Origin: a virus
Lineage: Duplodnaviria > Caudoviricetes
DNA length: 64,000 bases
Reading direction: 5' to 3' (one strand)
IMG/VR virus record: IMGVR_UViG_3300023194_000002
Coordinates: 20,210-84,209 of that record
Shown: positions 1 to 64,000 of the stretch, piece by piece
Position numbering within the stretch: the stretch's first letter is position 1
How the letters are laid out: each line of letters opens with the position of its first letter
Made by a program: the position numbers and the translations under genes
The notes under the pieces: model-generated
The model's input: the letters and a program-made list of their open reading frames with translations, nothing else
The model's database searches: none
What the model was told of the DNA's origin: nothing

Positions 1-52
1 GTTTCGGCTCGCGCTGGCTTCTGATGTACGCAGAAACCGGGACGGTGCTGAC

Positions 53-874
53 ATGAGCACCGATCTCTGGTTGCGCAAGATCAAGCTGCAGGTCGAGGGG
101 TTACTGTTAGAGGACTACCATGTCCGGTTCAATGTCGCGTTGAGCGACAACCCGAAGACAAGCAACACGGCGACGATCCAAATCTCCAACTTAGGCGAGC
201 ATCACCGCCATCAGTTGGAGCGCATGAAGAAGGTCTACGTGGACCTCTATGCTGGATACGAGACCAGCATGCCGCTGCTGTTTCGCGGGGATTTATACAC
301 AGTATTCTCCGAGCATTCCGGCGCCACATGGACCACGACGATCAGCGCCGACACATCACGTGTTGCGAAGAAGAAGCGCGTGGTCAAATCGTTCGCGCCC
401 GGCGCAAGCATTGGCGACATCTTCCAGCATCTCGCCAAAGAAATGGACCTCAAAATCAGCAGTGGGTCCATCAAGGTCGCGGAGGCCGCGATCAAAAAAT
501 CGCGCGCCCGACAGTTCTTCAACGGTTACTCGCTCGCTGGGACTACGCGCGATGAACTGGAGCGCCTGTGCAGATCGTGCGGGTTCGAGTGGCAGGCGCA
601 CAACGGCAAATTGCACCTGGTCCCACTGTCGAAAGCGTTGACCGACTCAGAGTTTGTTTTGAGCGCGAAAACGGGGCTCATCGGGCGGCCGAAAGTCGGC
701 AACTATGGCCTTATCGACGTGCAGTGTTTATTGATTCCCGACCTCTATCCCTACCGTCGGGTCTATCTAGACTCAGTCCAGATCAACGCTCCGTGCGTCA
801 TCAAGACTGCAAAACTCGCAGGAGACACGCGCTCGCAGCAGTGGGCCGCCAACCTAGAGCTAAAGCTGGAATGA
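53..874 (+). CDS. Baseplate hub-like protein
   Basis: 273 aa just upstream of spike, wedge and J genes; motifs (NTATIQISNL, LYAGY, LLFRGD, TGLIGRP) resemble myophage hub proteins. Confidence 0.6.
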   Translation: MSTDLWLRKIKLQVEGLLLEDYHVRFNVALSDNPKTSNTATIQISNLGEHHRHQLERMKKVYVDLYAGYETSMPLLFRGDLYTVFSEHSGATWTTTISADTSRVAKKKRVVKSFAPGASIGDIFQHLAKEMDLKISSGSIKVAEAAIKKSRARQFFNGYSLAGTTRDELERLCRSCGFEWQAHNGKLHLVPLSKALTDSEFVLSAKTGLIGRPKVGNYGLIDVQCLLIPDLYPYRRVYLDSVQINAPCVIKTAKLAGDTRSQQWAANLELKLE

Positions 875-878
875 CGAC

Positions 879-1781
879 CTACCACGCCGGCTCAATCACG
901 AACGCCTGGACCGTACGCCGGCTGCCGATCACCTCGTTGTACAGGACACGGACTTTTGTCGTGCCCGTGACCTTGACCGCAGTGAAGTCGAGCGCGTTCA
1001 AATACGTGCCCTCAAACAGGTTGTCACCGCGGTATTTGCGCAGCACGAGCACGATGTTTGAGTTGTCGGCAGTAAACACCGCTGACTGCTTGTTGATCGA
1101 TGATTCAGCGGTGAAGTATCCGTCGTCGCGATCAACGACGATCGCCGCTCCGCGCAGCGTTGAAAGTGGCTCGCCGTTGTCCACGTGGCCCTGCAGCTCG
1201 AGGGCCACGCCGATCCCTGTGATGACCTTTTTGAAGCCGTGGCGCTTGCCGTCCGCGATCCACTCGCGTTCGGCTTCTGCCTGCTCCTGCTCCGCGCGCT
1301 TGCTGATCTCGGCATTCGCGCGCGCTTGCTGCATCTCGCGCTCTTCTTTCGCCGCGCGTTCGGCCCTTTCTTCGCGAACGACGGCGCTACGCTTCAAAAG
1401 GTTCACGCGGTGCGCGGGATTGGCCCCACACATCTCGGGTGAATCCTCACGAAGCTCGCCAGCGTATGCCAAACGCTTTGCATCATCGGCGGTGTATGTA
1501 CACGCCTCGCTCGGCGTAGGCGCAGTGATAGTCGCTTGGGCTGGAGCAGACGTGTTGCGCGCGGTCCGTTCGCGCACGCCTTCGCTGATGCGACTCAGCT
1601 GCGCTCGGTGGTTGGGCGCGGCGCACAGCTCTGGTGAGTCCGGTTGGAGCTCGCCTGCTTGGGCGAGGCGCATTGCGTCCGCGAATTCATACGGGCAGTC
1701 CGCGTGCGCGATTGAGGCGACGGACCAGAGAGCGACTAGTGCGAATGTGGTGGTGCGCATGGTGCGTCGAAATAAACGCAC
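879..1781 (-). CDS. Exported hypothetical protein with a duplicated Cys-bracketed motif (moron-like)
   Basis: Signal peptide (TTFALVALWSVASIAHA); two copies of CxYxxxDAxRLAxAGELxxDSPExC; antisense to structural genes. Confidence 0.7.
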   Translation of the reverse strand: MRLFRRTMRTTTFALVALWSVASIAHADCPYEFADAMRLAQAGELQPDSPELCAAPNHRAQLSRISEGVRERTARNTSAPAQATITAPTPSEACTYTADDAKRLAYAGELREDSPEMCGANPAHRVNLLKRSAVVREERAERAAKEEREMQQARANAEISKRAEQEQAEAEREWIADGKRHGFKKVITGIGVALELQGHVDNGEPLSTLRGAAIVVDRDDGYFTAESSINKQSAVFTADNSNIVLVLRKYRGDNLFEGTYLNALDFTAVKVTGTTKVRVLYNEVIGSRRTVQAFVIEPAW

Positions 1782-1847
1782 AACCGCACGCGATCCAGCG
1801 CGAAAAATCGCAACCTACCCGCGTCTTTTGTGGGCGGAGGTGGCGGC

Positions 1848-2618
1848 ATGAGCACGCCATCGGCGCTCGACAACATGGAGCTGGTGGCGGAGAAGGCGCT
1901 CTCCGAGGCCCACTTCTGCCTGCCGGCGCGCGTAGTGCGGGTCCGCACGGGCAAGGACGCTCGACAGTTCGTCGATGTGCGTCTCGCGATGCAACGAGAG
2001 GTCGTCCAGGGCGACGACAACGAGGAGGCCGACGAGGAGTACGACGTACTCTATTCGCGCCCCGTGGCGTATGCGCAGGGCGGCGGATTCAGCGTCAACA
2101 TGCCGCTGCAGCCTGACGACCCAGTGATGGTGCTGTTTGCGGAGCGATCCATCGACGCGTGGATCGAACTCTCAAGGCGCGGCGGCAAACCTGTTGCCCC
2201 TGGAGACACGTCGCTAAGCCCTCTGCAAGGCGGCATCGTGCTGCCAATCGGCCCAGCAGCGCGCTCAGAGCTCGCGGATGTGGGCGCGCACGACTCCAGC
2301 GATTTCACGATCGGTCGTCGCGACGGCACGGTGATGCTGCGTCTCACGCAAGATGGCCAACTTGCCTCGCTCATGGAGGGCGAGGACTGGATAGCGCTCG
2401 CAGCGAAGGTCGATGCTGAAATAGCGCGTTTGGACGCGCGCATCGACTCAGAGGTGAACGCGCTGAAGCAAGCGACCGTCACGGGTCTAACAGCTGTCGG
2501 CGCAGCACTCGCGGCAAACGGTGCGACCGCAGCAACAACCTTCCAGGGCGCATCCGCAACCATACCCGCACCGACGAATCCGCAGTCGGTCGCAGCATCA
2601 AAAAGTAAGGCGACATGA
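1848..2618 (+). CDS. Baseplate spike (Gp138-like N-terminal OB domain)
   Basis: CLPARVVRV, PVAYAQGGGFSVNMPLQPDDPVMVLFAERSIDAW motifs; RBS GGAGG before ATG 1848. Confidence 0.8.
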   Translation: MSTPSALDNMELVAEKALSEAHFCLPARVVRVRTGKDARQFVDVRLAMQREVVQGDDNEEADEEYDVLYSRPVAYAQGGGFSVNMPLQPDDPVMVLFAERSIDAWIELSRRGGKPVAPGDTSLSPLQGGIVLPIGPAARSELADVGAHDSSDFTIGRRDGTVMLRLTQDGQLASLMEGEDWIALAAKVDAEIARLDARIDSEVNALKQATVTGLTAVGAALAANGATAATTFQGASATIPAPTNPQSVAASKSKAT

Positions 2619-3304
2619 ATAACGCACGTCCCGCAGCTTTTCCGGACTGGGCCAGCGACAGCACGGCTCAAGTCGTCCAGCCACCGACTGGTAAGCAGGA
2701 GGTCGGGTTCCTTCCTGGAGAGGAGGTTCCTGCCGGCTGGTACAATTGGATACTGAAGCTGATCAACAGTCAGCTCAAATATATCGATGAATCGGTCAAG
2801 ATCTCGACCGAGAAGATCGAACTGTCTTCAGGACAAGCCTGCTATCGGCATCAAACAGGCAAGCCATCGTTTGGGCAGGTCGGCACTGCGTTTACCGCGA
2901 GCACCGCAAAATACTACGGATATGCATGGGTCAGCGGGGGCTCGAGTTCAGCCGTGACCTTCCCTCTGCGCGTGCAGCCTGGGCGTCGCTTATTGAGCGT
3001 CGATCTCATCTGGTCGGCTCCGAACGAAACTGTCAGAAACAGCGCCAGCGTGTCGTCGGGACAGATCAACTGGTCGACGCTGCCATCGTCCACCGCGCTA
3101 TTGGGGGTAGGCGCAACCCTGGGCACTATCGTGCAGACGCAATTCAGTGGCGGAAATTCCCTCCTCTGGACGAAGAGTACGGTCAACGTCACGCAGCCGC
3201 AGCCCGCGTACTCCGAGACGCTGGAATATTGGCTAGATATCACGCTGGGCAGCACTGCGGAGTTCTGCGCGCTGCGCGCGATCCGTATCAACACGCAGGG
3301 GTGA
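2615..3304 (+). CDS. Putative tail/baseplate-associated structural protein
   Basis: N-terminal FPDWA...GFLPGEEVPAGWYNW motif typical of tail-fibre attachment regions; ATGA coupling to the spike gene. Confidence 0.5.
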   Translation: MNNARPAAFPDWASDSTAQVVQPPTGKQEVGFLPGEEVPAGWYNWILKLINSQLKYIDESVKISTEKIELSSGQACYRHQTGKPSFGQVGTAFTASTAKYYGYAWVSGGSSSAVTFPLRVQPGRRLLSVDLIWSAPNETVRNSASVSSGQINWSTLPSSTALLGVGATLGTIVQTQFSGGNSLLWTKSTVNVTQPQPAYSETLEYWLDITLGSTAEFCALRAIRINTQG

Positions 3305-3308
3305 ATCT

Positions 3309-3722
3309 ATGGCAGCGAGCGCGTATGCAGATCTCAAGGTGGACCTAACAACGGGCGATATCGTTGTTACGGGAGGCAAGCTGCAGACTGTGAGCGGCAT
3401 GGAGTACGCGATCCAGCACTGGGTTGCCGCGCTCCACCTGTTCGAAGGCGAATGGTATTACAACGCGCTGCTGGGGCTTCCCTACAAGAGGCAGATATTC
3501 GTCAAAAATCCCAATATGACAGTGGTCCGCGCGTTGTTCGCCGAAACCACGCGCGGTGTGCCGCTCATCACGGCGGTCCGCTCGATGAAGTTCGGGTTGG
3601 ATACAACCAAGCGCATCATGACCGTAGAGGCTGTTGCTACCGTGGACGGCGAACAGGTGACGCTGACAACCGACCTGCTTATTGCGCCAGGTAAAGGCGG
3701 GCCAGGTTCCTCAGACGACTAA
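3309..3722 (+). CDS. Baseplate wedge protein (gp25/DUF2634-like)
   Basis: 137 aa directly before baseplate J; LHLFEGEWYYNALLGLPY motif. Confidence 0.7.
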   Translation: MAASAYADLKVDLTTGDIVVTGGKLQTVSGMEYAIQHWVAALHLFEGEWYYNALLGLPYKRQIFVKNPNMTVVRALFAETTRGVPLITAVRSMKFGLDTTKRIMTVEAVATVDGEQVTLTTDLLIAPGKGGPGSSDD

Positions 3723-3768
3723 CCATCCGCCCACTTGCATTCAGCGTTGACTGCGGATATGCGCGCGG

Positions 3769-4995
3769 GTGGCTGACTATGGGCTAACACCTGAGGGCAT
3801 AAATATTAGGACGTTTGCGGATATTCGCCGCGACGTCCTTGGTCGTCAGCGCGCGTGGATCCATGCCGGTTTTCAGGACTCCGCAAACGACGTCGTCGGG
3901 CAGATGAACGCCGCGGTTGCTGAGATTGCTGCGGAGATATGGGAGCTGATGCGGGCGATCGTTGAAACACGACACCCCGACGCGGTCACCGGCGCGTTGC
4001 AGGACGCGCTCTATGCGATTCAAGCGATCGTTCGTAAGGGCGACGCGGTAAGCACCGTGAATGCTCTGGTGACGCTGGATGCAGGCGCCAATATCGCGAT
4101 CGGTGATGCTGTAGCGAGCGTGAACGGCAATACGGATGCGCGCTTTGAGAACGCTGAGGCGATGGTGAATTCGTCGGCGAGCTCGAAGTCGGCCGTCATT
4201 AAATTCCAGGCGCTAACAGCCGGTCCCGTGGTCGCCAACGCAGGCACGCTCACAGTGCGGGAGACGCTGCCTACGGGATGGCAATCGATCACAAATCCCG
4301 GCGATGCGACGTTAGGTTTTTTCGCCGAGTCGAACGCAGCGTTTCGCGCGCGGCGCGAGCTGTCGATCATGCGTGGCTCGCGACACGTGAACGGCATCCG
4401 CGCTGAGTTACTGAACCTGAGCACGGTGCGCGACGCGCTTGTGCGCGAGAACATCACGAACTCGACCGACCCTGACACCGGCATGCCCCCGCATGCGATC
4501 AACGCAGTGCTTAACTCCAGTGCGAGCGATGATGCAGAACTTGCCGAAGTTATCAGCGAAACACGCGCTGCGGGCATTAAGTCGTGGGGCTCGACCACGG
4601 TCGCGGTGACAGACGAGGGTGGAACGCACAACGAGTCTTTCTCTCGACCCGTCAAAACGCTGTTATATCTCAACGTCCGAATATACGTCGGACCCGACTA
4701 TATAGGCGATGACGCACTCAAAGCGTTGTTGATCCAGTCGGCTGAGGATGCTTCGTCACCAGGATTCTTGCGCCTCGGAACGGATGTATTCGGCGGGCAA
4801 TTCGTCGTTGCGATGATGGCGTCGGGCACGGGCATCCGCACCGCAGAGGCGCGCATCTCGACGGCGTCGACCACGTTCGATCAGGCGCAGCAAGGGATCA
4901 TCGTCGCGCCGAGTGTCCAAATGGTGTTGGACGCGAATCGCATCACCATCACGCGCCTTGTCTATCAGGCGCCTGCAAATTGGAGTGACGTCTAA
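3769..4995 (+). CDS. Baseplate J-like protein
   Basis: MADYGLTPEG start, ATGALQD, GPVVANAGTLT, ESNAAFRARR, RAAGI motifs; 408 aa. Confidence 0.9.
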   Translation: MADYGLTPEGINIRTFADIRRDVLGRQRAWIHAGFQDSANDVVGQMNAAVAEIAAEIWELMRAIVETRHPDAVTGALQDALYAIQAIVRKGDAVSTVNALVTLDAGANIAIGDAVASVNGNTDARFENAEAMVNSSASSKSAVIKFQALTAGPVVANAGTLTVRETLPTGWQSITNPGDATLGFFAESNAAFRARRELSIMRGSRHVNGIRAELLNLSTVRDALVRENITNSTDPDTGMPPHAINAVLNSSASDDAELAEVISETRAAGIKSWGSTTVAVTDEGGTHNESFSRPVKTLLYLNVRIYVGPDYIGDDALKALLIQSAEDASSPGFLRLGTDVFGGQFVVAMMASGTGIRTAEARISTASTTFDQAQQGIIVAPSVQMVLDANRITITRLVYQAPANWSDV

Positions 4996-5432
4996 TGGCC
5001 TCAAAAGGACTCTCGAGGACGGCGCGTGTAGCGTCGTTGACCGCGTTCGCGTCTGGTACGACTTACGCCGGACTGTCGACTGTGAACCCCGGCGACGATG
5101 GGCAAAGCCGCGTTGAGCCGGCATTTGGCACAGGAGGCTATGCGCGTGTCGCCGTGAGCTGGAGCGCCGTCTCTGCACCCGGTGCGCTAGACGCCGCGGT
5201 GGAGCTGGTCAACTCGGCGCTGATCACGTTCGGCGCGAGCGGTACGGCGTATTCAACCGGCGCGACACAGCTAGCGTGGCTGACGCTCTGGAACCATGCG
5301 ACGAATACTGCAGAGGCGAACTTCCTAGGACGTTTTCCGCTCAACACGCCTAACGCGATCAGTGCAGATGGCGCGAGTATCGCAATCGCAGCTGGACAAC
5401 TGAAGGTCACGCTTACCCCGCAGACCGTGTGA
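4995..5432 (+). CDS. Minor tail / fibre-associated protein
   Basis: GYARVAV...ITF...WLTLW...FL...IAAGQLKVTL pattern common in phage tail proteins; TAATG overlap with J. Confidence 0.55.
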   Translation: MASKGLSRTARVASLTAFASGTTYAGLSTVNPGDDGQSRVEPAFGTGGYARVAVSWSAVSAPGALDAAVELVNSALITFGASGTAYSTGATQLAWLTLWNHATNTAEANFLGRFPLNTPNAISADGASIAIAAGQLKVTLTPQTV

Positions 5433-5440
5433 TCGGATAG

Positions 5441-7135
5441 ATGACTCGACGGTATACAGGTGGGCGTGACGAGGCGGCTGGTTTTAACCTGCCGTCCAAT
5501 GGCGCGTACACGATCCAGTGTTGGATACACGTCGACACGTTGCCGGCAACGAATGCCGGGTTGATCACGCTCACCACGTCCGACTATTGGACCAGCAGTC
5601 AGACGACAGAGCTCGCTATTCAGTCGACCGGGTATCTGTTCTTCCGAAACCGTTTCTGGAGCTCGTCGCCTGAGTTTTACCGCGAGACGAGCTACACGAC
5701 GCCATCGAGCATTGCGCTCAACGACTGGATACACGTTGCCTATACATACGATGGCACTAACGCGCTTGCGTATGTCAATGGTGTGTTAGTCAACAGCAGC
5801 ACGCTGGACACGAACACCGGCGCAGTGCGCCCAAATTTCGCATATTGCGCGCTGGGTAGCTCTGGATATACGGGCGAGGCGCAGGCGTTAGGAGTCACGC
5901 TGCAGTCGGCGATGGTGTTCGCCTCGGCGCTATCCGCCTCGCAGATCAAAGAGTCGATGTCCACGTTGGAGCCGCCTCCTGGGGTTGCTCCGTATGCGTG
6001 GTGGCGCCTGGACAACGGGGGTGTTTGGTCGAGCGACCAATCGGGCAACGGCCACACGCTTAGCACCGTGGGCACAGCTGTAGGCGCAGGGACAGGCCAG
6101 CTGTCTACTGCCATCGGCGGATCAATCGTCAGTGGCGATGCCACGGTGATCGCCGGCACGTCGACTGCCGCCTCGGGCGGGGCGATCGCCGGTGGGTCTG
6201 CGACGAACTCTGCCGGCATCACGACGAGCGCGTCAGGTGGCGCGGTCACCGGTGGGTCCGCAGTAAATCGCTACGGCGTATCCACCTATGCGATCGGCGG
6301 ATCTGTCGCCGGCGGCGTCGTGGCCAACGCGATCGGAGCGTCGACGTCAGCGACTGCCGGAGCGGTCGCGGGTGGCGAAGCAAACAACGCAATCGGCATT
6401 GCCACCAGTGCGTTAGGCGGGGCGATCTCCGGTGGCGAGGCGCTCGTCTTCGGTAGGGTATTCAGCGAGACGTCGAAACGCGGCATCTCGCGCCTAACAT
6501 CGTGGTATCGAAAACCTAACAACTCCGCTCTGCTTGCGTCGTGGCTCGAAGAGTTCCACCTGATTCGCGTCGTTGCGCTTCAGCTGCTCGAGTCCACTCT
6601 GGACAACGCCGAGGGCGTGCATCTCGACGTATTCGGTAAATACGTGGGGTTAGAGCGTGGATGGTTCAGCGACGACGACTTCTATCGCGAGCTGCTCTAC
6701 ATCAAGGCCCTGATCAACCGCTGCAAGGGCACGCGTCCTGAGATCGTCGAGATCGCAAAGCGGCTGGTCAACCTGACAGTCAGTCCACCGGTCAACACGG
6801 TTGATTTGGTCGACTACTACCCAGCGGGTTGGGTCGCCTATTCGAACAACGCGATCGATCCGGACTACGGCAATATCGTTGCTCGGCTGCTGTCGCTCAC
6901 GCGTGCGGGCGGCGTGTGGATGAACTTTGTCTGGGCGTCGTCGCGGCCCGAGCACCACTACACACCGTTCAAGTTCGCTCCCTCCACCAGCGTGATTTCC
7001 AACTCCCCCAACGGCTTCGACGCTGGGGGTCTATCCGCAGTGAGCGACGGCACGACGGTTGTCTCGTGGGAACCGCCGCCGCTGTATTGGGGGCCTGACC
7101 CGCTCTACTGGGGAGATGACCCATTGGTCTGGTGA
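5441..7135 (+). CDS. LamG/ConA-like lectin + 20-aa Gly/Ala/Ser repeats + DUF2612-like baseplate wedge domain
   Basis: YTIQCWI...WIHVAYTYDG...YVNG (LamG); LDNAEGVHLDVFGKYVGLER...KGT (wedge) in the C-terminal third. Confidence 0.7.
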   Translation: MTRRYTGGRDEAAGFNLPSNGAYTIQCWIHVDTLPATNAGLITLTTSDYWTSSQTTELAIQSTGYLFFRNRFWSSSPEFYRETSYTTPSSIALNDWIHVAYTYDGTNALAYVNGVLVNSSTLDTNTGAVRPNFAYCALGSSGYTGEAQALGVTLQSAMVFASALSASQIKESMSTLEPPPGVAPYAWWRLDNGGVWSSDQSGNGHTLSTVGTAVGAGTGQLSTAIGGSIVSGDATVIAGTSTAASGGAIAGGSATNSAGITTSASGGAVTGGSAVNRYGVSTYAIGGSVAGGVVANAIGASTSATAGAVAGGEANNAIGIATSALGGAISGGEALVFGRVFSETSKRGISRLTSWYRKPNNSALLASWLEEFHLIRVVALQLLESTLDNAEGVHLDVFGKYVGLERGWFSDDDFYRELLYIKALINRCKGTRPEIVEIAKRLVNLTVSPPVNTVDLVDYYPAGWVAYSNNAIDPDYGNIVARLLSLTRAGGVWMNFVWASSRPEHHYTPFKFAPSTSVISNSPNGFDAGGLSAVSDGTTVVSWEPPPLYWGPDPLYWGDDPLVW

Positions 7136-7142
7136 CTGAACT

Positions 7143-8798
7143 ATGGCTACACCTATCCAGTTTCTATCTAAAATCTCCGAGGTGGCTACGGCGTTGGAGC
7201 CGTACTTGCTCTATCAGCGCCCAGTCATCAGCGATGAGCAGACGACCGCTCCCGGTGCACCGGTCAACTTCGATCGATATGTAGCGCCCACCAATGCTAC
7301 GGGCGGGTGGATTCCCACGTATATCTATGAATATAGAAGTGGGTCTTGGACATCGATTCTGCCTCGTCACGGGATGACCTGCCGTGTGATGTCCGGCGTT
7401 CGCGCCGGTAGACTGATTTGCTATAACGAGAACACAGCTGCATGGGAGGTGGTGTCCGGCGGCTCCACCGTATCGGGCAATACCGCGCTCACCACGCCTG
7501 TTCGCTGGTACGTAGACAGCGTCGCGGGCAACGATGAAAACACGGGCTCATCCAGCGACCCTCTGAAGTTGCTCGAATTCGCTATTGCGCAGCTTCGACA
7601 GTTCCGCCCGATCGCAGCGCGGGCCGTGATCGAGCTGATGGACGCTGGTCCTCACTATTTGTCTCAAACAGCGTTGCGCGACCTAATCATTCTGCAGTCA
7701 GACCAAGGTCAAGGCTTTGTGGTGATTAAGGGCGCAGGCCGTAACGTCATTAATACAAGCGTGGTGAGCAGTCTAGGCGAGACGCCACGCATTTACGTCG
7801 ACACGAACACCTCGCTTCCAACGGATACCGCACTTGGCGCCACGCTCCGGCTTACGAGTGGTGCAGCGCAGGGGCAAGAGCTCCTGGTCATGCACAATGG
7901 CGTAGAAAACGGGCAGAACCGCGTTTGGGTGGGCCCTTCTGTGCCGGCTGAAGTTGCTGCCGGTGACACCTACGAGCTCTCGCGTCCCCAGGCCGAGATC
8001 ATCGTTGCAGGCGATGCCGGCCAGCGCACCCTCAACCTAACAGATATCCGCGGGCCACTCATTTTCCGCAACGTGAAGATCACCACGGATCTCATGCTTG
8101 CGATCAACTCGTTCACCGCATTTAGCGCGTGCGAGACGTCAGACAACTGTTGGCTGCTGGCGCAACAGAGTTGCAGCATCGGCTTGTCTGCACCATTCCC
8201 GCCCGCTGCATGGGATCCCGACCTGGAGAGCAGCAGCATCACGCAGCTCGCCAGCGGCATCCATTTGCCCGGTGGAGGCGTATCGAGCCAGCTCGGGAGC
8301 CGAGTAGCAGGCACGTGCCGAACTGGCACCGTGACCGCGGCAGGCGCGGAGATAGAGTTTGAAGGCCGCGCGGATAACATTCATGCGCTGGCTGATGGGT
8401 ACGTCAGGCTGATGTACAGCCAGGCGTATAAGACGCTGCAAGTTCACCCTGGCGGATTCGTAGAGGCCGAGAACTATCTCTACCTCGACACCAACGGATA
8501 CGAGCCTGCGATCACGATCAGACAGGGACTCCTGCGCATATTGCCAGGCACCACGGTGCGCGGTGGCTACTTCGCAGGTGAAGGTATCCCCACGATTAAG
8601 CTAGACCCTGGTGGGGTGTTGGAGCTGGCGAATCTGCCATCTGGCGAAGGCGGAGCTGGCAATCCCGTGATCGCCCCATGGAACCTGGGCGGCTACGTGC
8701 AGCTGTACAGTGGGACGCAGATCCCGATCAGCTCGATCACAAACAGTCCGAGCGTATGGAGCGACAACTACGGCTGTCGTCTCATGGTGGCACCTTAA
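7143..8798 (+). CDS. Tail fibre/spike: DUF2793-like N-terminus + putative beta-helix receptor-binding domain
   Basis: QTTAPGAPVNFDRYVAPTNATGGW...WTSILPRHGM; WYVDSVAGNDENTG beta-helix entry motif. Confidence 0.7.
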   Translation: MATPIQFLSKISEVATALEPYLLYQRPVISDEQTTAPGAPVNFDRYVAPTNATGGWIPTYIYEYRSGSWTSILPRHGMTCRVMSGVRAGRLICYNENTAAWEVVSGGSTVSGNTALTTPVRWYVDSVAGNDENTGSSSDPLKLLEFAIAQLRQFRPIAARAVIELMDAGPHYLSQTALRDLIILQSDQGQGFVVIKGAGRNVINTSVVSSLGETPRIYVDTNTSLPTDTALGATLRLTSGAAQGQELLVMHNGVENGQNRVWVGPSVPAEVAAGDTYELSRPQAEIIVAGDAGQRTLNLTDIRGPLIFRNVKITTDLMLAINSFTAFSACETSDNCWLLAQQSCSIGLSAPFPPAAWDPDLESSSITQLASGIHLPGGGVSSQLGSRVAGTCRTGTVTAAGAEIEFEGRADNIHALADGYVRLMYSQAYKTLQVHPGGFVEAENYLYLDTNGYEPAITIRQGLLRILPGTTVRGGYFAGEGIPTIKLDPGGVLELANLPSGEGGAGNPVIAPWNLGGYVQLYSGTQIPISSITNSPSVWSDNYGCRLMVAP

Positions 8799-8814
8799 TG
8801 CTTAGGAGCATCTT

Positions 8815-9810
8815 ATGGCACTGACACGCTCTCGCGGACGGCTAGGTCTATTAGTCGTCTCTATGGTGGGCACGATCGCATGCTTAGGCAGCGGCGTACT
8901 GCCGTGTCCCGTTTGCCCGGACCCGTCGTTAGACAGTGTCGTGGGCGAGTGGACGACGCTGAAAAACTGGGACTTCGGCACGGGCGCTGGCAACAACATC
9001 ACGACGATTGCTGCCGTGAAGTCGGAGTTCAACGCGTACCAAGTGTTCGGTACGTACAACGTCGGCGACGGTAAATACGGCGCTGACACCGTTGCGTTCG
9101 ATGCGGGGTCTGCACTCTCGGGGCAACCTATAGATACCGTGGTTAGCAGCACGGCCACTCGCTATCGCGAGCTGAACGCCAACAGCCTGATCGTGCATGT
9201 GAGGCCGAAGAGCGACTCGCAGACAACTGTGGGCCCCGCTCATCTGCATGACGCTGCCACGGGCAGCATCTACAGCAAATACCTATACCAGCACACGAAC
9301 ACCAAGGATCTGCGCTGGTCCACGCGATTCCGATTGAACACGGTAGCCAAGGGCTACTGGTTCGCGATCTGGAACGTTTCGCAGACCTGGAATAACGGCC
9401 CCGAGATGGACTTGATCGAGGCCTTCTCGGCGTGGGACTGCTGCGTCGGCAATTTCTGGCATTCGGATGTCGTGACCGGCAATGGTGGTTATTTCGGCAC
9501 CAACGCGATCAACTACTGGCCCGCATGGGGGCCTGCGTTGTCGAGCACCGGAGTCAATCCAGACCTGACGCAATGGCACGACCTCGTGTTGACGTATTTC
9601 CACGACGACACGTACGTCATTACGTACGACGGAAAGACTATCCAGAAGGGCGTATACCACTGGAGCTCGCAGCCGTTTCAGTTCTTGTTTGAATACAGCG
9701 TCGGGCACACCGAGGTGTCCGACTATCAAAGCTTCGTGATGCCCGTGTCAGCGTTCCCGCTCGACATGGAGGTCGACTATTCGCGAGTTGAGGAGAGGGA
9801 GATCTTATGA
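8815..9810 (+). CDS. GH16-like glycoside hydrolase with export signal
   Basis: GYWFAIW, catalytic E-x-D-x-x-E (EMDLIE), MEVDYSRV; hydrophobic N-terminus with Cys. Confidence 0.75.
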   Translation: MALTRSRGRLGLLVVSMVGTIACLGSGVLPCPVCPDPSLDSVVGEWTTLKNWDFGTGAGNNITTIAAVKSEFNAYQVFGTYNVGDGKYGADTVAFDAGSALSGQPIDTVVSSTATRYRELNANSLIVHVRPKSDSQTTVGPAHLHDAATGSIYSKYLYQHTNTKDLRWSTRFRLNTVAKGYWFAIWNVSQTWNNGPEMDLIEAFSAWDCCVGNFWHSDVVTGNGGYFGTNAINYWPAWGPALSSTGVNPDLTQWHDLVLTYFHDDTYVITYDGKTIQKGVYHWSSQPFQFLFEYSVGHTEVSDYQSFVMPVSAFPLDMEVDYSRVEEREIL

Positions 9811-10421
9811 CTTATGCACCTCATGTTCCTGGAAGCGCGCGTCCTACAACCTTGATCAGCATTTCGACGTCGCGAACGAGCGGCGCAAAGCTTCCTGGCG
9901 CACTCGATGTCGCGCTCGAGCACAGCCCGCGCCTAAAGCGTTTCCTCGCCATCGCTCCGATCGTGGCTGCAACAGCGTGCATGCTCTCATGCTGCAGCGC
10001 GCTGAGCACGGTGGAGCATGTGCTCACGAGCGGGGATATTTCGCGCGCTCTGCAGGCTGCGGCGACAGCTGCGCCCAGTGCGGAGGCTTCCGTGAAGGCC
10101 CTGCTGAGCGCGTGGGAGGCCGGCGACAACGATGGATTTGGAGCTGCAGTACCATGCGCGGTAGAAGCGCTCTCGAACGCCCGTGACGCCGTTGCGGCGG
10201 CGGACAAAGACGCTGCGGCGCTGGAGGTTTTTGATCGCGTCGTCTCCATGCTGCGCGTGATCGCCGGATCAGAGAGCTGCACGCAGGCAAGCACGGGAAC
10301 GGTTGCGGTGACAGCTTCAGCTTTGAAGCTGACGCCAGCAAACAAACCTGACAAGCTCGTGCTGCCGATGCCGCTCCCGCTGGAGCTGTATCCAGGCGGC
10401 AAGGACTTAAATAATCAATGA
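9807..10421 (+). CDS. Hypothetical membrane protein/lipoprotein
   Basis: Hydrophobic segment ending LSCC then helical Ala-rich body; ATGA-coupled on both sides. Confidence 0.55.
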   Translation: MTYAPHVPGSARPTTLISISTSRTSGAKLPGALDVALEHSPRLKRFLAIAPIVAATACMLSCCSALSTVEHVLTSGDISRALQAAATAAPSAEASVKALLSAWEAGDNDGFGAAVPCAVEALSNARDAVAAADKDAAALEVFDRVVSMLRVIAGSESCTQASTGTVAVTASALKLTPANKPDKLVLPMPLPLELYPGGKDLNNQ

Positions 10422-10666
10422 CGAGCTCGACAGCGTTTCGCATCGCCCTCTTTGTACTCGGCGCCGCCACCGCGGTAGTCGAAGCCCTCTCGAATCTGCC
10501 GAAGCTCGACAGCTCGGCAGTGATCACAGCGATCGCAACCACTGCGATGGGTTACGCCGTCCGCTACCATGCGGATGTGGCTGCAAAGGCGCAGCAAACC
10601 AAGGTGCAGACGTCGGCGCCTGACAAGCCCGTAGCGCAAATGGCGCCGACGCCTGACGACGAGTGA
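10418..10666 (+). CDS. Holin-like small membrane protein
   Basis: 82 aa, two hydrophobic helices, polar C-terminal tail; ends the tail operon before a terminator. Confidence 0.5.
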   Translation: MTSSTAFRIALFVLGAATAVVEALSNLPKLDSSAVITAIATTAMGYAVRYHADVAAKAQQTKVQTSAPDKPVAQMAPTPDDE

Positions 10667-10691
10667 GAGTCCGTGCTTTGGTGGCATGCAG

Positions 10692-10725
10692 AGCCGGTGC
10701 CGCTGTTGCGGTGTCGGCTTTTTGT
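10692..10725 (+). terminator. Rho-independent terminator
   Basis: AGCCGGTGCCGC-TGTT-GCGGTGTCGGCT stem (three G.U pairs) followed by a T-rich tract. Confidence 0.75.
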
Positions 10726-10742
10726 TTGTTAGGTGGTGAGAT

Positions 10743-12080
10743 ATGGCGTTGAGTGCACAGGCCTATGAGGTGCTTACAGAGCTGTTCAACATACTCAGCG
10801 CCTGCATGGCGAAGGAGCGCGCGAACAGCAATGCGGCATACACCCAGGTTGCGGCGCTCGACGAATTGCGGAAGGGTGGATATGTGCCAACCGACGAGGA
10901 GAGCGCTGTGTACTCGCAGCTGTTCAATGCGGATTTGAGTTGGGACATATTCAACAAGCTGCGCGAGAAAATAGAGACCGTGCAGGCAGGCGGAGACGCG
11001 TTCGACGGATCTGGAGATTCTGGATCTGGCAGCGGTAGCGATGGTAGCGGCGGAAGCGGTGACGGCGATTCTTCTAGCGGCGGAGATTCAGGCGGAGACA
11101 GCTCGGGTGGTGATTCCAGTGGAAGCACGTCTACCACCAAGTGGCTGGCCATCTATTGCAGCGGATACGGCGCGAACCACGAAGGCGACACATCGACGCT
11201 CGCGTTCGAGTCGTGGCTAGGGCGCAGCGTAGATTACGTGATCGACTTCGGCGCGCATGAACTGCAGGCGAACAACGCGCAAGGCGCGTGGGGCAACTAC
11301 CTTGGATCGATCACGTGGGGCGTGAATCAGTGGACGATTGGCAGACCCGTTATCTGGGCCATTCCGATCATCCCTAATAGCGACCAATATGGGCAGCACA
11401 CAGGCGCCAATATGGCGGACGCTGCGAACAACGCCTATGCGGCGTATTGGCGACAGCTCGCGCAAGCAATCTATAACAAGCAGGGGCCGGGCCAGATCGT
11501 CAGAATCGGTTGGGAATATCAGGGTGACTGGTACCCCTGGGGACGCAACCGCAACCAGCTCGGAATCAACAACTCGGTGCTATCGACTGCAACCTATGAG
11601 GCGTATTACAAGGCCGCGTTCCAAAATATCGTCGCCGCGTTCAGATCGGTGGACCCAACGTTCAAGTTCACCTGGAACCCGAATCTGCAAAACCAGTGGC
11701 AGTGGATGGATTTGCAGCTGGAAAACTCATATCCGGGTGATTCGTTCGTCGATTACGTTGGACTGGACGTCTACGAGCAATCGTCATGGAGCGAGACGGA
11801 TGCTACGACGCGCTTCAACAACCAGGTGCTGAATGCAAAGTATGGGCTGAAATGGCTCGCTTCGTTCGGCGCGCAGCACGGAAAACGGCTGTGCATTCCC
11901 GAGTGGGGCGTCGGTCAGAAGGGCGACAACCCGACGATGATCCATTTGATGGCGGACTTCATCGAGGCAAATGATGTCGCCTGGCACGCGTACTGGAACG
12001 GCGGCGTCGATTTCTACAACGGGCTGCTAGACAATTTTCCAAACCAGAAGGCTGCGTATAAGCAGCGGTTTGGATGGTGA
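10743..12080 (+). CDS. GH26-like glycoside hydrolase with unknown N-terminal domain and Gly/Ser/Asp linker
   Basis: RIGWEYQG (acid/base), YPGDSFVDYVGLDVYE, LCIPEWG (nucleophile). Confidence 0.85.
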   Translation: MALSAQAYEVLTELFNILSACMAKERANSNAAYTQVAALDELRKGGYVPTDEESAVYSQLFNADLSWDIFNKLREKIETVQAGGDAFDGSGDSGSGSGSDGSGGSGDGDSSSGGDSGGDSSGGDSSGSTSTTKWLAIYCSGYGANHEGDTSTLAFESWLGRSVDYVIDFGAHELQANNAQGAWGNYLGSITWGVNQWTIGRPVIWAIPIIPNSDQYGQHTGANMADAANNAYAAYWRQLAQAIYNKQGPGQIVRIGWEYQGDWYPWGRNRNQLGINNSVLSTATYEAYYKAAFQNIVAAFRSVDPTFKFTWNPNLQNQWQWMDLQLENSYPGDSFVDYVGLDVYEQSSWSETDATTRFNNQVLNAKYGLKWLASFGAQHGKRLCIPEWGVGQKGDNPTMIHLMADFIEANDVAWHAYWNGGVDFYNGLLDNFPNQKAAYKQRFGW

Positions 12081-12084
12081 CCGC

Positions 12085-12366
12085 ATGAGTCGATCGCGCC
12101 GCAACAAGCCTAGGAAGTGCCTGCACTCAGCCCGTCCGCGCAAGGGGCATGACGACTACCACTGCGACTTATGCCTGGAGAACGCGCTGCATAAGCACAT
12201 CCGGCAAGCGCAACTTCACGATGACGAGTCTGGCTCTCGCGAGCAGATGGCATCCGCCCGCAGGGTGAGCCCGTTTGCTGCGCCCGGCGGCACCGGGAAC
12301 ATGGGGTATGGACTGCACACGTATCGTGACATCCAGGCTGGCTGGCGCACGAGGCGTACGCGATGA
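12085..12366 (+). CDS. Hypothetical protein
   Basis: Follows GH26 closely; Cys/His-rich N-terminus. Confidence 0.35.
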   Translation: MSRSRRNKPRKCLHSARPRKGHDDYHCDLCLENALHKHIRQAQLHDDESGSREQMASARRVSPFAAPGGTGNMGYGLHTYRDIQAGWRTRRTR

Positions 12367-12617
12367 GCCGATCCAGAAAGAGCAAGCTTTGTCGCACATG
12401 CGGCCTTTGTCGATATATCTCAGGAAGCACGCGCTACCGGCGCATTCGCGACCGAGATGCAGACGCCTCCTGCGTGAAGACATCCGTGAATCGACTCAAG
12501 CAGCGCGATCAGGTCTTTTTGCCAGATTGCCGGTTTGTGAACCCGCGCTGCGCCCGAGATGAGAGATCGGGCCCCAAATATCAAAATGTGATATTTGGGC
12601 GTTTTGAAGGTTTCGAG

Positions 12618-12908
12618 CTATGCGGGTGCGTTTCGCTCAAGCCATTCAATATCGCCGCCGCTGATCCAGTAGTGAGTCCTGCACGGGATCTGATAGTTGC
12701 CGATCGACGGGCTAAGCGACGGGCCGCATGGCGCATCCGCAAACGTCCACCCTGTCGGACCGAGAGGTGTCACTACCTTGTTTCCGCATCCGCAAGCACA
12801 GAGGTGAATCGCGACGTCGAACTCGTCCGAGACGTACAGGATGCCGGGTTCCAGATCCTCTGGCATGTACCGGACGTGCCGGAGACCTAGTCTTGTTAGC
12901 TTTGCCAT
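12618..12908 (-). CDS. DUF6527-family protein
   Basis: LEPGILYVSDEFDVAIHLCACGCGNKVVTPL...W...PSLSPSIGNYQIPCRTHYWISGGDIEW matches the recalled family pattern. Confidence 0.8.
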   Translation of the reverse strand: MAKLTRLGLRHVRYMPEDLEPGILYVSDEFDVAIHLCACGCGNKVVTPLGPTGWTFADAPCGPSLSPSIGNYQIPCRTHYWISGGDIEWLERNAPA

Positions 12909-13162
12909 CGCCGCTGACCATGTTACCCATTTTGCCGACGCCAGCAAAATGGTAGATTGCCTCTCGGCAACGCACGCCGCCGGCAATCCGGTTTCACACA
13001 ACTCGCCGCATAGGCATTGGCCCGCTGAGCTCCCCAGCTCGCGGGCCTTTTCGTTGCTGCAGCTGATCGGCAGCGTCCATACGTGTAGACGACGCTACTA
13101 GTCGATACTGTCCAATCGACCCTGGAAGCTGATCCCGAAAACGTAAAGGCGCACTTGCCGCT

Positions 13163-13582
13163 TTACCCAAAATCCGCCCAGGACCATGGAGGCTCATCGC
13201 GGGTGTCGCCGTCCTGGTCTGGCGGCGGCGCAAGCGTTTTAGAATACTCCAAAAGCCAGTGCGAAAGCGCTGACTCGGCCGTCAACATCACGCGCTCCGC
13301 GATGTCGAGCGCGCCGTCGACCGTCCCTCTTAAGAAGGAGGAATGGCCCGTTGGGGGACTGAAATAGATACGATACACCCAGAGCAGCTTCTCCTCGCCA
13401 TGAGCAAGCGGAGAAAGCTCGTCTGTCTCGGGGTCAAGCGAGAACAGTTCTCCCGTGTCCGAATCGCATTCGTCGGCAAAGGAATGGGTGATCGTGCAGA
13501 AGAATACTCCCGATTGCGCTGTATATTCGGCGTCCGAGACGCCGGGGTCTAATGGCTCCTCTTCTTTCCATTGTAGCTTCAT
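13163..13582 (-). CDS. Hypothetical acidic protein
   Basis: 139 aa from MKLQWKEE with an upstream GAGG RBS. Confidence 0.55.
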   Translation of the reverse strand: MKLQWKEEEPLDPGVSDAEYTAQSGVFFCTITHSFADECDSDTGELFSLDPETDELSPLAHGEEKLLWVYRIYFSPPTGHSSFLRGTVDGALDIAERVMLTAESALSHWLLEYSKTLAPPPDQDGDTRDEPPWSWADFG

Positions 13583-13693
13583 GCGTGGGCCCCTCTTATT
13601 TAATCGCAAACCGTTTCCGCTCACTACAGGAGCAGCAAACGCCTGTATATGCAGCGTTTGCTTATTTAAGCAGAACATCCGCTGTGCGAGCCG

Positions 13694-14074
13694 CTACCGA
13701 GAAACGCCAACCTCGAAGCCGTGCACCTTCAGTCGTCGTGCGCAATCCCACGTGCCGCGGCTATCCGGCCCGGGCAGCGCCAGACAGATAACATCCCAGC
13801 CGTGATCACGGGCCTCTGCGGCTTTGTCCGCGATGCGCTGATTGCGTTCGAGCAGCGCGACTCGGGTGCGCGGGCCTTCGACGCGCATCACGCGTAGAGG
13901 CTTGCCCGCGGCCGTCGCGATCTCGACTGCGAGCGCGTCAGCTCCAGTCGGGCAGTCACCGACGATCACGACGTCGGCCAGCGCCGTAATCGTGGCATCG
14001 ATATCGGCGCGCTGATTGGCCGTGAGCTCTCCACGCGTGCCCGTGATCACGACTGCGGTGCGAGGCTTGGTCAT
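13694..14074 (-). CDS. SLOG/DprA-YspA-like protein
   Basis: VVITGTR...VIVGDCPTGADALA...RNQRIAD...SRGTWDCARR; ATGA overlap with the ftsK stop. Confidence 0.75.
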   Translation of the reverse strand: MTKPRTAVVITGTRGELTANQRADIDATITALADVVIVGDCPTGADALAVEIATAAGKPLRVMRVEGPRTRVALLERNQRIADKAAEARDHGWDVICLALPGPDSRGTWDCARRLKVHGFEVGVSR

Positions 14075-16251
14075 GGATTGAGCACAGGCCGTTGGTTCTT
14101 CTGCGCGGGATCCATGGGCCCGAGGATGCCCTCGCGCTCCAGCTGCATCAGTGCACGTTTGGCGCGTGGCTGGCCGATCGACATTTCGCACATCACTGCG
14201 CTGACAGACACCCAGCGTTGTCCTCGGACGTACGTCAGTAATCGATTGTGCAGCTCATCATCACTCAGCTGCACGGGCGCTGCTGGTGCAGCGGGCTCGG
14301 TTGTGGTGGGCGTCTCGATGACAGCCTGTTTACCGCTCTGCGCGCGCCATGCGGCGCATACGGCCTTCACCTCGTCCGGGCTGATATACGCGCTGTGCAC
14401 GCGCTGCCATTCGGTCGACCCAGGCAGCATGCAGAGGCTATCTCCACGACCGAGTAGCTTTTCGGCGCCGCGGATGTCCATGACGGTCTCGCTGTCTTTG
14501 CCGGATGACACCTTGTAGGTGATACGAGTGGAGAAGTTGGCTTTGATAATGCCAGTAACGACATCCACGCTCGGGCGCTGCGTTGCGAGTATGAGGTGCA
14601 TTCCGGCTGCGCGTCCCTCTGCGGCGATGCGTGAGATCAGCAGTTCAGCCTCTTTTGCCTGAGAGATGAATGACGCGAACTCATCGATCGCGATCACGAC
14701 GCGGTGATAGGGCGCATTGGACCGCGCGTTGTATTCAGCGATCTCCGACTCGCCGACTGCAGCCATGGTGGTGTAGCGGCGTTCCATCTCCTCGAGCGCC
14801 CATCGGAGCAATGCAATCCCGTCTGCAGACTGCACCGCGATCGGCGCGAGCAAATGAGGGATGCCAGCGTAGCGCGATAGCTCGACGCGTTTGGGGTCGA
14901 TCATCAAGATGCGCATCTCGCTAGGTTTGCGCGTGAGCAACAGTGCCGTGAGCCAGCAGTTGAGGCCGACGCTCTTGCCTGAACCGGTGGTGCCAGCGAC
15001 CAACAAGTGTGGAGCGCTGGCGAGATCGAGATACACGGGCGTGCGATCTGGAGCGAGGCCGAGCGGCATGGGGAGTGCGGCCGAGCGGCGAAGCGCGGTC
15101 CACTCGTCGCACTCCATCAGTTCACGCAGCATGACCGTCTGACGATCCTCCTCGTCGAGTGGGACCTCCATTAGGGTGACCTTCCCGCGCTGAGTTACGT
15201 TCACATGCAGCGTGTCGAGCGCCTGCGCGATCTCGGGCGCGAGCTTCTTGATCGTGCTGATTTTCGTTCCTGCAGGTGGCTCGTACTCGTAATACGCGAG
15301 CATCGGCCCCACGTCGCCGCCAGAGACCTGGCCGCCGATGATCTCGTGCTGGTAGAGCGCACGCGTGATCTTTTTGCGGCCGGCGTCGAGCGCGCGCTGC
15401 TTGCCTGCTTTTGTGCGCTCCTTCGGTGTTGCGAGGCGCCGAATGTCCGGGAGTACGTACACAACGGGAGCAGCGTTTGGCGCTGCAATTCCCGGTAAAT
15501 CCTGCTCATCGCTGTCCACCGAGGACTCGATGATGTCCGGACCGTTGTCCACGCTGTTGTCCGGCGCGTAGTCCCTCACATCAACGATGCGAGCACGCGG
15601 CGTCGGCAGCGGAGGGCGCTTCGACGGCGCCGGGTGTGACGCGGGCACCGACTCGCGCACAGTCTCTCCGTGCGTGTCGATCACGGCCTGAGGCGCGTAC
15701 ACACGGGGCCGTGCAGCAGCGGACGGAGCGGGTGCACGCGTAGACGCAGACAGCGCACGCGCAGCAGCAGCCTGACGCTCGATTTCACGAGCGCGAGTCC
15801 ATTCGGAGGCGAACCGACGGGCCATCGAGCCGACGCGCGCGCTCAGCTGCTGCGCATGCGCAGGGCCCATAGCGCGCCGCGCAATTGCCACCAGCACGAT
15901 GGCCAGCAGTACGTAGGCCCCGAGCCCGAAGCCGCGATGAAGCCCCCCGCCCACCATTGAGCCGACGTGCCCAGACGGCGCGCCCAGCAGATCGAGCGTC
16001 GCGGGCAGGCCCACGAGCGACAGGCTCCACCACACGCGCACGATGCCGGGGCTGCGCTGGCTGACAGTCCACCACGACTCCGCGGCGAGCCAGCCCACAC
16101 AGCACCATGTGGCCCAGCCGAATGACGATGATAGCCACGCAGCAAGGCCATCCCCTGCGCGACCGAGTAGGCCGGCCAGCGCTGAGGCGAGCAGCAGCGC
16201 TGTGCCGGCGTAGGTGATTGCGTCCTTGCTGCGGCGGGTCATGGGCGGCAC
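14071..16251 (-). CDS. ftsK: FtsK/SpoIIIE DNA translocase (TM domain, ATPase, C-terminal gamma domain)
   Basis: PHLLVAGTTGSGKS, MIDPKRVEL, IAIDEFA, LATQRPSVDV, GAEKLLGRGD; gamma-like C-terminus. Confidence 0.95.
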   Translation of the reverse strand: MPPMTRRSKDAITYAGTALLLASALAGLLGRAGDGLAAWLSSSFGWATWCCVGWLAAESWWTVSQRSPGIVRVWWSLSLVGLPATLDLLGAPSGHVGSMVGGGLHRGFGLGAYVLLAIVLVAIARRAMGPAHAQQLSARVGSMARRFASEWTRAREIERQAAAARALSASTRAPAPSAAARPRVYAPQAVIDTHGETVRESVPASHPAPSKRPPLPTPRARIVDVRDYAPDNSVDNGPDIIESSVDSDEQDLPGIAAPNAAPVVYVLPDIRRLATPKERTKAGKQRALDAGRKKITRALYQHEIIGGQVSGGDVGPMLAYYEYEPPAGTKISTIKKLAPEIAQALDTLHVNVTQRGKVTLMEVPLDEEDRQTVMLRELMECDEWTALRRSAALPMPLGLAPDRTPVYLDLASAPHLLVAGTTGSGKSVGLNCWLTALLLTRKPSEMRILMIDPKRVELSRYAGIPHLLAPIAVQSADGIALLRWALEEMERRYTTMAAVGESEIAEYNARSNAPYHRVVIAIDEFASFISQAKEAELLISRIAAEGRAAGMHLILATQRPSVDVVTGIIKANFSTRITYKVSSGKDSETVMDIRGAEKLLGRGDSLCMLPGSTEWQRVHSAYISPDEVKAVCAAWRAQSGKQAVIETPTTTEPAAPAAPVQLSDDELHNRLLTYVRGQRWVSVSAVMCEMSIGQPRAKRALMQLEREGILGPMDPAQKNQRPVLNP

Positions 16252-16369
16252 TCCTGGAGCAATTGAAGCGCGATGCAGGTCGCACAGCGGCGCTCGAGGA
16301 GCGCGCAGAACACGCCGCCTGCTGCAGCTGTGATGAGCATGGTGATCACGATCGCGCGGCTCATGGGCG

Positions 16370-16603
16370 TCATGGTGGTGTCCTCACAGATCGGCAGAAC
16401 GCGCAGGTGCACCCCTGCTTTGCGCGCGGATATGACCTGCCGTATTGGTCGAACGAGAAGCCGTGCGGCGCCTCGTCTCGCGGTCGAGGTGGTAGAGGCG
16501 GATTGTCAGATGCCCGCAGCGACGCGAGCAGCACGAGCCACCCGCGACGCAGTACACGTGCGATCTGCACCCCGAGCGCGTCTAGTAGGTCGTAGAGCAT
16601 CAC
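16370..16603 (-). CDS. Hypothetical protein (Cys-containing C-terminus)
   Basis: Coupled in the minus-strand operon upstream of ftsK. Confidence 0.45.
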   Translation of the reverse strand: MMLYDLLDALGVQIARVLRRGWLVLLASLRASDNPPLPPRPRDEAPHGFSFDQYGRSYPRAKQGCTCAFCRSVRTPP

Positions 16604-16770
16604 GACTCCCCGCGATCGCCGTCGTACGAGTAGTCATAGGACTCGACACGATCGCGATGACCGCCTACGCGGATCGGCACGAAGTAGCCATGGGGCGCGG
16701 TCGACTCCAAATAGAGGCCGACCGCGATCGTCACGAACCATGTCAAAAAGAGGCCCTGCCAAAAGGTCAT
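16600..16770 (-). CDS. Small membrane protein
   Basis: MTFWQGLFLTWFVTIAVGLYL hydrophobic helix; ATGA overlaps on both sides. Confidence 0.5.
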   Translation of the reverse strand: MTFWQGLFLTWFVTIAVGLYLESTAPHGYFVPIRVGGHRDRVESYDYSYDGDRGES

Positions 16771-17180
16771 CGGCCCCTCCGGACGTGCATGCGCGTGCGC
16801 GCTGGTCTCTCGGGCTCGGGCTCGTAGTCCCAGTCGTCGCGCTGCTGGTCCCAGATGCCGTCTGGGCCTGGGGAGTAGAACCCAGCACGCACAGATCCGC
16901 CCGTACGCACAGGGTCGTGTGTATCCCGACGCGCGGTCTCTCCCGTCGATGACCACCAGCCGCCGATCGCCATCGCCAGCACGGCGATCAGGATCATGAG
17001 GGGTACTGATGAGATCGTCTCTACAGCTGCGGCGGCGGCGGGTGCAGGCGGATCCGTGGGCGTGATTGCCCTCAGCCGGTCCAGCGCGTCGGACTTCGAC
17101 GCCCGGGCCTTGATTTCGGCGAGGTGCTGCTCGGCCATCTCGGCCTCGATCTGCAGTCTCATTGTGTCGTTTGATGCCAT
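16767..17180 (-). CDS. Coiled-coil + single-TM hypothetical protein
   Basis: AGGAG RBS before MASNDT; TM segment VPLMILIAVLAMAIGGWW. Confidence 0.6.
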   Translation of the reverse strand: MASNDTMRLQIEAEMAEQHLAEIKARASKSDALDRLRAITPTDPPAPAAAAAVETISSVPLMILIAVLAMAIGGWWSSTGETARRDTHDPVRTGGSVRAGFYSPGPDGIWDQQRDDWDYEPEPERPARTRMHVRRGR

Positions 17181-17283
17181 TTGTCTCCTTTCGTGCAAAT
17201 CGTATGCGTTTGCATAGATTGTATACAATGTATCAGACGTTGACGCTCGCCACGTTCGCTGTGACAGTAGCGGACGCTTACAC

Positions 17284-17499
17284 ATGACTAAGAAGCCCCG
17301 AGAATCCGTCTCGCTCCGCCTATCCCCCGAGATCATCGAGGAGGTGGACGAGATCATCGCGCTCGCTCAGTCGATCCTCGGCACGGAGGCGATGACGCGA
17401 CCTGCCATCTATAGAGAGATCGTGCAGGCTGGGGCGAAAGCCGTGCGGGCTAAGTACGAAGCGCTGGCTAAGCACCAGGCTTCGCAGAAGAAGCGCTAG
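17284..17499 (+). CDS. Ribbon-helix-helix (CopG-like) regulator
   Basis: ESVSLRLSPEIIEEVDE...TRPAIYREIV pattern; divergent from the ftsK operon. Confidence 0.7.
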   Translation: MTKKPRESVSLRLSPEIIEEVDEIIALAQSILGTEAMTRPAIYREIVQAGAKAVRAKYEALAKHQASQKKR

Positions 17500-18347
17500 G
17501 CCACTCCCCTCCTGCTCGGCAGTCGCGTCACCTGACTCTCAGGCTCGCTCTCCATCGAGGGCATGAGCGCTCGGCGACGCAGGTCACCGAGCTGAACGGC
17601 AGACATGATCAACGGTCGAGGTCCACCAGGCACGGGTGCGCCGACGACGCCGTCAGCCTCCAGCCGAGCCACCGTGCGGGCGATTTTGTCCGTGCCCATG
17701 CGCAGGTCACGCTTCAGGGCTGCCCCGCTGCACTGGCCAGCGCGGGCGATGTAATCGAGCACGCCGGCATACTCGGCGTCAGGGGATGTGGTGGCTAGGG
17801 GTGGCTCGTCTACCATCGCCTGCAGGGCTGCCCTGGTCGCCTGCGCTGGCAGAGCAGCCCTGGCCGGCTTCGGGCGAGGGGCTGGCACCGCGATCACCTC
17901 GATGTCGGTCGCTCGGTCCGCGGCATCCTGCAGGGCTGCCTGGCAGGCTGCCCCGGTAGCGTTAATCAGCACCAGGACCGCGAGCGCGGCCAGGTCCACC
18001 CACGGATGGAGCTGCACCGCGACGATGCCCTCGGTCAGGGCAACCAGCCCAATAGCGTGGCTGACCGGCCAGTGCCGGCGGAAGAGGTCGACCCCGACGC
18101 GGAACACCGTTGGTGAGGAGGCGTAGAGACCTAGACCCCACAGGTACCAGTAGGGGTTCTCGGGACCAGCAAAGGTAATCTCGCCATCCTGCCAGGTGAT
18201 CAGGTGGCCGAGGTGGCTCAGCGCATAGAGCGCGAGCGGGATAGCCGCGCCGATGGGCGCAGCCATCAGGGCAGCACCGGGGTTGCGGCGAGCGATCCTC
18301 AGCTGATGGAACAGCCCGGGTCGCTCGCTCGTGTGCATCGTGTCCAT
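17496..18347 (-). CDS. Multi-TM protein with C-terminal FtsK-gamma-like winged helix
   Basis: About four hydrophobic segments; DAEYAGVLDYIARAGQCSGAALKRDLRMGTDKIARTVARLEADGVVGAP. Confidence 0.7.
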   Translation of the reverse strand: MDTMHTSERPGLFHQLRIARRNPGAALMAAPIGAAIPLALYALSHLGHLITWQDGEITFAGPENPYWYLWGLGLYASSPTVFRVGVDLFRRHWPVSHAIGLVALTEGIVAVQLHPWVDLAALAVLVLINATGAACQAALQDAADRATDIEVIAVPAPRPKPARAALPAQATRAALQAMVDEPPLATTSPDAEYAGVLDYIARAGQCSGAALKRDLRMGTDKIARTVARLEADGVVGAPVPGGPRPLIMSAVQLGDLRRRALMPSMESEPESQVTRLPSRRGVA

Positions 18348-18537
18348 ACGTATCAATCGTATACGAAACGCACGCCAGGGCAACCAGCCACCCTTGGCCG
18401 GGTCGCCTGCATGTGAGGGACCCGGCCAGGCAATGGTCAGAGCAGGTGATGGCTACCGGTGGATGAGCTACCGGGGGAGATGTGATGACGTCTCGCTGGA
18501 CCGCCCCCCGGCATCCTGTGATAATAGGAGCCGCCCT

Positions 18538-18702
18538 ATGTCGACCAAACAACAACCCGTCATCGATGTCCCTATGCAGTCCGATGCCGAGCGCGCCGAA
18601 GACAGCGCAGTTGTGACGCGTGACGCTCACGATGCGTTCGTGTGGTCGGCCGCGCGCATTATGCTGGCGTTCGACGAGACCTTCCGACGGCTTGCCGAGT
18701 GA
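18538..18702 (+). CDS. Putative antitoxin of Doc
   Basis: 54 aa, AGGAG RBS, GTGA overlap with doc; AFDETFRRLAE C-terminus like Phd-type antitoxins. Confidence 0.7.
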   Translation: MSTKQQPVIDVPMQSDAERAEDSAVVTRDAHDAFVWSAARIMLAFDETFRRLAE

Positions 18703-19130
18703 GCAGCGCTGAGCCGCGATTCCTGACGCTGGACGACGTGCTGCGTCTTCATACGTGGCAGCTAGAGCAGTACGGCGGAAGCGCCGGTGTGCGCGATCAG
18801 GGGCTGCTCGAAGCAGCGATCGCGCAGCCTCAGGCAGGCTTTGGCGGTGAATATCTGCACGCTGACATCTGGGAGATGGCCGCGGCATACCTGTTCCACA
18901 TCGTACAGAACCATCCCTTCATCGATGGAAACAAGCGCGCGGGCCTATACTCAGCGCTTGTGTTTCTGGACGTGAACAGGCACTCGCCAATCGGTTGGTC
19001 CAATGCCGAGATGTTCGCGCTCACCGTGCGCGTCGCATCTGGCGAACTCCACAAGCCTGGAGTCGCCGACGCATTTAGGCGCCTGGGGGTGCTTGAACGT
19101 CCCCCCCAGGTTCCTCTCCTCTGCCGATAA
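18699..19130 (+). CDS. doc: Fic/Doc toxin
   Basis: GVRDQGLLEAA and HPFIDGNKRAG Fic motif. Confidence 0.92.
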   Translation: MSSAEPRFLTLDDVLRLHTWQLEQYGGSAGVRDQGLLEAAIAQPQAGFGGEYLHADIWEMAAAYLFHIVQNHPFIDGNKRAGLYSALVFLDVNRHSPIGWSNAEMFALTVRVASGELHKPGVADAFRRLGVLERPPQVPLLCR

Positions 19131-19183
19131 TGTGTCTCAAACCCCGTTATAACGGGTTTGGAGACATCTTTCCGACGGAGGAG
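19114..19183. repeat. 70-bp imperfect palindrome, copy A
   Basis: CTCTCCTCTGCCGAT...GTGTCTC...TTTCCGACGGAGGAG; both terminal 15-mers are identical to 22400-22469. Confidence 0.85.
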
Positions 19184-19213
19184 GGGAATCGTGCCCGGGG
19201 GAGACGTGCCGGC

Positions 19214-20329
19214 CTACCGCCCGATGAGCACGCGGCGACGACGGGTCACGGGGTCCACCGTGCTCACCACGCCCGCGGCTTCCAGGCGAGCCACCAGGGG
19301 GTAGACACGGTCCCCCAGCATGAGCTTGCGCTCCAGCCAGGAGGGCGTGAACGCGTGCATCCCCTGGAGCAGCAGGATCGCCTTCGCGTACAGGGCATCA
19401 TCAGCCGCGGTGTAGGTGGGCGTCGACGGCGGAGACATCAGCAGGGGTAACTGCTGTGGGGTTGCCTGGTCAGCGGACGAGGCGAGCGCGGCTGGGGGAG
19501 TGGTTGCTACGGGGACCAGGGCAGGCACCGGTGCAGGGGCAGCCACCCTCTTCATCAGGGCATCCAGTTCATCGACCGACGCGATGCACCACTCGCGTGC
19601 ACCCTGTAGGGCAGCGATGCCAGTCGAGGTGGCCAGTAGGCGATGGCGGATGCGCTGGATGGACTCCACGTCCGGAGCAGGTGCGGGTGGGGTTGGTGGT
19701 GCAGGGGGTGCCGGTGCTCTGACCAGCACGCGGGAGAACGTGCCTCTGGGCGCCAACTCGACGATGCCGTCGCTGATGAGGCGGCGGAAGATGCGCTGTC
19801 CTCGGCCCGACCCAACGTGGAAGGTGCGCTTCAGCCACTCGCACGAGACCGTCTCTCGCGTCTTCACCACGGCCACGACCTGCTCGTAGAGGGGGTCGGA
19901 GGCGGGCGGAGTCGAAGCCCTGAGCGCCGGGGGAGTGGTGGGCTGGATGGCAGTGTTTGCGGACTGGGCGCGCAGGGCGCGCTTGATCACGTCTCGTGCC
20001 CAAGCGCGGAACGCATGCGCTTCCGGCGACTTCACGCGCCACATCACGTCGATCACGACGTCCGATGCGTAGTGCTTCGTGCGGTAGGCTTTGCCGTCCG
20101 CGGCAGTGCACAAGTATTCCTTGTGAACTGAATCCCAAGCACTTCCATACAGTTCTGAGATCGACCTCAGATGCAGAGCGATGTTCTGCTGTGTCGTACC
20201 GCTCATCTGGGCCATTTGGGCCTGGGTTGGCCAGAGCTCATCTGCCTCCCAGCGCACTGCCACCACGGCGCCGGTCTGCATGCTGTACTCGTACGTCACG
20301 ACTTCCGTGGTACCAATCGTCTCACTCAT
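19214..20329 (-). CDS. RhuM-like DNA-binding domain fused to two FtsK-gamma-like domains
   Basis: LWPTQAQMAQM...QNIALHL...TAADGKAYRTKHYASDVVIDVMWRVKS (RhuM); DPLYEQVVAVV...GIV and DALYAKAI...GVV. Confidence 0.8.
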   Translation of the reverse strand: MSETIGTTEVVTYEYSMQTGAVVAVRWEADELWPTQAQMAQMSGTTQQNIALHLRSISELYGSAWDSVHKEYLCTAADGKAYRTKHYASDVVIDVMWRVKSPEAHAFRAWARDVIKRALRAQSANTAIQPTTPPALRASTPPASDPLYEQVVAVVKTRETVSCEWLKRTFHVGSGRGQRIFRRLISDGIVELAPRGTFSRVLVRAPAPPAPPTPPAPAPDVESIQRIRHRLLATSTGIAALQGAREWCIASVDELDALMKRVAAPAPVPALVPVATTPPAALASSADQATPQQLPLLMSPPSTPTYTAADDALYAKAILLLQGMHAFTPSWLERKLMLGDRVYPLVARLEAAGVVSTVDPVTRRRRVLIGR

Positions 20330-20396
20330 AGGAGTTTCCTTCCTCGTGGGTCACGACCCGGGCGATGGCCGTCGCGCCGGGTCATTTCATACGAGC

Positions 20397-20456
20397 ACTT
20401 TTTCATACGTAAAAGTTACGCGCAATGAGGCGCGTGATTTTTACGTATGAAAAAGT
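20397..20456. promoter_or_regulatory. Perfect 18-bp inverted repeat (operator) in a divergent promoter region
   Basis: ACTTTTTCATACGTAAAA-N24-TTTTACGTATGAAAAAGT; extra TTTCATACG at 20385. Confidence 0.7.
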
Positions 20457-20499
20457 TACGCTGTTCGCTGTGGCTGCGAAGAAAAAGCCGACAAAGCGC

Positions 20500-20682
20500 A
20501 TGGGAAGGCCCGCCGTTCCAGACGATCAGCGTCTGACGGTGCAGATTGGCCTGAACATGACCCAATCCGACTGGGAACTGCTTGAGTCAACGGCTGAAGA
20601 GCGAGGCGTCCGTCCGGCTGAGCTACTGAGGCAGCTGATACGCGGGCTCACGAAGCAGAAGGCGGGCAGTCCCACCCGCTGA
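20500..20682 (+). CDS. Small RHH-like regulator
   Basis: MGRPAVP...VQIGLNMTQSDWELLESTAEERGVRPAELLRQLI; start may be GTG 20470. Confidence 0.65.
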   Translation: MGRPAVPDDQRLTVQIGLNMTQSDWELLESTAEERGVRPAELLRQLIRGLTKQKAGSPTR

Positions 20683-20793
20683 AAAATTCAGCCCGACGTC
20701 GAATTGATTGGCGCGGCTAGCAATAATTCCCTGATGGTCGCCCGGGTATTTTTACGCTCGTCGTGGAAACGGAACCGACGAACGAGGGAACCT

Positions 20794-20979
20794 ATGGCTT
20801 TGGTGAAATGCGGCGAATGCAAGGGGCAGATCAGCACAAACGCTAAAGCGTGTCCGCACTGCGGTTCGCGGCTCAGCCCAATCACGTCGAGCATGAACCG
20901 GTTGGGCTGGGACATGATGAAGCTCGCGGTTCTTCTGGTGCTGGGGTTTTTCGCGCTGATCGTGTTTGGTAAACGCTGA
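20794..20979 (+). CDS. Zinc-ribbon + TM small protein
   Basis: MALVKCGECKGQISTNAKACPHCG; GAGGGA RBS. Confidence 0.7.
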   Translation: MALVKCGECKGQISTNAKACPHCGSRLSPITSSMNRLGWDMMKLAVLLVLGFFALIVFGKR

Positions 20980-21124
20980 CCAGCGGTAGCCGTGCTGGCG
21001 CGGGGGAGAGGTCCTTCGCAGCACGCAACTATGCGTATTAGCCCGCCGCCGAGCGTGGCGTCACGCCGGCGGAAGTGATCCGCCAGTGTGTACGCGCACA
21101 GCTATCGCGCAGCTTCTAGCTCAC

Positions 21125-21388
21125 TCACCATTCATCCCGATCTTTTGGGCGCGTTATGAGCCCGTGCTCGAGCATGTGCTCGAACCACTCCTTGAAAGCG
21201 CGATGCGTATCCGCAAGCCTTTGAATCCCGGCGTTTAACTCAACCAGCTGCTCGATCAGAGCGACCTTCCAGTCCGCATCCAAACGCCTCTCGTATTCTG
21301 CGGCCTTGCTGGCGTCGCTTATCGCTTCCTGAACGTCAGCGAGCGTTTCCCGCAGACTTTCGAGTGGAATCTTCTCTTCATCCGACAT
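21125..21388 (-). CDS. Hypothetical coiled-coil protein
   Basis: 87 aa ORF from MSDEEK. Confidence 0.45.
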   Translation of the reverse strand: MSDEEKIPLESLRETLADVQEAISDASKAAEYERRLDADWKVALIEQLVELNAGIQRLADTHRAFKEWFEHMLEHGLITRPKDRDEW

Positions 21389-21487
21389 CCCGCCATGGTC
21401 ACGGATCAAGCGTGATCCGATCCATCGGTGGTTAGCTCGCATTTTCGCCGCCATATGAGGCCGCGGCACTAGGGAAGAGGTGGCAGG

Positions 21488-21522
21488 TTGCGAGCTACTA
21501 GCCACCTAGTACACTGCCGGGT
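21488..21522 (+). promoter_or_regulatory. sigma70-like promoter and operator of parDE (leaderless)
   Basis: TTGCGA-N16-TACACT with ATG 7 nt downstream; ACTAG-N4-CTAGT inverted repeat in the spacer. Confidence 0.5.
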
Positions 21523-21762
21523 ATGAGCCGCACCACCAGCTACACCCTGGGCCCCGACCTCGACACCTTCGTTCAGGAGCAGGTTGACAGCGGCGCATTC
21601 AAGTCGGCCAGCGAGGTTGTGCGCGCTGCTCTACGCGCCATGGCAGACGAGCAGCAGAAGGCCGCAGCGCTGCGCGCCGCGATCGACGAGGGCCTAGCCA
21701 GCCCGCTAGCAGAGCCAGGCACCTGGGCCAGGGTCCGGGCAGCTGCGCAGGCGAAGCGGTGA
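21523..21762 (+). CDS. parD: ParD-like antitoxin (RHH, CC2985-type)
   Basis: FVQEQVDSGAFKSASEVVRAALR...LRAAIDEGLAS. Confidence 0.9.
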   Translation: MSRTTSYTLGPDLDTFVQEQVDSGAFKSASEVVRAALRAMADEQQKAAALRAAIDEGLASPLAEPGTWARVRAAAQAKR

Positions 21763-22046
21763 ACGTCCGTTACACGCGTCGCGCAGAGGACGATCTCGTT
21801 GAGATCGGCGTCTACACGCTGATCGAGTGGGGGCCCGAGCAGCGCGACAAGTACCTCGATCTGCTCGAGGCAGCGTGTGAGCGCATCATTCCGCGCAACC
21901 TCAAGCACGCGCGTGACGTCCCTGGGTACGAGGGACTGCTGCGCTGGCGCTGCGAGCGACATGTGATCGTTTTCCGCCGCGTGTCAGACGGCATTGAAAT
22001 TGTGCGTGTGCTCCACGAGCGCATGCTGCCGTCCAAGCATCTATGA
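21759..22046 (+). CDS. parE: ParE toxin
   Basis: YTRRAEDDLVEIGVYTLIEWGPEQRDKYL...RHVIVFR...IEIVRVLHERM. Confidence 0.92.
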   Translation: MNVRYTRRAEDDLVEIGVYTLIEWGPEQRDKYLDLLEAACERIIPRNLKHARDVPGYEGLLRWRCERHVIVFRRVSDGIEIVRVLHERMLPSKHL

Positions 22047-22375
22047 GGAGACAGGCGCTCTATATGGTGGGAATGGACACTGAGAAGCCTTCAGTCTACG
22101 TCGTCGCGGCAATCGACTACGACGCGCGATGGACCATCGCCGTGTACACGACGTTAGCCGCGGCCGAGCAGCACCAGGCCGAGGCTGAACGGCTCGTGAG
22201 CGAGCTGGCCGAGCTCCGAGGTCGTGGCATTGACACGGTCGAAAGCCTGGAACTCCTACCCAGGGTCAAGAGCGTCCTGAATAGACCATGGGACCCGGGC
22301 ACGCCGTCCATCGAGATCGATGAGATGGAGTTGCGCGATGCGGTGCCGTGGTCGGAGCAACCAGCCGGCGAGTGA
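22043..22375 (+). CDS. Hypothetical protein
   Basis: Overlaps the parE stop; VYVVAAIDYD...AVYTT motif. Confidence 0.5.
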   Translation: MRRQALYMVGMDTEKPSVYVVAAIDYDARWTIAVYTTLAAAEQHQAEAERLVSELAELRGRGIDTVESLELLPRVKSVLNRPWDPGTPSIEIDEMELRDAVPWSEQPAGE

Positions 22376-22399
22376 GACCCGCATCTCTCCCCTCCTCCA

Positions 22400-22469
22400 C
22401 TCTCCTCTGCCGATTAAGTGTCTCTAGAGCCGTTCTGGTGGGGGTTGAAACACATTTCCGACGGAGGAG
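22400..22469. repeat. 70-bp imperfect palindrome, copy B
   Basis: Same length, same orientation and same terminal 15-mers as 19114-19183. Confidence 0.85.
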
Positions 22470-22527
22470 ACGTGGCGCTGAGCAGGGGGAGACGAAAAAA
22501 TATTGCTGGCGCGCGCCAGCTGTGAGA

Positions 22528-22631
22528 TTTATTCGTCTTGCTTGCGCGGCCCCATTGAGGCGTTTCGAACCGCTACCCGCATCCGCGCAAATTTGCAGTC
22601 ATCCGCAGTTCAGCTGCGGCCCCATTGAGAC
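22528..22631 (+). CRISPR. Mini CRISPR-like array: degenerate repeat - about 36-nt spacer - intact repeat, type I-G-like
   Basis: GCGGCCCCATTGAG repeated at 22546 and 22616 (70-nt period); repeat 2 GTCATCCGCAGTTCAGCTGCGGCCCCATTGAGAC has a perfect CCGCAG/CTGCGG stem; 22/34 identity between repeats; no cas genes in the window. Confidence 0.65.
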
Positions 22632-22644
22632 ACGCTAAATTGAC

Positions 22645-22674
22645 AAAGCCCGCTCAACTTTGAGCGGGCTTTTT
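22645..22674. terminator. Bidirectional intrinsic terminator
   Basis: AAAGCCCGCTCA-ACTT-TGAGCGGGCTTTTT between the mini-array and a convergent minus-strand operon. Confidence 0.9.
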
Positions 22675-22685
22675 GCGTTATGGGG

Positions 22686-23453
22686 TCACTGGGATCTCCC
22701 TCCGTACCACATCAGCGGAGGTGGTCTCGTCGGCCGGCGAGTGTCGACCCAGCGCCGCCCGATCAGATGCAGCGCTAGGTGGATGCGCCACTCGCCGCGG
22801 TGCTCCAGGGTCAGCGTGAGCGGCCTCTGCGCGTGCACCACCTCGACGCCCGCGAGCACCAGCCCGGCCCGATCAAGCGTCTCCGCGGTATAGCGCTCGA
22901 TGTACGCGCGCTCCGTCGGCGTGGTCTCGCGTGACTCGCCGGGTCTGATCTCAGCCAACGGCTCCGGGCCGAGTTCGACGGGCCACAGCACCATCAGCTC
23001 GATGCCGCCGACGCGATCGGCCTCCTTTGCCTGACGTCGTGAGAGCGTCAGGGGCTGCATAATCTGCGCCCGCACTGGTGCCCGCACAGCCGGCGGTGCG
23101 TCGTCATCCGCCGGCCAAAGCCTATCTGCGAGCGTACGAGCGGTCGCGAGATCTCCACCGCGCACCGCGTCCACCAGCTCCATCACGATGTGCTGGTGGC
23201 GCGCTGCGCTCTGCGCTGCTGACTCAGACTGCGTCGCCTGGCCGCACGCATGGCAGCGTCGCAGGCCTTCGCTACGCGGTCGACCACGTGGCTGACCGGT
23301 GATGCGCGCAGGTCGCAGTGCGGCGTAGACCGTGCTGCGTGGGTGGCCCTCATCGATGCGAGCGCGTATCCACGCAGCGCGGTCTGCGCGCGACATGTGA
23401 GCGACCCCGTCGCGTTTGGCGAGGTCGCGGAGTGATGTCGGTGGTGAGGTCAT
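22686..23453 (-). CDS. Hypothetical protein
   Basis: 255 aa ORF ending at the terminator; ATGA-coupled to the upstream ORF. Confidence 0.5.
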   Translation of the reverse strand: MTSPPTSLRDLAKRDGVAHMSRADRAAWIRARIDEGHPRSTVYAALRPARITGQPRGRPRSEGLRRCHACGQATQSESAAQSAARHQHIVMELVDAVRGGDLATARTLADRLWPADDDAPPAVRAPVRAQIMQPLTLSRRQAKEADRVGGIELMVLWPVELGPEPLAEIRPGESRETTPTERAYIERYTAETLDRAGLVLAGVEVVHAQRPLTLTLEHRGEWRIHLALHLIGRRWVDTRRPTRPPPLMWYGGRSQ

Positions 23454-23749
23454 GCGCGCTCACGCAGATCGACGGGACGGCACTCCGCGCGGTACATCCC
23501 GCGCGGATAGAGCCATCTCTCGGGCTCATCGGCTGGAATCGTGAGGTCCACGCTCTGAACTGCCAGGCCATCTGGCCCAGTGCACCGCAGAGCGGCCACG
23601 TTACGGATGAGATCGTCAGGCATCCAGACGATATCCACTATCGCCAGGCCGTACTTAGCGAGGTCGGCCTCGACACGCGCGCGATGCGAGCGTGCCCACG
23701 ACGCTGGAGCCTCCACACAGTATGTGAGAGTGCCGCGGAAATCAGGCAT
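23450..23749 (-). CDS. Hypothetical protein
   Basis: GAGAGG RBS upstream; operon coupling. Confidence 0.5.
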   Translation of the reverse strand: MPDFRGTLTYCVEAPASWARSHRARVEADLAKYGLAIVDIVWMPDDLIRNVAALRCTGPDGLAVQSVDLTIPADEPERWLYPRGMYRAECRPVDLRERA

Positions 23750-23843
23750 GATCGTAAACCTCTCTCAGCTGAACGCTAGCGACATGCTATCGGCAGCTGT
23801 GTGAGGGCGACCTAACAGGTAGACACTGTTAGGTCGCGTGCGC

Positions 23844-24272
23844 CTACCACCAGCGCGGGTCCTCGCCGCCTGAGATCCTCTCTGCATCCTCCCACGTGAA
23901 TGGCTTGTATCCTGGCAAAGTGCGTTCGTGGCGCACTTTGCATCCCTGGATCACGCACCGATCGGCGCGATTTTGCAGTGCCTCCCGTGCACGCTGCAGT
24001 TCCGTCGACGACATGTCAGACGCTGCGACACGAGGTCCTGGATACCGCCCACGTCTCGGGCCGAGGGCCTCCGCCACGCTGACAATGCCACGTTCGTCAA
24101 CCTTGCCCACGAACTGCCAGTCTCGTGGGCCTTCCTCAACGATTCTATCGCTGTAGCAGCGATAGAGCTCTTTCAGAGCCGGATCTACAAACCCCGCGTA
24201 GCAGGGCTGCCAGTCTGGCAAACGCGATAACCGCGCCAAGGTATGACTGTAGTCAGGCACATGCCCCTCCAT
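23844..24272 (-). CDS. Hypothetical protein
   Basis: 142 aa; RBS-like GGAGGG just upstream of the internal MPDY start. Confidence 0.5.
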   Translation of the reverse strand: MEGHVPDYSHTLARLSRLPDWQPCYAGFVDPALKELYRCYSDRIVEEGPRDWQFVGKVDERGIVSVAEALGPRRGRYPGPRVAASDMSSTELQRAREALQNRADRCVIQGCKVRHERTLPGYKPFTWEDAERISGGEDPRWW

Positions 24273-24330
24273 TTATGCGAGCCTGAATGCTCGGCTGAGG
24301 CATCTCCGCAGAGATGCCAGCGCCCAGCTG

Positions 24331-24798
24331 TCAGGTCTCGTGGTCGTCGCCCCAGTAGTCGTCGTCCCACGCGTCGTGATACGCGTTGTCCCAGTTTTCC
24401 GCGCCCTCCCATGAGAGAGCGCAGTGAACCGAGATGTGCTTATTGGTGTCGTCGGCTGTTAGGCCTTCTGCGGCCAATGCCACGGTCAGCGCCGACTCGG
24501 CGCTGTCGGCGATCAGCTGATAGGAGTGAACATCGAGCGCCGTGACGTTGCCAGCGCCGATGTTCAGTTCAAAACGCGACCTCACGGTCACGTCCCAGAG
24601 CCGAGGCTCTTGCGAGCCTTTGAGGCTGCCGCGCGCCTCAAAGACACGCGCGGCAAACTTCTGTAGCCGCACTTCTCGCGACTCCGAGGAGTCGCTGAAG
24701 TCAGCCAGCTGACGCGAATACTCCGCGTCAGCTGCCGCGACCGCGCGCGCTAGCGGGCCGGGAACGTATGCAATCGGCGCTGATGATGTGTAAGCCAT
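24331..24798 (-). CDS. Hypothetical protein
   Basis: 155 aa, TGATG coupling with the upstream gene. Confidence 0.55.
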   Translation of the reverse strand: MAYTSSAPIAYVPGPLARAVAAADAEYSRQLADFSDSSESREVRLQKFAARVFEARGSLKGSQEPRLWDVTVRSRFELNIGAGNVTALDVHSYQLIADSAESALTVALAAEGLTADDTNKHISVHCALSWEGAENWDNAYHDAWDDDYWGDDHET

Positions 24799-25928
24799 CA
24801 GACCGCCTCTTCGCCGGACTCGGCATCACCCAGCACGGGGTGACACATGAGGTGCACGAGCGCGTTCGGCGTGCTCGTGCGCAGCGCGTCGTACCAGGCT
24901 TCGATGACGCGCTCTGCGTCGACGCGATCGTCGAAGCGGTCGCCGACCTCCGGCGCACCGCCGTCGGGATCAATCCACAGCACGCAGTACGTGCCGTCTG
25001 CAGAAGCGCGACCTTTCGCCTCTTCGGTGAGGCGCGCCTCCATGGCCTCGGCGTCTTCGCCAGCCAGGGCTTCATCTTGCCCGCTGGCGTACTCCTCGCC
25101 AGCGGCGACTGCCACGTCGCGGTCGAGGAATACGTGTGTACCGTCGATGTCCCCATAGGAGCCATCGTCGGCCCAGTACACGCGGTAGATGGTGAGCCCA
25201 TCGACGTCGGCACTCTCGATGTAGACGTTGACGTCGCCGGGCTCGACGCCCTGCGCACCGTAGCAGCAGGATACGAAGCTCGCGATCGCCTTCTTATTCC
25301 GCCGATCCCAGTCGGCGCGATCGGCGAGCTCGTCAAGCTCCTCGGGCTCGACGTACTCGGCGTCGTGCTCCAGGTCGGCGTCTGCGCGGTCAAATCCCAC
25401 CGCGTGTTGATGCAGGTTGGCGAGCGTCTGCGCTCGCTCGCGTGCCGCGTCCTCGTCGCCGTGAAGGCGGTGGAGGTGAGGGGCGCGCTCTAGGTAGTGA
25501 CCATCCGCGTCAAAGAACGCCCAGTCGCACGGCGCGTCGTCGTCATCGCCGGATGAATCCTCCGGCTCCTCATCCGTGAGATCCGCGGGATCCGCGGGCG
25601 TGGTAACGCCGCTATCCCACGCGACCATCACAGTAGCATCGTCAACAAGCTCCGTGACACGACCCCACTCGGAGTCGTGTCCAGCCTCGACGAACACACG
25701 GTCGCCGACAACGAAACGATGCGTCACCATGCCAGCGACGCGACGACGGGCGACATCAGCATCGAGCGCGTCAACCTGCGCGCTCTCGACCGCGTCAAGC
25801 GCGAAGTCATCGCAGTTCTCATCGAGAGCACGGGCCGCAATCGCGGCGCCTAGGATGTCACCGGCCGATCCGGCGGCGGTGCGAAAGGACTCGATGGCGG
25901 CGTCGGAAATGGTAGCGTACTTGGACAT
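24798..25928 (-). CDS. Highly acidic hypothetical protein
   Basis: 376 aa, visibly D/E-rich; AGGAAGG RBS; first gene of a leftward operon beside attP. Confidence 0.7.
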   Translation of the reverse strand: MSKYATISDAAIESFRTAAGSAGDILGAAIAARALDENCDDFALDAVESAQVDALDADVARRRVAGMVTHRFVVGDRVFVEAGHDSEWGRVTELVDDATVMVAWDSGVTTPADPADLTDEEPEDSSGDDDDAPCDWAFFDADGHYLERAPHLHRLHGDEDAARERAQTLANLHQHAVGFDRADADLEHDAEYVEPEELDELADRADWDRRNKKAIASFVSCCYGAQGVEPGDVNVYIESADVDGLTIYRVYWADDGSYGDIDGTHVFLDRDVAVAAGEEYASGQDEALAGEDAEAMEARLTEEAKGRASADGTYCVLWIDPDGGAPEVGDRFDDRVDAERVIEAWYDALRTSTPNALVHLMCHPVLGDAESGEEAV

Positions 25929-26037
25929 GGGAGATTCCTTCCTGTGTCGGGGTCAGGGTGTTGGTAGCGCCGCTGGCCCGTTTTCTTGTCGGCGGCTTCA
26001 GCGCCGCGTCGATGAGAAGACTATGCATCAGGCCTTC

Positions 26038-26079
26038 GCGTTTGTCTACAGATTTTCAGAAAAATCTGTAGACAAACGC
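26038..26079. repeat. Perfect 19-bp inverted repeat with 4-nt loop
   Basis: GCGTTTGTCTACAGATTTT-CAGA-AAAATCTGTAGACAAACGC. Confidence 0.85.
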
Positions 26080-26225
26080 AAGTCATGCCGATTTCATTAA
26101 AGATTTAGCCACGCGACGAGCGCGCGCTCGGGCATGCGAGCCGTAGACACGGGACAACCCTCCGCGTGTCCACTCAGTGGCCAATCAGGCCGCTAACGCT
26201 TCAGAATCACTGGCGTTTCTTACGT

Positions 26226-26268
26226 CTGTTAATCGAATGGTCCTAGGTTCGAGTCCTAGTTCCGGAGC
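26226..26268 (+). other. attP core = 3' half of tRNA-Asn(GTT)
   Basis: CTGTTAA anticodon loop, TCGAA, TGGTC, T-arm CTAGG-TTCGAGT-CCTAG, acceptor TTCCGGA+G; no 5' half; adjacent to the integrase; GTRGACAC arm-type repeats at 26143, 26166 (inverted), 26313 and 26325. Confidence 0.85.
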
Positions 26269-27940
26269 TAAATGATTTCGTGTGGTTAGGTCGGGGAACG
26301 TCCCTGGTTTCGGTGGACACTTCAGTGGACACTTTCCCCTGCCTCAGTATCTGCTCCAGCGCCGCGCGGATGTTGTCGCGCCGCGCATGTGGATAGGCTG
26401 CGAGAATGGTGTCCAGTGGATCCGGCGCTGTCTCGGATTGTGCCCTGGATGGCTGCACACCAGCGGCCAGCTGGGCCTTGGCATCCGTCGTCACGCTGGC
26501 GTAGCGATCCTGCGTCACCTTGACGTCGCTGTGGCCGATGAACTCGCTGACGTCGCGGATATCCCAGCGCACGCCCCATGTCCCTGAGAGCAGATGCGTC
26601 GCGGCCGTGTCACGAAAATCGTGGAAGCGGCGACGGTTTTCAATGCCGAGCTTCGTGACCCATCCGGGCTTGATTCTGCGCTCGCGGGTCACTGGGTCGC
26701 GGTAGGGGGTGTCCGTCCATCCAAAATCATAGCCACACGCGAACATGCGATCGCGCAGCTCGTAACGACGATCGGCGCGCGCGCGCGCTTCCGATCGAAG
26801 TACCTCGATATGATGGAGATTGGTCGCAAACCCGTCTGCCTGAGCGCGTGCGAGTAAATCGCGATTCGTCAGGTCGGGGTGACGCGTCACATATTTGGCC
26901 AACTCCCCGAGCGCGCGTTTTGGCGCCGCATCGGACGCCGCGAATATGAGTCCTGTGCCAGGCTCCCCTTTGTGTTGCCACCAGCGGTGCAGCAGACGCG
27001 CAGCCATCGGAATCAGCGCCTGGATGCGGTCCTGTCCATTTTTTGTCTCGTCGTGCCAGCTCGTCTCTACGAGCCACACCTGCCCGGTCCAGTCGGGCGC
27101 CTGTGTCCACTCGACACGATTCCAGCTGTGACGCGGGCCGGCAGGTGCAATGCGCTCCCAGCGCTGGCTGACGATCTCACCCTTGCGTAGGCCCTGCATG
27201 ACCGTGACCGAGAGCGCGACGCGATAGAAAAACGGCACGTGCTCGCACTCGACCAACTGCTCGAGGTCATGCCGTGGAATGCCTGTGCGATCGGCGCATG
27301 CCTCACAGTAAAAGATCCGATCGCAGTCGCTTTGCGGCAAAAAGTCTAACCGTGTGCGGCTGCGCTTCTCCGCCTTGGTGCGAAGGCGACCGGTGAGTTT
27401 GTGGCGCTTGTTTGGGAGCTCGACGCCCTCAGCGGGATTACTGTCAATCAGACGTGGCGAGCGCTGTTTGGCTGCGTTTAACGCCGTGCGAACGATCGAC
27501 AACGCCTGCTTTGCGTAACTGCGGGCTATGGGCGCGTTGAGCGTCACCAGCGTTCGTTCACCGCGATGCAGCTCGGAGCGCGTAGCGGGTATAGTGGGCA
27601 ACACATTCGACCACGCGGTCACGTCGTCTGGCGTGATGTCCTCGATCGGGAAGTCGAGGAACGGACACGAGCGTGCGATTAGCGCGTCCCATGTGCTGCG
27701 ATAGCTATGCGAGTAGTCATGATCCTTGAGCCAGACCTCACCCCACTGACGCAGGGTGATCCCAGCGTTCACGTCATTCGACTGCGCGATCGCTTCGCGC
27801 GTGAGCTTCGCCTCCTCTTCGGAGTCGAAGAACTTCGACACGTCGCGCCCGTTGCTACGGATGCGCAGTCGCCACTTTTGTTTTTGAGGGTCCCAGGATA
27901 CCGACCCTGCGCCGTGACGGCGTCTATTAGAGCCGGTCAT
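26243..27940 (-). CDS. int: Tyrosine integrase
   Basis: N-terminal arm-binding motif (GSVSWDPQKQKWRLRIR); GLRKGE, HDFRDT, GHSD and RYA catalytic motifs. Confidence 0.93.
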   Translation of the reverse strand: MTGSNRRRHGAGSVSWDPQKQKWRLRIRSNGRDVSKFFDSEEEAKLTREAIAQSNDVNAGITLRQWGEVWLKDHDYSHSYRSTWDALIARSCPFLDFPIEDITPDDVTAWSNVLPTIPATRSELHRGERTLVTLNAPIARSYAKQALSIVRTALNAAKQRSPRLIDSNPAEGVELPNKRHKLTGRLRTKAEKRSRTRLDFLPQSDCDRIFYCEACADRTGIPRHDLEQLVECEHVPFFYRVALSVTVMQGLRKGEIVSQRWERIAPAGPRHSWNRVEWTQAPDWTGQVWLVETSWHDETKNGQDRIQALIPMAARLLHRWWQHKGEPGTGLIFAASDAAPKRALGELAKYVTRHPDLTNRDLLARAQADGFATNLHHIEVLRSEARARADRRYELRDRMFACGYDFGWTDTPYRDPVTRERRIKPGWVTKLGIENRRRFHDFRDTAATHLLSGTWGVRWDIRDVSEFIGHSDVKVTQDRYASVTTDAKAQLAAGVQPSRAQSETAPDPLDTILAAYPHARRDNIRAALEQILRQGKVSTEVSTETRDVPRPNHTKSFSSGTRTRT

Positions 27941-27949
27941 TGGGCGCGC

Positions 27950-28171
27950 TTATTTACCGCGAGCGAGTAGGGTGCGGGCATGAGCAAAGTGTCGCTCTTG
28001 AGGTTGCTCTGTTTGGGCAAGAGATTCTTCGCGCAGCTTTCGCCGGCGAGTCGCCCGTCGCTTGCCGTTCTTCACGATCTTCTCGCTGCGCTGAGCGAGC
28101 AGTTGCTTCAGCATGCCCTGGATATCCGCGAGCACGCGCAGGACTTCGGGGTCCGTGGTTGGGCCGCTCAT
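27950..28171 (-). CDS. Small basic hypothetical protein
   Basis: 73 aa directly upstream of int; ATGA overlap with the HNH gene. Confidence 0.5.
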   Translation of the reverse strand: MSGPTTDPEVLRVLADIQGMLKQLLAQRSEKIVKNGKRRATRRRKLREESLAQTEQPQERHFAHARTLLARGK

Positions 28172-28842
28172 AAGTGAAGCTCCAATGAACGAGACGACTT
28201 GCCGAGATTGCAGTCCTGGCATGCGGTTGTTAGGTTCGACGGCTCGTTTGTCCCGCCGTCCTTTCGAGAACGAACGTGATCCACGTGTAGAGTCGCGCCT
28301 GGAGCTGCTCGCCCGCAGTACCTGCATCGAAAGTTGTCGCGCTTCAGAATATCGAAACGCAATCGCTTAGACAGCGCCGGTGCGGCTTTCAGCCTAGCGT
28401 CGGGCTCCGGTTCTTCACGCAGCGCCTTTGCCTGAGACGAAACGATTTCGCGCATTCGGCTCGCAACGATAAAAGCTGTCTCCTTTGAATCCGGATGACC
28501 GTCGTCATAGATTCCAGTCGACATAACAAATCGCCGTTTGGCGCCTTCAACATCGAGATACCAGAACTCCGCCTGCCATTTAGGAGATCGGGCTCTACGG
28601 AATAAGCGAGCTTCGGACGGCGGCTCCTTGCATTGCATCCCAGCAACTATCAGACGCGGAGTTCTGGCGTGAGCGTTGCCGTTTGCATAGTCATGCAGCG
28701 CAGCCTCGCTGACGCGCCAACCTACCCCCGGTATTTTTCGCCCGCCTAGCTGACGCATCACCGCGTATGCAGCAGTGCGGCCACAAGCCATCGCTCGCAT
28801 CACGACATCTGGACCAACTAGGCGGGGTGTGCTGACGCTCAT
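28168..28842 (-). CDS. Xis-like HTH + integrase-arm-like segment + HNH endonuclease
   Basis: CGRTAAYAVMR...GWRVSEAAL; LFRRARSPKWQAEFWY...STG; RFDILKRDNFRCRYCG...HVDHV...NLTTACQDCNLGK. Confidence 0.75.
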   Translation of the reverse strand: MSVSTPRLVGPDVVMRAMACGRTAAYAVMRQLGGRKIPGVGWRVSEAALHDYANGNAHARTPRLIVAGMQCKEPPSEARLFRRARSPKWQAEFWYLDVEGAKRRFVMSTGIYDDGHPDSKETAFIVASRMREIVSSQAKALREEPEPDARLKAAPALSKRLRFDILKRDNFRCRYCGRAAPGATLHVDHVRSRKDGGTNEPSNLTTACQDCNLGKSSRSLELHL

Positions 28843-28900
28843 TGGCTAACTCGCATCCGGATGCACGAAGTTGAGCGCAGTCGCCGCGCACCGTGTCCGC

Positions 28901-31436
28901 TCACGACTTCTCCTCCGGTTCGGCTAGACCTAGAACCTCGGCCTCGCCTGCTGCGCGATAGGCGTCGGCCAGGGCTTCCTGTGCCTCCGACAGATGCTGC
29001 GCCATCTTGACGAGCGAGCGACGAAGGTTCTGTATCCTGTCTATGATATCGCCTGCGGGATCCTCGCACACCACCGCGAGAGCAAGCGCACTGAGCTCAG
29101 CTAGAGCGATGCGATACTGATCCTCGCCATGTGTCACACGGTTGATGGCTATTGATATTTTCGATCTCATGGCCACTCGCCCTTCACCGCGAGTTCGAAG
29201 GCGCGCTTTGACATCCGCTCGCCCTGATAGGTTTTCGCGACCTCTTTCCAGGCCGCTGCGCTGAGCACGGTGGTGACGCGCACGGTGTAGCTGCCGTCTG
29301 CGTTGCGGATTCGCTGCACCATGCGCCCACGCTTGCTGTGCTCGTCAAGGATAGTCGCGGCTAGAGAAACTCTGCCGCGCTCGGGGGTTAGGCTCTTCAC
29401 GGCTTCGCCTCTGAAGCTTCGAGCATGTCGCGCACCAGATAGGCGGTCTGGAGCAGCGTACTTGCGCAGCGCTGCTCCAGATTCATCGTGTGAGCGCTGA
29501 GCGCGCCTGTAGCGCGGTAGAACTCGTGCGCGGCACTGAGCAGCGCCTCCAGCGCCTTCTTTGCTTCGGGACTCATCGCCCACGCCTCGCAGCTGCACGA
29601 CGCTGCTTCCGGTTGAGTTTGGATGCGTTTGGTGCGCCCGGAAGCGCTTGGCCGCGACGGCGAATCTCATTCGCAACCGTATTAATCGCACTCTGCAGTT
29701 CGATATTGAAGAAGTAGTTCATGCGACAGTGCTCCATTCGCCGTGACGCACGGCTGACTTCGGCACAAGAGCCTCTTGTCCAGGCTCAAGCCATCGATTG
29801 CGACCAGCTAGCCGCGTTCGCGTGATGGCGCGAATACGAAACATGCATGGCGTCATCCCAACCGTAATAACCTTGGTGGAAGACGATCCGTGCCAGCCTG
29901 AAATCACGAGATATGAGTAGACGGGCGTCATGGCTCCGCAAGCTCCCAGCGCTCATGAGCCCAGTAGCCGCCATCTGCCAACAGTCCGTCAGCACTTCCT
30001 AGATCACTCCACGGCGTGAACCGGCCGACGCAGTCATCGCAGAGCACACCATCGATGTGACGCATGCGCGTGCCGATCAGGTCCTTCACCTCAGAGCGCA
30101 CGCACCGGATCGTGCGCCCAGCAGCAAGCTGCTCGTTCGCCCACGCCAAGCCGTGTCCGTCAGTGGGCATCCCGGGCTCTGACTGTTTGACGGGCTCAGG
30201 CTTCGTGCGTGAAATAACGGTAAATCTGCAATTGGCATAACACGCCAAAAACAGCTCGCGCTGAGTGAGCCTACGGGGCGACACGCCGGTGTTGTGCGGA
30301 AGCTCTCGCCACTCCCGGTCATATCGATCCAGCCCCCACAGTACACCGCTGCGAAGCTCGAAGCTGTCGCCTAACCGGTGCGAGATGCCAGCGCGCTCAT
30401 TCACAGCGTCTACGCACACGCGAGCACCCCGCTGAATCCATTGCCAAGCGCGACCAGGCCCATGCACACAGCTGCACTCGTGGTGACCGCAGCTGAAGCA
30501 TACAGCGAAGTCATCGCCCAGCGCAGCGCGCCGGCGACCCTCGTCGACGAGTCGTATGCCCACAGGCGCGAGTTCCAAGCGCTTCGCGCTGATGGCTCTG
30601 CGGCTCGCGAGCCGTGCCATATTCCAACCGTCTCTTACTGATTTATTCATCGCTCAATCTCCATATGCATAGGAAAACACGGAACGACACAAATCCAAAC
30701 GTGCAGCACGTTGGCGCGAAGCTCCCAATACGCGCCGACCCACAAGTCCGCGGCCTTGAACTCGATGCGCGCTTTCACAGGCAACTCCCGTGTGAAGCGG
30801 CAACCACGCGGCCGCATTTTCCGCAGATGGTCTCTCTGCAGACGTCGCATTCGTAGCAATCGTTAGATCGCATGACCTGCCAATCCTCAGACCCGATGCA
30901 TGAGCAGTCGGGCCGAGAAATGTCGACGCCGTGTTGGCATTGCGCGTCTTCTTCCGCGCTCATACCGCTAACTCCAGTTGGCGGTATGAGCGCATATGTC
31001 ATGAGAGCGTCCGCGCGAAGCGGCGTCTCATGCGTCGGATCGTCGTCCGTATAGCACGTCGCAATAAGCTGAATGCCGTTATGGTAGATATGAGTGATGG
31101 TGCCGTGAGACGTATTCGTGACACCGTCACCGTCGACCCAAGTCCAGTGAACCCGCGTTCCCGCTGGGTCTGACTCTCGCAGCGGTCGCTCGATCATATC
31201 AATGCTCATCGGTTGGTCTCCGCTTTCCGCTGAAGCTCAATGAAGGCCACAATCAGCTTGTTGCAGATATTCTGCATGAGTTTTTCTGTTGATAACGCTG
31301 AGTGCATAGGAATGCATTCTTCCTGCGTCAAGAAGAAGCGATATCCCCACTTGCCTTCGTCGGTGATGACATCAACTATGTACACAATGTCGGCATCGAC
31401 TTTGTCCAACATCGGACGCCTAACATGGACCTTCAT
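28901..31436 (-). other. Cluster of short, translationally coupled early hypothetical genes (28901-29176, 29719-29931, 29928-30650, 30647-30859, 30775-31209, 31206-31436)
   Basis: Chain of minus-strand ORFs with ATGA/GTGA overlaps; no family recognised. Confidence 0.55.
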
Positions 31437-31861
31437 CGCTCCAGCTCCATGTATTGCGCGTGCATCGCGCGGATAACGTCATCAGGCACCCGCGCTACTC
31501 CGGTGCGCTGCGCGTTGCGGTGCAGGCACAGGTCGAGGTCTAGCGAGTCGTCGAAGTACATCCAGCGCAGCGGAACCCCGCACGTGCTCGCCAATAGTTC
31601 CATATGGAGGCGCGCTGCGGCTGATAGGTTTGTGTTGTCGACTAACAGAGAGTTTCCCGTTTCAATCGCTCGTTTGGCGAGAAAGGTAGTTATATCCACC
31701 AGTAGCGTCGCCGCCATCTCACTACGAACCAGGCCTAACATCTCGCCTAGCTCATCGTTGTTGAGCCGCAGGTAGCTGGGGTTCGCCGCAATGAGCTCCC
31801 GCGCAAACGTGGTCTTGCCGCTGCCGGGGATGCCGCACAGCGCTAGTATTTCTTGGGTCAT
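31433..31861 (-). CDS. P-loop kinase (AAA_33 / polynucleotide-kinase-like)
   Basis: LCGIPGSGKTT, LLVDNTN, CLHRNAQR...VPDDVIRAM. Confidence 0.85.
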   Translation of the reverse strand: MTQEILALCGIPGSGKTTFARELIAANPSYLRLNNDELGEMLGLVRSEMAATLLVDITTFLAKRAIETGNSLLVDNTNLSAAARLHMELLASTCGVPLRWMYFDDSLDLDLCLHRNAQRTGVARVPDDVIRAMHAQYMELER

Positions 31862-32148
31862 AACGTCTTAGCTCCCTTCCTCAAATTGCAAACCTCGTGC
31901 GTGGTCCGAAGATTACGGACCTCATCACCGCCGCCGCGGATCCACGGCCAACGGTGATCCACGTGCAGATCGCTCCACTGCACGTGGCCACCGCACAAGT
32001 AGCAGCGCGCGCCGTCGCGCAAGTACACTAGCTTGCGCGTGCTATCAGACAGCGGCTTGCGCCGCACGAGCCCCAAGCGCCGCGGAATGCTGCGTAGGAG
32101 GTCTCGTGCGGCGATGCGTGTGATGGCATATGGAGACAGCGAGTTCAT
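31858..32148 (-). CDS. HNH endonuclease
   Basis: RDGARCYLCG...HVDHRWPWIRGGGDEVRNLRTTHEVCNLRKGAK. Confidence 0.85.
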   Translation of the reverse strand: MNSLSPYAITRIAARDLLRSIPRRLGLVRRKPLSDSTRKLVYLRDGARCYLCGGHVQWSDLHVDHRWPWIRGGGDEVRNLRTTHEVCNLRKGAKTL

Positions 32149-33365
32149 TCGCACTGCTCCGCGATGCGGCGTATAGCGTCGGCCTGTTCCGATAGACACT
32201 TCCGGTGCCGCTGTCGACCTGTCACATCCGGGCATCTGTATGTGTCAGCGCTTTCGTCGATGATAGCAAAGCTGGGGTTTGTGCACGACTCGGCATCTGA
32301 GTCGCCGGGGTTTACCGCGACATGCGCGTAGAATGGGCACCCGCCGCATTCGATATCGGTTGGCGCGTCGAACACTAATAGCAATTTGCTCACGGGTGGA
32401 ACCCCTCTTCTTTCGTCTTCAAGTAGACCAACATGCCAGGCAGGTGCAGTTCGAGCGCCCCCCGAGTGTTCTCGGCTTTTGCGATGCGCATGCGCAGCAG
32501 CTCCATATCAGTGCTATCGATCTCGGCCTGTACGGCGAGCAGTGCGATTTGCGCGATGTCGGACTGCAGGGCAGTCACGCGTTTGCGGGCCTGTTCAATG
32601 GAGTCCTTTTCGTCGTTCACAGCGCATCCTCCACGCGCGCGAGTGTGCGGTCGCAGTCCTCATTGTATTCGCGGCCGTCCTCTAAGATGGCCGCAACCGA
32701 GCTCAGTACGACAGACGCGCGCTGCAGCGTATCGGCGCTGCGCTCAGCCTGCACGCACACGGGCAAGCGCTTGCCATCTCCACCCAATAGCTCGCCCTGG
32801 CCTACGCCAGAGGTGCACCATTCTTTCGCCTGGTCATACAGCAAATGGGGGCAGTGGTTGCAGTCGGTGCCTATAGCATCCCCCAAATCAATTTCTACCA
32901 ACAGCTTCCGTTTGGTCACTGATTGGACTCCATAACCATTGAGTAAAACTCCACCACCTTACAAAAAGCGCGAACGTCCAGGCCACCACCTCTGGCGTGG
33001 TGTGCAAACGTCTCCGACAGAAGCATTGATACGACGCCACCTGCGTCACTCTCCGTTCCAGCCCCGTCTTCCCGAAATGCATTTAGCTTTGTGCAGAACT
33101 CAGAAAGTTCACCGTTCAGCAGCTCGCCGGAAACCGTCCCGCGTACGCGATCAATCCCAAGAAAAATACGACTCGCATGGTTTCTATAGCAATCGATCCT
33201 GTTGTCGAAAGCGTCTGACTCAACCACTGCGCTGGATTCGTTTTTGTTTGTCACAAGCACAACTCCTTGTTGGTAGCTGTCGTAAATAAATGAGCGGTAT
33301 TGTTTGCCGCCGCTCTCGGACCCTTGCCGTGCCCAGCCACGCCCTGTCTGGCCCCACCGAGCCAC
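32145..33365 (-). other. Short Cys-rich and coiled-coil hypothetical genes (32145-32393, 32390-32620, 32617-32919, 32916-33365)
   Basis: Coupled ORF chain; 32145 and 32617 share an IxxGxxCxxCP motif. Confidence 0.5.
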
Positions 33366-33710
33366 GTCAAAATCGAATCTATTGTCCCATCTCAGCGTCT
33401 ACGCGCTGGCTCGGACGGAGTCACATACTCATATCTCATATATCCAAGAGCACGCCGCTCCATTTCCGCGGCTTGCTCGGGGGTGGGTTGCTTTCGCGGT
33501 TGCTCCACGCCACACAGGGTGAGTAGCCAGATGATGAGGTTCACTTCCACCCTGCTTCTGAGGCTTTTATTAGCTCAGCGAGTTGCATCGACTCGTGCAG
33601 CGCCTTTGCGTGGTTGTACAGCGTCACACGGTCACCGGCCTTAAATACGGCCATGAGGTCATCGAGTGCAGAGATTACGGCTTCTACGCACTCCGTCGCG
33701 AGTGCGTCGT

Positions 33711-34022
33711 TCACGGCTGCGACTCCGCTTCGGTGATCGAGTCGAAAACCGCATCACCCTCAGTCATGATGCGGACGGCCACGCACGCGACCTGCTTAGC
33801 CTCCTCTCTGATTTCCGCATGCGGTTTGTTCTGCAGATATGCCTGCGCGAGTTCGCCCACCTCCTCCATCAACGCTGTGAGCAGGAAGCGGTTGCCTGGA
33901 AACTTGGCGCGTGCGCGCTGGATTTCCGCGTACACATTGCCCAGCGCGAAGTGCGTGTCGATATCCGTGCACTCGCGCATCTTGGCGTCAAGGATTTCGC
34001 CGAGCAGGTGATCGCTGCTCAT
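33711..34022 (-). CDS. MazG-like nucleotide pyrophosphohydrolase
   Basis: ALMEEVGELAQA...IREEAKQVACVAVR. Confidence 0.7.
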   Translation of the reverse strand: MSSDHLLGEILDAKMRECTDIDTHFALGNVYAEIQRARAKFPGNRFLLTALMEEVGELAQAYLQNKPHAEIREEAKQVACVAVRIMTEGDAVFDSITEAESQP

Positions 34023-36152
34023 GACAGCTCCGTATGGCCGTTGCTGACGCCTGTAGCCTCGGGCTTCGGCTTGCGACCTGGTTTACGCCCAGGTTTGGCC
34101 TTGGGCTTCTCTGGGGCCTGCGCGCGCCGCGCACGCAGCACACTGAGACGCGCCTCAGTCTCCTGCTCGCGATGGGCCAGCTCGGTCTCAACGCGTGCCG
34201 TGTGTTCGTTGAGCTCGTCGTCTTCTGCGAGTTGCACGAGTCGCCCTAACAGCGCGTCGCGCTGCTCGCGGCTGCCGAGAAGCTTCTCGGCGTACTCGTT
34301 CAGCTGGTCAACGGATTCATCGCTCATTGCGTCACCTCAATAATCCGGTCTGGTGTCAGCCAGGCCTCGACATCGCGGCCGAGTAGGTTGCGCCGTCTGC
34401 CGAGCACGATGCCGTAGTCACCGTTCATTCCGCGCATGATGACGGTCGCGGTCTTTCCGGCGAAGCGATCGCTGGTGCCGTGCTTGGGGTTTCTGATCTT
34501 TACGTGTTGCGGTGTTGACATATCAGTTGAATCCGATTCTCCGAGCGCTGGGACGCGCCGGGGTTGAGGTTGCTGGTTTTGCGTAGAGAAGAGTCCGCAG
34601 CCCTAGCTGCAGCGCTGCGCGTGAGATGGCCGCATGTATCGCGCGATCCTGCAGCACACCGAGGTAGTAACGGTGGACGGTTAGGACGCCGCACCCTGCG
34701 ATCGCGGCTATGCGCTGGCGGTCAAGCGCGCTCGGCATCGGTGGTCTCCTGCTTGGGTGCGGGGAGTAGGATACGAGCGCGTTGTGAGTCGTACCGGACC
34801 CCTTTCAAAACCTGATCTGCGACGCCCCCGTCAAATGCGCATAGCTCTCGACATAGGCGGGTACCGCGCTCTTCGAGTTCATTTGCGACGCCAGCGGACT
34901 CACTCACGCCTAAGACTTCGACGTGTGCCTCAAGGTCGCCGTAGTTGTTGATGTATGCGCGTGACGCGAGGACAACGAACATCTCAGACGGTGTGGATGG
35001 CGCGGTCGAAGTGGTTGTCAGCTCCTCAATACGTTGACTGAGCGTCTCGCGCTCAGACTCTAGCTCGGCAATCCTCTTGTTGAACGTGCCACGCTCAGCG
35101 CGTAGCCGCCGGATCTCCTCCGAAGCAGCGAGCATCGTGTCGGAGCCCTCTCTAAGCTTGGCGCGCTCAACTAGCCGAGCGATTGCCTGGGATAGATTGT
35201 CTCCGGTTTGCGCCCGCGCCTCTTTGAGCCACTGGTTTTCGAGCTCCACAAACCGTCGGTACACCTCCGCAAGCGCGCGTAAATGTACGTTATCAGGATC
35301 ATGATCTGCGCGCTGTAGCGCAGCGTCTAGCTGTTCTTGGGTATACGCATTGTCCATCATCGTCGTCCGTTGCCGGCGTCTTTCTTGCCTCCGAAGAGGA
35401 GGGCGTCAACGACGTGCCCAATGACTACGCCGACTAGTAACCAAATCAGCAGCATATCAGCCATCCTTTGTTTTTGGGGTCCATGTGTAGACCTCCAAAT
35501 ACCCAAGTTGCCGTTTGTTGAGTTCTGCCAACGCGGCCTGCGATGGCTGCTTTGGCGGCTTTTTGTGCTCGTTCTCCACGGCTTTAGCCGTGGCTATGAG
35601 CGCCGCTATCACTGTCAGCATGTGTTAGTCCTGTTTGCACGCGGCTTGTGGGGCCGCGGTCCTGTGGGGTTTGCCAGCTATCGCTCCGAGCGCAGTGATG
35701 CCGATGAGTAGTACGAGGATGAGCTTCGCGGTGAACATCGCCGCGTCTATCACCGCGTCCATCGCCCCCTTCGTGGGCATCGAGTATTCGCGGTGCTCAT
35801 CGCGCTGCTGGTGCGACGGTATATATGCAGTTCGTTCCGGACTTACGCGACGACTGCTAATGACGCGCGCCAGCAACGGAGCGTGACGCGTTTCCGTGAA
35901 TTCAGCGTCAATGATGCCTGGGTCATGTCTTACAATCTTTTTCATCGCGTCGCCTCCGCCCAGAGCGCGGTGCATTCCTTCAGCTGATGCGCCTGCGCTC
36001 CGTTCACTGCGGTGACGTATAGGTTCCACAGCGTGAGCACCATCCCGAACAGCCACAGAAACTTGAACATACGCTTCTCGACGCGCAGGCTCTTTTCGAG
36101 CTCTGCTATGTGGTTTCTTAGAAATTGTTCGTAGTCGTCTCCCATGTCTCAA
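34019..36152 (-). other. Hypothetical early genes (34019-34327, 34324-34521, 34523-34738, 34722-35360, 35942-36145)
   Basis: Coupled minus-strand ORFs; no family recognised. Confidence 0.5.
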
Positions 36153-36584
36153 CTCCTATCCGAATCACCGTCAGCATGTGTTAGCCCCGCTTATGCTTTT
36201 CGCGCGCTGCCATGTATTCATCCCGCGCTTCTGCGCAGTTGTCCCAAGCCTCCATGAACTCGTCTTTGGTTTCGGCGCAAACGTCAACCCGGTTGAACTC
36301 GACGAAAGCGTCTGCAAACTTGTCCGCTGACTTCAGTAACTTATCAAACAGTCCCATGTCTCAACTCCTATCCGAGACGCACGAATCCGAGCGCTCGAAG
36401 CGCAGCACCGCGGCGCAGTCAGCATGGGGGTCGCTTCCCCGCGCTACTCGTTCGGTGCTGCGCTTCCAGCGTTAGGAAGCGTACCTGTTAGATTGTCGGC
36501 CGCTGCGCGTGGTTTTGCGAGGGGCACCCTTTCTTGTTTTGCCACGCGCAGCAGCCCGGCCCCGCGTTGGTGCGGGGGTACGTT

Positions 36585-37868
36585 TTATTCGAGCGCGTCC
36601 GCCGCGTCGTCCTGCGGCGAGCTCTCACCATCGAGAGCCTGCTCGGCGGCTGCAGCCTCCAGCTGCTGGAATGCCGCCTCTGCGGCCTGCAGCGTGGCCT
36701 GGACCTGGCCCTTCAGGTGCGCGGTCAGGCCTGGCTTCTGAATCTCCGTCTCATAATGAGAGATGTAATTGCCGAGCTGATCTAGGGCGAGCTCGGAGAG
36801 TGGCCTTCCCGCGACGGCCTTGTCTGGATAGCCCTTGGCCGCAAGGGGTTGAGCGCGTCGTGTTGCCGGCGCCTGAGTCGACGTCTGCGACTGTGCAGGA
36901 GCCGCGGCGGATTGCTGCTGTGGCTCTGTCGCGGGCGCTGCATCTGCTGCTGACACTGGTGTGGACTGGACCGCTGCAGCGAGCTCGTCTACGCGCTGAT
37001 CGCCGCTCTCTAGCTGCGCGGGTGTGTCCACGATGGATGCGTCATCGTCATCCACCCGCAAACCCTGCGCGGCCAGGGCATTGGCAACGACAGGATCGAC
37101 AGTGGACGCGGTAAACTGTGCGCGCCCATCCTCGGCAGCAAGGTCCACCGCAATCGCGCGTGACAGTTCAACGCTCTTCGTCATCCAGGTCCACAGTGCC
37201 CGGACGGCGGTCTTTCGGAACATGGCCTCCTCGTCCGTATCCCATGGGGTCTGAAAGTCCTTTTCGCGAGCCTGCTGCACGTTCGAACTCCGGTCTCTGC
37301 GCGCAAACACCTGTCCGCGCGTAAGGCATTCAAACTGCGGATTGTCCGGATAGTCGCGGTGCACGGCCACCGCATAGACGTGCGTGATCGGATGCTGCTC
37401 GTAGTCATCAGCGTCGGACGGCTCGTGAATAAGGTCCTTTCGCAGACCCAATGTCCTCTTGAATAGGTCGCCCTCGCGCACGACGTGCGCGTAGACGCGG
37501 GCTCCGGCTCGGCTGCCGAGCTCAATAAAACCCTGATAGCCAATCTGCATCGTGCACTCGAGTACGCGCTTCTTTCCATTCCACCGAGGAATGAGATACG
37601 CGTGTCCCAGTGGAGTGTTAGCCTCAAGCCCGAGCTGCGACAGTTGCATGACGCAGCCGAGGAAACTCACAGGCGTGCACTGCTGCAGCTTTTCGTTGCT
37701 GTTTAGCGCCGTGACGAACAACCGCGTCATGCGGTCGGCCGTCACGTGCTTCGGCAGCGCCATGGCAATCTGGCTCTGCATTTTGAGCAGCATGTCTGAC
37801 AGCTTCGGCTGTGACGCCGAGGTCTGTCGCTTCTGGATCTGTCCCGTGGCATCCGTACGAGGTGCCAT
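36585..37868 (-). CDS. recT: RecT single-strand annealing protein
   Basis: ALPKHVTADRMTR, CTPVSFLGCVMQLSQLGLE...GHAYLIPR, QIGYQGFIEL, PWDTDEEAMFRKT. Confidence 0.93.
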   Translation of the reverse strand: MAPRTDATGQIQKRQTSASQPKLSDMLLKMQSQIAMALPKHVTADRMTRLFVTALNSNEKLQQCTPVSFLGCVMQLSQLGLEANTPLGHAYLIPRWNGKKRVLECTMQIGYQGFIELGSRAGARVYAHVVREGDLFKRTLGLRKDLIHEPSDADDYEQHPITHVYAVAVHRDYPDNPQFECLTRGQVFARRDRSSNVQQAREKDFQTPWDTDEEAMFRKTAVRALWTWMTKSVELSRAIAVDLAAEDGRAQFTASTVDPVVANALAAQGLRVDDDDASIVDTPAQLESGDQRVDELAAAVQSTPVSAADAAPATEPQQQSAAAPAQSQTSTQAPATRRAQPLAAKGYPDKAVAGRPLSELALDQLGNYISHYETEIQKPGLTAHLKGQVQATLQAAEAAFQQLEAAAAEQALDGESSPQDDAADALE

Positions 37869-37900
37869 ATCTAGTGCCTCCTAAATCAAATAGTAAGGTG

Positions 37901-38842
37901 TCAGCGTTTCTTGGTTTTGGACTTCGGCGCCGCTTTCCGGCGGAAGTCCGTGTAAGTAGTGTCGGCCACGGTGTAGCCAGCGCGTGTTAGGGTGCGCTGC
38001 GTATAGCTGACGCCCGATGGCAGCACGCCTACCTCTGCATCGGCCATCGCGGACCGAAACTGCGCCTTGATTTCTTGGACTCTCTTTTCCGAGGCCTTCA
38101 CCTCGGCCTTCAGCTTTTCGCACTCGTCATCGAGCGCGAGAAAGCTCGCGTCGAGTTCGACAGCGCCCTGTCTAGAGTCCGCATACAGATGATCCAACGC
38201 CTGAAAGCTTGACTCGCTGCCGTCTGCTGGCGGCGGCGCGAGTGTCTGCACACGCCCCCAGAACTCCTCACCTGCGTGGATGATTCGTCGCATCAGAGTC
38301 TCGTCGCGCTCGATCAGATCCCACACAAACTTCTGTCCACCGATCAGGCACGCGATGCGGCACATCGGGGCTCCAGTCACCAGCATCTGCTGGTGACACT
38401 GAACGACGTGGCGCATGGGCGCCCCCTCGGTCCACTCACCATCTAGATATAGAGTGGTGGTCTTGCACTCGAGCGGTAGGCCGTCAGCGGTCTCCGCGTC
38501 GAGCGTGGCCAGCGCCCATGGGTGCTCGACAGACTGCAGTAGCAGTCCATGCATCTGATGCCGGATTCCGGTGCGCCGGGAAAACTCAGCAGCGACGATA
38601 GGCTCTAACACATGGCCCCAGTGGGCCGCCTCTGACTCTTCATCAGCGTCGATCGGAACTGCGCCGACCTTGCGCGCGTACACGTGCAGTGCGCTCTCCC
38701 AGCGATTTTCTCCGAGGATTGCGGGCATTTCGGATGCGCCGATTCCGGACTGACGTAGACCTAGCCACTCGTCGCGGTCGGTGCTGCTGCCCAGGACCCT
38801 GTATGGTACGACGGGCTCAGCTGATAGAGCTGCAGCTGTCAC
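37901..38842 (-). CDS. YqaJ-like viral recombinase (lambda-exonuclease family)
   Basis: EWLGLRQSGIGASE, WGHVLEP, ATLD, LECKT, QCHQQMLVTG. Confidence 0.92.
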   Translation of the reverse strand: MTAAALSAEPVVPYRVLGSSTDRDEWLGLRQSGIGASEMPAILGENRWESALHVYARKVGAVPIDADEESEAAHWGHVLEPIVAAEFSRRTGIRHQMHGLLLQSVEHPWALATLDAETADGLPLECKTTTLYLDGEWTEGAPMRHVVQCHQQMLVTGAPMCRIACLIGGQKFVWDLIERDETLMRRIIHAGEEFWGRVQTLAPPPADGSESSFQALDHLYADSRQGAVELDASFLALDDECEKLKAEVKASEKRVQEIKAQFRSAMADAEVGVLPSGVSYTQRTLTRAGYTVADTTYTDFRRKAAPKSKTKKR

Positions 38843-39107
38843 GGCTGCCCCCCTTTGCTCGGATGCGTGACATCGGAGCGCGCATATGTCTGACTGGTAG
38901 ATGCGAGGCTATCGAACGGGCAAGGCTCCCACGGGCCCATCCCGGTGTGCTTGTACTCGTCGTTGAGCGCCTCTAGCGCCCACAACATTGTCTCGTCAAC
39001 AATCTCCCAATGCCACAGGGCGCCGAAGTGAGGATCCGCCTCGGAGACAACGCCCCCGGCCTCGACGACCGCCTGTGCCGCCGCACCGGACAGTAATTCT
39101 CGCTCGC

Positions 39108-39419
39108 TCATGGCTGCACCTCGATGAGGGTGAGCAACGTCGTGAGCAGTGCCATCGCGCCAGCCTCGCCGCGATGAATGACAGACGCTGGGCCTGGAAC
39201 TGCTCCAGAGGACTGCAGCCCCCGCAGCCAATCGCGAGCTTCAAGCGCGGCTTGAGTACCGCGTAGGCGCGGCGCGATGCCAGCATAGTGGAGATGCTCC
39301 GCGGATTCCTCCGCGTCTAGCAGACCCTCGCACAGCGCGCGGATCTGCTGTTGGTGAAGCGATGTCAGTCGGTCAAGGGCCTCCGCCCAGTCGACCATGC
39401 GGATCACGGGCTTGGTCAC
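39108..39419 (-). CDS. Hypothetical protein
   Basis: Coupled ORF between the pentapeptide gene and the recombination genes. Confidence 0.45.
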
Positions 39420-40084
39420 GGCACCACCTCAGCGGCCTTCGCGGCCTCGATCTCACGCTCCGCGCACGCGCGGATATCCGCAAGCGCAACCTCATTATCG
39501 ATCGCGCTGAAGTCCGGCACGCGCTCCATCCACGGGCACGATGCGAGATGGATGAGAGCACCCGCGGCGCCCGGGCCGATCTTGGCCTCAAGCGCGTACC
39601 CAGCCTCACCGGCTAGATGGATGGCCCATCCCGCGCGGCAATGCGTGGTGCTGCATGCTGGCTCACTCGCCTCGTTATGCCAGCTGCCCATGTCGAGGCC
39701 TGCAGCCTCGGCGCCGATTGCCTCGAGCATCCGCTGGTGCAGACGCTCAACAACTGGGATGCCGTTGAGGTTCGCGCCGCTGAGGTACGCGCCGTTGAGG
39801 CTCGCGCCGCTGAGGTTCGCGCCGTCGAGGTCCGCGCCGTTGAGGTACGCGCCGATGAGGTACGCGTCTCTGAGGTTCGCGCCGTTGAGGTTCGCGCCGC
39901 TGAGGTTCGCGTCTCTGAGGTCCGCGCCGTCGAGGTCCGCGCCGTTGAGGTACGCGCCGATGAGGTACGCGCCGCTGAGGTTCGCGTCTCTGAGGTTCGC
40001 GCCGCTGAGGTTCGCGCCGTCGAGCGTATCCGCATCAACAGTCATCAGGACCAACCCGGTCCATCGGTGTTTGATCTCAATCAT
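39416..40084 (-). CDS. Pentapeptide-repeat protein
   Basis: About 17 A(N/D/Y)LxG repeats encoded by 15-bp tandem repeats (about 39770-40023); C-terminal TTHCRAGW domain. Confidence 0.9.
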
Positions 40085-40534
40085 ATCTCACGCTCCAATC
40101 AAAACAATTATCGGTAAAAGACACCGCGCAAAGCGCCAGGCCGGTAAACCTCCTGGCAAATCGCGCGTAGCGCCTGCACGCTCTGCGGCGGTGTCTGAGT
40201 CTCGTGGTCAGTCCTCGCTATCCTCGTCCTCATCGTGATCGCCGTAGTCGGCATCAAGCTCGTCATCGGGCTCGACCTCTGCGTCGAGCACAGGCGCCTT
40301 GACGATGGGGATCTCTACGGTCGCGTCGGGGTCAACGGTATGAGTGTCGGTATCGCTGTGCATAGTCATAGCGCTAGTCTCCTCTGTGTGAGTGAATCGA
40401 GCTGCGAGCGCTCGAGGTGACGATCCAGGAATCCACCGGACACGGTGTTTGCAGTCTCAACTCCGCAACCCGCGCCGGGTTGAGATATTGGCCCTTGGGT
40501 CGCCACCTCCAGAGCTCGCGCGCTGGAGCAAAAT

Positions 40535-40921
40535 TCAGAACTGTACAGCCAACGCGATCTGCGGGTACTCCCGCCAGCCGCGGAAACGGAACACCTTCAC
40601 GACGCGGACGCTGCCGTCAGGCTGCGTCTGCTCGTCAGATACACGCTCCGTGGTGCTGGCTACGGGGATAATCCCGCGCGCCTGCAGAAGCGCTACGACT
40701 GCGGTGACGAAGGTCGGCTCGCCCTGCACCATCGCGTAAGCGTGGCCATCTGGTAGGGACGCGACCAGCTCGCGCGCCGCTGCTAACACGTCGGAAGTCG
40801 TGGCCTCTGGGCCAATCTCCGGGTGGCTGACGTCTACGACATCGCCAACAACAGCCTCTTCGTGGTCGAGCGGGCCAACCCCGCGCGACTCGCACAGCTG
40901 CCTGTAATCCTCGTATGTCAC
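40535..40921 (-). CDS. Csx20/Csx16-like (CARF-related) protein, candidate ring nuclease
   Basis: VVDVSHPEIGPEAT...MVQGEPTFVTAVVALLQARGIIPVASTTER...E...DG...VFRFRGWREY matches the recalled Csx20 pattern (QGDFG..., P-x-x-STT-x-R, DG, F-x-x-x-x-F/W-R-x-Y). Confidence 0.6.
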   Translation of the reverse strand: MTYEDYRQLCESRGVGPLDHEEAVVGDVVDVSHPEIGPEATTSDVLAAARELVASLPDGHAYAMVQGEPTFVTAVVALLQARGIIPVASTTERVSDEQTQPDGSVRVVKVFRFRGWREYPQIALAVQF

Positions 40922-41382
40922 ACGCCATCTCCCGCGCCGCTTACAGCGACCGCATACGCTGCGCGCGCCTGCATCTCATTCTTGATGATGTACTTCTTCT
41001 CCCGGCCCTTGGCCGGGGTCACGTAGACCGCCCACGTGTTGGCGATCTCGTTTCGCATGAGGTGGACCGTCGCGCGGTCTCCTCTGTATATGTCTGCTGT
41101 GTAGATGCGCTGGTCCATCTCGCCTCGCTCTCCATCGCGCCGCGTTGATGGGTGGAGCATGGGACGTTTGAGACTGGACGTCAACGTCCATACGTCATTT
41201 TTTTTCGGCGACCGCCCTGGCGCCACGATTCGGCCACTTCCGACGGTCGTGTGCGTCAACCGGCGATGGGTGAGCACCGCGCGCTAACCGCTCGTCTGCG
41301 CGAAAAATATGGGCGGAGCGTCAGATCTCTCTGGATCGCAGCGGTCCGATCGTCGATCGTCCGCGCACTATAGGAGGGCATT

Positions 41383-41931
41383 GTGGCGCTAGGTAAATGT
41401 CGCGAGTGCGGTGTTGAGGTTAGTTCAGAAGCGAAGACGTGTCCGAAGTGTGGGATAAAAACACCGATCCGCACAACGCGATGGATCCGATTTTCTATCA
41501 TCGGAATCCTCGGCGGGCTTTGGATGATTGGCGCAATAGTCTCGAAGGAGACAGCAAATCTCTCGACGGCGTCCGGATCTTCATCCGCATACGAATCGGC
41601 AGAATCTGCAAAGACACCGTTGGTCGTGCCCATACGCGCGCTACTCAATGCGTACAAGGCAAATGAGGTTAGCGCTGACGCACAATATAAAAAGCGCCTC
41701 GTTCAGACCACGGGCGTCGTCTCGAAAGTTGCGAAGGACATCCTCGACAAGATCTATGTGACACTCGGAACGGGGGCTCGTTTCGAGATCCCGGAAGTGC
41801 AGTGTTTCTTTTCGGATTCGGACGCGAGCGCAGTTGGCCAGCTGCGACCGGGGCAGCAGATTACGGTCCAAGGACGTGTGCACGGCAAGATGATGAACGT
41901 CATCGTGCGCGATTGCGCATTAGCACAATGA
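41383..41931 (+). CDS. Zinc-ribbon + TM + OB-fold (tRNA_anti-like) protein
   Basis: CRECG...CPKCG; LLNAYKANEVSADAQYKKRLVQTTGVV...VQCFF...GQQITVQG. Confidence 0.8.
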   Translation: MALGKCRECGVEVSSEAKTCPKCGIKTPIRTTRWIRFSIIGILGGLWMIGAIVSKETANLSTASGSSSAYESAESAKTPLVVPIRALLNAYKANEVSADAQYKKRLVQTTGVVSKVAKDILDKIYVTLGTGARFEIPEVQCFFSDSDASAVGQLRPGQQITVQGRVHGKMMNVIVRDCALAQ

Positions 41932-41941
41932 ATTGCTGCGC

Positions 41942-42466
41942 TCACGGCGACGGCCGCGGATCGATATCGGACAAACGGTCGCGCCGAGCTCGCAGATCCG
42001 CGAGCCGACGCACAACCGCGAACTCGTGCACATCGTACCGCTGCGCGAGCTCGCGGATTGGCCGCGCTGTATTGATCGACCATGCAGGCATGAGCAGAGC
42101 GCGTCCCATTCGCTGCGCCGTCATGTGATCCACCTGCATATCTCGCTGATACAGCCACCAGCACGCAATGAGATGCGCGATGCGCTCCCGACACTGGCGA
42201 GCATCGAATCGAGAGTCGTACCGGATCGTATGCAGCGCAAGCATTGCTCCGCCCGGGACATGAGACGTTAACGGCACGAGATCGAGCCCATACGCCTCCG
42301 CCATGGCGAACACGTCCACGGGTAGGGTCGTGACGCTTAGCTCGTCTAACAGCTCACGAGCGAGCGCCTCCGGATCCGCTTCTATTTTAGAAGAATCGAT
42401 ACAGGCCAATGCACACCAACCAAGCGAGAGGATTAGCCTACGGCTATCCGTCACGCCTGTCTGCAA
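41942..42466 (-). CDS. ImmA/IrrE-like metallopeptidase fold, catalytic motif degenerate
   Basis: LPVDVFAMAEAYGL, RERIAHLIAC (HExxH lost), RALLMP; directly downstream of the repressor. Confidence 0.65.
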   Translation of the reverse strand: MQTGVTDSRRLILSLGWCALACIDSSKIEADPEALARELLDELSVTTLPVDVFAMAEAYGLDLVPLTSHVPGGAMLALHTIRYDSRFDARQCRERIAHLIACWWLYQRDMQVDHMTAQRMGRALLMPAWSINTARPIRELAQRYDVHEFAVVRRLADLRARRDRLSDIDPRPSP

Positions 42467-42533
42467 TGACCTTGCAAGTTTGAACGCTTATCGAGGCAAC
42501 GATGTGCGTTCGGCGTCGACATCAGACCGCATA

Positions 42534-43265
42534 CTATTTCTTTGCGCGCTTCGCGGTTGAAGTAAATTCTGGCTTTTTTTTGCGATACTTAGGCGCAGGA
42601 ACTGCAACTGTAGGCGGCGTTCTGACGTCAGCTAATATCTGGTCCAACACCTCGGACGTCACAGCACTGCCGTCTGCAATAAACGTCGCTCGCGCCCGTC
42701 GCCGGACCTCTTGCCGTTGTACCTCGGTGGCGCGTCGTGCTTCAGCCGAATGGAGCCATGCGGACCAAACGTCCTCATCGAGGGTCGAGCGCGTATGTGT
42801 CATTGGCGGTGGTAAAATAGCAGGTGAACCCGTAGCTCCGCCGCTCGCATCTGACCCAGACTGCGCCGCCGCCAATAGATGGAGCAGCGCCATCGTGCTC
42901 GGGATGCCGTTGAGCCGTGTGGCCATTTCTGCCACACACGCAATTTCACTCGGATCAGCTCGTTGAGCCTCGGGTGTTTGGGTGAATCCCAGCCAGTACG
43001 GGTTCTGCGCGATCATAGCTGCCGCGCTCGACCCTGCCTCCATCCTGGGCCCATCTGCCAGCCAGTCTTCGCTCACTCCAAATTTGAGCGCGAGCTTCTT
43101 TAGCAATTCTCGGCGTGCACCATGCTGGTCGCTCTCAAGCCTGACAATTGTTTTCAGGGTTACGTTAATATCCCTGGCGAGCGCCTCCTGCGTCATCTTT
43201 GACTTGGCGCGTAACATGCGCAGTCGCTTACCCAGCGTGTCGGCTTGATCGTCAGATTTGCTCAT
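42534..43265 (-). CDS. CI-like XRE repressor
   Basis: LGKRLRMLRAKSKMTQEALARDINVTLKTIVRLESD...LALKFGVSEDWL; divergent from cro. Confidence 0.9.
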   Translation of the reverse strand: MSKSDDQADTLGKRLRMLRAKSKMTQEALARDINVTLKTIVRLESDQHGARRELLKKLALKFGVSEDWLADGPRMEAGSSAAAMIAQNPYWLGFTQTPEAQRADPSEIACVAEMATRLNGIPSTMALLHLLAAAQSGSDASGGATGSPAILPPPMTHTRSTLDEDVWSAWLHSAEARRATEVQRQEVRRRARATFIADGSAVTSEVLDQILADVRTPPTVAVPAPKYRKKKPEFTSTAKRAKK

Positions 43266-43305
43266 GGTGTCGCGGACATTTCTGCGATACCTAGCACGGA
43301 TCAAG

Positions 43306-43372
43306 GGACGTTTTAGGGTAGACGTTTAGCCGTGCCGTTGACGTATGGACGTTATCGTCTCACAATGCCTGC
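43306..43372 (+). promoter_or_regulatory. Lysis-lysogeny switch region with rightward promoter
   Basis: TTGACG(43338)-N17-CACAAT(43361); four GACGT(T/A) motifs; cro GTG 7 nt after the -10 box. Confidence 0.6.
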
Positions 43373-43618
43373 GTGAAAAACGAAACGCCCACGCTCGGTG
43401 AGCGCGTTCGCGCGCGAAGGCTTGAGCTAGGAATCAGTCAAGAGGAGCTGGCCGTTCGCTCGCAGCTGCGAGCGAAGTCGATATTAAGGATCGAGGCGGG
43501 CGCGGACCCGCGTTCGTCCAACCTACGTCGGATCGCTGCCGTGCTGGGGGTGACATCTGACTGGTTGCTCGCCGGCACTGACCCTCGGCCTCGTATCCGC
43601 CGCGAGGCAGCAGCATGA
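43373..43618 (+). CDS. Cro-like XRE regulator
   Basis: LGERVRARRLELGISQEELAVRS...IEAG...IAAVLGVTSDWLL. Confidence 0.88.
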   Translation: MKNETPTLGERVRARRLELGISQEELAVRSQLRAKSILRIEAGADPRSSNLRRIAAVLGVTSDWLLAGTDPRPRIRREAAA

Positions 43619-44855
43619 ATACCCCGATCAGGGTGATGCTCAGCCCCACCGAGCACATCGACATCGAGCCCTGCGCCGTGACCCGCGAGTTCGCGGTGCA
43701 TCGACCAACGCTGCACATCACGCACGCGCATATCCCAGCGGTGGCGGAGCGCAGGGAGCGCATGATCGCGGTACTCCGCGAGCAAAGCCGATTCGTCGGA
43801 TCCAGCCCCGCCTTCGCAGGCTGGACAGTGTCGCATCTACCGTCGGGTCTGTTGGTGCTGCACTGCGAGACGCGCACGGCTGCATGTGCAGCGTTAGCGG
43901 CACTAGCGCCGCTGACAGGCATTGCCCAGTGCTTTGGCGCTAAATGTTCGGCCGCGGAGGTCGTGCGTATACAGGCTGCGCTTGACCCGCTCGGGATGGT
44001 TGTCGCCGGCAGCTGGCAGCAGCTCCAACCAGCTGCCGCGGAGGTCCACCCATGAGAGAGCTCGAATATTATTCAGCGCACGAAATCGTGCAGCTGAGCA
44101 CGCTCGCGAGCATTGCCGCGCATGTGATGCGGACGGACAAACCGATGCCGCTGACTGCTGAGGAATCCTCAGCCCTCTATAAACTGCTGATTCGCTTCTT
44201 CGCGCGCATCCGCGCGGAGACGACCAACCCTAACGAACTGCAGGCCCTCCTATCGGAGGGCACCGCGAAGGCCGCTGTCCGCATCGCAGACGCAGTGGAG
44301 GTGCCTCATGGAGCATGAGGACGAGCTCATGCAGGCACAGCTCAGCGGCGCCCATGGGCGCGATTCGTGGGCGCCTCCGCCTCCGCGCAGTCGCGTGGCG
44401 CAAGTCCTTTCCGACGCTGTGCTCGTCGTCACGACGGTCGCGTGTGTATTGGCACTCGATATCCTCGAGCGCGTGGAGGGCCGACCATGACCGAGCAGGC
44501 CGTCCACATCTGGATCCGCGGCTCCGAAGGTCTCCGGCGCGAGACCGTGCTCGCATTCGCGCGCATCGGGGATTGGTGCGTCCATCAGCCATTCGCCGGA
44601 CCAGCTGGATACGAGGTTACCCATATCTGGTCAGGCACCTCTGTAGTCCACTGCTCGACGCTACACGCTGCCTACGCCGCGATGTATGCGCTGGAGCCGC
44701 TGCGCGACATCTCGCGCCCCGACCACGGCGGGAAATTCGACCCGAAGGCCGCGCAGCGTCAGCGCGAGGACCTGCAGCGCATCACTGACGCATTGGCAGC
44801 CATCGGCATGCAGGCCGGTGGCCAATGGCAGGTCGCCAAGGCGGTGGAGCCATGA
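43615..44855 (+). other. Hypothetical early-right genes (43615-44055, 44052-44318, 44308-44490, 44487-44855)
   Basis: ATGA-coupled chain; 43615 and 44487 share an F...GWTVSH/GYEVTH...SG-like motif. Confidence 0.55.
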
Positions 44856-45103
44856 GCAGGCTACATGCATCTACGCTGCGTGAGTGCGAGCGCGTCATTA
44901 TCGCGCGTGCGTTGATCGCGCACGGTCATAACCGCACGCATACAGCGCACGCTCTCGGCATCTCGCGGCGGACTCTCCTCAACCGTATTCGCGACCTGCA
45001 TTTAATTGCGCGCGCGGATGTCCATCGCGCGGCAGGTGAGACGCCGTTAGACGATTTCGATTTCGCGGCGCCAATCGAGCCCGCGCTGGAGGTATCGCGG
45101 TGA
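44852..45103 (+). CDS. Fis-family HTH protein
   Basis: ERVIIARALIAHGHNRTHTAHALGISRRTLLNRI. Confidence 0.85.
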   Translation: MSRLHASTLRECERVIIARALIAHGHNRTHTAHALGISRRTLLNRIRDLHLIARADVHRAAGETPLDDFDFAAPIEPALEVSR

Positions 45104-45666
45104 GCGCAAACCCTCCTAACGCTGTGTTCAATGCGTATGAGACAGCGGCGCTGCGAGCAGGCATATCTGCAGTCCGCTGGCTCACGAGCCGTGCCGCGTG
45201 CGAGCGTGCAAGCAAGCTAGCGCAGTCTGACGTGGACAGTGAGATTCGCGCCGGCAACCGTCCGACGTGTCCGCTGTGCGGGCTGACTGTCGAGTCCGGG
45301 AGCGTGCGCGTGAGCTTCAGGCCGATGCCCGGGCAACGCCGCGCCGAACTCCACATCCTGCATGCATGCGAGGCGAAGCCATGAGCCAATGCGTCGAATC
45401 CGCCATCACGCCCGGCGAAGTCCTGCACTGGCTCGGAGCGCTGATGCTCTTCACCAGCGCGATTATCTTCGTGGCGGCATGGATTATCGACCGTCGCAAC
45501 GCTGGGTCTACCGCTCGCAGCTCACGGCTGCGCGGTAGTCCGAGCGCTGAGCGGTCTATCCCACCGGCTCGTGCTCGCGAGGGTGCGGCCCCGTACGTCT
45601 CCAATCCGGGGTCGCGCCGCTCGCCCTAACCCACTCGCACTAACACTTCAGAACCGCACTATCTTT

Positions 45667-46305
45667 ATGAGGAAACGCATGGCTAATAGGACTGAGACTC
45701 GCACGCTCCCGGTGCAGTTGACCGAGGAGGAACTCATTGCCCGCGGCAAAGACATGGCCACGGCTGAGGTTCAAATCGAGCTCCTCGAGGAGGAGAAAAA
45801 GCCGATCGTTGAGGCGATCAACGATTGCAAAAAGAAGCGCAATGTCCTTGCGCATACCATCAAATTAGGCACCGAGGATCGCGCCGTCCGTTGCGAGTGG
45901 CAGCCGGACTATGAGGAGAGGATCTTGCGACTCGTGCGTGTCGATACGGGAGTCGAGATCGACATCCGCAAGATGAACGACGCTGACCTGCAGCGGTCGT
46001 TAGACGAGATCGACGACAACCATGAGGTCAGACTGGACTTCGACGGTCAGGGCAACATCAAGCCCCGTATTTCGAAGAAAAAGCCCGGCGAGCCCGTCAT
46101 CGACACGACTGGGGACGCCGTCGACGACCGCCCAGAGGACTGGGACGACATCCCGTTCGGCGACTCACAGGTTGACCAAGGCCCGCCCAAGAAGCGCGGA
46201 CGCGGCCGTCCGAAGGGCGCGAAGAACAAGCCCAAGGGCCCGCCGCTGTTAGGCCCGGGCGAGCACGTTGACCCGCTCGAGGGCGAGGACGCAGCTGAGG
46301 AATGA
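45667..46305 (+). CDS. Hypothetical protein (coiled-coil N-terminus, acidic/AT-hook-like C-terminus)
   Basis: LPVQLTEEEL...; KKRGRGRPK; start within ORF 45571. Confidence 0.55.
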   Translation: MRKRMANRTETRTLPVQLTEEELIARGKDMATAEVQIELLEEEKKPIVEAINDCKKKRNVLAHTIKLGTEDRAVRCEWQPDYEERILRLVRVDTGVEIDIRKMNDADLQRSLDEIDDNHEVRLDFDGQGNIKPRISKKKPGEPVIDTTGDAVDDRPEDWDDIPFGDSQVDQGPPKKRGRGRPKGAKNKPKGPPLLGPGEHVDPLEGEDAAEE

Positions 46306-46362
46306 GCTCGGCGTTCGTTTGTAAGCGTTTGACAGCGCTTTGGACTGCGGATAGAGGCGCGA

Positions 46363-46590
46363 GTGGAAGCTGAGAATCTACATCCAGAATTGCAGGACCT
46401 CGCGGATGCGTTGCCGCCGGTGTTTGGGCTGGCGAAGCTCGCGGAGGTCACCGCAATCCCAGTGCGTACCTGGCGCTGGCGTATCAGCGCTGGACGCCTG
46501 AAGACATCTGGCCGCGACGGGCAGTTCGTCCTGATCAGCCGGCGAGCGGTGTTGGACTACTATGCTCGGTGCGGCCTGGGTGCGGAGTGA
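46363..46590 (+). CDS. Excisionase-like HTH protein
   Basis: LAKLAEVTAIPVRTWRWRISAGRL...FVLISRRAVLDY. Confidence 0.7.
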   Translation: MEAENLHPELQDLADALPPVFGLAKLAEVTAIPVRTWRWRISAGRLKTSGRDGQFVLISRRAVLDYYARCGLGAE

Positions 46591-46961
46591 TCGCATGGCG
46601 CCGCCGCGTGGTGCTCGGCGCCGGTCGTTAGACCCCGGAAATGAAAAAGCCGCCTGGCAGGGCGGCTCGGTCACGAACGAAACAATGAACAACAAACAGA
46701 AACTGGAGTCGAGATGACAGACGCCGAATATATAAGCCCAGCCGCGCCGAAAATCAAGCGGCCCACCTCCTACGCGGTAGACGAAGTCGCAGCGCTGCTT
46801 CGTGCAGATGTCGACCGCGTGAAGTCGTGGGCCGAAGAACATGGCGCAGATGAGTGGTTGCTTACCGCTGGCCAGGTGGCCCAGCTCGCCAAGGACCTGC
46901 GCACGTCAAAGCGTGGACCCGTCAGACCTTACCGCGCCGATGAGGCGCAGGAGCTTATCTA

Positions 46962-47999
46962 GTGACTTGGGCAAAACTTGACGATCAGTTCCACGATCAC
47001 CCAAAGGTTGAATCATGCTCGTTCGCAGCGCGCGGACTGTGGGCCACTGCGCTTAGCTGGTGCGTCGACCGCCTAACAGATGGGTTCGTTCCGAACGCGT
47101 GGCTGCGTACGCACGAAGCTCCGCAGGAGCTGGCTGATGAGCTCGTCTCGGCCGGTCTATGGGAACCCACAGGCAAGGGCTACCAGTTTCATGACTGGGC
47201 TGATTACCAGCCCATGAAGGCCGACGTGATGGTCAAGCGTGCAGCTGACCGGGATCGGCACAAGCGGTCATACAGACACAAAAGGACTGCACCGCCTGAC
47301 CCCGGTGATTCATCCGAAAATTCTCCTCGCGGAGAAAACACGGAACTCCAGTATGAATCCGCGCGGAGATCGCGCGGAGAAATCGCGGATCTCCGCGCGG
47401 ATTCCGAAAATTCTCCGCGCAGATTCCCGGGTACGGGAACGGGAGATCTTCTTAACTCTTCCCATCCTGCAGAAGATTTAAGATCCAACCCTTCTTGCTC
47501 GCCTGCCTCTTCCCATCCTGTAGCGGGCGAGCAGGCGTGCGATGAAACTTCGGCTGGAGAACCTCTAGATCCAGCCCCCGAGAATCGCTCCCTGTGCCTC
47601 GTGGTGGACCGCACGGCTCCCGTTGAGTCCGCAGACGAAAGGTCGGGCAGACGAGGCAGACAGCGGCTGCTAGACGCCTCAGCCTTTGCGTTAGACTTCA
47701 GCCATGCTGGCCAATGGCGGCCCCACCTCATCGAGATCGGCAATGTCAGCGATGCCGAGTGGCCAGCCATTGCGGCCATCATCCAGCGCGAGCTGAACAG
47801 CGGACGCAAGAGCAGGCTCACGCCAAAGAGCATCGCCGATCGGCTCCACGTGTATCGCCAGGGACGATCCCCCGGGGACCCGATCGAGCGCGCTTCGCAT
47901 GAAGCCAAGCCCCCGGCGTCAGCCCGCGGTCGCAAGTGGAACCCTGGCGGCGTGTCTTCCCGCGAGGAGCATCTCGCAGACGAGGCGGTGGCGTTTTGA
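46962..47999 (+). CDS. Replication initiator / replisome organiser
   Basis: MTWAKLDDQFHDHPKV...GLW...LTDGFVP...LVSAGLW...YQFHDWADYQP; followed by a loader ATPase. Confidence 0.8.
   Translation: MTWAKLDDQFHDHPKVESCSFAARGLWATALSWCVDRLTDGFVPNAWLRTHEAPQELADELVSAGLWEPTGKGYQFHDWADYQPMKADVMVKRAADRDRHKRSYRHKRTAPPDPGDSSENSPRGENTELQYESARRSRGEIADLRADSENSPRRFPGTGTGDLLNSSHPAEDLRSNPSCSPASSHPVAGEQACDETSAGEPLDPAPENRSLCLVVDRTAPVESADERSGRRGRQRLLDASAFALDFSHAGQWRPHLIEIGNVSDAEWPAIAAIIQRELNSGRKSRLTPKSIADRLHVYRQGRSPGDPIERASHEAKPPASARGRKWNPGGVSSREEHLADEAVAF
47313..47470. repeat. Iteron-like repeats (putative replication origin) inside the initiator gene
   Basis: TCCGAAAATTCTCC x2 (47313, 47403); CGCGGAGA direct x3 and inverted x2; adjacent T-rich tract. 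Confidence 0.6.
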
Positions 48000-48730
48000 G
48001 TTCGTCAGACGGCCGCGGGGGTGCGCCGAGTAGGCCGGCATGGCTGAGGCTGCTGGAAGACCTCCAGCGGGCTGCAGCGGCCAAGGAGGCGGCAGATCCG
48101 GAAGGGTACGCCGCCGAGCTGGCGAAGTACGACCAAGAGCGACGCGAGTTCGAGGCTGCGAACGGACGAGAGCGGCGCGAGGACAACCTCGACCGCGCCA
48201 AGGTGCGTCTGCCTGACGGCGCCATGGAGGCCATCGTCAGTGGGCTTCCGCGGCCAACCCAGGCGCTAGCTCTAGTGCGCGCGTGGTGGCGGAGTCGTAG
48301 CAAACCGTGGCTCGCACTCGCTGGCGACAACAGCGTGGGCAAGAGCGTTGCAGCCGCTGTGCTGCTCGCGGATGAAGGTGGCAGGTGGATCTCGTCTTCA
48401 GACTTGGTCCGCGTATTTGCCGGCTTGTATCCAGACTCACAGGCCGAGCAAGATCGACTGAAGTCTGCACGCATGCTGGTCATCGACGATCTGGGCGATG
48501 AAGACGACCCGGAGCGCATGCAGAAGGCGCTGAAGGAGTTGTTCGACGAGCGCGGCAGCGCGAAGCGCACGCCGACTGTGTTTACAGTCAATCTAAGCAA
48601 GCAGGCATTTATCGCTCGCTACACAGGTTCGGGCGAAGTGCCAACCAACAGGAAACTGCGCGAGCGGTTTGCCGAACTGTTGGAGTGGGCGACGGTGACA
48701 GAGAACGTGAACCTGCGGAGGTCCAAGTGA
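47996..48730 (+). CDS. DnaC/IstB-like ATPase (helicase loader)
   Basis: Walker A GDNSVGKS, Walker B MLVIDDLG; TTG start overlapping the initiator stop. Confidence 0.8.
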   Translation: MSSSDGRGGAPSRPAWLRLLEDLQRAAAAKEAADPEGYAAELAKYDQERREFEAANGRERREDNLDRAKVRLPDGAMEAIVSGLPRPTQALALVRAWWRSRSKPWLALAGDNSVGKSVAAAVLLADEGGRWISSSDLVRVFAGLYPDSQAEQDRLKSARMLVIDDLGDEDDPERMQKALKELFDERGSAKRTPTVFTVNLSKQAFIARYTGSGEVPTNRKLRERFAELLEWATVTENVNLRRSK

Positions 48731-49252
48731 CCACGCGCCGTCCAATCCTTCGCCGCGTGTTGCCACGAGGTGAGCGTCAGTCGCAGATCCGCCGCATCGA
48801 CAGCGCGCTCGACAGTCTTCTCGACTGCGAGACGCACGATGCGTGCATCGACCCGCGCCTAACACTTCACACGCTGATCGAGCGCGTGTTTCGTCACCCG
48901 TACATGGACGAGCAGACGTCGCAGATGATTGCTGTGCAGGTGGAGAGAATCCGTGAGGAGGCGCGCACGGCGCATCTTGCGGTGGAGTTTTTGGAGGCTG
49001 CGGAATGATCTGGGACGTGTTCGTGCACGCAGATTTTGAAGATACCGACACTACGCTTCATCGCCTAAACCTAAAAAGTTTTAGCATTGTAGCCGACACT
49101 ACCCATGAGGCGTGCGTTGCGGTTCAGAAGGCGCTGGCTCAGTTTCCGGGCCTTCACGCAGACATCTGGAACACGTCCAGCAATCCTGAGGACTGGGATC
49201 AAAGCACTTCGATCGTAATAACCATAGGTTCAGTAAATTAGTGAGGCCATAA

Positions 49253-50872
49253 ATGAGCGCAGAATATAAAAAGATTGATGATGAGCTTTATGGGGATGCC
49301 GTTGAATTTGTGCGCAGAAGCGGTGTCGTTCGCGGGGTTGACCTTCGGACGGAGTTTAAAATTGGTTCGGTCAGGGTTGATAGGCTGCTGAGCGCAATGG
49401 CCGCAAATGGTCTAGTCGTTCCTCCGGTGACTCCGCGGGGCGTCTGGAAATGGATTGATGCGACTGACGAGGCTGAGGCGAGCGCATCGAGCGCGGATAG
49501 CGTTCCTGACCCGAACGACGCGACGGTTGATGAGTCAGATCAGACAGCCTCTGATTCGCCGCTCGCCTGCGTTGGTGAGGCCGAGGGCTTCAAGATTTAT
49601 CGGTCGCGCGAGGTATTCGGCACGGACGACGAACTCGTCGACGTGCTTGAAATCGGGCGAGCGGCCGGTCTTTCGCGTCCGGAGAACATCCTTCAGACGG
49701 CAGACTCTGTGCTTGGAGATTTTGGTAATGATTCCGGAGTTTTCTGCCGCTGGCAGGAAGCGGGCGCTATTAGCGCCCGCGGCGGAAGGCCTGGCCGTAG
49801 GCTCTACGCCAACTCAGTTGGTTACGGCCTGATCACACAACGGCTGCGCGTTCCTGGCGCAAAGCCCATGCAACTGCTTCAGGCACGGCTGTTTGCTGCT
49901 GCCGCCAAGCTTCGAGATAAGGGTGCGGGCGACGTTTTGCGAGAAATCCGTGAAGACCGCGCGGAGGCCGCGAAAAGGCATCTAGAGTTGCTGGGGCAGA
50001 CACAGAAAACCAACGAAAACCTCACGGCGCTGATCAACCATATAATCACCACGGGCGAGTCAGCTGATCTGGCAAACGCGGACGCGATGATCGCCGTGCG
50101 CCGCGACATCGGGATAGTTGCCCGTGGGCGCCTGCTTCTGGCGCGCGCTGAAAATCGGGCAAGCTCAGACGTGGATGAGTCAGCGAGAATCCAGGAGGAT
50201 TTGCGGCGCGAGTTTGGGGCATCCGTCGACGCTGAGCGATGGCATCTGCAGATTTACGCAGCGGTCGTGAAGCGTATTTATGGCTGGAAGAATGACGTTG
50301 CCAACGCGGTACAGACAAAGCGCACCAACGTAAATGCGGGCGTGTTTATAGGATTTGACGCTGGGTCAAACAATGGCCTGGCCGCGGTTATCGATGGTCG
50401 GCTGTGGGAGACAATGAGGGGTGGTAGCAGAAGCTCAAAGGCAGCGTTTCTCAGGCGATGCCTTCAAAGGGGAGCCGAGTCCGGTCATCGTCTGGCTGTG
50501 GTCGCGATCGAAGACTTCTCAAAAGACAGCGGGGATCTGGAAGATGCGGAGGCTAACATCATCGCAAGCGTTAGGGGGTTTCGCGCCGCTCTGAGCGACG
50601 TAGGTGAAAACCTGTTTGTCGTATGCACCGTGAGGCCTGCTGACTGGAGACGCGTTTTATGCATCTTTGCTATGGGCCGCAAAGAGTATAAGGCAGCGAC
50701 GGCTGCTGCGATTGGTCGGATACATCCCGTAGGAGACCTTACGCATGACGTGATTGACGCGATCGCGATCGCCCAATGGGCCGCCGTATCGCGCACTGTC
50801 CAGGTGGAGATCGCAGCGGCCAAAGCAGAAGCCGCATCACGCGCAGCAGATGAACTCAAGGGGGCCAATTGA
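49253..50872 (+). CDS. FtsK-gamma-like domain + antirepressor-like region + RuvC-like nuclease domain
   Basis: DDELYGDAVEFVRRSG...LRTEFKIG...LLSAMAANGLV; GFDAGSNNG, VAIEDF, HDVIDAIAIA. Confidence 0.65.
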   Translation: MSAEYKKIDDELYGDAVEFVRRSGVVRGVDLRTEFKIGSVRVDRLLSAMAANGLVVPPVTPRGVWKWIDATDEAEASASSADSVPDPNDATVDESDQTASDSPLACVGEAEGFKIYRSREVFGTDDELVDVLEIGRAAGLSRPENILQTADSVLGDFGNDSGVFCRWQEAGAISARGGRPGRRLYANSVGYGLITQRLRVPGAKPMQLLQARLFAAAAKLRDKGAGDVLREIREDRAEAAKRHLELLGQTQKTNENLTALINHIITTGESADLANADAMIAVRRDIGIVARGRLLLARAENRASSDVDESARIQEDLRREFGASVDAERWHLQIYAAVVKRIYGWKNDVANAVQTKRTNVNAGVFIGFDAGSNNGLAAVIDGRLWETMRGGSRSSKAAFLRRCLQRGAESGHRLAVVAIEDFSKDSGDLEDAEANIIASVRGFRAALSDVGENLFVVCTVRPADWRRVLCIFAMGRKEYKAATAAAIGRIHPVGDLTHDVIDAIAIAQWAAVSRTVQVEIAAAKAEAASRAADELKGAN

Positions 50873-51543
50873 ACGCCTACCTCCACCACCGCTACGGCCT
50901 AACAACCGAGCCCACGATTGGCCAACGCGTCACCGACCTCTGGGACGAGTGCGTATGCGGGCGAAACGTGGTGCTAGAACTCGTGGACGTAGAGCCTTAC
51001 ACATGGTCGCGGTTTGCGTGCCCGTGCGGCAAACACAAAGAGACAGCGACGCGTTATGCCGGCGGTGAGACTCGCCGTGATCGGAGGGCAGCGTGAAAGC
51101 CGTCATCTTCCGCCGCCACGAGGAATACAGCCTCAACGAGATGCGCGAAGCGCTCGCAAACGCAGACGTCGTACTGTTCGGCGCGGGCAAACTCACGCAG
51201 ACCGAGCACACCGCGCGAACCGTTGCGGCGGAGTCGGATATCCCGAGCGTGCAGATCGAGGGTGACGCCAAGGCTGTGCTCGCGGATTGGCGCAAGGACT
51301 ATCAGGTCGTGGTGGTGACACCGCGGCAGCAAGTGAGGGTTGCATGATTGTTGATCTGATAGATAGAGAGCTAGACGCAGCGATCGCGGAAATGTTTAGC
51401 TGCAGGCATGACACCGAGGGGTGCGCGTGCCAAAAGCGCTTCCAGTCGGCGATCGCGCGATTCGAGTTTGCGCATCCAGAGCAGAAACACGAGCCTTTTA
51501 ATGAGGCCGATTATAAGGAAGCGCGCGAGGAAGGGCTATTCTC

Positions 51544-52155
51544 GTGACCCGCATCATCACCGCGATGGACGTCGACGAAGCCGTGCGCGTTCGCGCTGAG
51601 ATGCGGCGCAAGATCGCGAGCGTGGGTGAACGCCTGTCAGTCCCAGCGAAGCCGCGCAAGGCCGCGAAGGTTGCGCCGCGCAAAGAGATGGTGCCCACCG
51701 CGCGCTGGGACGTGCACGAGAGTGCTTGGCCTCATATGGTGCTGCAGTTGCCGATCTTCGTGGATCGCAGCGTCTACAATACGTCATTCGGCAACCCCAA
51801 GGTGGCGCACGCGAAGGCCAAGGAGCAGCGGGAAAACACGTTGCTCGCGCTGCAAAAGCACCTGCCATGGTACACGCGCAACCCCGCTATGCGAGCGGGT
51901 ATCTTTCGCGTGACCTTCGTGCGACTGTCACCGCGCAGCGCCGACGCTGACAATCTACGATCGGCGTTCAAGCACATCGCAGACGCCGTGTTCGCGTGGA
52001 TCGCGGTCGGCGACAAACAGTTTGACCGTCGCGCGATCGGACACTTCGACGCGAAGAAGCGCGCGGGGCATATCACGGTGAAGTACGAACAAGCGCGCGC
52101 GGAAAACCCGCGGGCGTATGGGATTCAGGTAAGGTTGGAGATGAAAGATGGCTGA
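51544..52155 (+). CDS. RusA-like Holliday junction resolvase
   Basis: RVTFVRLSPRSADADNLRSAFKHIADAV...KYEQ...YGIQVRLE. Confidence 0.65.
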   Translation: MTRIITAMDVDEAVRVRAEMRRKIASVGERLSVPAKPRKAAKVAPRKEMVPTARWDVHESAWPHMVLQLPIFVDRSVYNTSFGNPKVAHAKAKEQRENTLLALQKHLPWYTRNPAMRAGIFRVTFVRLSPRSADADNLRSAFKHIADAVFAWIAVGDKQFDRRAIGHFDAKKRAGHITVKYEQARAENPRAYGIQVRLEMKDG

Positions 52156-53401
52156 TCATGGATACGAGTTCATCGAGACCGCCGGCAAGCCCATCAAAGC
52201 TTGGACGCGTGGCGTGCTGTTTGAAGATGAGGCGCGCGCGCAACTCGCGCGGTGTGCACAACTGCCGTTCGTTTTCAAACATGTCGCGGTCATGCCTGAC
52301 GTGCATGGTGGGATCGGCGCAACTGTGGGCAGCGTTGTCGCGACTCAAGGCGCAATCGTGCCGTCTGCAGTGGGCGTTGACATCGGATGCGGCATGATGG
52401 CCGTACAGACCAACCTGAGCGCGAACGACTTGCCAGACAACCTGTCAGGAGTGCGCTCGGCCATCGAAGCCGCCGTGCCGCATGGACGCACGGACAACGG
52501 CGGTCGCAATGACCGCGGTGCGTGGTCCAACCCGCCAGACGTCATCAGTAATATGTACTTTCATGGCAATAGTCACACGCCGAGTCTCTCGGATCGCTTT
52601 CAGGCGATCCGAGAGACTCACCCACGCTTGGAGAAAGCGAACACGGTCAGACACTTGGGAACCTTGGGCACCGGCAACCACTTTATCGAGGTATGCCTAG
52701 ACGAGTCCAATCGGGTCTGGGTTATGCTGCACTCAGGCTCGCGCGGCATCGGCAATGCCATCGGCCAGCGCTTCATTGAGCTCGCCAAGCGCGACATGGA
52801 GCGGTGGTTCATTCAGTTGCCCGACTCAGACCTTGCGTATTTGCCCGAGGGCTCCGAGCACTACGACGACTACATCGAAGCGGTGGAGTGGGCGCAGGAC
52901 TTCGCCGCAGAGAACCGCGCCATGATGATGTACAACACGCTCAAGGCGATGAGCAAAGTGCTTGGCCGCGACGTCGAGCCAGACCGCTCGCAGCCAGTAG
53001 CCATCCAGTGCCATCACAACTACGTCGCGCGCGAGCACCACTTCGGTCGCAACGTGATTGTGACCCGCAAGGGCGCAGTGCGCGCACGCGAAGGCGACCT
53101 CTGCATTATCCCTGGTTCCATGGGCACGCGCAGCTATATCGCCCGCGGCAAGGGAAACCCCGAATCGTTCTGCTCATGCTCTCATGGCGCAGGTCGTGTC
53201 ATGTCGCGCACTGAGGCTAAGAAGCGATTTACACTCGACGACCATGCGAGAGCGGTTGAAGGCGTCGAGTGTCGTCGCGATGAAGGCGTGTTGGATGAGA
53301 CGCCGCAAGCCTATAAGGCCATAGACGCGGTAATGGCCGCGCAAGCAGACCTCGTTGAAGTTGTGCACACGCTCAAGCAAGTCGTGTGCGTGAAAGGCTA
53401 A
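52148..53401 (+). CDS. rtcB: RtcB RNA ligase
   Basis: MPDVH, GVDIGCGM, LGTLGTGNHF, HSGSRG, HHNY, RKGA, PGSMG, SHGAGR, DETPQAYK. Confidence 0.96.
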   Translation: MADHGYEFIETAGKPIKAWTRGVLFEDEARAQLARCAQLPFVFKHVAVMPDVHGGIGATVGSVVATQGAIVPSAVGVDIGCGMMAVQTNLSANDLPDNLSGVRSAIEAAVPHGRTDNGGRNDRGAWSNPPDVISNMYFHGNSHTPSLSDRFQAIRETHPRLEKANTVRHLGTLGTGNHFIEVCLDESNRVWVMLHSGSRGIGNAIGQRFIELAKRDMERWFIQLPDSDLAYLPEGSEHYDDYIEAVEWAQDFAAENRAMMMYNTLKAMSKVLGRDVEPDRSQPVAIQCHHNYVAREHHFGRNVIVTRKGAVRAREGDLCIIPGSMGTRSYIARGKGNPESFCSCSHGAGRVMSRTEAKKRFTLDDHARAVEGVECRRDEGVLDETPQAYKAIDAVMAAQADLVEVVHTLKQVVCVKG

Positions 53402-53419
53402 TAGGTAGGTAGATAAACG

Positions 53420-54322
53420 ATGGCTGACATCAACGTCGAAGCCGCTCGTAAGCTATGCGAGCACCTAATCCACGAGGACACCTGCAATATTACATCGCGT
53501 ACCAAGGCGATGGCTTTGCGCGCGCTGGGTCGCGAAGATGAGGCTGATATCGTGGAGAAGCGCGCCGCCGTCGAGCGTGAGATAGTGTTGCTCGAGGCCG
53601 CGATTCGCGAACTGCGGGCACACGATGAGCCGACAGACGAGCTTGATGCCGACCTCAAGGACGCGTGGGCGAAGCTCGCGGAGTTGGACCGAGCATGATC
53701 TGCAAATTCTTAAAAGCTGTACGCAGGTTCGCTGATGACCCATTCGGCGCGGATGAGCTTTGCGATGAGTATTTGCCGGGCGGTGTGTTGGAAGCGATGG
53801 CGCATGAGCGCAAGCAGCAGCGGCTAGCTGCGGAGCGTAAGCGGGAGCGCGCGCGAGCTGAACTGGTGAGAGTTGATGCTGACCTCAAGATTGAGGTTGT
53901 TTCTCAGCTGCGGCGCATCGCGACCGCGCTCGAAACACGGAGCGGTGAGGTGAAGAATGGCGGAGAGTGATGAGCCGGAGGTGATGGGGAAAGTAATATC
54001 GGTCCATGTAGACATTGGCCCCGACCCGCAAGATCGCTGCAAGCAGTGTCTGCATCGAGGCCTCATCTGGGACGACCAGGGAAATCCCAAGTCGGTTTGT
54101 GTCGCCGACTTCGGCGACGGCTGGGGCATCGATCTCAAGGATGGACGCCTAGCCGAGTGCACCGAGCTTGAGCGCAAGGCTGATGAGGCCGAGCGCAACG
54201 CTAAGACGCTCGCGGCGTTGCGAGAACGTGTTGAGGGCTGGAGCGAGAGCGCGATCGATACTGACGACGTGTTGCGACTGCTTGGTGACGTTGAGCGGTT
54301 GCTGATGGGAGATCTGAAATGA
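53420..54322 (+). other. Hypothetical genes (53420-53698, 53695-53970, 53957-54322)
   Basis: Coupled plus-strand ORFs. Confidence 0.5.
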
Positions 54323-54579
54323 CGACTCTGAACAAAGCGGAACGCGCTGCGCTGCAGGCACTCACGACTCATGGTGAGCTCGGCGGTATGGAGATCGTGC
54401 TCAAAAGTCGGGGGAAGCTGACGCGTGCATACGTCTACGTCATTTTGGCGAGGCTCGAAATGGCGGGGCTCGTGAGCTTGCGATATCTGGAGCCGGACGC
54501 GCCGAGTCCTAAGCGACGCGTTTATAGGCTCACGAGGCAAGGCCAGGATGCTTGGAGAGGAGATGTGGACGAGGTATGA
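54319..54579 (+). CDS. PadR-like winged-helix regulator
   Basis: ELGGMEI...YVILARLEMAGLV...PKRRVYRLTRQG. Confidence 0.75.
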   Translation: MTTLNKAERAALQALTTHGELGGMEIVLKSRGKLTRAYVYVILARLEMAGLVSLRYLEPDAPSPKRRVYRLTRQGQDAWRGDVDEV

Positions 54580-54926
54580 GAATAGTAAAGCGCGCATCCT
54601 TCTTGGCGATGCCGAGCGGAACCGTGTTTTGCAAATACGCGGACTATGTGTTCGAGGATCTATCGATTAAAGGGTCCACGATCGGAGAACTGGGCTACGC
54701 CTATCAGGCGTTGTCGTCAGGGTATGTGGTCCCGGAGGTCATCGGCGTCGAATGGCATGAGCTGCTGATGCGCGCAGAGGAGTCGGGGGAATCGTTGACT
54801 CCAGATTTTTACCGCATGAGCCGCGACACGTGTTTTGACCCAGACCAGCTGTTCGTCGTGTTTGAGGATGCGGACGTCGACGCGTTGATTGATCGGCTGA
54901 GCTGGCGAAAGGAGGGTGGAGAGTGA
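54576..54926 (+). CDS. Conserved phage hypothetical protein
   Basis: MRIVKRASFLAMPSGTVFCKY start; coupled on both sides. Confidence 0.6.
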   Translation: MRIVKRASFLAMPSGTVFCKYADYVFEDLSIKGSTIGELGYAYQALSSGYVVPEVIGVEWHELLMRAEESGESLTPDFYRMSRDTCFDPDQLFVVFEDADVDALIDRLSWRKEGGE

Positions 54927-55795
54927 CCCTCACCGAAGCCGAACGCCTCATAGAGATGAGCGACGATCACAGGCTGCTGCGCCGCGTGCCACCCGTCGAG
55001 CGCTGGACATTGCCGGAGCCCGTGGGCGAGGTCCGGCGCGGTTTGCTGGTCGACTGCGAGACGACAGGCCTCGACCTCGACACCGACGAGGTGATCGAGC
55101 TCGCGGTCGTGCCGTTTGACTACGATGACGCTGGGCACGTGGTTGCGGTGCATCACATGCTCGCGCTGTCGAGCTATCGCGAGCCGAATATCAGCATCCT
55201 GGAAGAAAGCATACTCGTGCACGGCATCACGGATGCCGATGTCGCCGGCCAGCAGGTCGACGAGGTGGCACTGACGCAGCTGGTCGAGCGCGCGAGCCTG
55301 GTGATCGCGCACAACGCTGCGTTTGACCGGCCGATGCTGGAGAAGCACTGGCCCATCTTCGAGCGCAAGCCCTGGGCGTGCTCGCTCAAGGAGATCGATT
55401 GGAAGAGCGAGGGGATCAATAGTAGTAAGCTGGACTATCTGCTGTTCGCGCAGGGCCATTTCCACAACGGTCACCGTGCACTCGACGACGCGCTCGCCAC
55501 GCTGTTTCTGATGACGCTCAAGCTGCCCGTGGCAGAGGCGCCAGCGTTCAAGGTGCTGTTAGAGTCCGCACGCAAGCCATTGTGGAAAGTGGCGGCATGG
55601 AACGCCTCATACGACCGCAAAGACCTGCTGAAGCGTCGTGGTTACCAATGGGACGGCGAACACAAGGTCTGGTCCATCATGACCGACGACTATACAGAGG
55701 AGATCGCCTGGCTTTGCGCTGAGGTCTACGGATACGACCGCAAGGTGGACGCGGTGAAGGTGCCCGCGACGCTGCGGTACTCGATGAGGTGTTAG
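54923..55795 (+). CDS. DEDDh 3'-5' exonuclease (DnaQ-like)
   Basis: VDCETTG, HNAAFD, HRALDDA. Confidence 0.9.
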   Translation: MTLTEAERLIEMSDDHRLLRRVPPVERWTLPEPVGEVRRGLLVDCETTGLDLDTDEVIELAVVPFDYDDAGHVVAVHHMLALSSYREPNISILEESILVHGITDADVAGQQVDEVALTQLVERASLVIAHNAAFDRPMLEKHWPIFERKPWACSLKEIDWKSEGINSSKLDYLLFAQGHFHNGHRALDDALATLFLMTLKLPVAEAPAFKVLLESARKPLWKVAAWNASYDRKDLLKRRGYQWDGEHKVWSIMTDDYTEEIAWLCAEVYGYDRKVDAVKVPATLRYSMRC

Positions 55796-56082
55796 ATGGT
55801 GGTTTATAATCCAGATCCGGTTGTTCTTCGGGGGCTGACGATCGGGCAGTGGCGCGCAGTCGAGTTCTTCTCAAACTCGTTCATGGGATCGTATCAGCCG
55901 ATTATGTTGAGGGTGTCTCGTGTCGAAGTGGAAGACCGTTGGCTGAGGATAACACTGTGTGACGACGGTGCCGGTCTCAACACGGAAGACATGAAAGAGC
56001 TTGGAGAGCAGCTCCTCGAGGCCGCCCAGTCTATCGGGCTGAGTGCTGAACGCATGGTGTTTGTCGGGAATTCGAGGGAGCT

Positions 56083-56697
56083 GTGATGGCGGCGGTGATG
56101 TATTTGCCTGGCTTCGAAGCGGAGGAGCGCAAGCTCGACCTCGATCAGTGGTACATGGATCCGAAGCTGGCGAATCTGGTCGCAGACTGGGCATGCATCG
56201 AGAGGAGTGACCACGTGCTGGAGCCGAGCTGCGGAAGCGGCGCGCTGGTGCACACGATATTCGAGCGCATTGGCATCACGGGCTCGGTCGTTGGGGTTGA
56301 TATCGACGAGCGGCGCATCGACGCGCTGAGCGATCGATACTATGAGCAGCGGCATCGTGCGCGTTTCATCTGCCGCGACTTCCTGCAGTACGACCCGCAC
56401 TACACGTTCAGCCTATCGATAGGCAACCCGCCTTTCAGCAACGGGCAGACCGAGCGGCATTTGCTGCACGCGCTCAGCATGTCCAAGCGTGTGATCTGGC
56501 ACTGCCCACTCACCACGCTGGAGTCATCGAGTCGGCTCGACACGCTCTGGTCGAAGTGGAAGCCGACGCGCATGTTGATTCACGCTTCACGTCCGAAGTA
56601 TGGTGGAGATGGCGGAGGGGCTACGGCCATGTGCACGCTGGAGTTTCGCCGGGATAATCCGAGACCGGAATATACGGCGATGGACTGGGCGCCGTGA
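56083..56697 (+). CDS. Amino-DNA methyltransferase (N6-adenine type), orphan
   Basis: Motif I LEPSCGSG, motif IV NPPF. Confidence 0.85.
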   Translation: MMAAVMYLPGFEAEERKLDLDQWYMDPKLANLVADWACIERSDHVLEPSCGSGALVHTIFERIGITGSVVGVDIDERRIDALSDRYYEQRHRARFICRDFLQYDPHYTFSLSIGNPPFSNGQTERHLLHALSMSKRVIWHCPLTTLESSSRLDTLWSKWKPTRMLIHASRPKYGGDGGGATAMCTLEFRRDNPRPEYTAMDWAP

Positions 56698-56744
56698 ATA
56701 TCCGCTGAAACCTAGAATTTCGCGCGAATACAGGCAAAAAGCCT

Positions 56745-56981
56745 ATGTCATATCTTAAAAATAAACCGGGTCTGCTCGCCGATCGCGTCGTGCAGACCTA
56801 CCGGCAAACGGTCAGCGAGGCGCTCGTGATCCACGGCCACAACCGCACGCGTGCAGCGAAACACGTGGGTGTCTCGCGCCGCACGCTGATGAATTACATC
56901 ATTAGATTTAATCTGACCCGTGCGACGGTGGTCGAGTTGGCGGGCTGCATTCTCCCTCAGCCGGCGGCTGTTGGGAAATAG
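56745..56981 (+). CDS. Fis-family HTH protein
   Basis: VSEALVIHGHNRTRAAKHVGVSRRTLMNYI. Confidence 0.85.
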   Translation: MSYLKNKPGLLADRVVQTYRQTVSEALVIHGHNRTRAAKHVGVSRRTLMNYIIRFNLTRATVVELAGCILPQPAAVGK

Positions 56982-57243
56982 ATGGGCTACGGTCGAAATA
57001 TAAAGACCGAGCACGCGGGTGCGAAGAACGGCGGCGGATTCTGGGGGCATCGCGAGGATGCCAAGCAGCAGTCCAAACGCATTCGCCGTGCCGCGGACCG
57101 GACACAGGTGGACGAGGCGTTAGCCGAGCGTCAGCGCTTCGTGGTCGACGGCGATTGCGACTGCTCTGGATGCTCCGGCTACGAGGATGAGATCGATTGC
57201 GGTGGTTGCAGCGAGTGCGGTAACTGTATTTGGGAGGCGTGGT

Positions 57244-57453
57244 ATGACCGGCGTCAAACCGCGTGACGGCCTGCTGTATGTGGAGCTCAGCAGTGCGCGA
57301 CGTCGCGCTACCGTCGACGCTCTCGCGCTCGCGCAAGGCAATCGCACGCATGCCGCGAAGCTGTTGGGCGTCTCCGTACTGACCCTGCGCCGCTATATCA
57401 AGGCATTCCGGCTGGACATCGAGGACGACCCCGTTTGTACCACTGACAGTTAG
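57244..57453 (+). CDS. Fis-family HTH protein
   Basis: DALALAQGNRTHAAKLLGVSVLTLRRYI. Confidence 0.85.
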   Translation: MTGVKPRDGLLYVELSSARRRATVDALALAQGNRTHAAKLLGVSVLTLRRYIKAFRLDIEDDPVCTTDS

Positions 57454-57477
57454 CTGGCTGTCATCCACACTCGCGGC

Positions 57478-58635
57478 ATGCTTAGTATGCGTTCTTGGGT
57501 GTTCCTGGGCGGAGCATCTGCTGTGGTTGCCGCATGTGCGTGCGTCGCGTGTCTCCCCGGAGGAGGCGGAACCACGGGCGTCCCGCGCCCGTCTGACACT
57601 ACGGGCGGAGAGACGGACGCATCAAGTGATTCTGGTAGCGGTGGGTCTGGGTCTGGTGGACATGCGGGCGATGTAGGGTCGGGCGGCGTCGGAGCTGGGA
57701 CTGGCGCCGACCCGACCCCCATCGATGTGACTGTCAGCGGCGACTTTCATCCTGCGAGTTATTCGCGCCTCGTATTCTCGGATGAGTTCGACGGTGACTC
57801 GCTCGATCGCTCGAAGTGGTGCACGCGCTACCAGTGGGGCGGAGGCGCGGCCAACGGCTTTCCTGTGCAGCCCGAGTTCGTCGATCCCGTCTGTCAGCAG
57901 GACGGCAATGGCGACCTGTTTCGCCTGAACAACGAGCAGGCTGTATTCACCGACCGCAACCAGCTCGGGGAGCTGCTGCATGTGGTGAGCGACGGCACGC
58001 TCAAGCTGCGCGCCACGAAGACACTCACGGATGCTGAGTGGAATTGGCTGCTCTATGAGAGCGCGATGATCCGGACGCGCACGCAGATGTTTGCGCCGAC
58101 TGCAGATCACCCGCTGTACCTCACTGCACGCGTGAAGCTTCCCGGCGTCAAGGGCACGTTCCCCGCATTCTGGGTCGCGGCGTATTATGACGCGGCCAGG
58201 CGGTTCGCGTGGCCTCCTGAGATTGATTTCTTCGAGGCGCCTCTCAATGGCGGAGAAGACAAGGAGACCATGCTGCACCACGCCGTGGTCGTGAAGGGCA
58301 AGCAGACCGACTCGGGCGCGCGCGAGATCACGTATTCAGGCCCGGGTTTCGACGGCGGCTTCGGAAACTACACCACTGCAGCTTCCCAGCGCGATCGATG
58401 GATCGAAGTCGGCGCTGAGTGGACCGCTGAGCAGGTCTGCTACTACGTCGACGGGCTCAAGGTCGCATGCGAAAACTATCGCTGGGTGACCAACGACGGC
58501 GTATCCGCCGCGTCGGCAACGTTGATTCTCAATTTATCGATCGGCGGCGAATGGGCCGGTCGCTACGACATCGATGCCGACAGGTTTCCTATTGCAGAGG
58601 AGGTGGATCATGTCCGCGTCTACAGCACTCAGTGA
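57478..58635 (+). CDS. GH16 glycoside hydrolase, probable lipoprotein
   Basis: LVFSDEFDG, GTFPAFW, WPPEIDFFE, LNLSIGG, VDHVRVY; Cys-rich signal peptide and Gly/Ser linker. Confidence 0.88.
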   Translation: MLSMRSWVFLGGASAVVAACACVACLPGGGGTTGVPRPSDTTGGETDASSDSGSGGSGSGGHAGDVGSGGVGAGTGADPTPIDVTVSGDFHPASYSRLVFSDEFDGDSLDRSKWCTRYQWGGGAANGFPVQPEFVDPVCQQDGNGDLFRLNNEQAVFTDRNQLGELLHVVSDGTLKLRATKTLTDAEWNWLLYESAMIRTRTQMFAPTADHPLYLTARVKLPGVKGTFPAFWVAAYYDAARRFAWPPEIDFFEAPLNGGEDKETMLHHAVVVKGKQTDSGAREITYSGPGFDGGFGNYTTAASQRDRWIEVGAEWTAEQVCYYVDGLKVACENYRWVTNDGVSAASATLILNLSIGGEWAGRYDIDADRFPIAEEVDHVRVYSTQ

Positions 58636-59042
58636 TATAGGTCGAAACCCTCATTACGGCTGGATTTGCCCGCGCTGTCTCGTCGCAAATTCGCCTGATG
58701 TGCCGCAGTGCGGATGCAGCCCATTGCTGTCGCCGGGCCCCGGTCCGGATCTCGTGCCCGCGGTGCATCCCACGCTTTCGCCTGCTCCGCGTCGTTCGGT
58801 TCCGCCTCCGCTGCCAATCAAACAATCAGGCTCTGGTGCATGAGCAAATGGGCTGTCTGCGAACGATATTCGGAACTGTGCGACGATGGTCAAATGCGGC
58901 CCTGGGTGCGCTTGCGGCACTCGTGCGGGGCAGAGCGCACGATGTCGTTGTCGCGGTGGAAGTACAGCTTGGGCCAGCAGAGCGGGATGCTGAGGTGCCT
59001 GCGATGCAGCCGTCAACAGCAGCCCCGGGAAGCGACGTCAGA

Positions 59043-59609
59043 ATGACGCAGCCGAGCAGCGTATCGCTCGACCAGTGGGCGTTCACCTCTCGCTGGGAGG
59101 GCGTCGTCCCTCATATGTACCTCGACATCGCGGGCGTCGTGACGTGTGGCGTGGGCTTCGCGCTGCGCGATGAGACTGCGGTGGCGCTGCTGCCGTGGAC
59201 ACCGGACGTGCTCACCGCGATCGATGATTTTCGCATCCTGAGCGTGAAGCCCTCCGGGCTGCCGGCGGCGTTGTACAAGCGGCACTGCCGCGCGGAGTTG
59301 AGCGGTGCGGCTATCCGCGAGATCTTCGAGTTGAAGATCGCGGACGTGCGCCGGCGACTGGAAGCGCATTGGCAGCTGTCCATGCAGCCCGTGCCGGTGC
59401 AGCTCGCGCTGGTGGATATGGCCTACAACCTTGGTGTTGCGGGCCTCACGAAGTTCGAGCGCCTGCATGACGCTGTGCAGTCGCGTGATTGGATCACTGC
59501 GGCCAACGAATGCAGCCGACGCGGCATTCAGGCGCCGCGTAACGAGGCCACGGTCGAGTTGTTTCTTGTGGCTTCCACGGAGGAATCATGGGCAACGCAG
59601 AAAAGATAG
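59043..59609 (+). CDS. Lysozyme-type endolysin (GH24-like)
   Basis: WEGVVPHMYLDIAGVVTCGVG, ALVDMAYNLG, RN-x-AT...LF. Confidence 0.8.
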   Translation: MTQPSSVSLDQWAFTSRWEGVVPHMYLDIAGVVTCGVGFALRDETAVALLPWTPDVLTAIDDFRILSVKPSGLPAALYKRHCRAELSGAAIREIFELKIADVRRRLEAHWQLSMQPVPVQLALVDMAYNLGVAGLTKFERLHDAVQSRDWITAANECSRRGIQAPRNEATVELFLVASTEESWATQKR

Positions 59610-60106
59610 AGGCAGAGATCGTTCGTTTCGACGAGCGGATCGACTCAGAGGTCGACGCGCTCAAGCAGGCTGTTGCCGCGGGTCTCGAACACGCAGCCGA
59701 GGAAATCGAGAATCCAGAAGCCGACGGCGCCAAGCAGTTCGCCGAGTTGCATCCTATCGATGGAACGCAGGAAGATTGGCCTGTTTACGCGGACCCGCGC
59801 GACCCCGACAACGGCAACGCGAGCCATGAATACTTGTTGGTGCATGGCACGTGCGAGGCCGGGACGGAAAACGCCCAGCAGATTCACTTCCAGCAAGGTC
59901 CGCGGGGAGAAGTCGGCATCAACGGCGTCACCAACGAGCAGCTATTGGCCGTGGTGATCGATCGGCTGGAAGGTTTCCAGACCTCACGATTTGCGTGTTT
60001 TGAGAACGCAAACGCGTTGGAGCATGCACGTAAGGCGTTGGATTATTTGAATCGACGCACCCGAGCGCGTTTGGCGCGCGGCGTAGAAGGGACGAACATT
60101 CCGTGA
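59588..60106 (+). CDS. tad1: Tad1-family anti-defence nucleotide sponge with N-terminal extension
   Basis: GNASHEY...IHFQQGP...NGVTNEQLLAVVIDRLEGFQTSRFACFENANALEHARKALDYLNRRTRARLARGVEGT aligns with recalled SBSphiJ7 Tad1 (GGAYHEY...IKFQKG...[33 protein letters not shown]...MNRR...R.LGT). Confidence 0.88.
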   Translation: MGNAEKIEAEIVRFDERIDSEVDALKQAVAAGLEHAAEEIENPEADGAKQFAELHPIDGTQEDWPVYADPRDPDNGNASHEYLLVHGTCEAGTENAQQIHFQQGPRGEVGINGVTNEQLLAVVIDRLEGFQTSRFACFENANALEHARKALDYLNRRTRARLARGVEGTNIP

Positions 60107-60345
60107 ACTGGGGCAGGCTTATTTCACTTATCCTGACAGTCGGCTCGATCATCATCGAAGCCGTCAGCAGGGCGAAGGCGCAGCCGAAAGAGGAGATCGT
60201 TCCTGCAGATCTCAATCATATGCGCTGTGACGACAGCGTCGCCGATCTGTCAGTCAGCCCTGAATATAACGACCCGCAGCATGGCGGGCCGGATGACGAC
60301 ACTCGGCCTGCAATCAGGCTGAATACTGCGAGCGAAAAGAAATGA
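60103..60345 (+). CDS. Small membrane-anchored protein
   Basis: N-terminal TM LISLILTVGSIIIEAV; GTGA overlap. Confidence 0.5.
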   Translation: MNWGRLISLILTVGSIIIEAVSRAKAQPKEEIVPADLNHMRCDDSVADLSVSPEYNDPQHGGPDDDTRPAIRLNTASEKK

Positions 60346-61106
60346 CCATCAAACCCGCAGAGCACCCCAGCGCGTACTGGTGGTTCAGCCGCCCGAACTT
60401 CGGTGATGCGCTTGCGCCCTATCTCATCCACCGCTTCAGCGATCGCATGCAAGTCGTACATGCACCGCTCGAGCACGCGCAGATTCTCTCGATCGGCTCG
60501 GTGTTAGATCGAGTCCCAGCTGATTGGTCTGGCGTCGTGCTGGGCAGCGGCATGCTGCGGGAAGACAGTCAGCCCGACCTCGGTCTCGCGATGGTGCTCG
60601 CGCTGCGTGGACCGTTGACGGCGAAGGCCTGCGCGCTGCCCGTGGGCGCGTCTCCGGCGCTCGGTGATCCAGGGTTGCTGGCCAATGAGCTGGTGCCGCT
60701 GCCCGATAAGGAGCACGAGCTGGGTCTCGTTCCGCACTGGTCGGACACGGAGCTGGAGCAGCGCGAGGAGTTCAAGAAATTGAACCCACTCGTGATCCGT
60801 GTGGGGCACAGCCCGCTCGACGTCGTTCGGCAGATCGGAAGCTGCCGCAAGATCGTGGCGTCATCGCTGCACGGCATCATCCTGGCTGACGCGTTTGGCA
60901 TCCCGCGGCGCATCGAACTCGGGGGCCATAAGCGCATCGCCGCTGAGGGCGGCGACTTCAAATTCCGCGACTACCACGCGGCGATCGACACGCCGTACAA
61001 GCCCGGTGAAGCGGCCGTAGTCGCTAACACCAAGGCCATCCAGGATCGACAGTCAGAACTGTTCGACGCCTACAAAGAGCTCGGATCGTTGTTCCGAGGG
61101 AAGTGA
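60342..61106 (+). CDS. Polysaccharide pyruvyl transferase family protein
   Basis: NFGDAL, IGSVL, LRGPLT, LGDPG, VPHW, SSLHGIILADAFGIP, FKFRDY. Confidence 0.9.
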   Translation: MTIKPAEHPSAYWWFSRPNFGDALAPYLIHRFSDRMQVVHAPLEHAQILSIGSVLDRVPADWSGVVLGSGMLREDSQPDLGLAMVLALRGPLTAKACALPVGASPALGDPGLLANELVPLPDKEHELGLVPHWSDTELEQREEFKKLNPLVIRVGHSPLDVVRQIGSCRKIVASSLHGIILADAFGIPRRIELGGHKRIAAEGGDFKFRDYHAAIDTPYKPGEAAVVANTKAIQDRQSELFDAYKELGSLFRGK

Positions 61107-61921
61107 TCCGACGTATGACGTGCCGCCCGCAAATCTCACTGCTGGTCCCATTCCGCGAGTCAAAGTCAGCGCCGCACCGTGCGCGCGCTTGGCAATGGCT
61201 CGCGGAATACTGGAAACACGAGCTCCCTGACGCTGAAGTGGTCGTTGGTCAGTGCACGGGTGAGGTGTTTAGCAAGACGTCCGCAGTGAACGCTGCTGCT
61301 CGTGAAGCATCGGGGCGCATCTTCGTGATCATCGATGCAGACGCTTATCTGCGTGGTGATGTGCTGCTCCAGTGCGCGCGCGAGATCGACGAGGCTGCGC
61401 GACGCGGGTTGCCGCTGTGGTTCGTGCCCTATCGCAGGCTGTACCGGCTCACGTGGCTGGTGACAGAGCGCGTGCTGACGTCACACCCGCATATCCCCCA
61501 TCGCCCGCACCATCCGCCGAGGCCAGAAGAGATCGAGCAGGTGAGCATGGTACAGTACGGGCACCACTTCGGCGCGATGTGTATGGTGATGCATCGCGAG
61601 GCCTTCGAGACGATCGGCGGCATGGATGAGCGTTTCGTGGGCTGGGGCGCTGAGGACTCCAGTTTCTTGCGCGCGTTGTCCACGCTGCATGCGCCCTACA
61701 AGAGCGTCGACGCTTCGATCTGGCACCTGTGGCACCCGGCAACCGTGCACGGCAAAGGGCGGTTATGGGACGGGCAGGGAAAGGCCTGGGCGCAGATGGA
61801 GCTCGCGCAGCGCTATGCCGCTGCGGTGGGTGATCGGTGCGCGATGCTCAAGATCGTGCATGAGGCGCAGGTGCACGCGCACTGCAAGCCGATGCACGCG
61901 CGGCATGCAGAGGAGTTTTAA
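61103..61921 (+). CDS. Glycosyltransferase (GT-A; GT2/GT7-like)
   Basis: FSKTSAVNAA, IIDAD, GGMDERFVGWGAED, WHLWH. Confidence 0.88.
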   Translation: MIRRMTCRPQISLLVPFRESKSAPHRARAWQWLAEYWKHELPDAEVVVGQCTGEVFSKTSAVNAAAREASGRIFVIIDADAYLRGDVLLQCAREIDEAARRGLPLWFVPYRRLYRLTWLVTERVLTSHPHIPHRPHHPPRPEEIEQVSMVQYGHHFGAMCMVMHREAFETIGGMDERFVGWGAEDSSFLRALSTLHAPYKSVDASIWHLWHPATVHGKGRLWDGQGKAWAQMELAQRYAAAVGDRCAMLKIVHEAQVHAHCKPMHARHAEEF

Positions 61922-61924
61922 GCT

Positions 61925-62398
61925 ATGGGGCGTCCATCGAAGCTAACACCCGAAGTTGCGCGTACTCTAATACAAGAGATCGCGAAGGGTGTGCCGATCA
62001 TCCATGCCTGCGCGGCGGCGCGAATTCACCAGAAGACGTACTACTGGTGGAAGGACCAAGCCGAAAAGGGCAAGACAAAATACGTCAAACTATTCGATCG
62101 CATCCGCCGCGCCGAGGGAAGGCTCATCCGTGAGCAGCTTGGCATGGTGATGCATGCTGCGCGCCATCGAAAGGATTTAGATTGGCGCGCATACGCCTGG
62201 TATCTAGAAAAGCGCTTCCCGCATGAATTCGGCTCCCCGGGCGGGCGCCCCGCGGCCATGCCCGCGACGATCAGCGCGGACAAAGACGGTAAGGTCACGC
62301 TTTCCGGCGTGCAGATCTACCTGCCAGAAAACGGACGGCTCCCCACAGATCCATCGGTGCCACCTATTACTCCTGACGCGGACGACAGCGAGGGCTAA
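61925..62398 (+). CDS. Terminase small subunit (putative)
   Basis: MGRPSKLTPE...TYYWW HTH; WRAYAWYLEKRFP; upstream of TerL. Confidence 0.7.
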   Translation: MGRPSKLTPEVARTLIQEIAKGVPIIHACAAARIHQKTYYWWKDQAEKGKTKYVKLFDRIRRAEGRLIREQLGMVMHAARHRKDLDWRAYAWYLEKRFPHEFGSPGGRPAAMPATISADKDGKVTLSGVQIYLPENGRLPTDPSVPPITPDADDSEG

Positions 62399-62401
62399 CG
62401 C

Positions 62402-62701
62402 ATGCTGCAGTGGACCGTGATCAAGGAGTTTTGGCACACGCGTCCGAGCGGCAAGCGCGAGCGTTTTGTGCGTATACGCTGCGGATGCGGCACTGAGCGG
62501 TCCATGTCTATATCTATATGGAACACGCGTCGGTCGCTCAAATGCAAACGCTGCAATCTCGATGCGGATAAGCGTAGAGGCTACGTCGAGTCGGATATCC
62601 CAGGATCTATAGTGGGAAACGGCGATAGTCTCGCGTCGGTGACGGCGGTGCCTACATATAAAGAAAGGCGTCCTAAGTCGTTTGGCACCACCAGGTGTTA
62701 G
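62402..62701 (+). CDS. Hypothetical protein (CxCG motif, homing-endonuclease-like remnant?)
   Basis: RIRCGCGTER...KCKRC between terS and terL. Confidence 0.4.
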   Translation: MLQWTVIKEFWHTRPSGKRERFVRIRCGCGTERSMSISIWNTRRSLKCKRCNLDADKRRGYVESDIPGSIVGNGDSLASVTAVPTYKERRPKSFGTTRC

Positions 62702-62712
62702 ACCGTTTTTAG

Positions 62713-64000
62713 ATGCCCGACCTCAGGCCACAACCCGGCTCGCAAGAGCTGTTTCTGTCATCGTCTGCGGACATCGTGTTTTACGGCGGCGAGGCCGGTA
62801 GCAGTAAGACCGCAGGGCTCATACTGGAGTCGATGCGGTGTTATAGGGTCCCGCTCGCCGGTGGCATCCTGTTCCGACGCACGTCACCGCAGCTGACAGG
62901 CCCTGGATCGCTGTGGGAGCTGGCGTGTGAGTGGTATCCGCATCTAGGCGCGAGGCTCACGAAGACGCCTGAGCGCAAAGCTGTATTTCCGAGTGGCGCG
63001 ACGGTGCAGTTCAGCCATTTACAGCGCGAGGACACAAAGTTCGCGCATCAAGGAAAGAGCTACTCGTTCATCGGCTTCGACGAGCTCACGCACTTTACCG
63101 AGACGCAGTTCTGGTACCTGTATTCCAGGTGTCGAAGTTCATCAGGTGTGAAGTCTTATGTAAGAGCCACGATGAACCCTGACCCAGACAGCTGGGTCAA
63201 GCAGATGATCATCTGGTGGCTCGACGACAAAGGCGAGTACGCGCGCCCCGAGCGCAGCGGCGTTGTGCGGTACTTCTATCGCGTCGACGATAAGCTCGAG
63301 TGGGGTGACTCCGCAGAGGAACTGAAAGAGCGCTACCCTGCGCAGGGTGTGGAGCCCACGAGCTTCACGTTCATCCTGGGCCGCCTTGCCGACAACAAGA
63401 TCCTGCTGGGCAAGGACCCTGGCTACGTCGCGCGTCTAATGTCCCTACCCCGTGTTGAGCGAGAGCGGCTGTTAGGCAGCGGTCAGGGCGGCAACTGGGC
63501 GATACGGCCTGCTGCAGGTCTGTACTTTCAGCGCAGTTGGTTCCGCATGATTGAGGAGCCGCCGTCTGACAGTCAGATACTGGTCACCGTGCGTGGTTGG
63601 GATAAGGCTGCGACCACGCCCACGGCAGATAATCCCGACCCTGACTGGACACGTGGCGTGAAGATGTGCGTGACACGTGAGGGGCGCTACGTAGTGATGC
63701 ATATGGAGTCGCTGCGAGGCAGCCCGGGGCAAGTGCTCAACGCGATAAAAGCGATGGCCGAGCAGGACGGCAGACGCTGCAAAGTGCTGCTGTGGCAGGA
63801 CCCGGCGCAGGCCGGCAAGGTAGACATGCAGCTCAGCAAGGGTGTGCTGAGCGGCTTTGCCGTCGAGTCAGAGGTCGCGCGCGAGGATAAGATCCACTAT
63901 GCGAGCCCGTTCAGCACGCAGGTCGAAGCGGGCAACGTCGACATCGTGCGCGGCGCGTGGAACGACGACTTCCTGCGCGAGCTCGAAGCGTTCCCGGATA
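62713..64000 (+). CDS. Terminase large subunit (3' end beyond the window)
   Basis: Own translation: MPDLRPQPGSQELFL...YGGEAGSSKT...FRRT...IGFDELTHF...RATMNP...RGWDKAAT; ORF open at the window end. Confidence 0.92.
   Translation, partial: MPDLRPQPGSQELFLSSSADIVFYGGEAGSSKTAGLILESMRCYRVPLAGGILFRRTSPQLTGPGSLWELACEWYPHLGARLTKTPERKAVFPSGATVQFSHLQREDTKFAHQGKSYSFIGFDELTHFTETQFWYLYSRCRSSSGVKSYVRATMNPDPDSWVKQMIIWWLDDKGEYARPERSGVVRYFYRVDDKLEWGDSAEELKERYPAQGVEPTSFTFILGRLADNKILLGKDPGYVARLMSLPRVERERLLGSGQGGNWAIRPAAGLYFQRSWFRMIEEPPSDSQILVTVRGWDKAATTPTADNPDPDWTRGVKMCVTREGRYVVMHMESLRGSPGQVLNAIKAMAEQDGRRCKVLLWQDPAQAGKVDMQLSKGVLSGFAVESEVAREDKIHYASPFSTQVEAGNVDIVRGAWNDDFLRELEAFPD

Follow-up and report, generated by a model that had tools for sequence, protein, structure and literature searches.

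Tad1 is a sponge that soaks up bacterial alarm molecules. Such sponges are needed when immune signals appear, so the route and the timing of their arrival are a live question. The canonical members of the family, the Tad1 of SBSphiJ7, CbTad1 (PDB 7uav/7uaw) and CmTad1 (PDB 8kbb), are proteins of 118–134 aa without an N-terminal helix. Tad1 assembles into a hexamer of D3 symmetry, a trimer of dimers (bioRxiv 10.1101/2023.11.15.567273). In phage phiKZ, the N-terminus of the Tad1 protein gp184 is wedged under the capsid vertex (PMC11297242), and according to two further sources the head protease cuts gp184 loose and the protein is injected (bioRxiv 10.1101/2025.11.23.690004; PMC13282480, citing Li et al. 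2024). gp184 carries the Tad1 domain at the C-terminus of a longer protein, its gene lies among late genes, and its extension of ~155 residues is beta-rich, wedges into the inner capsid shell and is removed by the protease.

Other counter-defence proteins, T4 IPI* and P1 DarA/DarB, are reportedly made late, packed in the particle and delivered with the DNA, their targeting to the capsid being said to depend on short sequences or on Dar partners. To our knowledge, none of them uses a copy of a tail-spike segment. In the T6SS, effectors reach the puncturing device through VgrG and PAAR, and in the eCIS through N-terminal packing signals, i.e., by a terminal tag or by contact with the spike; these systems are not phages, and their tags are not copies of a spike stalk.

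On the spike side, proteins of the Gp138_N type, such as E217 gp43, form a trimeric tip that is released at contraction, and the spike trimer attaches to a hub of the E217 gp41 type (PMC10329688). Phi92 gp138, P2 gpV, Mu gp45 and E217 gp43 have an N-terminal OB-fold domain, are encoded next to the hub gene and continue as a triple beta-helix.

The locus considered here belongs to an uncultivated phage known from a single contig of 84,209 bp, of which the final 64 kb (64,000 nucleotides) were analysed and are called the window below. In this phage, a Tad1 protein of 172 aa begins with a helix that is a copy of a stalk segment of the baseplate spike of the same genome (Table 1). Whereas in phiKZ Tad1 rides in the capsid, here an unrelated and much smaller phage has joined Tad1 to a different part of the virion. 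The similarity to gp184 (8y6v chain I) covers residues 99–169 of the protein described here and residues 156–226 of gp184 (E 1e-8), and the match to phrog_22140 is likewise confined to positions 156–226 of that family. The N-terminal parts are unrelated, the one here being of ~48 residues with a single spike-derived helix, and the protein is therefore not of the gp184 type. The initial annotation held that a spike-tagged anti-defence protein has no described precedent. This was too broad with regard to delivery, since a virion-delivered and N-terminally extended Tad1 is already known from phiKZ, but a tag derived from the spike stalk would indeed be new: the literature searched describes no Tad1 on which a copy of the spike stalk of the same phage has been kept by selection.

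Table 1. Features of the spike and tad1 regions, with positions counted from the first letter of the window.
Feature	Position	Strand	Basis or remark
Baseplate hub, E217 gp41-like	53..874	+	phrog_196 baseplate hub, E 4e-51; PF22759 E217_GP41
Central baseplate spike	1848..2618	+	256 aa from ATG (public gene call P0003); ORF open from GTG 1830
Spike stalk segment common with Tad1	2400..2543	+	48 codons, 28-codon core 2406–2489; BLASTP, codon alignment
Post-spike gene, 229 aa, coupled to spike	2615..3304	+	ORF list
gp25-like wedge	3309–3722		
gp6-like wedge	3769–4995		
Endolysin ORF	58698..59609	+	PF00959, phrog_7 endolysin; stop overlaps Tad1 start by 22 nt
Shine-Dalgarno GGAGGA	59579..59584	+	Read from sequence; 3 nt, then ATG 59588
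Tad1 with N-terminal extension, 172 aa	59588..60106	+	PDB 8kbb, Foldseek, phrog_2428 E 1e-32
Tad1 N-terminal copy of stalk segment	59597..59740	+	Core 59603–59686; BLASTP, codon alignment
Canonical Tad1 core, ~residues 49–172	59732..60103	+	Homologue starts; alignment to solved Tad1
Small ORF, 80 aa, hydrophobic N-terminus	60103..60345	+	ORF list; 4-nt overlap with Tad1 stop

Sequence, predicted fold and invariant residues all place the protein in the Tad1 family, and the name first given to the gene is correct. Residues 60–170 align with residues 19–130 of the 132-residue chain of 8kbb (E 3.3e-20) and less strongly with 7uav (E 6e-14), the identity to the canonical proteins being 34–38%. An AlphaFold2 model with a mean pLDDT of 85.6 reveals the family fold, an N-terminal antiparallel sheet followed by two C-terminal helices, and the best 20 Foldseek matches are all Tad1, with target TM values of 0.75–0.83 (CbTad1/CmTad1). 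The public gene call P0001 has the identical 172-aa product and carries a precomputed match to PF24729 (Acb2/Tad1 hairpin); the local Pfam scan was empty at E <=0.1. An alignment of 72 sequences has 12 invariant columns, which the query retains by definition, and 22 nearly invariant ones, in which it shows the majority residue wherever it was seen in the consensus.

The binding pocket for cyclic trinucleotides appears to differ. R88 and T95 of CmTad1 seem to correspond to F138 and E145 (59999–60022), the numbering offset used for this correspondence being our own, and the sponge may therefore not bind trinucleotide signals. In the same 72 homologues R is found at the first position in 31 and T at the second in 34, so that over half of the family is likewise without these residues; the pocket is a sub-feature and does not define Tad1.

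The core is preceded by an unusually long N-terminal part. As the annotation had claimed, canonical Tad1 lacks such an extension: counted back from query residue 60, the homologues have a median of 11 further N-terminal residues, against 59 residues here, which sets the extension at ~48 residues. None of 120 homologues has the stalk helix, and in the few longer ones the extensions are unrelated or junk. The model predicts a helix at residues 3–41, with a pLDDT >90 for residues 1–30 and of 51–66 for residues 31–50; beyond it, an acidic linker modelled at low confidence reaches to about residue 50, and the core comes next.

Were translation to begin at the in-frame TTG at 59747 (residue 54), the helix would lie outside the protein, and the product would have 119 aa, a canonical length. 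We regard such a miscalled start as very improbable. A GGAGGA motif precedes the ATG at 59588, upstream of the helix, and nothing comparable precedes the TTG, the sole later in-frame start. Initiation at the TTG would also remove ~5 residues of the conserved Tad1 N-terminus and leave the in-frame, protein-level conservation with the spike unexplained, and the public gene call uses the ATG.

The second partner was named a baseplate spike on first inspection, and this name stands as well. The protein matches PF18352 (Gp138 N-terminal domain, OB-fold) with an E-value of 9.2e-11 (42 bits vs. a cut-off of 26), and its tblastn matches carry the annotation 'baseplate spike'. Its gene lies downstream of the hub, with one inserted gene between them, and is followed by the wedge genes; in relatives the spike gene comes immediately after the hub gene. 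The spike model is poor overall (mean pLDDT 46). It contains a predicted alpha-helix at residues 181–236 of the 256-aa protein with a pLDDT of 70–83, so that, unlike the spikes named above with their triple beta-helix, this one would continue as an alpha-helix and an Ala/Thr-rich tail. A helix occupies the equivalent position in all nine spike homologues. The only close relative, P0004, is 72% identical and is encoded on a 1.4-kb contig from sample JGI 3300040800. It keeps both of the 11-residue repeats that, together with the start of the Ala/Thr-rich tail, make up the stalk segment, with core changes to F, L, M and F at the hydrophobic positions; in several relatives at ~44% identity the stalk helix is shorter and different.

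The tail itself, rich in Ala, Thr and Pro (window 2490–2615; residues 221–262 of the ORF 1830–2618), is conserved more strongly than any other part of the spike. Between this spike and that of P0004 it barely differs, while the whole proteins are 72% identical, and the homologues at ~44% identity all end in a similar K-x-K-A-T motif.

The two helices correspond exactly at the coordinates initially proposed. The 28-codon cores encode residues 193–220 of the ORF 1830–2618 and residues 6–33 of the ORF 59588–60106, and the codon alignment gives 19 of 28 identical residues. BLASTP extends the match to 48 residues, of which 23 are identical (E 3e-10 for the pair). In an all-against-all comparison of the 508 ORFs of the whole genome, no other two unlike, non-overlapping genes match as strongly as spike and Tad1 do (E 1.2e-7), and a tblastn search of the genome with either helix for a third copy returned these two only, the next E-value being 0.04. 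Downstream of the helix the sequences part, into the Ala/Thr-rich tail in the spike and into the acidic linker in Tad1. The antisense ORFs 2051–2671 and 59494–59733 (both on the − strand) match at 20 of 30 positions and were rejected as a second gene: the antisense frame shares its wobble positions with the sense frame, which makes the match a side effect, and the sense frames, unlike the antisense matches, continue into domains matched in Pfam and the PDB.

At the DNA level the 28 codons are 73.8% identical and share an exact match of 14 nt, ATCGACTCAGAGGT, which had been noticed at the outset. The 22 differences are distributed over codon positions 1, 2 and 3 as 4, 4 and 14. Nei-Gojobori estimates for the spike and Tad1 copies are dS 1.10 and dN 0.18, i.e., a dN/dS of ~0.16. 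Neutrality predicts that 75% of the changes are nonsynonymous, and the count is 10 of 22 (binomial p 0.0026). These figures bear out the earlier view that it is the protein that was conserved and that the duplication is not a fresh one. For comparison, the spike and the P0004 spike differ by dS 1.21 and dN 0.21 over the whole gene and by dS 0.75 and dN 0.27 in the helix; judged by these distances, the duplication and the divergence from the nearest known relative are of about the same age. Because the helix is found in 9 of 9 spike homologues and in 0 of 120 Tad1 homologues, the copy moved from the spike to tad1. A copy that is old and has been held by purifying selection points to a function of the copied helix. 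On the evidence of these alignments, the transfer of a maintained domain from spike to sponge is real and statistically solid.

What the helix is can be told in part from its repeats. It consists of two 11-residue units of the form x-[VI]-D-[AS]-E-[IV]-x-x-L-x-x. A HMMER search of 1.84 billion representatives with the first 60 residues of Tad1 returned, at E <=0.001, the protein itself and one metagenomic fibre of 849 aa (P0002), in which an 11-residue unit RIDSEV..L recurs at least 6 times. The resemblance of the repeats to those of a long fibre suggests that the helix is a coiled-coil module of the fibre type. Phage fibres of this kind are trimeric, and the module may accordingly be viewed as a generic self-associating element. 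Fourier analysis of only 32 residues does not separate periods of 3.5, 3.6 and 3.67 (heptad vs. hendecad). P0002 itself is built largely of repeats of the RIDSEV..L type, and the apolipoprotein 11-mer repeat model matched it below the cut-off.

The concern raised earlier, that the helix might be a generic motif, thus turned out to be half true. It does belong to a class of 11-residue fibre repeats, but the two copies are 68% identical, while the spike stalk and the P0002 repeats are 32–42% identical. This also bears on the proposal that the extension has no function, either as a leftover of an illegitimate recombination that gave tad1 its start codon or as a convergence of generic fibre repeats. 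The generic nature of the repeat class speaks for such an origin, and so does the occurrence of the fusion in one genome only among the sequence collections searched. We nevertheless consider it improbable in view of the much higher identity between the copies than to fibre repeats, the exact 14-nt match, the dN/dS of ~0.16 at a near-saturated dS, and an amphipathic helix that has stayed intact.

The search for other carriers was wide. When Tad1 residues 1–59 were compared by a word-based search with 5.8 billion proteins, only the protein itself was found. Degenerate DNA patterns of the conserved helix residues, run against viral, metagenome and genome collections, gave nothing or chance out-of-frame matches; these scans did not recover the P0004 contig and hence lack a positive control. 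The ESM Atlas returned just meaningless single-helix matches for the helix. The 20-kb stretches obtained for the ~44% relatives contain no second copy of their own stalk. Two partial IMG/VR genomes are without Tad1, no prophage relatives were found in 185,579 species genomes, and phage GenBank contains no DNA-level relative of window positions 1–8000.

With some hesitation, we prefer the reading that the helix acts in cis, by self-association, on the assembly of the sponge that bears it. Recombination, either inside this phage or among close relatives, would have placed a copy of the stalk segment at the 5′ end of tad1. In the product, an N-terminal amphipathic helix (residues 3–41) would be joined through a flexible acidic linker of ~10–15 residues to a sponge core of normal build. 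On each face of the D3 hexamer, three N-termini might then come together as a parallel three-stranded coiled coil along the three-fold axis, and these coils would clamp the hexamer or nucleate it without touching the spike. That the helix is trimeric and takes part in assembling the sponge is what we infer from its class and from the symmetry of the core.

Several observations favour such a clamp. The homology is specific, the helix being kept in the 9 spike homologues and in none of the 120 of Tad1; the helix is predicted at pLDDT >90 with a low-confidence linker behind it; and Tad1 hexamers are three-fold symmetric, so that a new partner is not needed. Given the general class of 11-residue fibre repeats, plain self-association explains the helix equally well as docking does. 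Against the clamp, canonical Tad1 is hexameric without any such helix. Moreover, by our own count, the surface residues of the helix are conserved between the copies (14 of 20) as well as the core residues (5 of 8), which goes beyond the needs of a generic clamp. If the helix is a clamp only, a natural fibre coiled coil has been reused as an oligomerisation handle on an anti-defence protein.

The conserved surface leads to a different use of the same helix, namely as a tag for loading into the virion, which we consider possible but doubtful. The helix of Tad1 would join or pack on the spike coil, or bind whatever binds the spike stalk, and the sponge would enter with the tail tip. On this tentative account Tad1 would sit on or beside the tip and enter ahead of the DNA. 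A ready-made sponge might then, with no greater assurance, be present in the next host before Thoeris or CBASS signals build up. The charged surface positions are kept, and the copy has long been held under selection. The Tad1 helix is also closest to the spike of its own phage (19 of 28, vs. 13 of 28 for the P0004 spike), although in a three-sequence comparison retained ancestral residues produce this pattern as well as co-evolution does. Tail tips of the E217 type are released on contraction (PMC10329688). The phiKZ precedent, in which an N-terminal anchoring extension makes Tad1 a virion passenger, fits loading rather than a clamp, and the same is true of the position of tad1, which opens the block of late lysis, packaging and structural genes and is coupled to the endolysin. 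Thoeris and CBASS are, however, often triggered by late structural proteins, so that late synthesis needs no packaging. The phage also has a MuF protein with a long C-terminal extension, a usual form of virion cargo.

The structure of the spike weighs against loading. In a stalk of three helices, a fourth would find room only by displacing a spike chain. Since the spike presumably needs its own three helices, and no part of it is conserved as well as its tail, a mixed coil might damage the spike. The part in common is the distal stalk and not the hub-anchoring domain that docking modules usually use, and a single spike trimer would carry few sponges, yet the sponge acts stoichiometrically. A complex prediction for three copies of spike residues 170–256 with Tad1 residues 1–60 scored 0.18 against a mark of 0.32, in a run without controls, and speaks neither for nor against a contact. 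If loading were true, it would be a second, independently evolved route of virion delivery for Tad1, and the first example in which a phage marks an anti-defence cargo by copying its own spike stalk onto it, comparable to the loading of effectors on the spikes of the T6SS and eCIS. Short copies of structural proteins could then mark virion cargo elsewhere and be searched for systematically.

The surface conservation between the two copies would also suit a helix that mimics the spike stalk inside the cell, where it would bind a further interactor of the spike, for instance the post-spike gene product or an assembly factor, or act as a decoy for a host sensor that recognises the spike. The spike gene is indeed coupled to an apparently conserved downstream gene: on the 1.4-kb contig of the close relative the spike gene is likewise followed by a gene for a 229-aa product, the recurrence of the pair being judged by length alone. 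We hold this mimicry to be unlikely, as the case for it is purely inferential, and we know of no host sensor of such spikes. Self-association of the helix within the sponge thus remains the mechanism that we prefer.

The arrangement of the genome bears on the distance between the two genes. The large terminase gene is truncated by the contig end, and from base 1 the map goes on with the genes for portal, MuF, capsid, sheath, tube, tape measure and Dit, which indicates that the contig map is circularly permuted. The 57 kb by which the genes were said to be separated hence hold within the window and in one direction, while genome-wide the spacing is ~27 kb the other way. Along the permuted map a same-strand block runs through a GH16-like gene, the endolysin, Tad1, a putative small membrane protein, a pair of sugar transferases, TerS and TerL, and continues with the head genes, the tail genes, the hub, the spike and the wedge genes.

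The true start of the endolysin probably lies downstream of 58698. The 80-aa ORF that follows tad1 gave no match in a family search; its hydrophobic N-terminus and its place suggest that it may be a membrane protein of the lysis cassette.

Some further features of the genome deserve mention. Between the hub and spike genes, the − strand carries a 300-aa ORF (window 879–1781) with a signal-peptide-like N-terminus ending in Cys and with no family match. It is possibly a lipoprotein, and because the hub gene is directly followed by the spike gene in relatives, it looks like an inserted moron. The MuF head protein has 528 aa (genome 2299–3885, outside the window), with the MuF domain at residues 178–284; the ~240 C-terminal residues past this domain are without a Pfam match and are a candidate for a virion-delivered cargo domain. 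In PHROG 23843 and 22140 the Tad1 hairpin lies at the end of proteins of 200–230 aa; one of the two is the phiKZ gp184 family, and in the other the N-terminal part is a possible further anchor to the virion. Finally, a gene resembling polysaccharide pyruvyl transferases and one for a family-2 glycosyltransferase are situated between Tad1 and the small terminase (window 60342–61921), and these may be morons in the late block that modify the host surface.

What the first reader, a model, noticed from the sequence alone, without database searches (positions are those of the whole stretch)
14071..20329. Five FtsK-gamma-like winged-helix domains on four different proteins
Seen: gamma-like motifs (consensus D-x-LY-x-x-A/V...L-x-R-x-x-x-I/MG...L-E-x-x-G-I/V-V) at the C-terminus of FtsK (14071), the C-terminus of a multi-TM protein (17496), twice in the RhuM fusion (19214), and at the N-terminus of the RuvC-like protein (49253). 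Known: FtsK-gamma reads KOPS (GGGNAGGG) to orient translocation, and Streptomyces TraB uses a similar wHTH to recognise its own element. Inference: a shared DNA-address module that recruits a membrane anchor, a translocase, a RhuM-type DNA binder and a nuclease to the same motif. It could serve phage DNA segregation or cell-to-cell transfer, or sabotage host chromosome segregation. This would be an undescribed multi-component system.
Basis: partly seen in the sequence, partly recalled or inferred. Interest (0 to 1): 0.78.

Follow-up and report, generated by a model that had tools for sequence, protein, structure and literature searches.

The report
Five FtsK-gamma-like domains in one phage
An 84-kb temperate phage really does carry five copies of the small DNA-reading head of the bacterial FtsK pump on four proteins, but they belong to three unrelated gene units and not to one shared addressing system; only a membrane DNA-pump cassette, also found in three other mobile elements, looks like a genuine multi-part machine.

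Summary
Observation confirmed. A profile built from these five alone retrieves essentially only FtsK-type gamma domains among 17,130 unrelated ORFs, so they are gamma-family and not generic winged helices.

The "one shared DNA address" reading is not supported:
- The copies are only 20-37% identical to each other.
- They differ at the helix-3 positions that read KOPS in FtsK.
- The phage has no genome-wide polar 8-mer.
- The four proteins lie in three separate functional units.

The three units are:
1. A membrane cassette: 4TM-gamma protein, coiled-coil TM protein, small TM protein and a complete FtsK-like pump. The 4TM-gamma + pump pair recurs in three other mobile elements.
2. A RhuM N-domain fused to two gammas, next to a Doc/Fic toxin gene.
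3. A gamma + Bro-N-like + RuvC-like resolvase in the replication operon. Known phages place gamma proteins beside RusA or RecT.

Gamma domains on phage proteins are already known, with unknown role. Five in one genome and the 4TM-gamma/FtsK cassette are new variants. Its closest working analogue is Streptomyces TraB/SpdB2. A local co-oriented GGGGGAGA cluster is a weak, untested lead. The scan has noted gamma fusions on other DNA before.

The parts
14071..16251 (-). FtsK-like DNA translocase P0001 (723-726 aa): N-terminal membrane anchor, FtsK_alpha, FtsK/SpoIIIE motor and a divergent C-terminal gamma domain.
   Evidence: Pfam FtsK_SpoIIIE 1.5e-41, FtsK_alpha 6e-11, FtsK_gamma 1.2e-5. PHROG 1358, 4.7e-85. 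Walker A GTTGSGKS at 420-427, DEF at 523-525, ATQRPS at 556-561. Hydrophobic segments at 11-29 and 106-124. Relatives P0011, P0012 and L007 are 33-49% identical over their length.
14083..14262 (-). Gamma-like wHTH of the FtsK-like protein.
   Evidence: PF09397, 30.2 bits, E 3e-8.
16239..16373 (-). Small single-TM protein (about 44 aa). Its stop codon abuts the FtsK-like start codon.
   Evidence: Translation. TM segment at 8-26. L007 has a 51-aa single-TM protein at the same position. No sequence similarity is detectable.
16767..17180 (-). Bitopic membrane protein (about 137 aa counted from the internal Met): coiled coil, Pro/Ala linker, one TM.
   Evidence: Translation. TM segment at 56-74. 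L007's 141-aa protein has the same architecture and order, but BLAST is not significant.
17496..18347 (-). 4TM-gamma protein P0002 (280-283 aa): about four hydrophobic helices, a linker, and a C-terminal gamma-like wHTH. It has no motor domain.
   Evidence: Pfam FtsK_gamma 1.4e-6. Hydrophobic segments. Homologous to L007:8155-8820 over the TM part and the gamma part (30% identity, E 5e-27). The P0011 and P0012 contigs carry proteins of 252 and 257 aa flagged FtsK_gamma upstream of the pump gene.
17604..17780 (-). Gamma-like wHTH of the 4TM protein.
   Evidence: PF09397, 31.7 bits, over the cut-off.
18642..19130 (+). Doc/Fic-family toxin gene, convergent with the RhuM fusion gene.
   Evidence: Pfam Fic 4.3e-18. 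PHROG 577, Doc-like toxin, 3.3e-29. Matches the C-terminal part of PADLOC PDC-S23, 9.7e-12. A sigma-70-like promoter lies at 18497-18525.
19214..20329 (-). P0003 (371 aa): RhuM/PDC-S05-type N-domain (aa 7-123), gamma 1, Pro-rich and helical linker, gamma 2.
   Evidence: PADLOC PDC-S05 7.7e-24 and PDC-S23 3e-20 on aa 7-123. 26% identical to the N-terminus of Salmonella RhuM, E 4e-16. Pfam FtsK_gamma 8.2e-14 with 2 stretches. No protein with the same architecture in 5.8 billion.
19751..19900 (-). Gamma 1 of P0003.
   Evidence: PF09397, 36.7 bits. The AF2 model shows helix-helix-helix-strand-strand at pLDDT 65-74. phmmer hits E. coli FtsK gamma 2J5P, E 0.0024.
19223..19405 (-). Gamma 2 of P0003.
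   Evidence: PF09397, 21.7 bits, E 1.4e-5. It is closest to the 4TM protein's gamma: 37% identity and a shared VARLEA(D/A)GVV stretch.
49253..50872 (+). P0004 (539 aa): N-terminal gamma, Bro-N/KilA-N-like middle region (a lead only), coiled coil, C-terminal RuvC-like resolvase. It lies in the replication operon.
   Evidence: Pfam FtsK_gamma 0.0016. PHROG 1770, Holliday junction resolvase, 0.003 on aa 364-512. ESM Atlas structure matches to phage RuvC clusters, TM 0.68-0.77, on aa 362-521. Bro-N/Rha/AntA leads for aa 95-350. Motifs GFDAGS 367, AIEDF 418 and HDVIDAIAIA 498. Neighbours are a replication initiator, a DnaC-like loader and RtcB.
49277..49426 (+). Gamma-like wHTH of P0004.
   Evidence: PF09397, 22.4 bits, E 8.5e-6. 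39% identical to a gamma of the natural triple-gamma protein P0008.
18473..22492 (+). Four co-oriented intergenic copies of GGGGGAGA at 18473, 19197, 21002 and 22485. These are the only copies in the 84-kb genome. They are a candidate binding motif only.
   Evidence: Two of the copies belong to a 70-nt twin palindromic element. The motif is absent from L007.

Best explanation
The five domains are genuine but highly diverged members of the FtsK-gamma winged-helix family. This temperate phage uses them as portable DNA-docking heads in three separate functional units, not as one addressing system.

**Unit 1 (window 14071-18347, minus strand)** is a conserved membrane DNA-translocase cassette. It holds a complete FtsK-type pump (membrane anchor, alpha/beta motor with intact Walker motifs, own gamma). 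It also holds two small membrane proteins translationally coupled to the pump, and a motor-less 4TM protein ending in a gamma-like head.
- Inferred mechanism: the pump forms a hexamer in the membrane.
- The 4TM-gamma partner supplies extra membrane-tethered DNA-binding heads. In FtsK three gamma heads are needed per 8-bp site. The partner would hold or hand DNA to the pump, as SpdB2 does for TraB in Streptomyces.
- The cassette is cargo of mobile elements. Its biological role is open. My rough odds are: moving or spreading element DNA across a septum or envelope 35%; partition or dimer handling of the element 25%; exclusion of foreign DNA 25%.

**Unit 2 (18642-20329)** is a RhuM/Fic-type candidate defence or toxin pair. 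The Fic/Doc part is a separate gene. The RhuM N-domain protein carries two gamma heads where the fused PDC-S23 form of this protein has its Fic domain.

**Unit 3 (49253-50872)** is the Holliday-junction resolvase of the replication operon, with a gamma head and a Bro-N-like domain added as DNA-targeting modules.

Shown: domain identity, architectures, conservation of the 4TM-gamma + pump pair, and gene contexts. Inferred: DNA binding by each head, physical association within the cassette, and every biological role.
For: - There are exactly five PF09397 matches, and FtsK_gamma is the top Pfam family for all four proteins.
- A profile built from the five copies retrieves essentially only FtsK-type gammas among 17,130 ORFs.
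- Pairwise identity among the five is 20-37%, no higher than to cellular gammas. Helix-3 positions differ between copies.
- The cassette is conserved. The closest pump relatives are P0011 (49% identity), P0012 (44%) and L007 (33% over the full length). Each has a 221-257-aa gamma-flagged protein 1-2 kb upstream on the same strand.
- The L007 partner protein is homologous to P0002 across the TM and gamma parts, E 5e-27.
- L007 has single-TM proteins of similar size in the same order before the pump.
- L007 is a complete 17.4-kb satellite-like element with a primase-helicase, a Neck1/tail-completion protein, a terS-like HTH and a SocA/Panacea antitoxin.
- 47 other viral FtsK-like loci have no gamma at all.
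- For unit 2, PADLOC PDC-S05/S23 matches the P0003 N-domain, and PDC-S23's C-terminal part matches the Doc gene. The N-domain is homologous to RhuM itself.
- For unit 3, RuvC-like evidence comes, and the replication-operon context.
- Known phages place motor-less gamma proteins in recombination modules. Examples are prophiT49-1 gp18, which overlaps RusA, phi297 gp12 next to RecT, and RcKemmy gp60 with 2 gammas plus GapR.
- From the literature: a single gamma binds KOPS weakly, three bind one site, and a free gamma activates XerCD (PMC3384302).
- From the literature: SpdB2 is a 4-TM, dsDNA-binding, pore-forming partner that co-purifies with TraB. Its homologues occur on actinophages (PMC4447253).
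- From the literature: stand-alone and terminase-fused gamma genes are known in phages, with unknown role (PMC8190038).
Against: - No DNA-binding data exist for any copy. Divergent recognition residues do not prove different targets.
- The four only copies of GGGGGAGA in the genome are co-oriented, intergenic, and clustered within 4 kb of the gamma genes. This would fit a common local target.
- P0002's gamma and gamma 2 of P0003 are the closest pair (37% identity, with a shared 10-residue stretch). This hints at a link between units 1 and 2.
- Homology of the two small membrane proteins to their L007 counterparts is not detectable by BLAST.
- DNA of the P0011 and P0012 contigs could not be read.
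- The host is unknown.
Confidence: 0.6

Rival explanations
1. All five gamma heads read one phage-specific DNA word, with the co-oriented GGGGGAGA octamer as candidate. This would bring the membrane anchor, the pump, the RhuM-type protein and the resolvase to the same sites as a single multi-component system.
For: - All five domains belong to the same narrow family.
- Five copies on four proteins is an outlier among the phage records checked.
- GGGGGAGA occurs only four times in 84 kb. All four are on the + strand, intergenic, and within 18.4-22.5 kb beside three of the genes.
- Only 3 of all 8-mers show such clustering. Two of the three are overlapping forms of this word.
- The word is G-rich like KOPS and SRS.
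Against: - The domains are 20-37% identical, with different residues at the base-reading positions.
- No genome-wide polar or over-represented word exists. The best p-value is 1.7e-4 among more than 1,200 tests per word length.
- A clustered one-strand 8-mer arises in 7 of 30 Markov-simulated genomes.
- Two of the four sites belong to one duplicated 70-nt element, so they are not independent.
- The word is absent from the related cassette element L007.
- Only two of the four proteins are co-conserved elsewhere.
- The resolvase gene is in a different operon 30 kb away, with no GGGGGAGA nearby.
Confidence: 0.1
2. The gamma-like heads act mainly by protein-protein contact with tyrosine recombinases or resolvases, as FtsK-gamma activates XerD. 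In this model the phage uses them to switch host XerCD, or its own 565-aa integrase, on or off, or to couple junction resolution to DNA translocation.
For: - The same gamma surface that binds KOPS contacts XerD. R1289 is the key residue, and a 9-residue stretch is enough for activation (PMC5052618).
- A free gamma activates XerCD/dif in vivo (PMC3384302).
- The R1289-equivalent is kept in three of the five copies: the 4TM protein and both RhuM gammas.
- Phage-encoded Xer activators exist, for example XafT of the TLC satellite phage (PMC6744903, PMC9226527).
- One head is fused to a resolvase here. In known phages gamma proteins sit next to RusA or RecT.
- The cassette lies about 8 kb from the integrase gene.
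Against: - R1289 is also a DNA-contact residue, so its conservation does not discriminate.
- It is absent from the pump's own gamma and from the resolvase's gamma.
- The host and its XerD are unknown, so no interface could be tested.
- No dif-like site was looked for.
Confidence: 0.15
3. The cassette is a true TraB/Spd-type conjugation-like apparatus. It would pump double-stranded phage or element DNA into neighbouring cells or compartments, with the pump's gamma head recognising a clt-like site on the element.
For: - The architecture matches TraB plus SpdB2 plus small Spd proteins. This means a membrane pump with a C-terminal wHTH, a 4-TM DNA-binding partner, and small translationally coupled membrane proteins (PMC4447253).
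- The related carriers have an integrase, an HTH_17 excisionase-like gene and a primase/helicase, as AICEs do.
- The phage's replication initiator has relatives only in actinophages among 50,697 phage records.
Against: - P0001 is an FtsK-proper type with alpha, beta and gamma. It is about 37-42% identical to cellular FtsK, and its best plasmid hits are chromid FtsK genes, not TraB.
- P0002 has no detectable similarity to any plasmid protein.
- No clt-like repeat array lies near the cassette.
- The carriers encode virion-related parts and so already spread by particles.
- Host hints are contradictory. The nearest relatives of the RhuM N-domain are alphaproteobacterial MAGs, and a baseplate protein matches an Alteromonas phage.
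Confidence: 0.15

Closest known systems
Cellular FtsK/SpoIIIE gamma domain (Pfam PF09397; E. coli 2J5P, P. aeruginosa 2VE8/2VE9)
   Same: Same domain family by profile in both directions. Same helix-1 D-x-L-Y/F motif, the Gly before helix 3, the conserved Arg at position 1297, and G-I/V-V after helix 3. One copy sits at the C-terminus of a complete FtsK-type pump.
   Different: Scores are 22-37 bits against about 94 for a cellular gamma. The KOPS-reading positions N1296 and E1303 are replaced in all five copies. Four copies sit on proteins without a motor. No KOPS-like polar word exists in the genome.
Streptomyces TraB translocase with SpdB2 and small Spd proteins (plasmid pSVH1; PMC4447253)
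   Same: Working architecture: a membrane-anchored FtsK-like pump with a C-terminal wHTH, a 4-TM DNA-binding partner, small translationally coupled membrane proteins, and carriage on mobile elements. SpdB2 homologues are reported on actinophages.
   Different: No sequence similarity of P0002 to plasmid proteins. The pump is closer to cellular FtsK than to TraB. No clt-like array is present. The partner's DNA-binding part is a gamma-like wHTH. The host is unknown.
Motor-less gamma proteins of known phages: Bacillus phages Sam46/Sam112 small terminase (PMC8190038), Pseudomonas phage phi297 gp12 (323 aa, gamma at 163-223; the 325-position profile phrog_6576 carries its gamma-like stretch at about 158-228), Mycobacterium prophage prophiT49-1 gp18, Rhodobacter phage RcKemmy gp60
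   Same: A gamma domain is used as a portable module on non-translocase phage proteins. It is associated with recombination genes: RusA overlaps gp18, and RecT sits next to gp12. RcKemmy gp60 carries tandem gammas with another DNA-binding domain.
   Different: Those phages have one gamma-bearing protein, with strong scores of 52-106 bits. Here there are four proteins and five weak-scoring copies. The fusion partners here (4TM, RhuM N-domain, Bro-N-like plus RuvC) were not found elsewhere.
RhuM family / PADLOC candidate defence genes PDC-S05 and PDC-S23
   Same: P0003 aa 7-123 matches their N-domain (E 8e-24). It is homologous to Salmonella RhuM.
   Different: The Fic-like C-terminal part of PDC-S23 is not on P0003. 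A Doc/Fic protein is encoded by the neighbouring convergent gene, and P0003 carries two gamma heads instead.
Phage RuvC-family Holliday junction resolvases (PHROG 1770)
   Same: The C-terminal 160 residues of P0004 match by weak profile and by predicted structure. Acidic motifs are at the expected places, and the gene is in the replication/recombination operon.
   Different: About 360 extra N-terminal residues carry a gamma-like wHTH and a Bro-N/KilA-N-like region. No full-length relative exists in 1.84 billion representatives.

Membership tests
FtsK_gamma domain (PF09397) | Match to the family profile at or above the curated cut-off (30.6 bits). | tested here: inconclusive
   Two copies are over the cut-off (36.7 and 31.7). 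One is at 30.2. Two are below (22.4 and 21.7), with E about 1e-5 for the genome. FtsK_gamma is the best Pfam family in all four proteins.
FtsK_gamma domain (PF09397) | Specific to gamma, as opposed to generic winged helix (reciprocal search). | tested here: met
   An HMM of the five copies, run against 17,130 ORFs of 136 loci, gives 96 domain hits. 90 are on ORFs over 400 aa and 78 are at the C-terminus. They are essentially all FtsK or gamma-bearing partner proteins, with no other wHTH family.
FtsK_gamma domain (PF09397) | Three helices followed by a beta wing. | tested here: inconclusive
   The AF2 model of P0003 shows H146-157, H163-170, H175-186, E190-192 and E201-203 at pLDDT 65-74 for gamma 1 only. 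Gamma 2 and the P0004 model are too poor to use.
FtsK_gamma domain (PF09397) | KOPS-reading residues of helix 3 (E. coli N1296, R1300, E1303; residue list recalled from Sivanathan 2006, numbering checked against PMC5052618). | tested here: not met
   Position 1296 is P/D/G/D/V. Position 1303 is M/A/R/A/S. Position 1300 is R in four copies and P in one.
FtsK_gamma domain (PF09397) | Binds a short polar DNA word that is skewed along the replicon. | tested here: not met
   The 84-kb genome has 3 GGGNAGGG, 2 GAGAAGGG and 3 GACCCGGA sites. No significantly skewed 6- to 8-mer exists. Binding itself cannot be tested here.
FtsK/SpoIIIE translocase (P0001) | Alpha and beta motor domains with Walker A, Walker B and the conserved TQRP motif. 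| tested here: met
   PF17854 6e-11 and PF01580 1.5e-41. GTTGSGKS, DEF and ATQRPS are present and invariant in the four-member clade.
FtsK/SpoIIIE translocase (P0001) | N-terminal membrane anchor. | tested here: met
   Hydrophobic segments at 11-29 and 106-124. The N-terminal 130 residues are conserved in P0011, P0012 and L007. FtsK_4TM itself gives only E 0.29.
Streptomyces TraB/Spd conjugation apparatus | Homology of the pump to TraB and of the partner to SpdB2. | tested here: not met
   P0002 has no match in 72,556 plasmids. P0001's best plasmid matches are chromid ftsK genes at 37% identity, and Streptomyces records rank low.
Streptomyces TraB/Spd conjugation apparatus | A clt locus: a local array of 8-bp repeats recognised by the pump's wHTH. 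| tested here: not met
   No repeat array lies in 13-23 kb. Only four dispersed GGGGGAGA copies are present.
Streptomyces TraB/Spd conjugation apparatus | Host is a mycelial actinomycete. | tested here: inconclusive
   Relatives of the replication initiator occur only in actinophages. The nearest relatives of the RhuM N-domain are in alphaproteobacterial MAGs, and a baseplate protein matches an Alteromonas phage.
RhuM / PDC-S05 / PDC-S23 | N-terminal RhuM-type domain. | tested here: met
   PDC-S05 7.7e-24 and PDC-S23 3e-20 on aa 7-123. Salmonella RhuM E 4e-16. Pfam Virulence_RhuM gives 31.5 bits, below its 33.7 cut-off.
RhuM / PDC-S05 / PDC-S23 | C-terminal Fic-like part on the same polypeptide (PDC-S23). 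| tested here: not met
   P0003's C-terminal 250 residues are two gammas and a linker. The Fic/Doc match to PDC-S23 positions 221-306 lies on the neighbouring gene at 18642-19130.
RuvC-like Holliday junction resolvase (P0004 C-terminus) | RNase H-like fold with catalytic acidic residues. | tested here: inconclusive
   PHROG 1770 E 0.003. ESM Atlas model matches phage RuvC clusters at TM 0.68-0.77. Motifs GFDAGS, AIEDF and HDVIDAIAIA are read by eye. No PDB sequence hit. My own AF2 model is unusable.

The most novel reading that the evidence does not exclude
The 4TM-gamma protein, two small membrane proteins and the FtsK-type pump form an undescribed membrane DNA-translocation machine carried by phages and satellite-like elements. 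It would either spread element DNA between cells without particles, as a TraB/Spd-like route outside known plasmids, or pump out foreign DNA. In this phage the same gamma-type head, reading the local co-oriented GGGGGAGA sites, would also tie the RhuM/Doc pair and the resolvase to that machine.
Probability: 0.12. Interest if true: 0.8.

Novelty: new variant of a known kind. Interest (0 to 1): 0.45.

Why it matters
- FtsK-gamma is the textbook example of a protein head that reads a polar DNA word. Its occurrence on phage proteins has been noted, but its role there is unknown (PMC8190038).
- This phage has the richest set seen here, five heads on four architectures. That makes it a good test bed for whether phage gammas read DNA words, touch recombinases, or both.
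- The 4TM-gamma + FtsK-like pump pair gives a concrete, testable unit. It is conserved in four mobile elements. Some uncultivated bacteria have a comparable arrangement: a motor-less protein ending in a gamma domain directly downstream of ftsK, one copy with a weak FtsK_4TM match.
- That unit could show how extra membrane-tethered gamma heads modulate an FtsK-type pump.
- If the cassette moves or excludes DNA, it would be a new kind of mobile-element cargo.
- If the heads are simply interchangeable DNA-binding modules, the finding is an ordinary case of domain shuffling in phage regulatory and nuclease proteins.

Tried and rejected
- **Complex prediction.** The N-terminal membrane part of the pump was folded against the 4TM part of P0002. 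The result was no verdict (score 0.00), so it is not used as evidence either way.
- **AF2 without alignments.** P0004 (pLDDT 38.7) and P0003 (46.5) are unusable apart from gamma 1, so no fold search was run.
- **Close relatives of P0002 and P0003.** None were found in IMG/VR, nor of P0002 in metagenome contigs. The scan with P0011 returned only generic cellular FtsK loci. P0011's and P0012's own contigs have no retrievable DNA.
- **Known polar words.** GGGNAGGG, GAGAAGGG and GACCCGGA occur 2-3 times each, which is no enrichment. A genome-wide skew scan of 6- to 8-mers found nothing significant after correction.
- **GAGGTACG x5 at 39782-39962.** It looked like iterons. It is explained by coding repeats of a pentapeptide-repeat gene.
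- **PDB sequence search** of the RuvC-like part gave no hit.
- **Host identification** gave contradictory hints. The sequencing-run search gave only a small share in one subsurface metagenome, which is not used.
- **Doc against Salmonella RhuM by BLAST** was not significant. The split-gene argument therefore rests on the PADLOC profile only.
- **Homology of the two small membrane proteins** to their L007 counterparts was not detectable. Only size, order and TM position agree.
- **P0002's TM part against the pump's TM part** showed no similarity.
- **ARAGORN tRNA-Val** inside the pump gene, antisense and 91 nt long, is treated as a false call.

Full report
**What the window is**

The window is bases 20210-84209 of a complete 84,209-bp virus record with a 121-bp terminal overlap. 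The phage is temperate: a 565-aa tyrosine integrase lies at 26243-27940. G+C is about 60%.

The flagged stretch, 14-20 kb, lies between late genes (a glycosyl hydrolase at 10743-12080) and the integrase. This is the usual accessory region of a temperate phage. The fifth domain lies 30 kb away in the rightward replication operon, which holds a replication initiator, a DnaC-like loader and RtcB.

Yes.

Scores are 36.7, 31.7, 30.2, 22.4 and 21.7 bits against a cut-off of 30.6.
- FtsK_gamma is the best Pfam family in each of the four proteins.
- A profile built from the five copies finds no sixth copy in the genome.
- The decisive control is the reciprocal search. The same profile, run against 17,130 ORFs from 136 unrelated loci, retrieves essentially only C-terminal gamma domains of FtsK proteins and a few gamma-bearing partners. 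It retrieves no other winged-helix family.
- The copies are nevertheless far from the cellular form, which scores 94 bits in a Hyphomonadaceae genome.

**Do the five heads share one address?**

The evidence is against it, although binding was not tested.

- Pairwise identity is 20-37%, no higher than to E. coli or Hyphomonadaceae gammas.
- I used E. coli numbering. It is consistent with R1289, R1297 and G1318 as named in PMC5052618.
- Position 1296 reads P/D/G/D/V and position 1303 reads M/A/R/A/S.
- Only the scaffold Arg 1297 is kept in all five. R1300 is kept in four.
- That N1296, R1300 and E1303 are the KOPS-blind positions is my recollection of Sivanathan et al. 2006. That paper is not held in the library.
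- The genome has 3 GGGNAGGG, 2 GAGAAGGG and 3 GACCCGGA sites. No 6- to 8-mer has a significant strand skew.

- GGGGGAGA occurs only four times in the genome. All four are on the + strand and intergenic, at 18473, 19197, 21002 and 22485.
- Only three of all 8-mers in the genome cluster in this way.
- However, such a cluster appears in 7 of 30 simulated genomes.
- Two of the four sites belong to one duplicated 70-nt palindromic element.
- The word is absent from the related element L007.
- I keep it as a candidate operator or binding word and nothing more.

**Unit 1: a conserved membrane translocase cassette**

P0001 is a full FtsK-type protein. It has an N-terminal membrane anchor, alpha and beta domains with an intact Walker A motif, DEF and TQRP, and a gamma domain.

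Its three closest relatives among 5.8 billion proteins and in IMG/VR are P0011 (49% identity), P0012 (44%) and the L007 protein (33% over the full length). They form a clade with a conserved anchor and a divergent gamma.

- In all three, a gamma-flagged protein lies 1-2 kb upstream on the same strand. It is 252 aa (P0011 contig), 257 aa (P0012 contig) and 221 aa (L007).
- The L007 copy is homologous to P0002 over both the four-helix membrane part and the gamma-like part (30% identity, E 5e-27).
- Between the two genes, this phage and L007 both have a protein of about 140 aa (coiled coil, Pro/Ala linker, one TM). Both then have a single-TM protein of about 45-50 aa whose stop abuts the pump's start. 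Their sequence homology is not detectable.
- L007 is a complete 17.4-kb element with a primase-helicase, a Neck1/tail-completion protein, a terS-like HTH and a SocA/Panacea antitoxin. This is a satellite-like mobile element.
- The P0011 and P0012 contigs carry VapE/D5 primase and HTH_17 genes, and the P0011 contig also an integrase.
- By contrast, 47 other viral FtsK-like loci have no gamma at all.
- In seven cellular metagenome loci, a motor-less protein ending in a gamma domain lies directly downstream of ftsK. One copy also has a weak FtsK_4TM match. An FtsK paired with a motor-less, gamma-ending protein is therefore not confined to mobile elements.

The closest working analogue is the Streptomyces TraB/Spd apparatus. 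SpdB2 is an oligomeric 4-TM protein that binds dsDNA, forms pores and co-purifies with the FtsK-like TraB. The spd genes are translationally coupled, and SpdB2 homologues occur on actinophages (PMC4447253).

Membership in that family fails on three counts.

- P0002 has no plasmid match.
- The pump is closer to cellular FtsK than to TraB.
- There is no clt-like array.

The inferred mechanism is as follows. The pump forms a hexamer in the membrane, and the 4TM-gamma partner adds membrane-tethered DNA heads. This is plausible because a single gamma binds weakly and three are needed per site (PMC3384302). What the cassette does for the element is open: spread, partition or exclusion.

**Unit 2: RhuM N-domain with two gammas, next to Doc**

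- P0003 aa 7-123 matches the N-domain of the PADLOC candidate defence genes PDC-S05 and PDC-S23 (E 8e-24). It also matches Salmonella RhuM itself (E 4e-16).
- The C-terminal Fic-like part of PDC-S23 matches the neighbouring convergent Doc/Fic gene at 18642-19130 instead.
- The pair therefore looks like a split form of a RhuM/Fic gene. In P0003, two gamma heads stand where the fused PDC-S23 form has its Fic part.
- No protein with this architecture exists in 5.8 billion.
- No Phd-like antitoxin gene precedes doc. A sigma-70-like promoter lies just downstream of one GGGGGAGA copy.

**Unit 3: gamma + Bro-N-like + RuvC-like resolvase**

- The C-terminal 160 residues of P0004 match PHROG 1770 weakly (E 0.003).
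- They match phage RuvC clusters by predicted structure (TM 0.68-0.77).
- They carry acidic motifs at the expected places.
- The middle region gives only leads to the Bro-N/KilA-N/Rha/AntA group.
- No full-length relative exists in 1.84 billion representatives. The best partial hit is P0008, a natural protein made of three tandem gammas.
- Known phages show the same association as separate genes. prophiT49-1 gp18 (gamma 81 bits) overlaps a RusA resolvase. phi297 gp12 lies between RecT and a Rad50-like protein. RcKemmy gp60 has two gammas plus a GapR-like domain.
- This fits a role of gamma heads in phage recombination or junction resolution. The head could act by DNA targeting, or by recombinase contact as in FtsK-gamma and XerD (PMC5052618).

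**Comparison with what is known, and novelty**

- Gamma domains on phage proteins are documented. They occur on a small terminase and as stand-alone genes, "role unknown" (PMC8190038).
- They are present in several PHROG families.
- Earlier notes of this scan describe gamma fusions on a phage nuclease and on a membrane scaffold in other genomes. I did not check those notes.
- Phage FtsK-like genes are common.
- Three things are new here. First, five heads on four proteins; other records checked have one or two. Second, three fusion architectures not found elsewhere. Third, the conserved 4TM-gamma/FtsK-like cassette.
- I class this as a new variant of a known kind.

**Verdict**

- Observation confirmed. 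Interpretation partly supported.
- Best explanation (0.6): independently recruited gamma-family heads in three units, of which only the membrane pump cassette is a real multi-part system.
- Rivals: one shared address (0.1); recombinase-contact function (0.15); true TraB/Spd-type DNA spread (0.15).
- Interest 0.45.

Noticed in passing
L118, L120, L121, L124, L127, L131, L133 (metagenome loci): In seven cellular loci a motor-less protein of 450-740 aa ending in an FtsK_gamma domain lies directly downstream of ftsK. The L121 copy also has a weak FtsK_4TM match. It looks like an unstudied 'FtsK without motor' partner.
   Followed up: partly
L137:1709-3198 (Mycobacterium prophage prophiT49-1 gp18-gp19): A 353-aa protein with a strong gamma domain (81 bits), annotated 'EccC-like translocase' but without a motor, overlaps the start of a RusA resolvase. 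It follows RecE/RecT.
   Followed up: partly
L138:2531-3865 (Rhodobacter phage RcKemmy gp60): The protein has two tandem gamma domains followed by a GapR-like DNA-binding domain. It is annotated as hypothetical.
   Followed up: partly
window 19114-19183 and 22400-22469: Twin 70-nt imperfect palindromic elements, 77% identical, each followed about 14 bp later by GGGGGAGA. The first lies between the convergent doc and P0003 genes. The second lies just before the mini-CRISPR unit noted by others.
   Followed up: partly
window 20397-20456: A 27-nt inverted repeat, 93% complementary and A+T-rich, lies in the divergent intergenic region upstream of P0003. It is a likely operator.
   Followed up: no
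window 39416-40084: A pentapeptide-repeat protein gene. Its coding repeats explain five co-oriented GAGGTACG copies at 39782-39962.
   Followed up: yes
window 18642-19130: A Doc/Fic toxin gene with its own promoter-like site and no Phd-like antitoxin gene upstream.
   Followed up: partly
window 36585-38842: A RecT-family annealase (with a weak DUF1192 tail) and a YqaJ-type exonuclease form a Red-like recombination pair on the minus strand.
   Followed up: no
window 52148-53401: An RtcB-type RNA ligase gene (PHROG 1075, E 2.5e-147) lies in the replication operon downstream of the resolvase fusion.
   Followed up: no
window 15550-15640: ARAGORN calls a 91-nt tRNA-Val(aac) antisense inside the FtsK-like gene. 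It is probably a false positive.
   Followed up: no
L141 (IMGVR_UViG_3300023194_000076, 17,428 bp): A complete small element with terminal overlap. It carries the FtsK cassette, a primase-helicase, a Neck1/tail-completion protein, a terS-like HTH and a SocA/Panacea antitoxin. It is a satellite-like carrier of the same cassette.
   Followed up: partly

Follow-up and report, generated by a model that had tools for sequence, protein, structure and literature searches.

Type I-G is among the least studied of the type I CRISPR-Cas systems. Its Csb2 protein binds the repeat hairpin and remains attached to it at the 3' end after cutting 4 nt past the stem, which leaves 8 nt as the 5' handle; TTN serves as the PAM (10.1101/2022.08.08.503147). 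In type I systems, pairing of a guide with its target over the PAM-proximal part only gives binding without Cas3 cutting, a mode described for CreR and CreA (PMC9458426) and for the viral Cracr RNAs (10.1101/2024.10.29.618823). The same sources give the layout of these RNAs: a degenerate first repeat that keeps its handle and a better-kept second repeat in CreA and crlRNAs (PMC9458426), and the order repeat-like segment, spacer-like segment, terminator in a viral crlRNA (10.1101/2024.10.29.618823). Cracrs are reported for types V-A, I-F, I-E, I-C and I-B, not for I-G (10.1101/2024.10.29.618823), and the functional tests of Racr RNAs covered types I-C, I-E, I-F and V-A, not I-G (PMC10651486). 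In the literature searched, we found neither tests of RNA-based viral counter-measures nor a crRNA-like regulator for type I-G.

The unit described here is carried by an 84,209-bp IMG/VR virus record that has direct terminal repeats and is 100% complete by CheckV. The window, i.e., the whole stretch of DNA that was analysed, is 64,000 nt long and corresponds to bases 20210-84209 of that record. The unit lies at a convergent gene junction, where plus-strand genes end upstream and face a minus-strand gene (255 aa) whose end lies at 22686. It is marked by an exact 14-nt direct repeat, GCGGCCCCATTGAG, at 22546 and 22616 (a spacing of 70 nt), and no further repeat copy beyond the two described below, R1 and R2, occurs in the 84-kb genome. 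The same unit is found in L068, a 7.8-kb metagenomic contig, in the intergenic DNA past a homologue of the 255-aa gene that is 71% identical. The features of the region, in window coordinates, are:

21523-21762, plus strand: ParD, upstream of the unit
21759-22046, plus strand: ParE, upstream of the unit
22043-22375, plus strand: orphan ORF (ORF110), upstream of the unit
22505-22520, no strand assigned: 16-bp palindrome, phage-specific, outside the conserved unit, terminator-like on the minus strand
22526-22540, plus strand: degenerate 5' part of R1 with a T-rich motif, GATTTATTC, in common with L068; homology to L068 starts here
22528-22561, plus strand: first repeat copy, R1; only its 3' 20 nt are shared with the repeat; no hairpin; ends ATTGAGGC
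22541-22553, plus strand: conserved leader segment CTTGCGCGG and CCCC linker, a 3' stem strand without its usual 5' partner
22554-22561, plus strand: predicted 8-nt 5' handle, ATTGAGGC, identical in L068 (host consensus ATTGAAGC)
22562-22597, plus strand: spacer-like or guide segment, 36 nt
22562-22578, plus strand: variable, AT-rich PAM-proximal part of the guide, 17 nt, 47% identical to L068 (there at 4329-4344, minus strand)
22579-22597, plus strand: conserved PAM-distal part of the guide, 19 nt, which resembles the 5' half of the repeat and pairs with the leader
22598-22631, plus strand: second repeat, R2, intact, 34 nt, an I-G-like hairpin repeat
22645-22677, both directions: intrinsic terminator; its 13-bp arms (22645-22657 with 22660-22672) pair perfectly, and a T-run follows on the plus strand
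22686-23453, minus strand: ORF255, 255 aa, the convergent neighbour and the sole gene linked to the unit in both phages

The R2 hairpin consists of a 6-bp stem, CCGCAG/CTGCGG (22603-22608 with 22614-22619), and a 5-nt loop (22609-22613), followed by the linker CCCC (22620-22623) and the handle ATTGAGAC (22624-22631); from the published processing rule, the Csb2 cut is predicted between 22623 and 22624. The terminator starts 13 nt past R2 and separates the unit from ORF255. A sequence-only reading of this DNA had described an A/T stretch, a palindrome, two repeats, a 36-nt spacer and a terminator belonging to the unit, and we recovered each of these, position for position. It had also taken the A/T stretch and the palindrome for the unit's own leader, and that part has to be dropped, because L068 has neither the A-rich stretch nor the 16-bp palindrome, and the stop codon of its upstream gene abuts the unit. 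The T-rich motif at 22526-22540 could mark where an upstream transcription unit ends or could act as a -10-like promoter element; no promoter was found in either phage by a sigma-70 consensus scan. Immediately upstream, twin hairpin-forming elements of ~110 nt in direct orientation (window 19095-19207 and 22381-22494) have their ends in common and a mean column identity of 81% (MAFFT); the second copy ends ~30 nt before the unit, and the A-rich stretch begins right after it.

Two spaced copies of the 15-nt repeat core were found in 63 stretches when one genome per prokaryotic species was scanned. These come from many phyla and taxa, including Planctomycetota, Nitrospirota, Acidobacteriota, Myxococcota and Alicyclobacillus, and nearly all are plainly CRISPR arrays. 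The host repeats are 36-37 nt long and run stem, loop, stem, CCCC, ATTGAAGC, with an array period of 71-74, so that the 36-nt guide of the phage has the length of a host spacer. In 4/4 arrays inspected, cas genes adjoin the array (Cas8g/Csx17, Csb1/Cas7g, Csb2 or Cas4g/Cas1g). A covariance model built from 37 distinct host I-G repeats and applied to a search space of 129 kb scores R2 at 28.9 bits (E = 2.2e-5) and each first copy at ~12 bits; the R2 copy of L068, which was not used in picking the training set, has E = 0.046. Based on the R2 score, the resemblance of the repeat elements to the host family is far beyond chance. Among database repeats, the Rfam family CRISPR-DR16 (RF01330) aligns R2 end to end with 17.5 bits, below its gathering score of 35. 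R2 has the GC-rich stem, 4-nt linker and 8-nt handle of an I-G repeat, at a length of 34 nt rather than 36-37. From these sequence comparisons, we assign the repeats of the unit to the type I-G family, as had been proposed from the letters alone.

The handles of the phage repeats depart from those of the hosts: they end in GAGGC and GAGAC, versus GAAGC or GAAAC in host repeats. Both deviate at position 6, which is invariant across the 37 aligned host repeats, and none of 55 distinct host repeats has the GAGAC ending. The R2 handle agrees with ATTGAAGC at 6/8 positions and with the GAAAC variant at 7/8. The altered handles singled out by the sequence-only reading are thus real, and they recur in L068.

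The phage itself is Cas-less, as had been claimed: no match to Csb2, Cas7g or Cas8g was found in the complete 84-kb genome, by a search that does detect Csb2 in host genomes. The adjacent cas genes and multi-repeat array of a type I-G CRISPR-Cas locus are accordingly missing from the unit. The closest host repeats at the 5' end come from two metagenome-assembled genomes, L056 (Phycisphaerales) and L023 (Phycisphaerae), which are one base off outside the loop; this likeness may be taken as a weak hint to the host. The L023 genome carries, at 951-1068, an orphan unit of the same architecture as in the phage, with a 35-nt spacer between a 5'-degenerate repeat and an intact one; the intact one equals the L056 array repeat except for the first base. 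Other routes to the host gave little. The best terminase matches, from Methanoculleus and Rhizobium phages, are 47% identical and uninformative on the host; ~890 spacers from the 63 array stretches gave no match to the phage beyond 15-19 nt; and no related phage in GenBank was matched when 3.5 kb surrounding the unit were used as a blastn query.

The flank of the unit is a cargo hot spot, in which window 21019-22525 and L068 4385-6427 hold unrelated genes beside the unit: ParD/ParE and the orphan ORF here, and, in L068, Uma2, an 87-aa ORF and a toxin-antitoxin-like pair of Gp49 and an HTH protein. On the far side of the hot spot (window 19816-21019), the two phages are 87-97% identical. We found no relatives of ORF110, which is unrelated to the gene upstream of the unit in L068. 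Neither Pfam nor PHROG nor structure gave a lead for ORF255, which is one of a small family of proteins with a conserved C-terminal domain of ~120 aa and the motif RVGGIELM..WP..LGPEP. In contigs L069 and L070, a strong hairpin followed by GGCCTCATTG (~47-96, minus strand) lies directly upstream of a distant homologue of this domain; the hairpin resembles an I-G repeat and is not picked up by the host-repeat covariance model. Elsewhere in the window, ARAGORN calls a 91-nt tRNA-Val (anticodon AAC) at 15550-15640 within a long-ORF region, which may be a false call.

The exact unit is known from two sequences, this phage and L068. The sequencing runs listed for this DNA comprise one DNA run, from a subsurface metagenome and with a small share of it, and no RNA run. 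A third copy (22541-22631) in contigs of that DNA run is very probably the same phage as L068 and was not counted as independent, and no other IMG/VR carriers of the exact unit were found with three different patterns. Between the two sequences, blocks of 89-100% and ~46% identity alternate within 110 nt. The leader strand and first handle (22541-22562) are identical at 22/22 positions, the first 16-17 nt of the guide are 47% identical, the last 19-20 nt of the guide with the start of R2 (22579-22605) match at 25/28 positions, the hairpin interior is 45% identical, and the end of R2 with its handle matches at 15/15. For comparison, the neighbouring gene is 74% identical and the upstream DNA is unrelated. 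The R2 stem shows one compensatory change in L068, C-G to G-C, and the terminator shows three compensatory pair changes. The guide is 36 nt and R2 is 34 nt in both phages, the guide length being held by two offsetting indels. The compensatory changes and the constant lengths of guide and repeat indicate that selection acts on the unit as a plus-strand RNA whose geometry is fixed, and the odd handles, GAGGC and GAGAC, are conserved rather than decayed. Neutral drift would likewise produce a variable seed were that part of the guide functionless.

This pattern bears directly on the idea that the phage acquired a piece of a host array, of which the unit is now a non-functional relic, or that the unit is a DNA-level element of another kind, for example a protein operator or a cluster of terminators. 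The position of the unit at the edge of the cargo hot spot, with mosaic flanks, would suit such an origin, as would the degeneracy of R1 and the small palindromes in the guide (TTCGAA and the 10-bp GCAAATTTGC). However, the alternation of strongly and weakly conserved blocks next to a gene of intermediate identity, the compensatory changes in RNA stems and the preserved guide length all argue against it, and we consider it very improbable. In particular, the 14-nt repeat, whose being a protein operator was one of the findings that the sequence-only reading had said would overturn it, sits in sequence that matches the I-G family end to end, and so is more than an operator half-site.

Our preferred reading, which we put forward tentatively, is that the unit, a one-guide degenerate mini-array, encodes a crRNA-like RNA of the phage that works with the I-G Cas proteins of the host and probably serves as a partial-match repressor guide. 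In more general terms, the unit probably hijacks or blunts host CRISPR proteins, and tricks of this kind are already known for other CRISPR types. We infer the following course of events. The unit would be transcribed from the plus strand, ending at the terminator. Host Csb2 would bind the R2 hairpin and cut 4 nt past the stem, which would set the 3' end, and R1 would contribute nothing but the 8-nt 5' handle. The resulting RNA of ~70 nt (handle, 36-nt guide and hairpin), predicted to start at AUUGAGGC and to end after the R2 stem, CUGCGGCCCC, would be loaded into host I-G Cascade. Its guide would then pair with a target at the PAM-proximal end only, giving binding and no Cas3 cutting.

Three features point to processing and loading in the manner of a crRNA: the first handle is conserved, the length of the guide is constant at 36 nt, and the hairpin is intact and covaries. 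The broader proposal, already voiced in the sequence-only reading, that such an RNA would borrow the I-G Cas proteins of the host fits the conservation pattern in the second phage. Since the two phages differ over the first 16-17 nt of the guide and keep the last 19-20 nt fixed, target pairing is probably confined to the PAM-proximal end; a guide with a varying PAM-proximal part and a fixed PAM-distal part cannot match two different targets over its full length. Among the roles that had been listed for the RNA (targeting of a rival phage, repression, decoy), the data on this ground favour, rather than prove, a partial-match guide, for which no target was found. The guide seeds are AT-rich in a genome of ~63% G+C, and AT-rich seeds suit promoter DNA, which is only suggestive. 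Several points count against the guide reading: R1 has no hairpin of the kind that Csb2 needs, which bears on where the 5' handle would come from; neither guide has a target in the searches described next; the consensus scan gave no promoter; and both handles deviate at position 6.

We searched for targets in several collections. The phage genome contains no target of the guide, in agreement with the failure of the sequence-only reading to find a protospacer in the window by eye. The best self-match (25/36, genome position 1321, in a 491-aa ORF before a MuF-like gene) is attributable to chance, with a PAM of GAA, four seed mismatches and no codon-level agreement. Neither guide has an exact 18-mer in IMG/VR, and these collection scans, which used exact 18-mers only, are blind to mismatched matches. 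An exact copy of the first 20 nt of the guide, L067:6059-6078, lies within a bacterial TPR-CHAT gene on a metagenome contig; its PAM is TGC, the match does not extend further, and ~1 such match is expected by chance on a rough estimate of collection size. No outlier guide match was found in 452 kb of host I-G loci, and guide matches in 401 Phycisphaerae genomes stayed at background level. Two pattern matches in Phycisphaerae were set aside, one in a genome without Csb2 and the other inside a long ORF; a reversed-pattern control gave more matches. The comparison of the spacer with phages and host cas loci, of the kind that the sequence-only reading had proposed as a check, thus yielded one 20-nt match at chance level and no credible target.

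Another alternative is the classical viral mini-array, in which an interference-competent crRNA would direct the host I-G system to destroy a competing phage or plasmid (superinfection exclusion). Two host-like repeats around a 36-nt spacer in a Cas-less virus are the layout of such an array, Medvedeva et al. 2019 (PMC6858448) provide a precedent, and among the I-G two-repeat units of other IMG/VR phages, entire spacers have been exchanged between close relatives. However, no protospacer was found in IMG/VR by exact 18-mers, and the lone metagenome match, 20 nt in the TPR-CHAT gene with its TGC PAM, is at about chance level. A shared PAM-distal stretch of 19 nt next to a differing seed fits neither one inherited spacer nor two independent acquisitions. 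In addition, R1 is without the 5' half that, by analogy with other type I repeats (PMC9458426), would carry the adaptation and Cas6-binding motifs. We therefore regard an interference-competent mini-array as improbable.

The main rival of the repressor guide is a Racr-like RNA anti-CRISPR decoy, in which the intact repeat and the structured RNA upstream of it would sequester Csb2 and Cas7g in dead-end complexes and the apparent guide would be targetless. Several observations would agree with a decoy: (i) The R2 hairpin has been kept through a compensatory change, with the terminator close behind. (ii) Both handles are altered at a position that is invariant in the hosts, which could spoil proper assembly. 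(iii) The seed evolves at a roughly neutral rate, and no target was found. (iv) Viral I-G solitary repeat units are listed as Racr candidates in the PMC10651486 supplement; the R2 sequence was not found in the part of it that was searched. However, the unit is not a solitary repeat, as a second handle-bearing copy lies exactly 70 nt upstream of R2 in both phages, and a decoy would not need an identical first handle, an exact 36-nt spacing maintained through offsetting indels, or a conserved PAM-distal half. On the whole we think a decoy somewhat unlikely; the classical mini-array and the relic are less likely than either the repressor guide or the decoy.

Returning to the repressor guide, the missing hairpin of R1 may have a counterpart within the guide itself. 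Within the guide, 22583-22590 is a perfect complement of the octamer that precedes the first CCCC (22542-22549), and the probability of an 8-bp leader match within a 36-nt segment is ~4e-4 by chance. This leader-guide stem of 8 bp is predicted in both phages, and L068 can form a ninth pair, as read from its sequence. Because the conserved 3' half of the guide looks like the 5' half of the repeat, R1 and the 3' half of the guide together make up a split, or permuted, repeat. Such an arrangement could have been left by a deletion that joined two ancestral repeats, or it could stand in functionally for the missing hairpin. In its boldest form, the latter would amount to a novel design of viral guide RNA: the hairpin strand that R1 lacks would be supplied from the guide, the permuted Csb2 substrate would free the 5' handle from a short primary transcript, the PAM-distal half would be fixed, and the RNA would bind partially matched targets only, never with Cas3, as a mimic of CreR-like I-G autoregulators. 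We consider this full design rather unlikely.

A looser pattern recovered 38 IMG/VR contigs with I-G repeat pairs, most of which have two or three repeats. Among the viral units, a recurrent two-repeat family comprises 12 contigs (L082, L083, L085, L087, L089, L090, L091, L096, L097, L098, L110 and L117), to which L112 may be added. Its members have two unlike repeats, the second of which ends ATTGAGAC like R2 in the window; the 36-nt guides are swapped between relatives, the downstream flanks are 92-96% identical and the upstream flank is variable. The guides of L083 and L097 diverge over the first 13 nt only and are identical over the remaining 23, a pattern that counts in favour of the repressor-guide reading of the phage unit. 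In several other viral I-G units the first repeat is also without a hairpin.

On the host side, a degenerate two-repeat unit lies near the start of an I-G cas operon in a Phycisphaerales genome assembled from a metagenome (L077, ~3130-3290, minus strand). Its guide agrees at 13/15 pairing positions with a TTT-flanked, AT-rich site ~280 nt upstream of cas7g (L077:4076-4096), and this site ranks first among the matches in 452 kb of host I-G loci. From this match, the L077 unit is a candidate CreR-like autoregulator of type I-G, of which we found no description in the literature searched. Together, the viral I-G two-repeat families and the host candidate in L077 suggest that CreR-like regulators exist for type I-G and that guide-mimic RNAs extend to this type. 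The phage unit offers a concrete, conserved I-G candidate with clear anatomy and a natural second allele that has a different seed, and it is a compact scaffold for asking how Csb2 and I-G Cascade choose RNAs.

Set against known systems, the unit resembles host I-G arrays, such as those of L056 (Phycisphaerales) and Thioalkalivibrio sulfidiphilus (10.1101/2022.08.08.503147), in the order of stem, 4-nt linker and 8-nt handle and in its 36-nt spacer, and the non-loop positions of R2 match the L056 array repeat bar one base. It differs from them in having two repeat copies only, no cas genes and the handles GAGGC and GAGAC, and its R2 has a shorter loop and a length of 34 nt instead of 36-37. Like the viral mini-arrays of Medvedeva et al. 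2019 (PMC6858448), which place one or two spacers between host-like repeats, it has no cas genes; unlike them, it gave no match to related viruses in the searches above, its repeats are unlike each other with the first truncated, and its guide is only partly variable between relatives. With the Racrs of Camara-Wilpert et al. 2023 (PMC10651486) it shares the character of a phage-borne repeat-hairpin mimic with a terminator and no cas genes, whereas a Racr is a solitary repeat and this unit has two repeats and a length-conserved 36-nt guide.

The closest correspondence is with the Cracr RNAs (Liu et al., 10.1101/2024.10.29.618823) and with the host crlRNAs CreR and CreA (PMC9458426; 10.1101/2023.03.10.532045): degenerate repeats surround one spacer-like segment, followed by a rho-independent terminator. 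As in Cracrs and crlRNAs, the locus is viral, lies on a mobile element and is Cas-less, the first repeat keeps mainly its handle, and the PAM-proximal part of the guide is variable. Unlike CreR, CreA and Cracr RNAs, this unit gave no matching host CreR/CreA or promoter target. Pairing of the leader with the 3' half of the guide is a feature of this unit that we did not find in the descriptions consulted of Cracr, CreR or CreA RNAs. Viral mini-arrays, Racrs and Cracrs are all already known, and the leader-guide stem is the one unusual feature that sets the unit apart from them, a feature that would raise its interest if functional.
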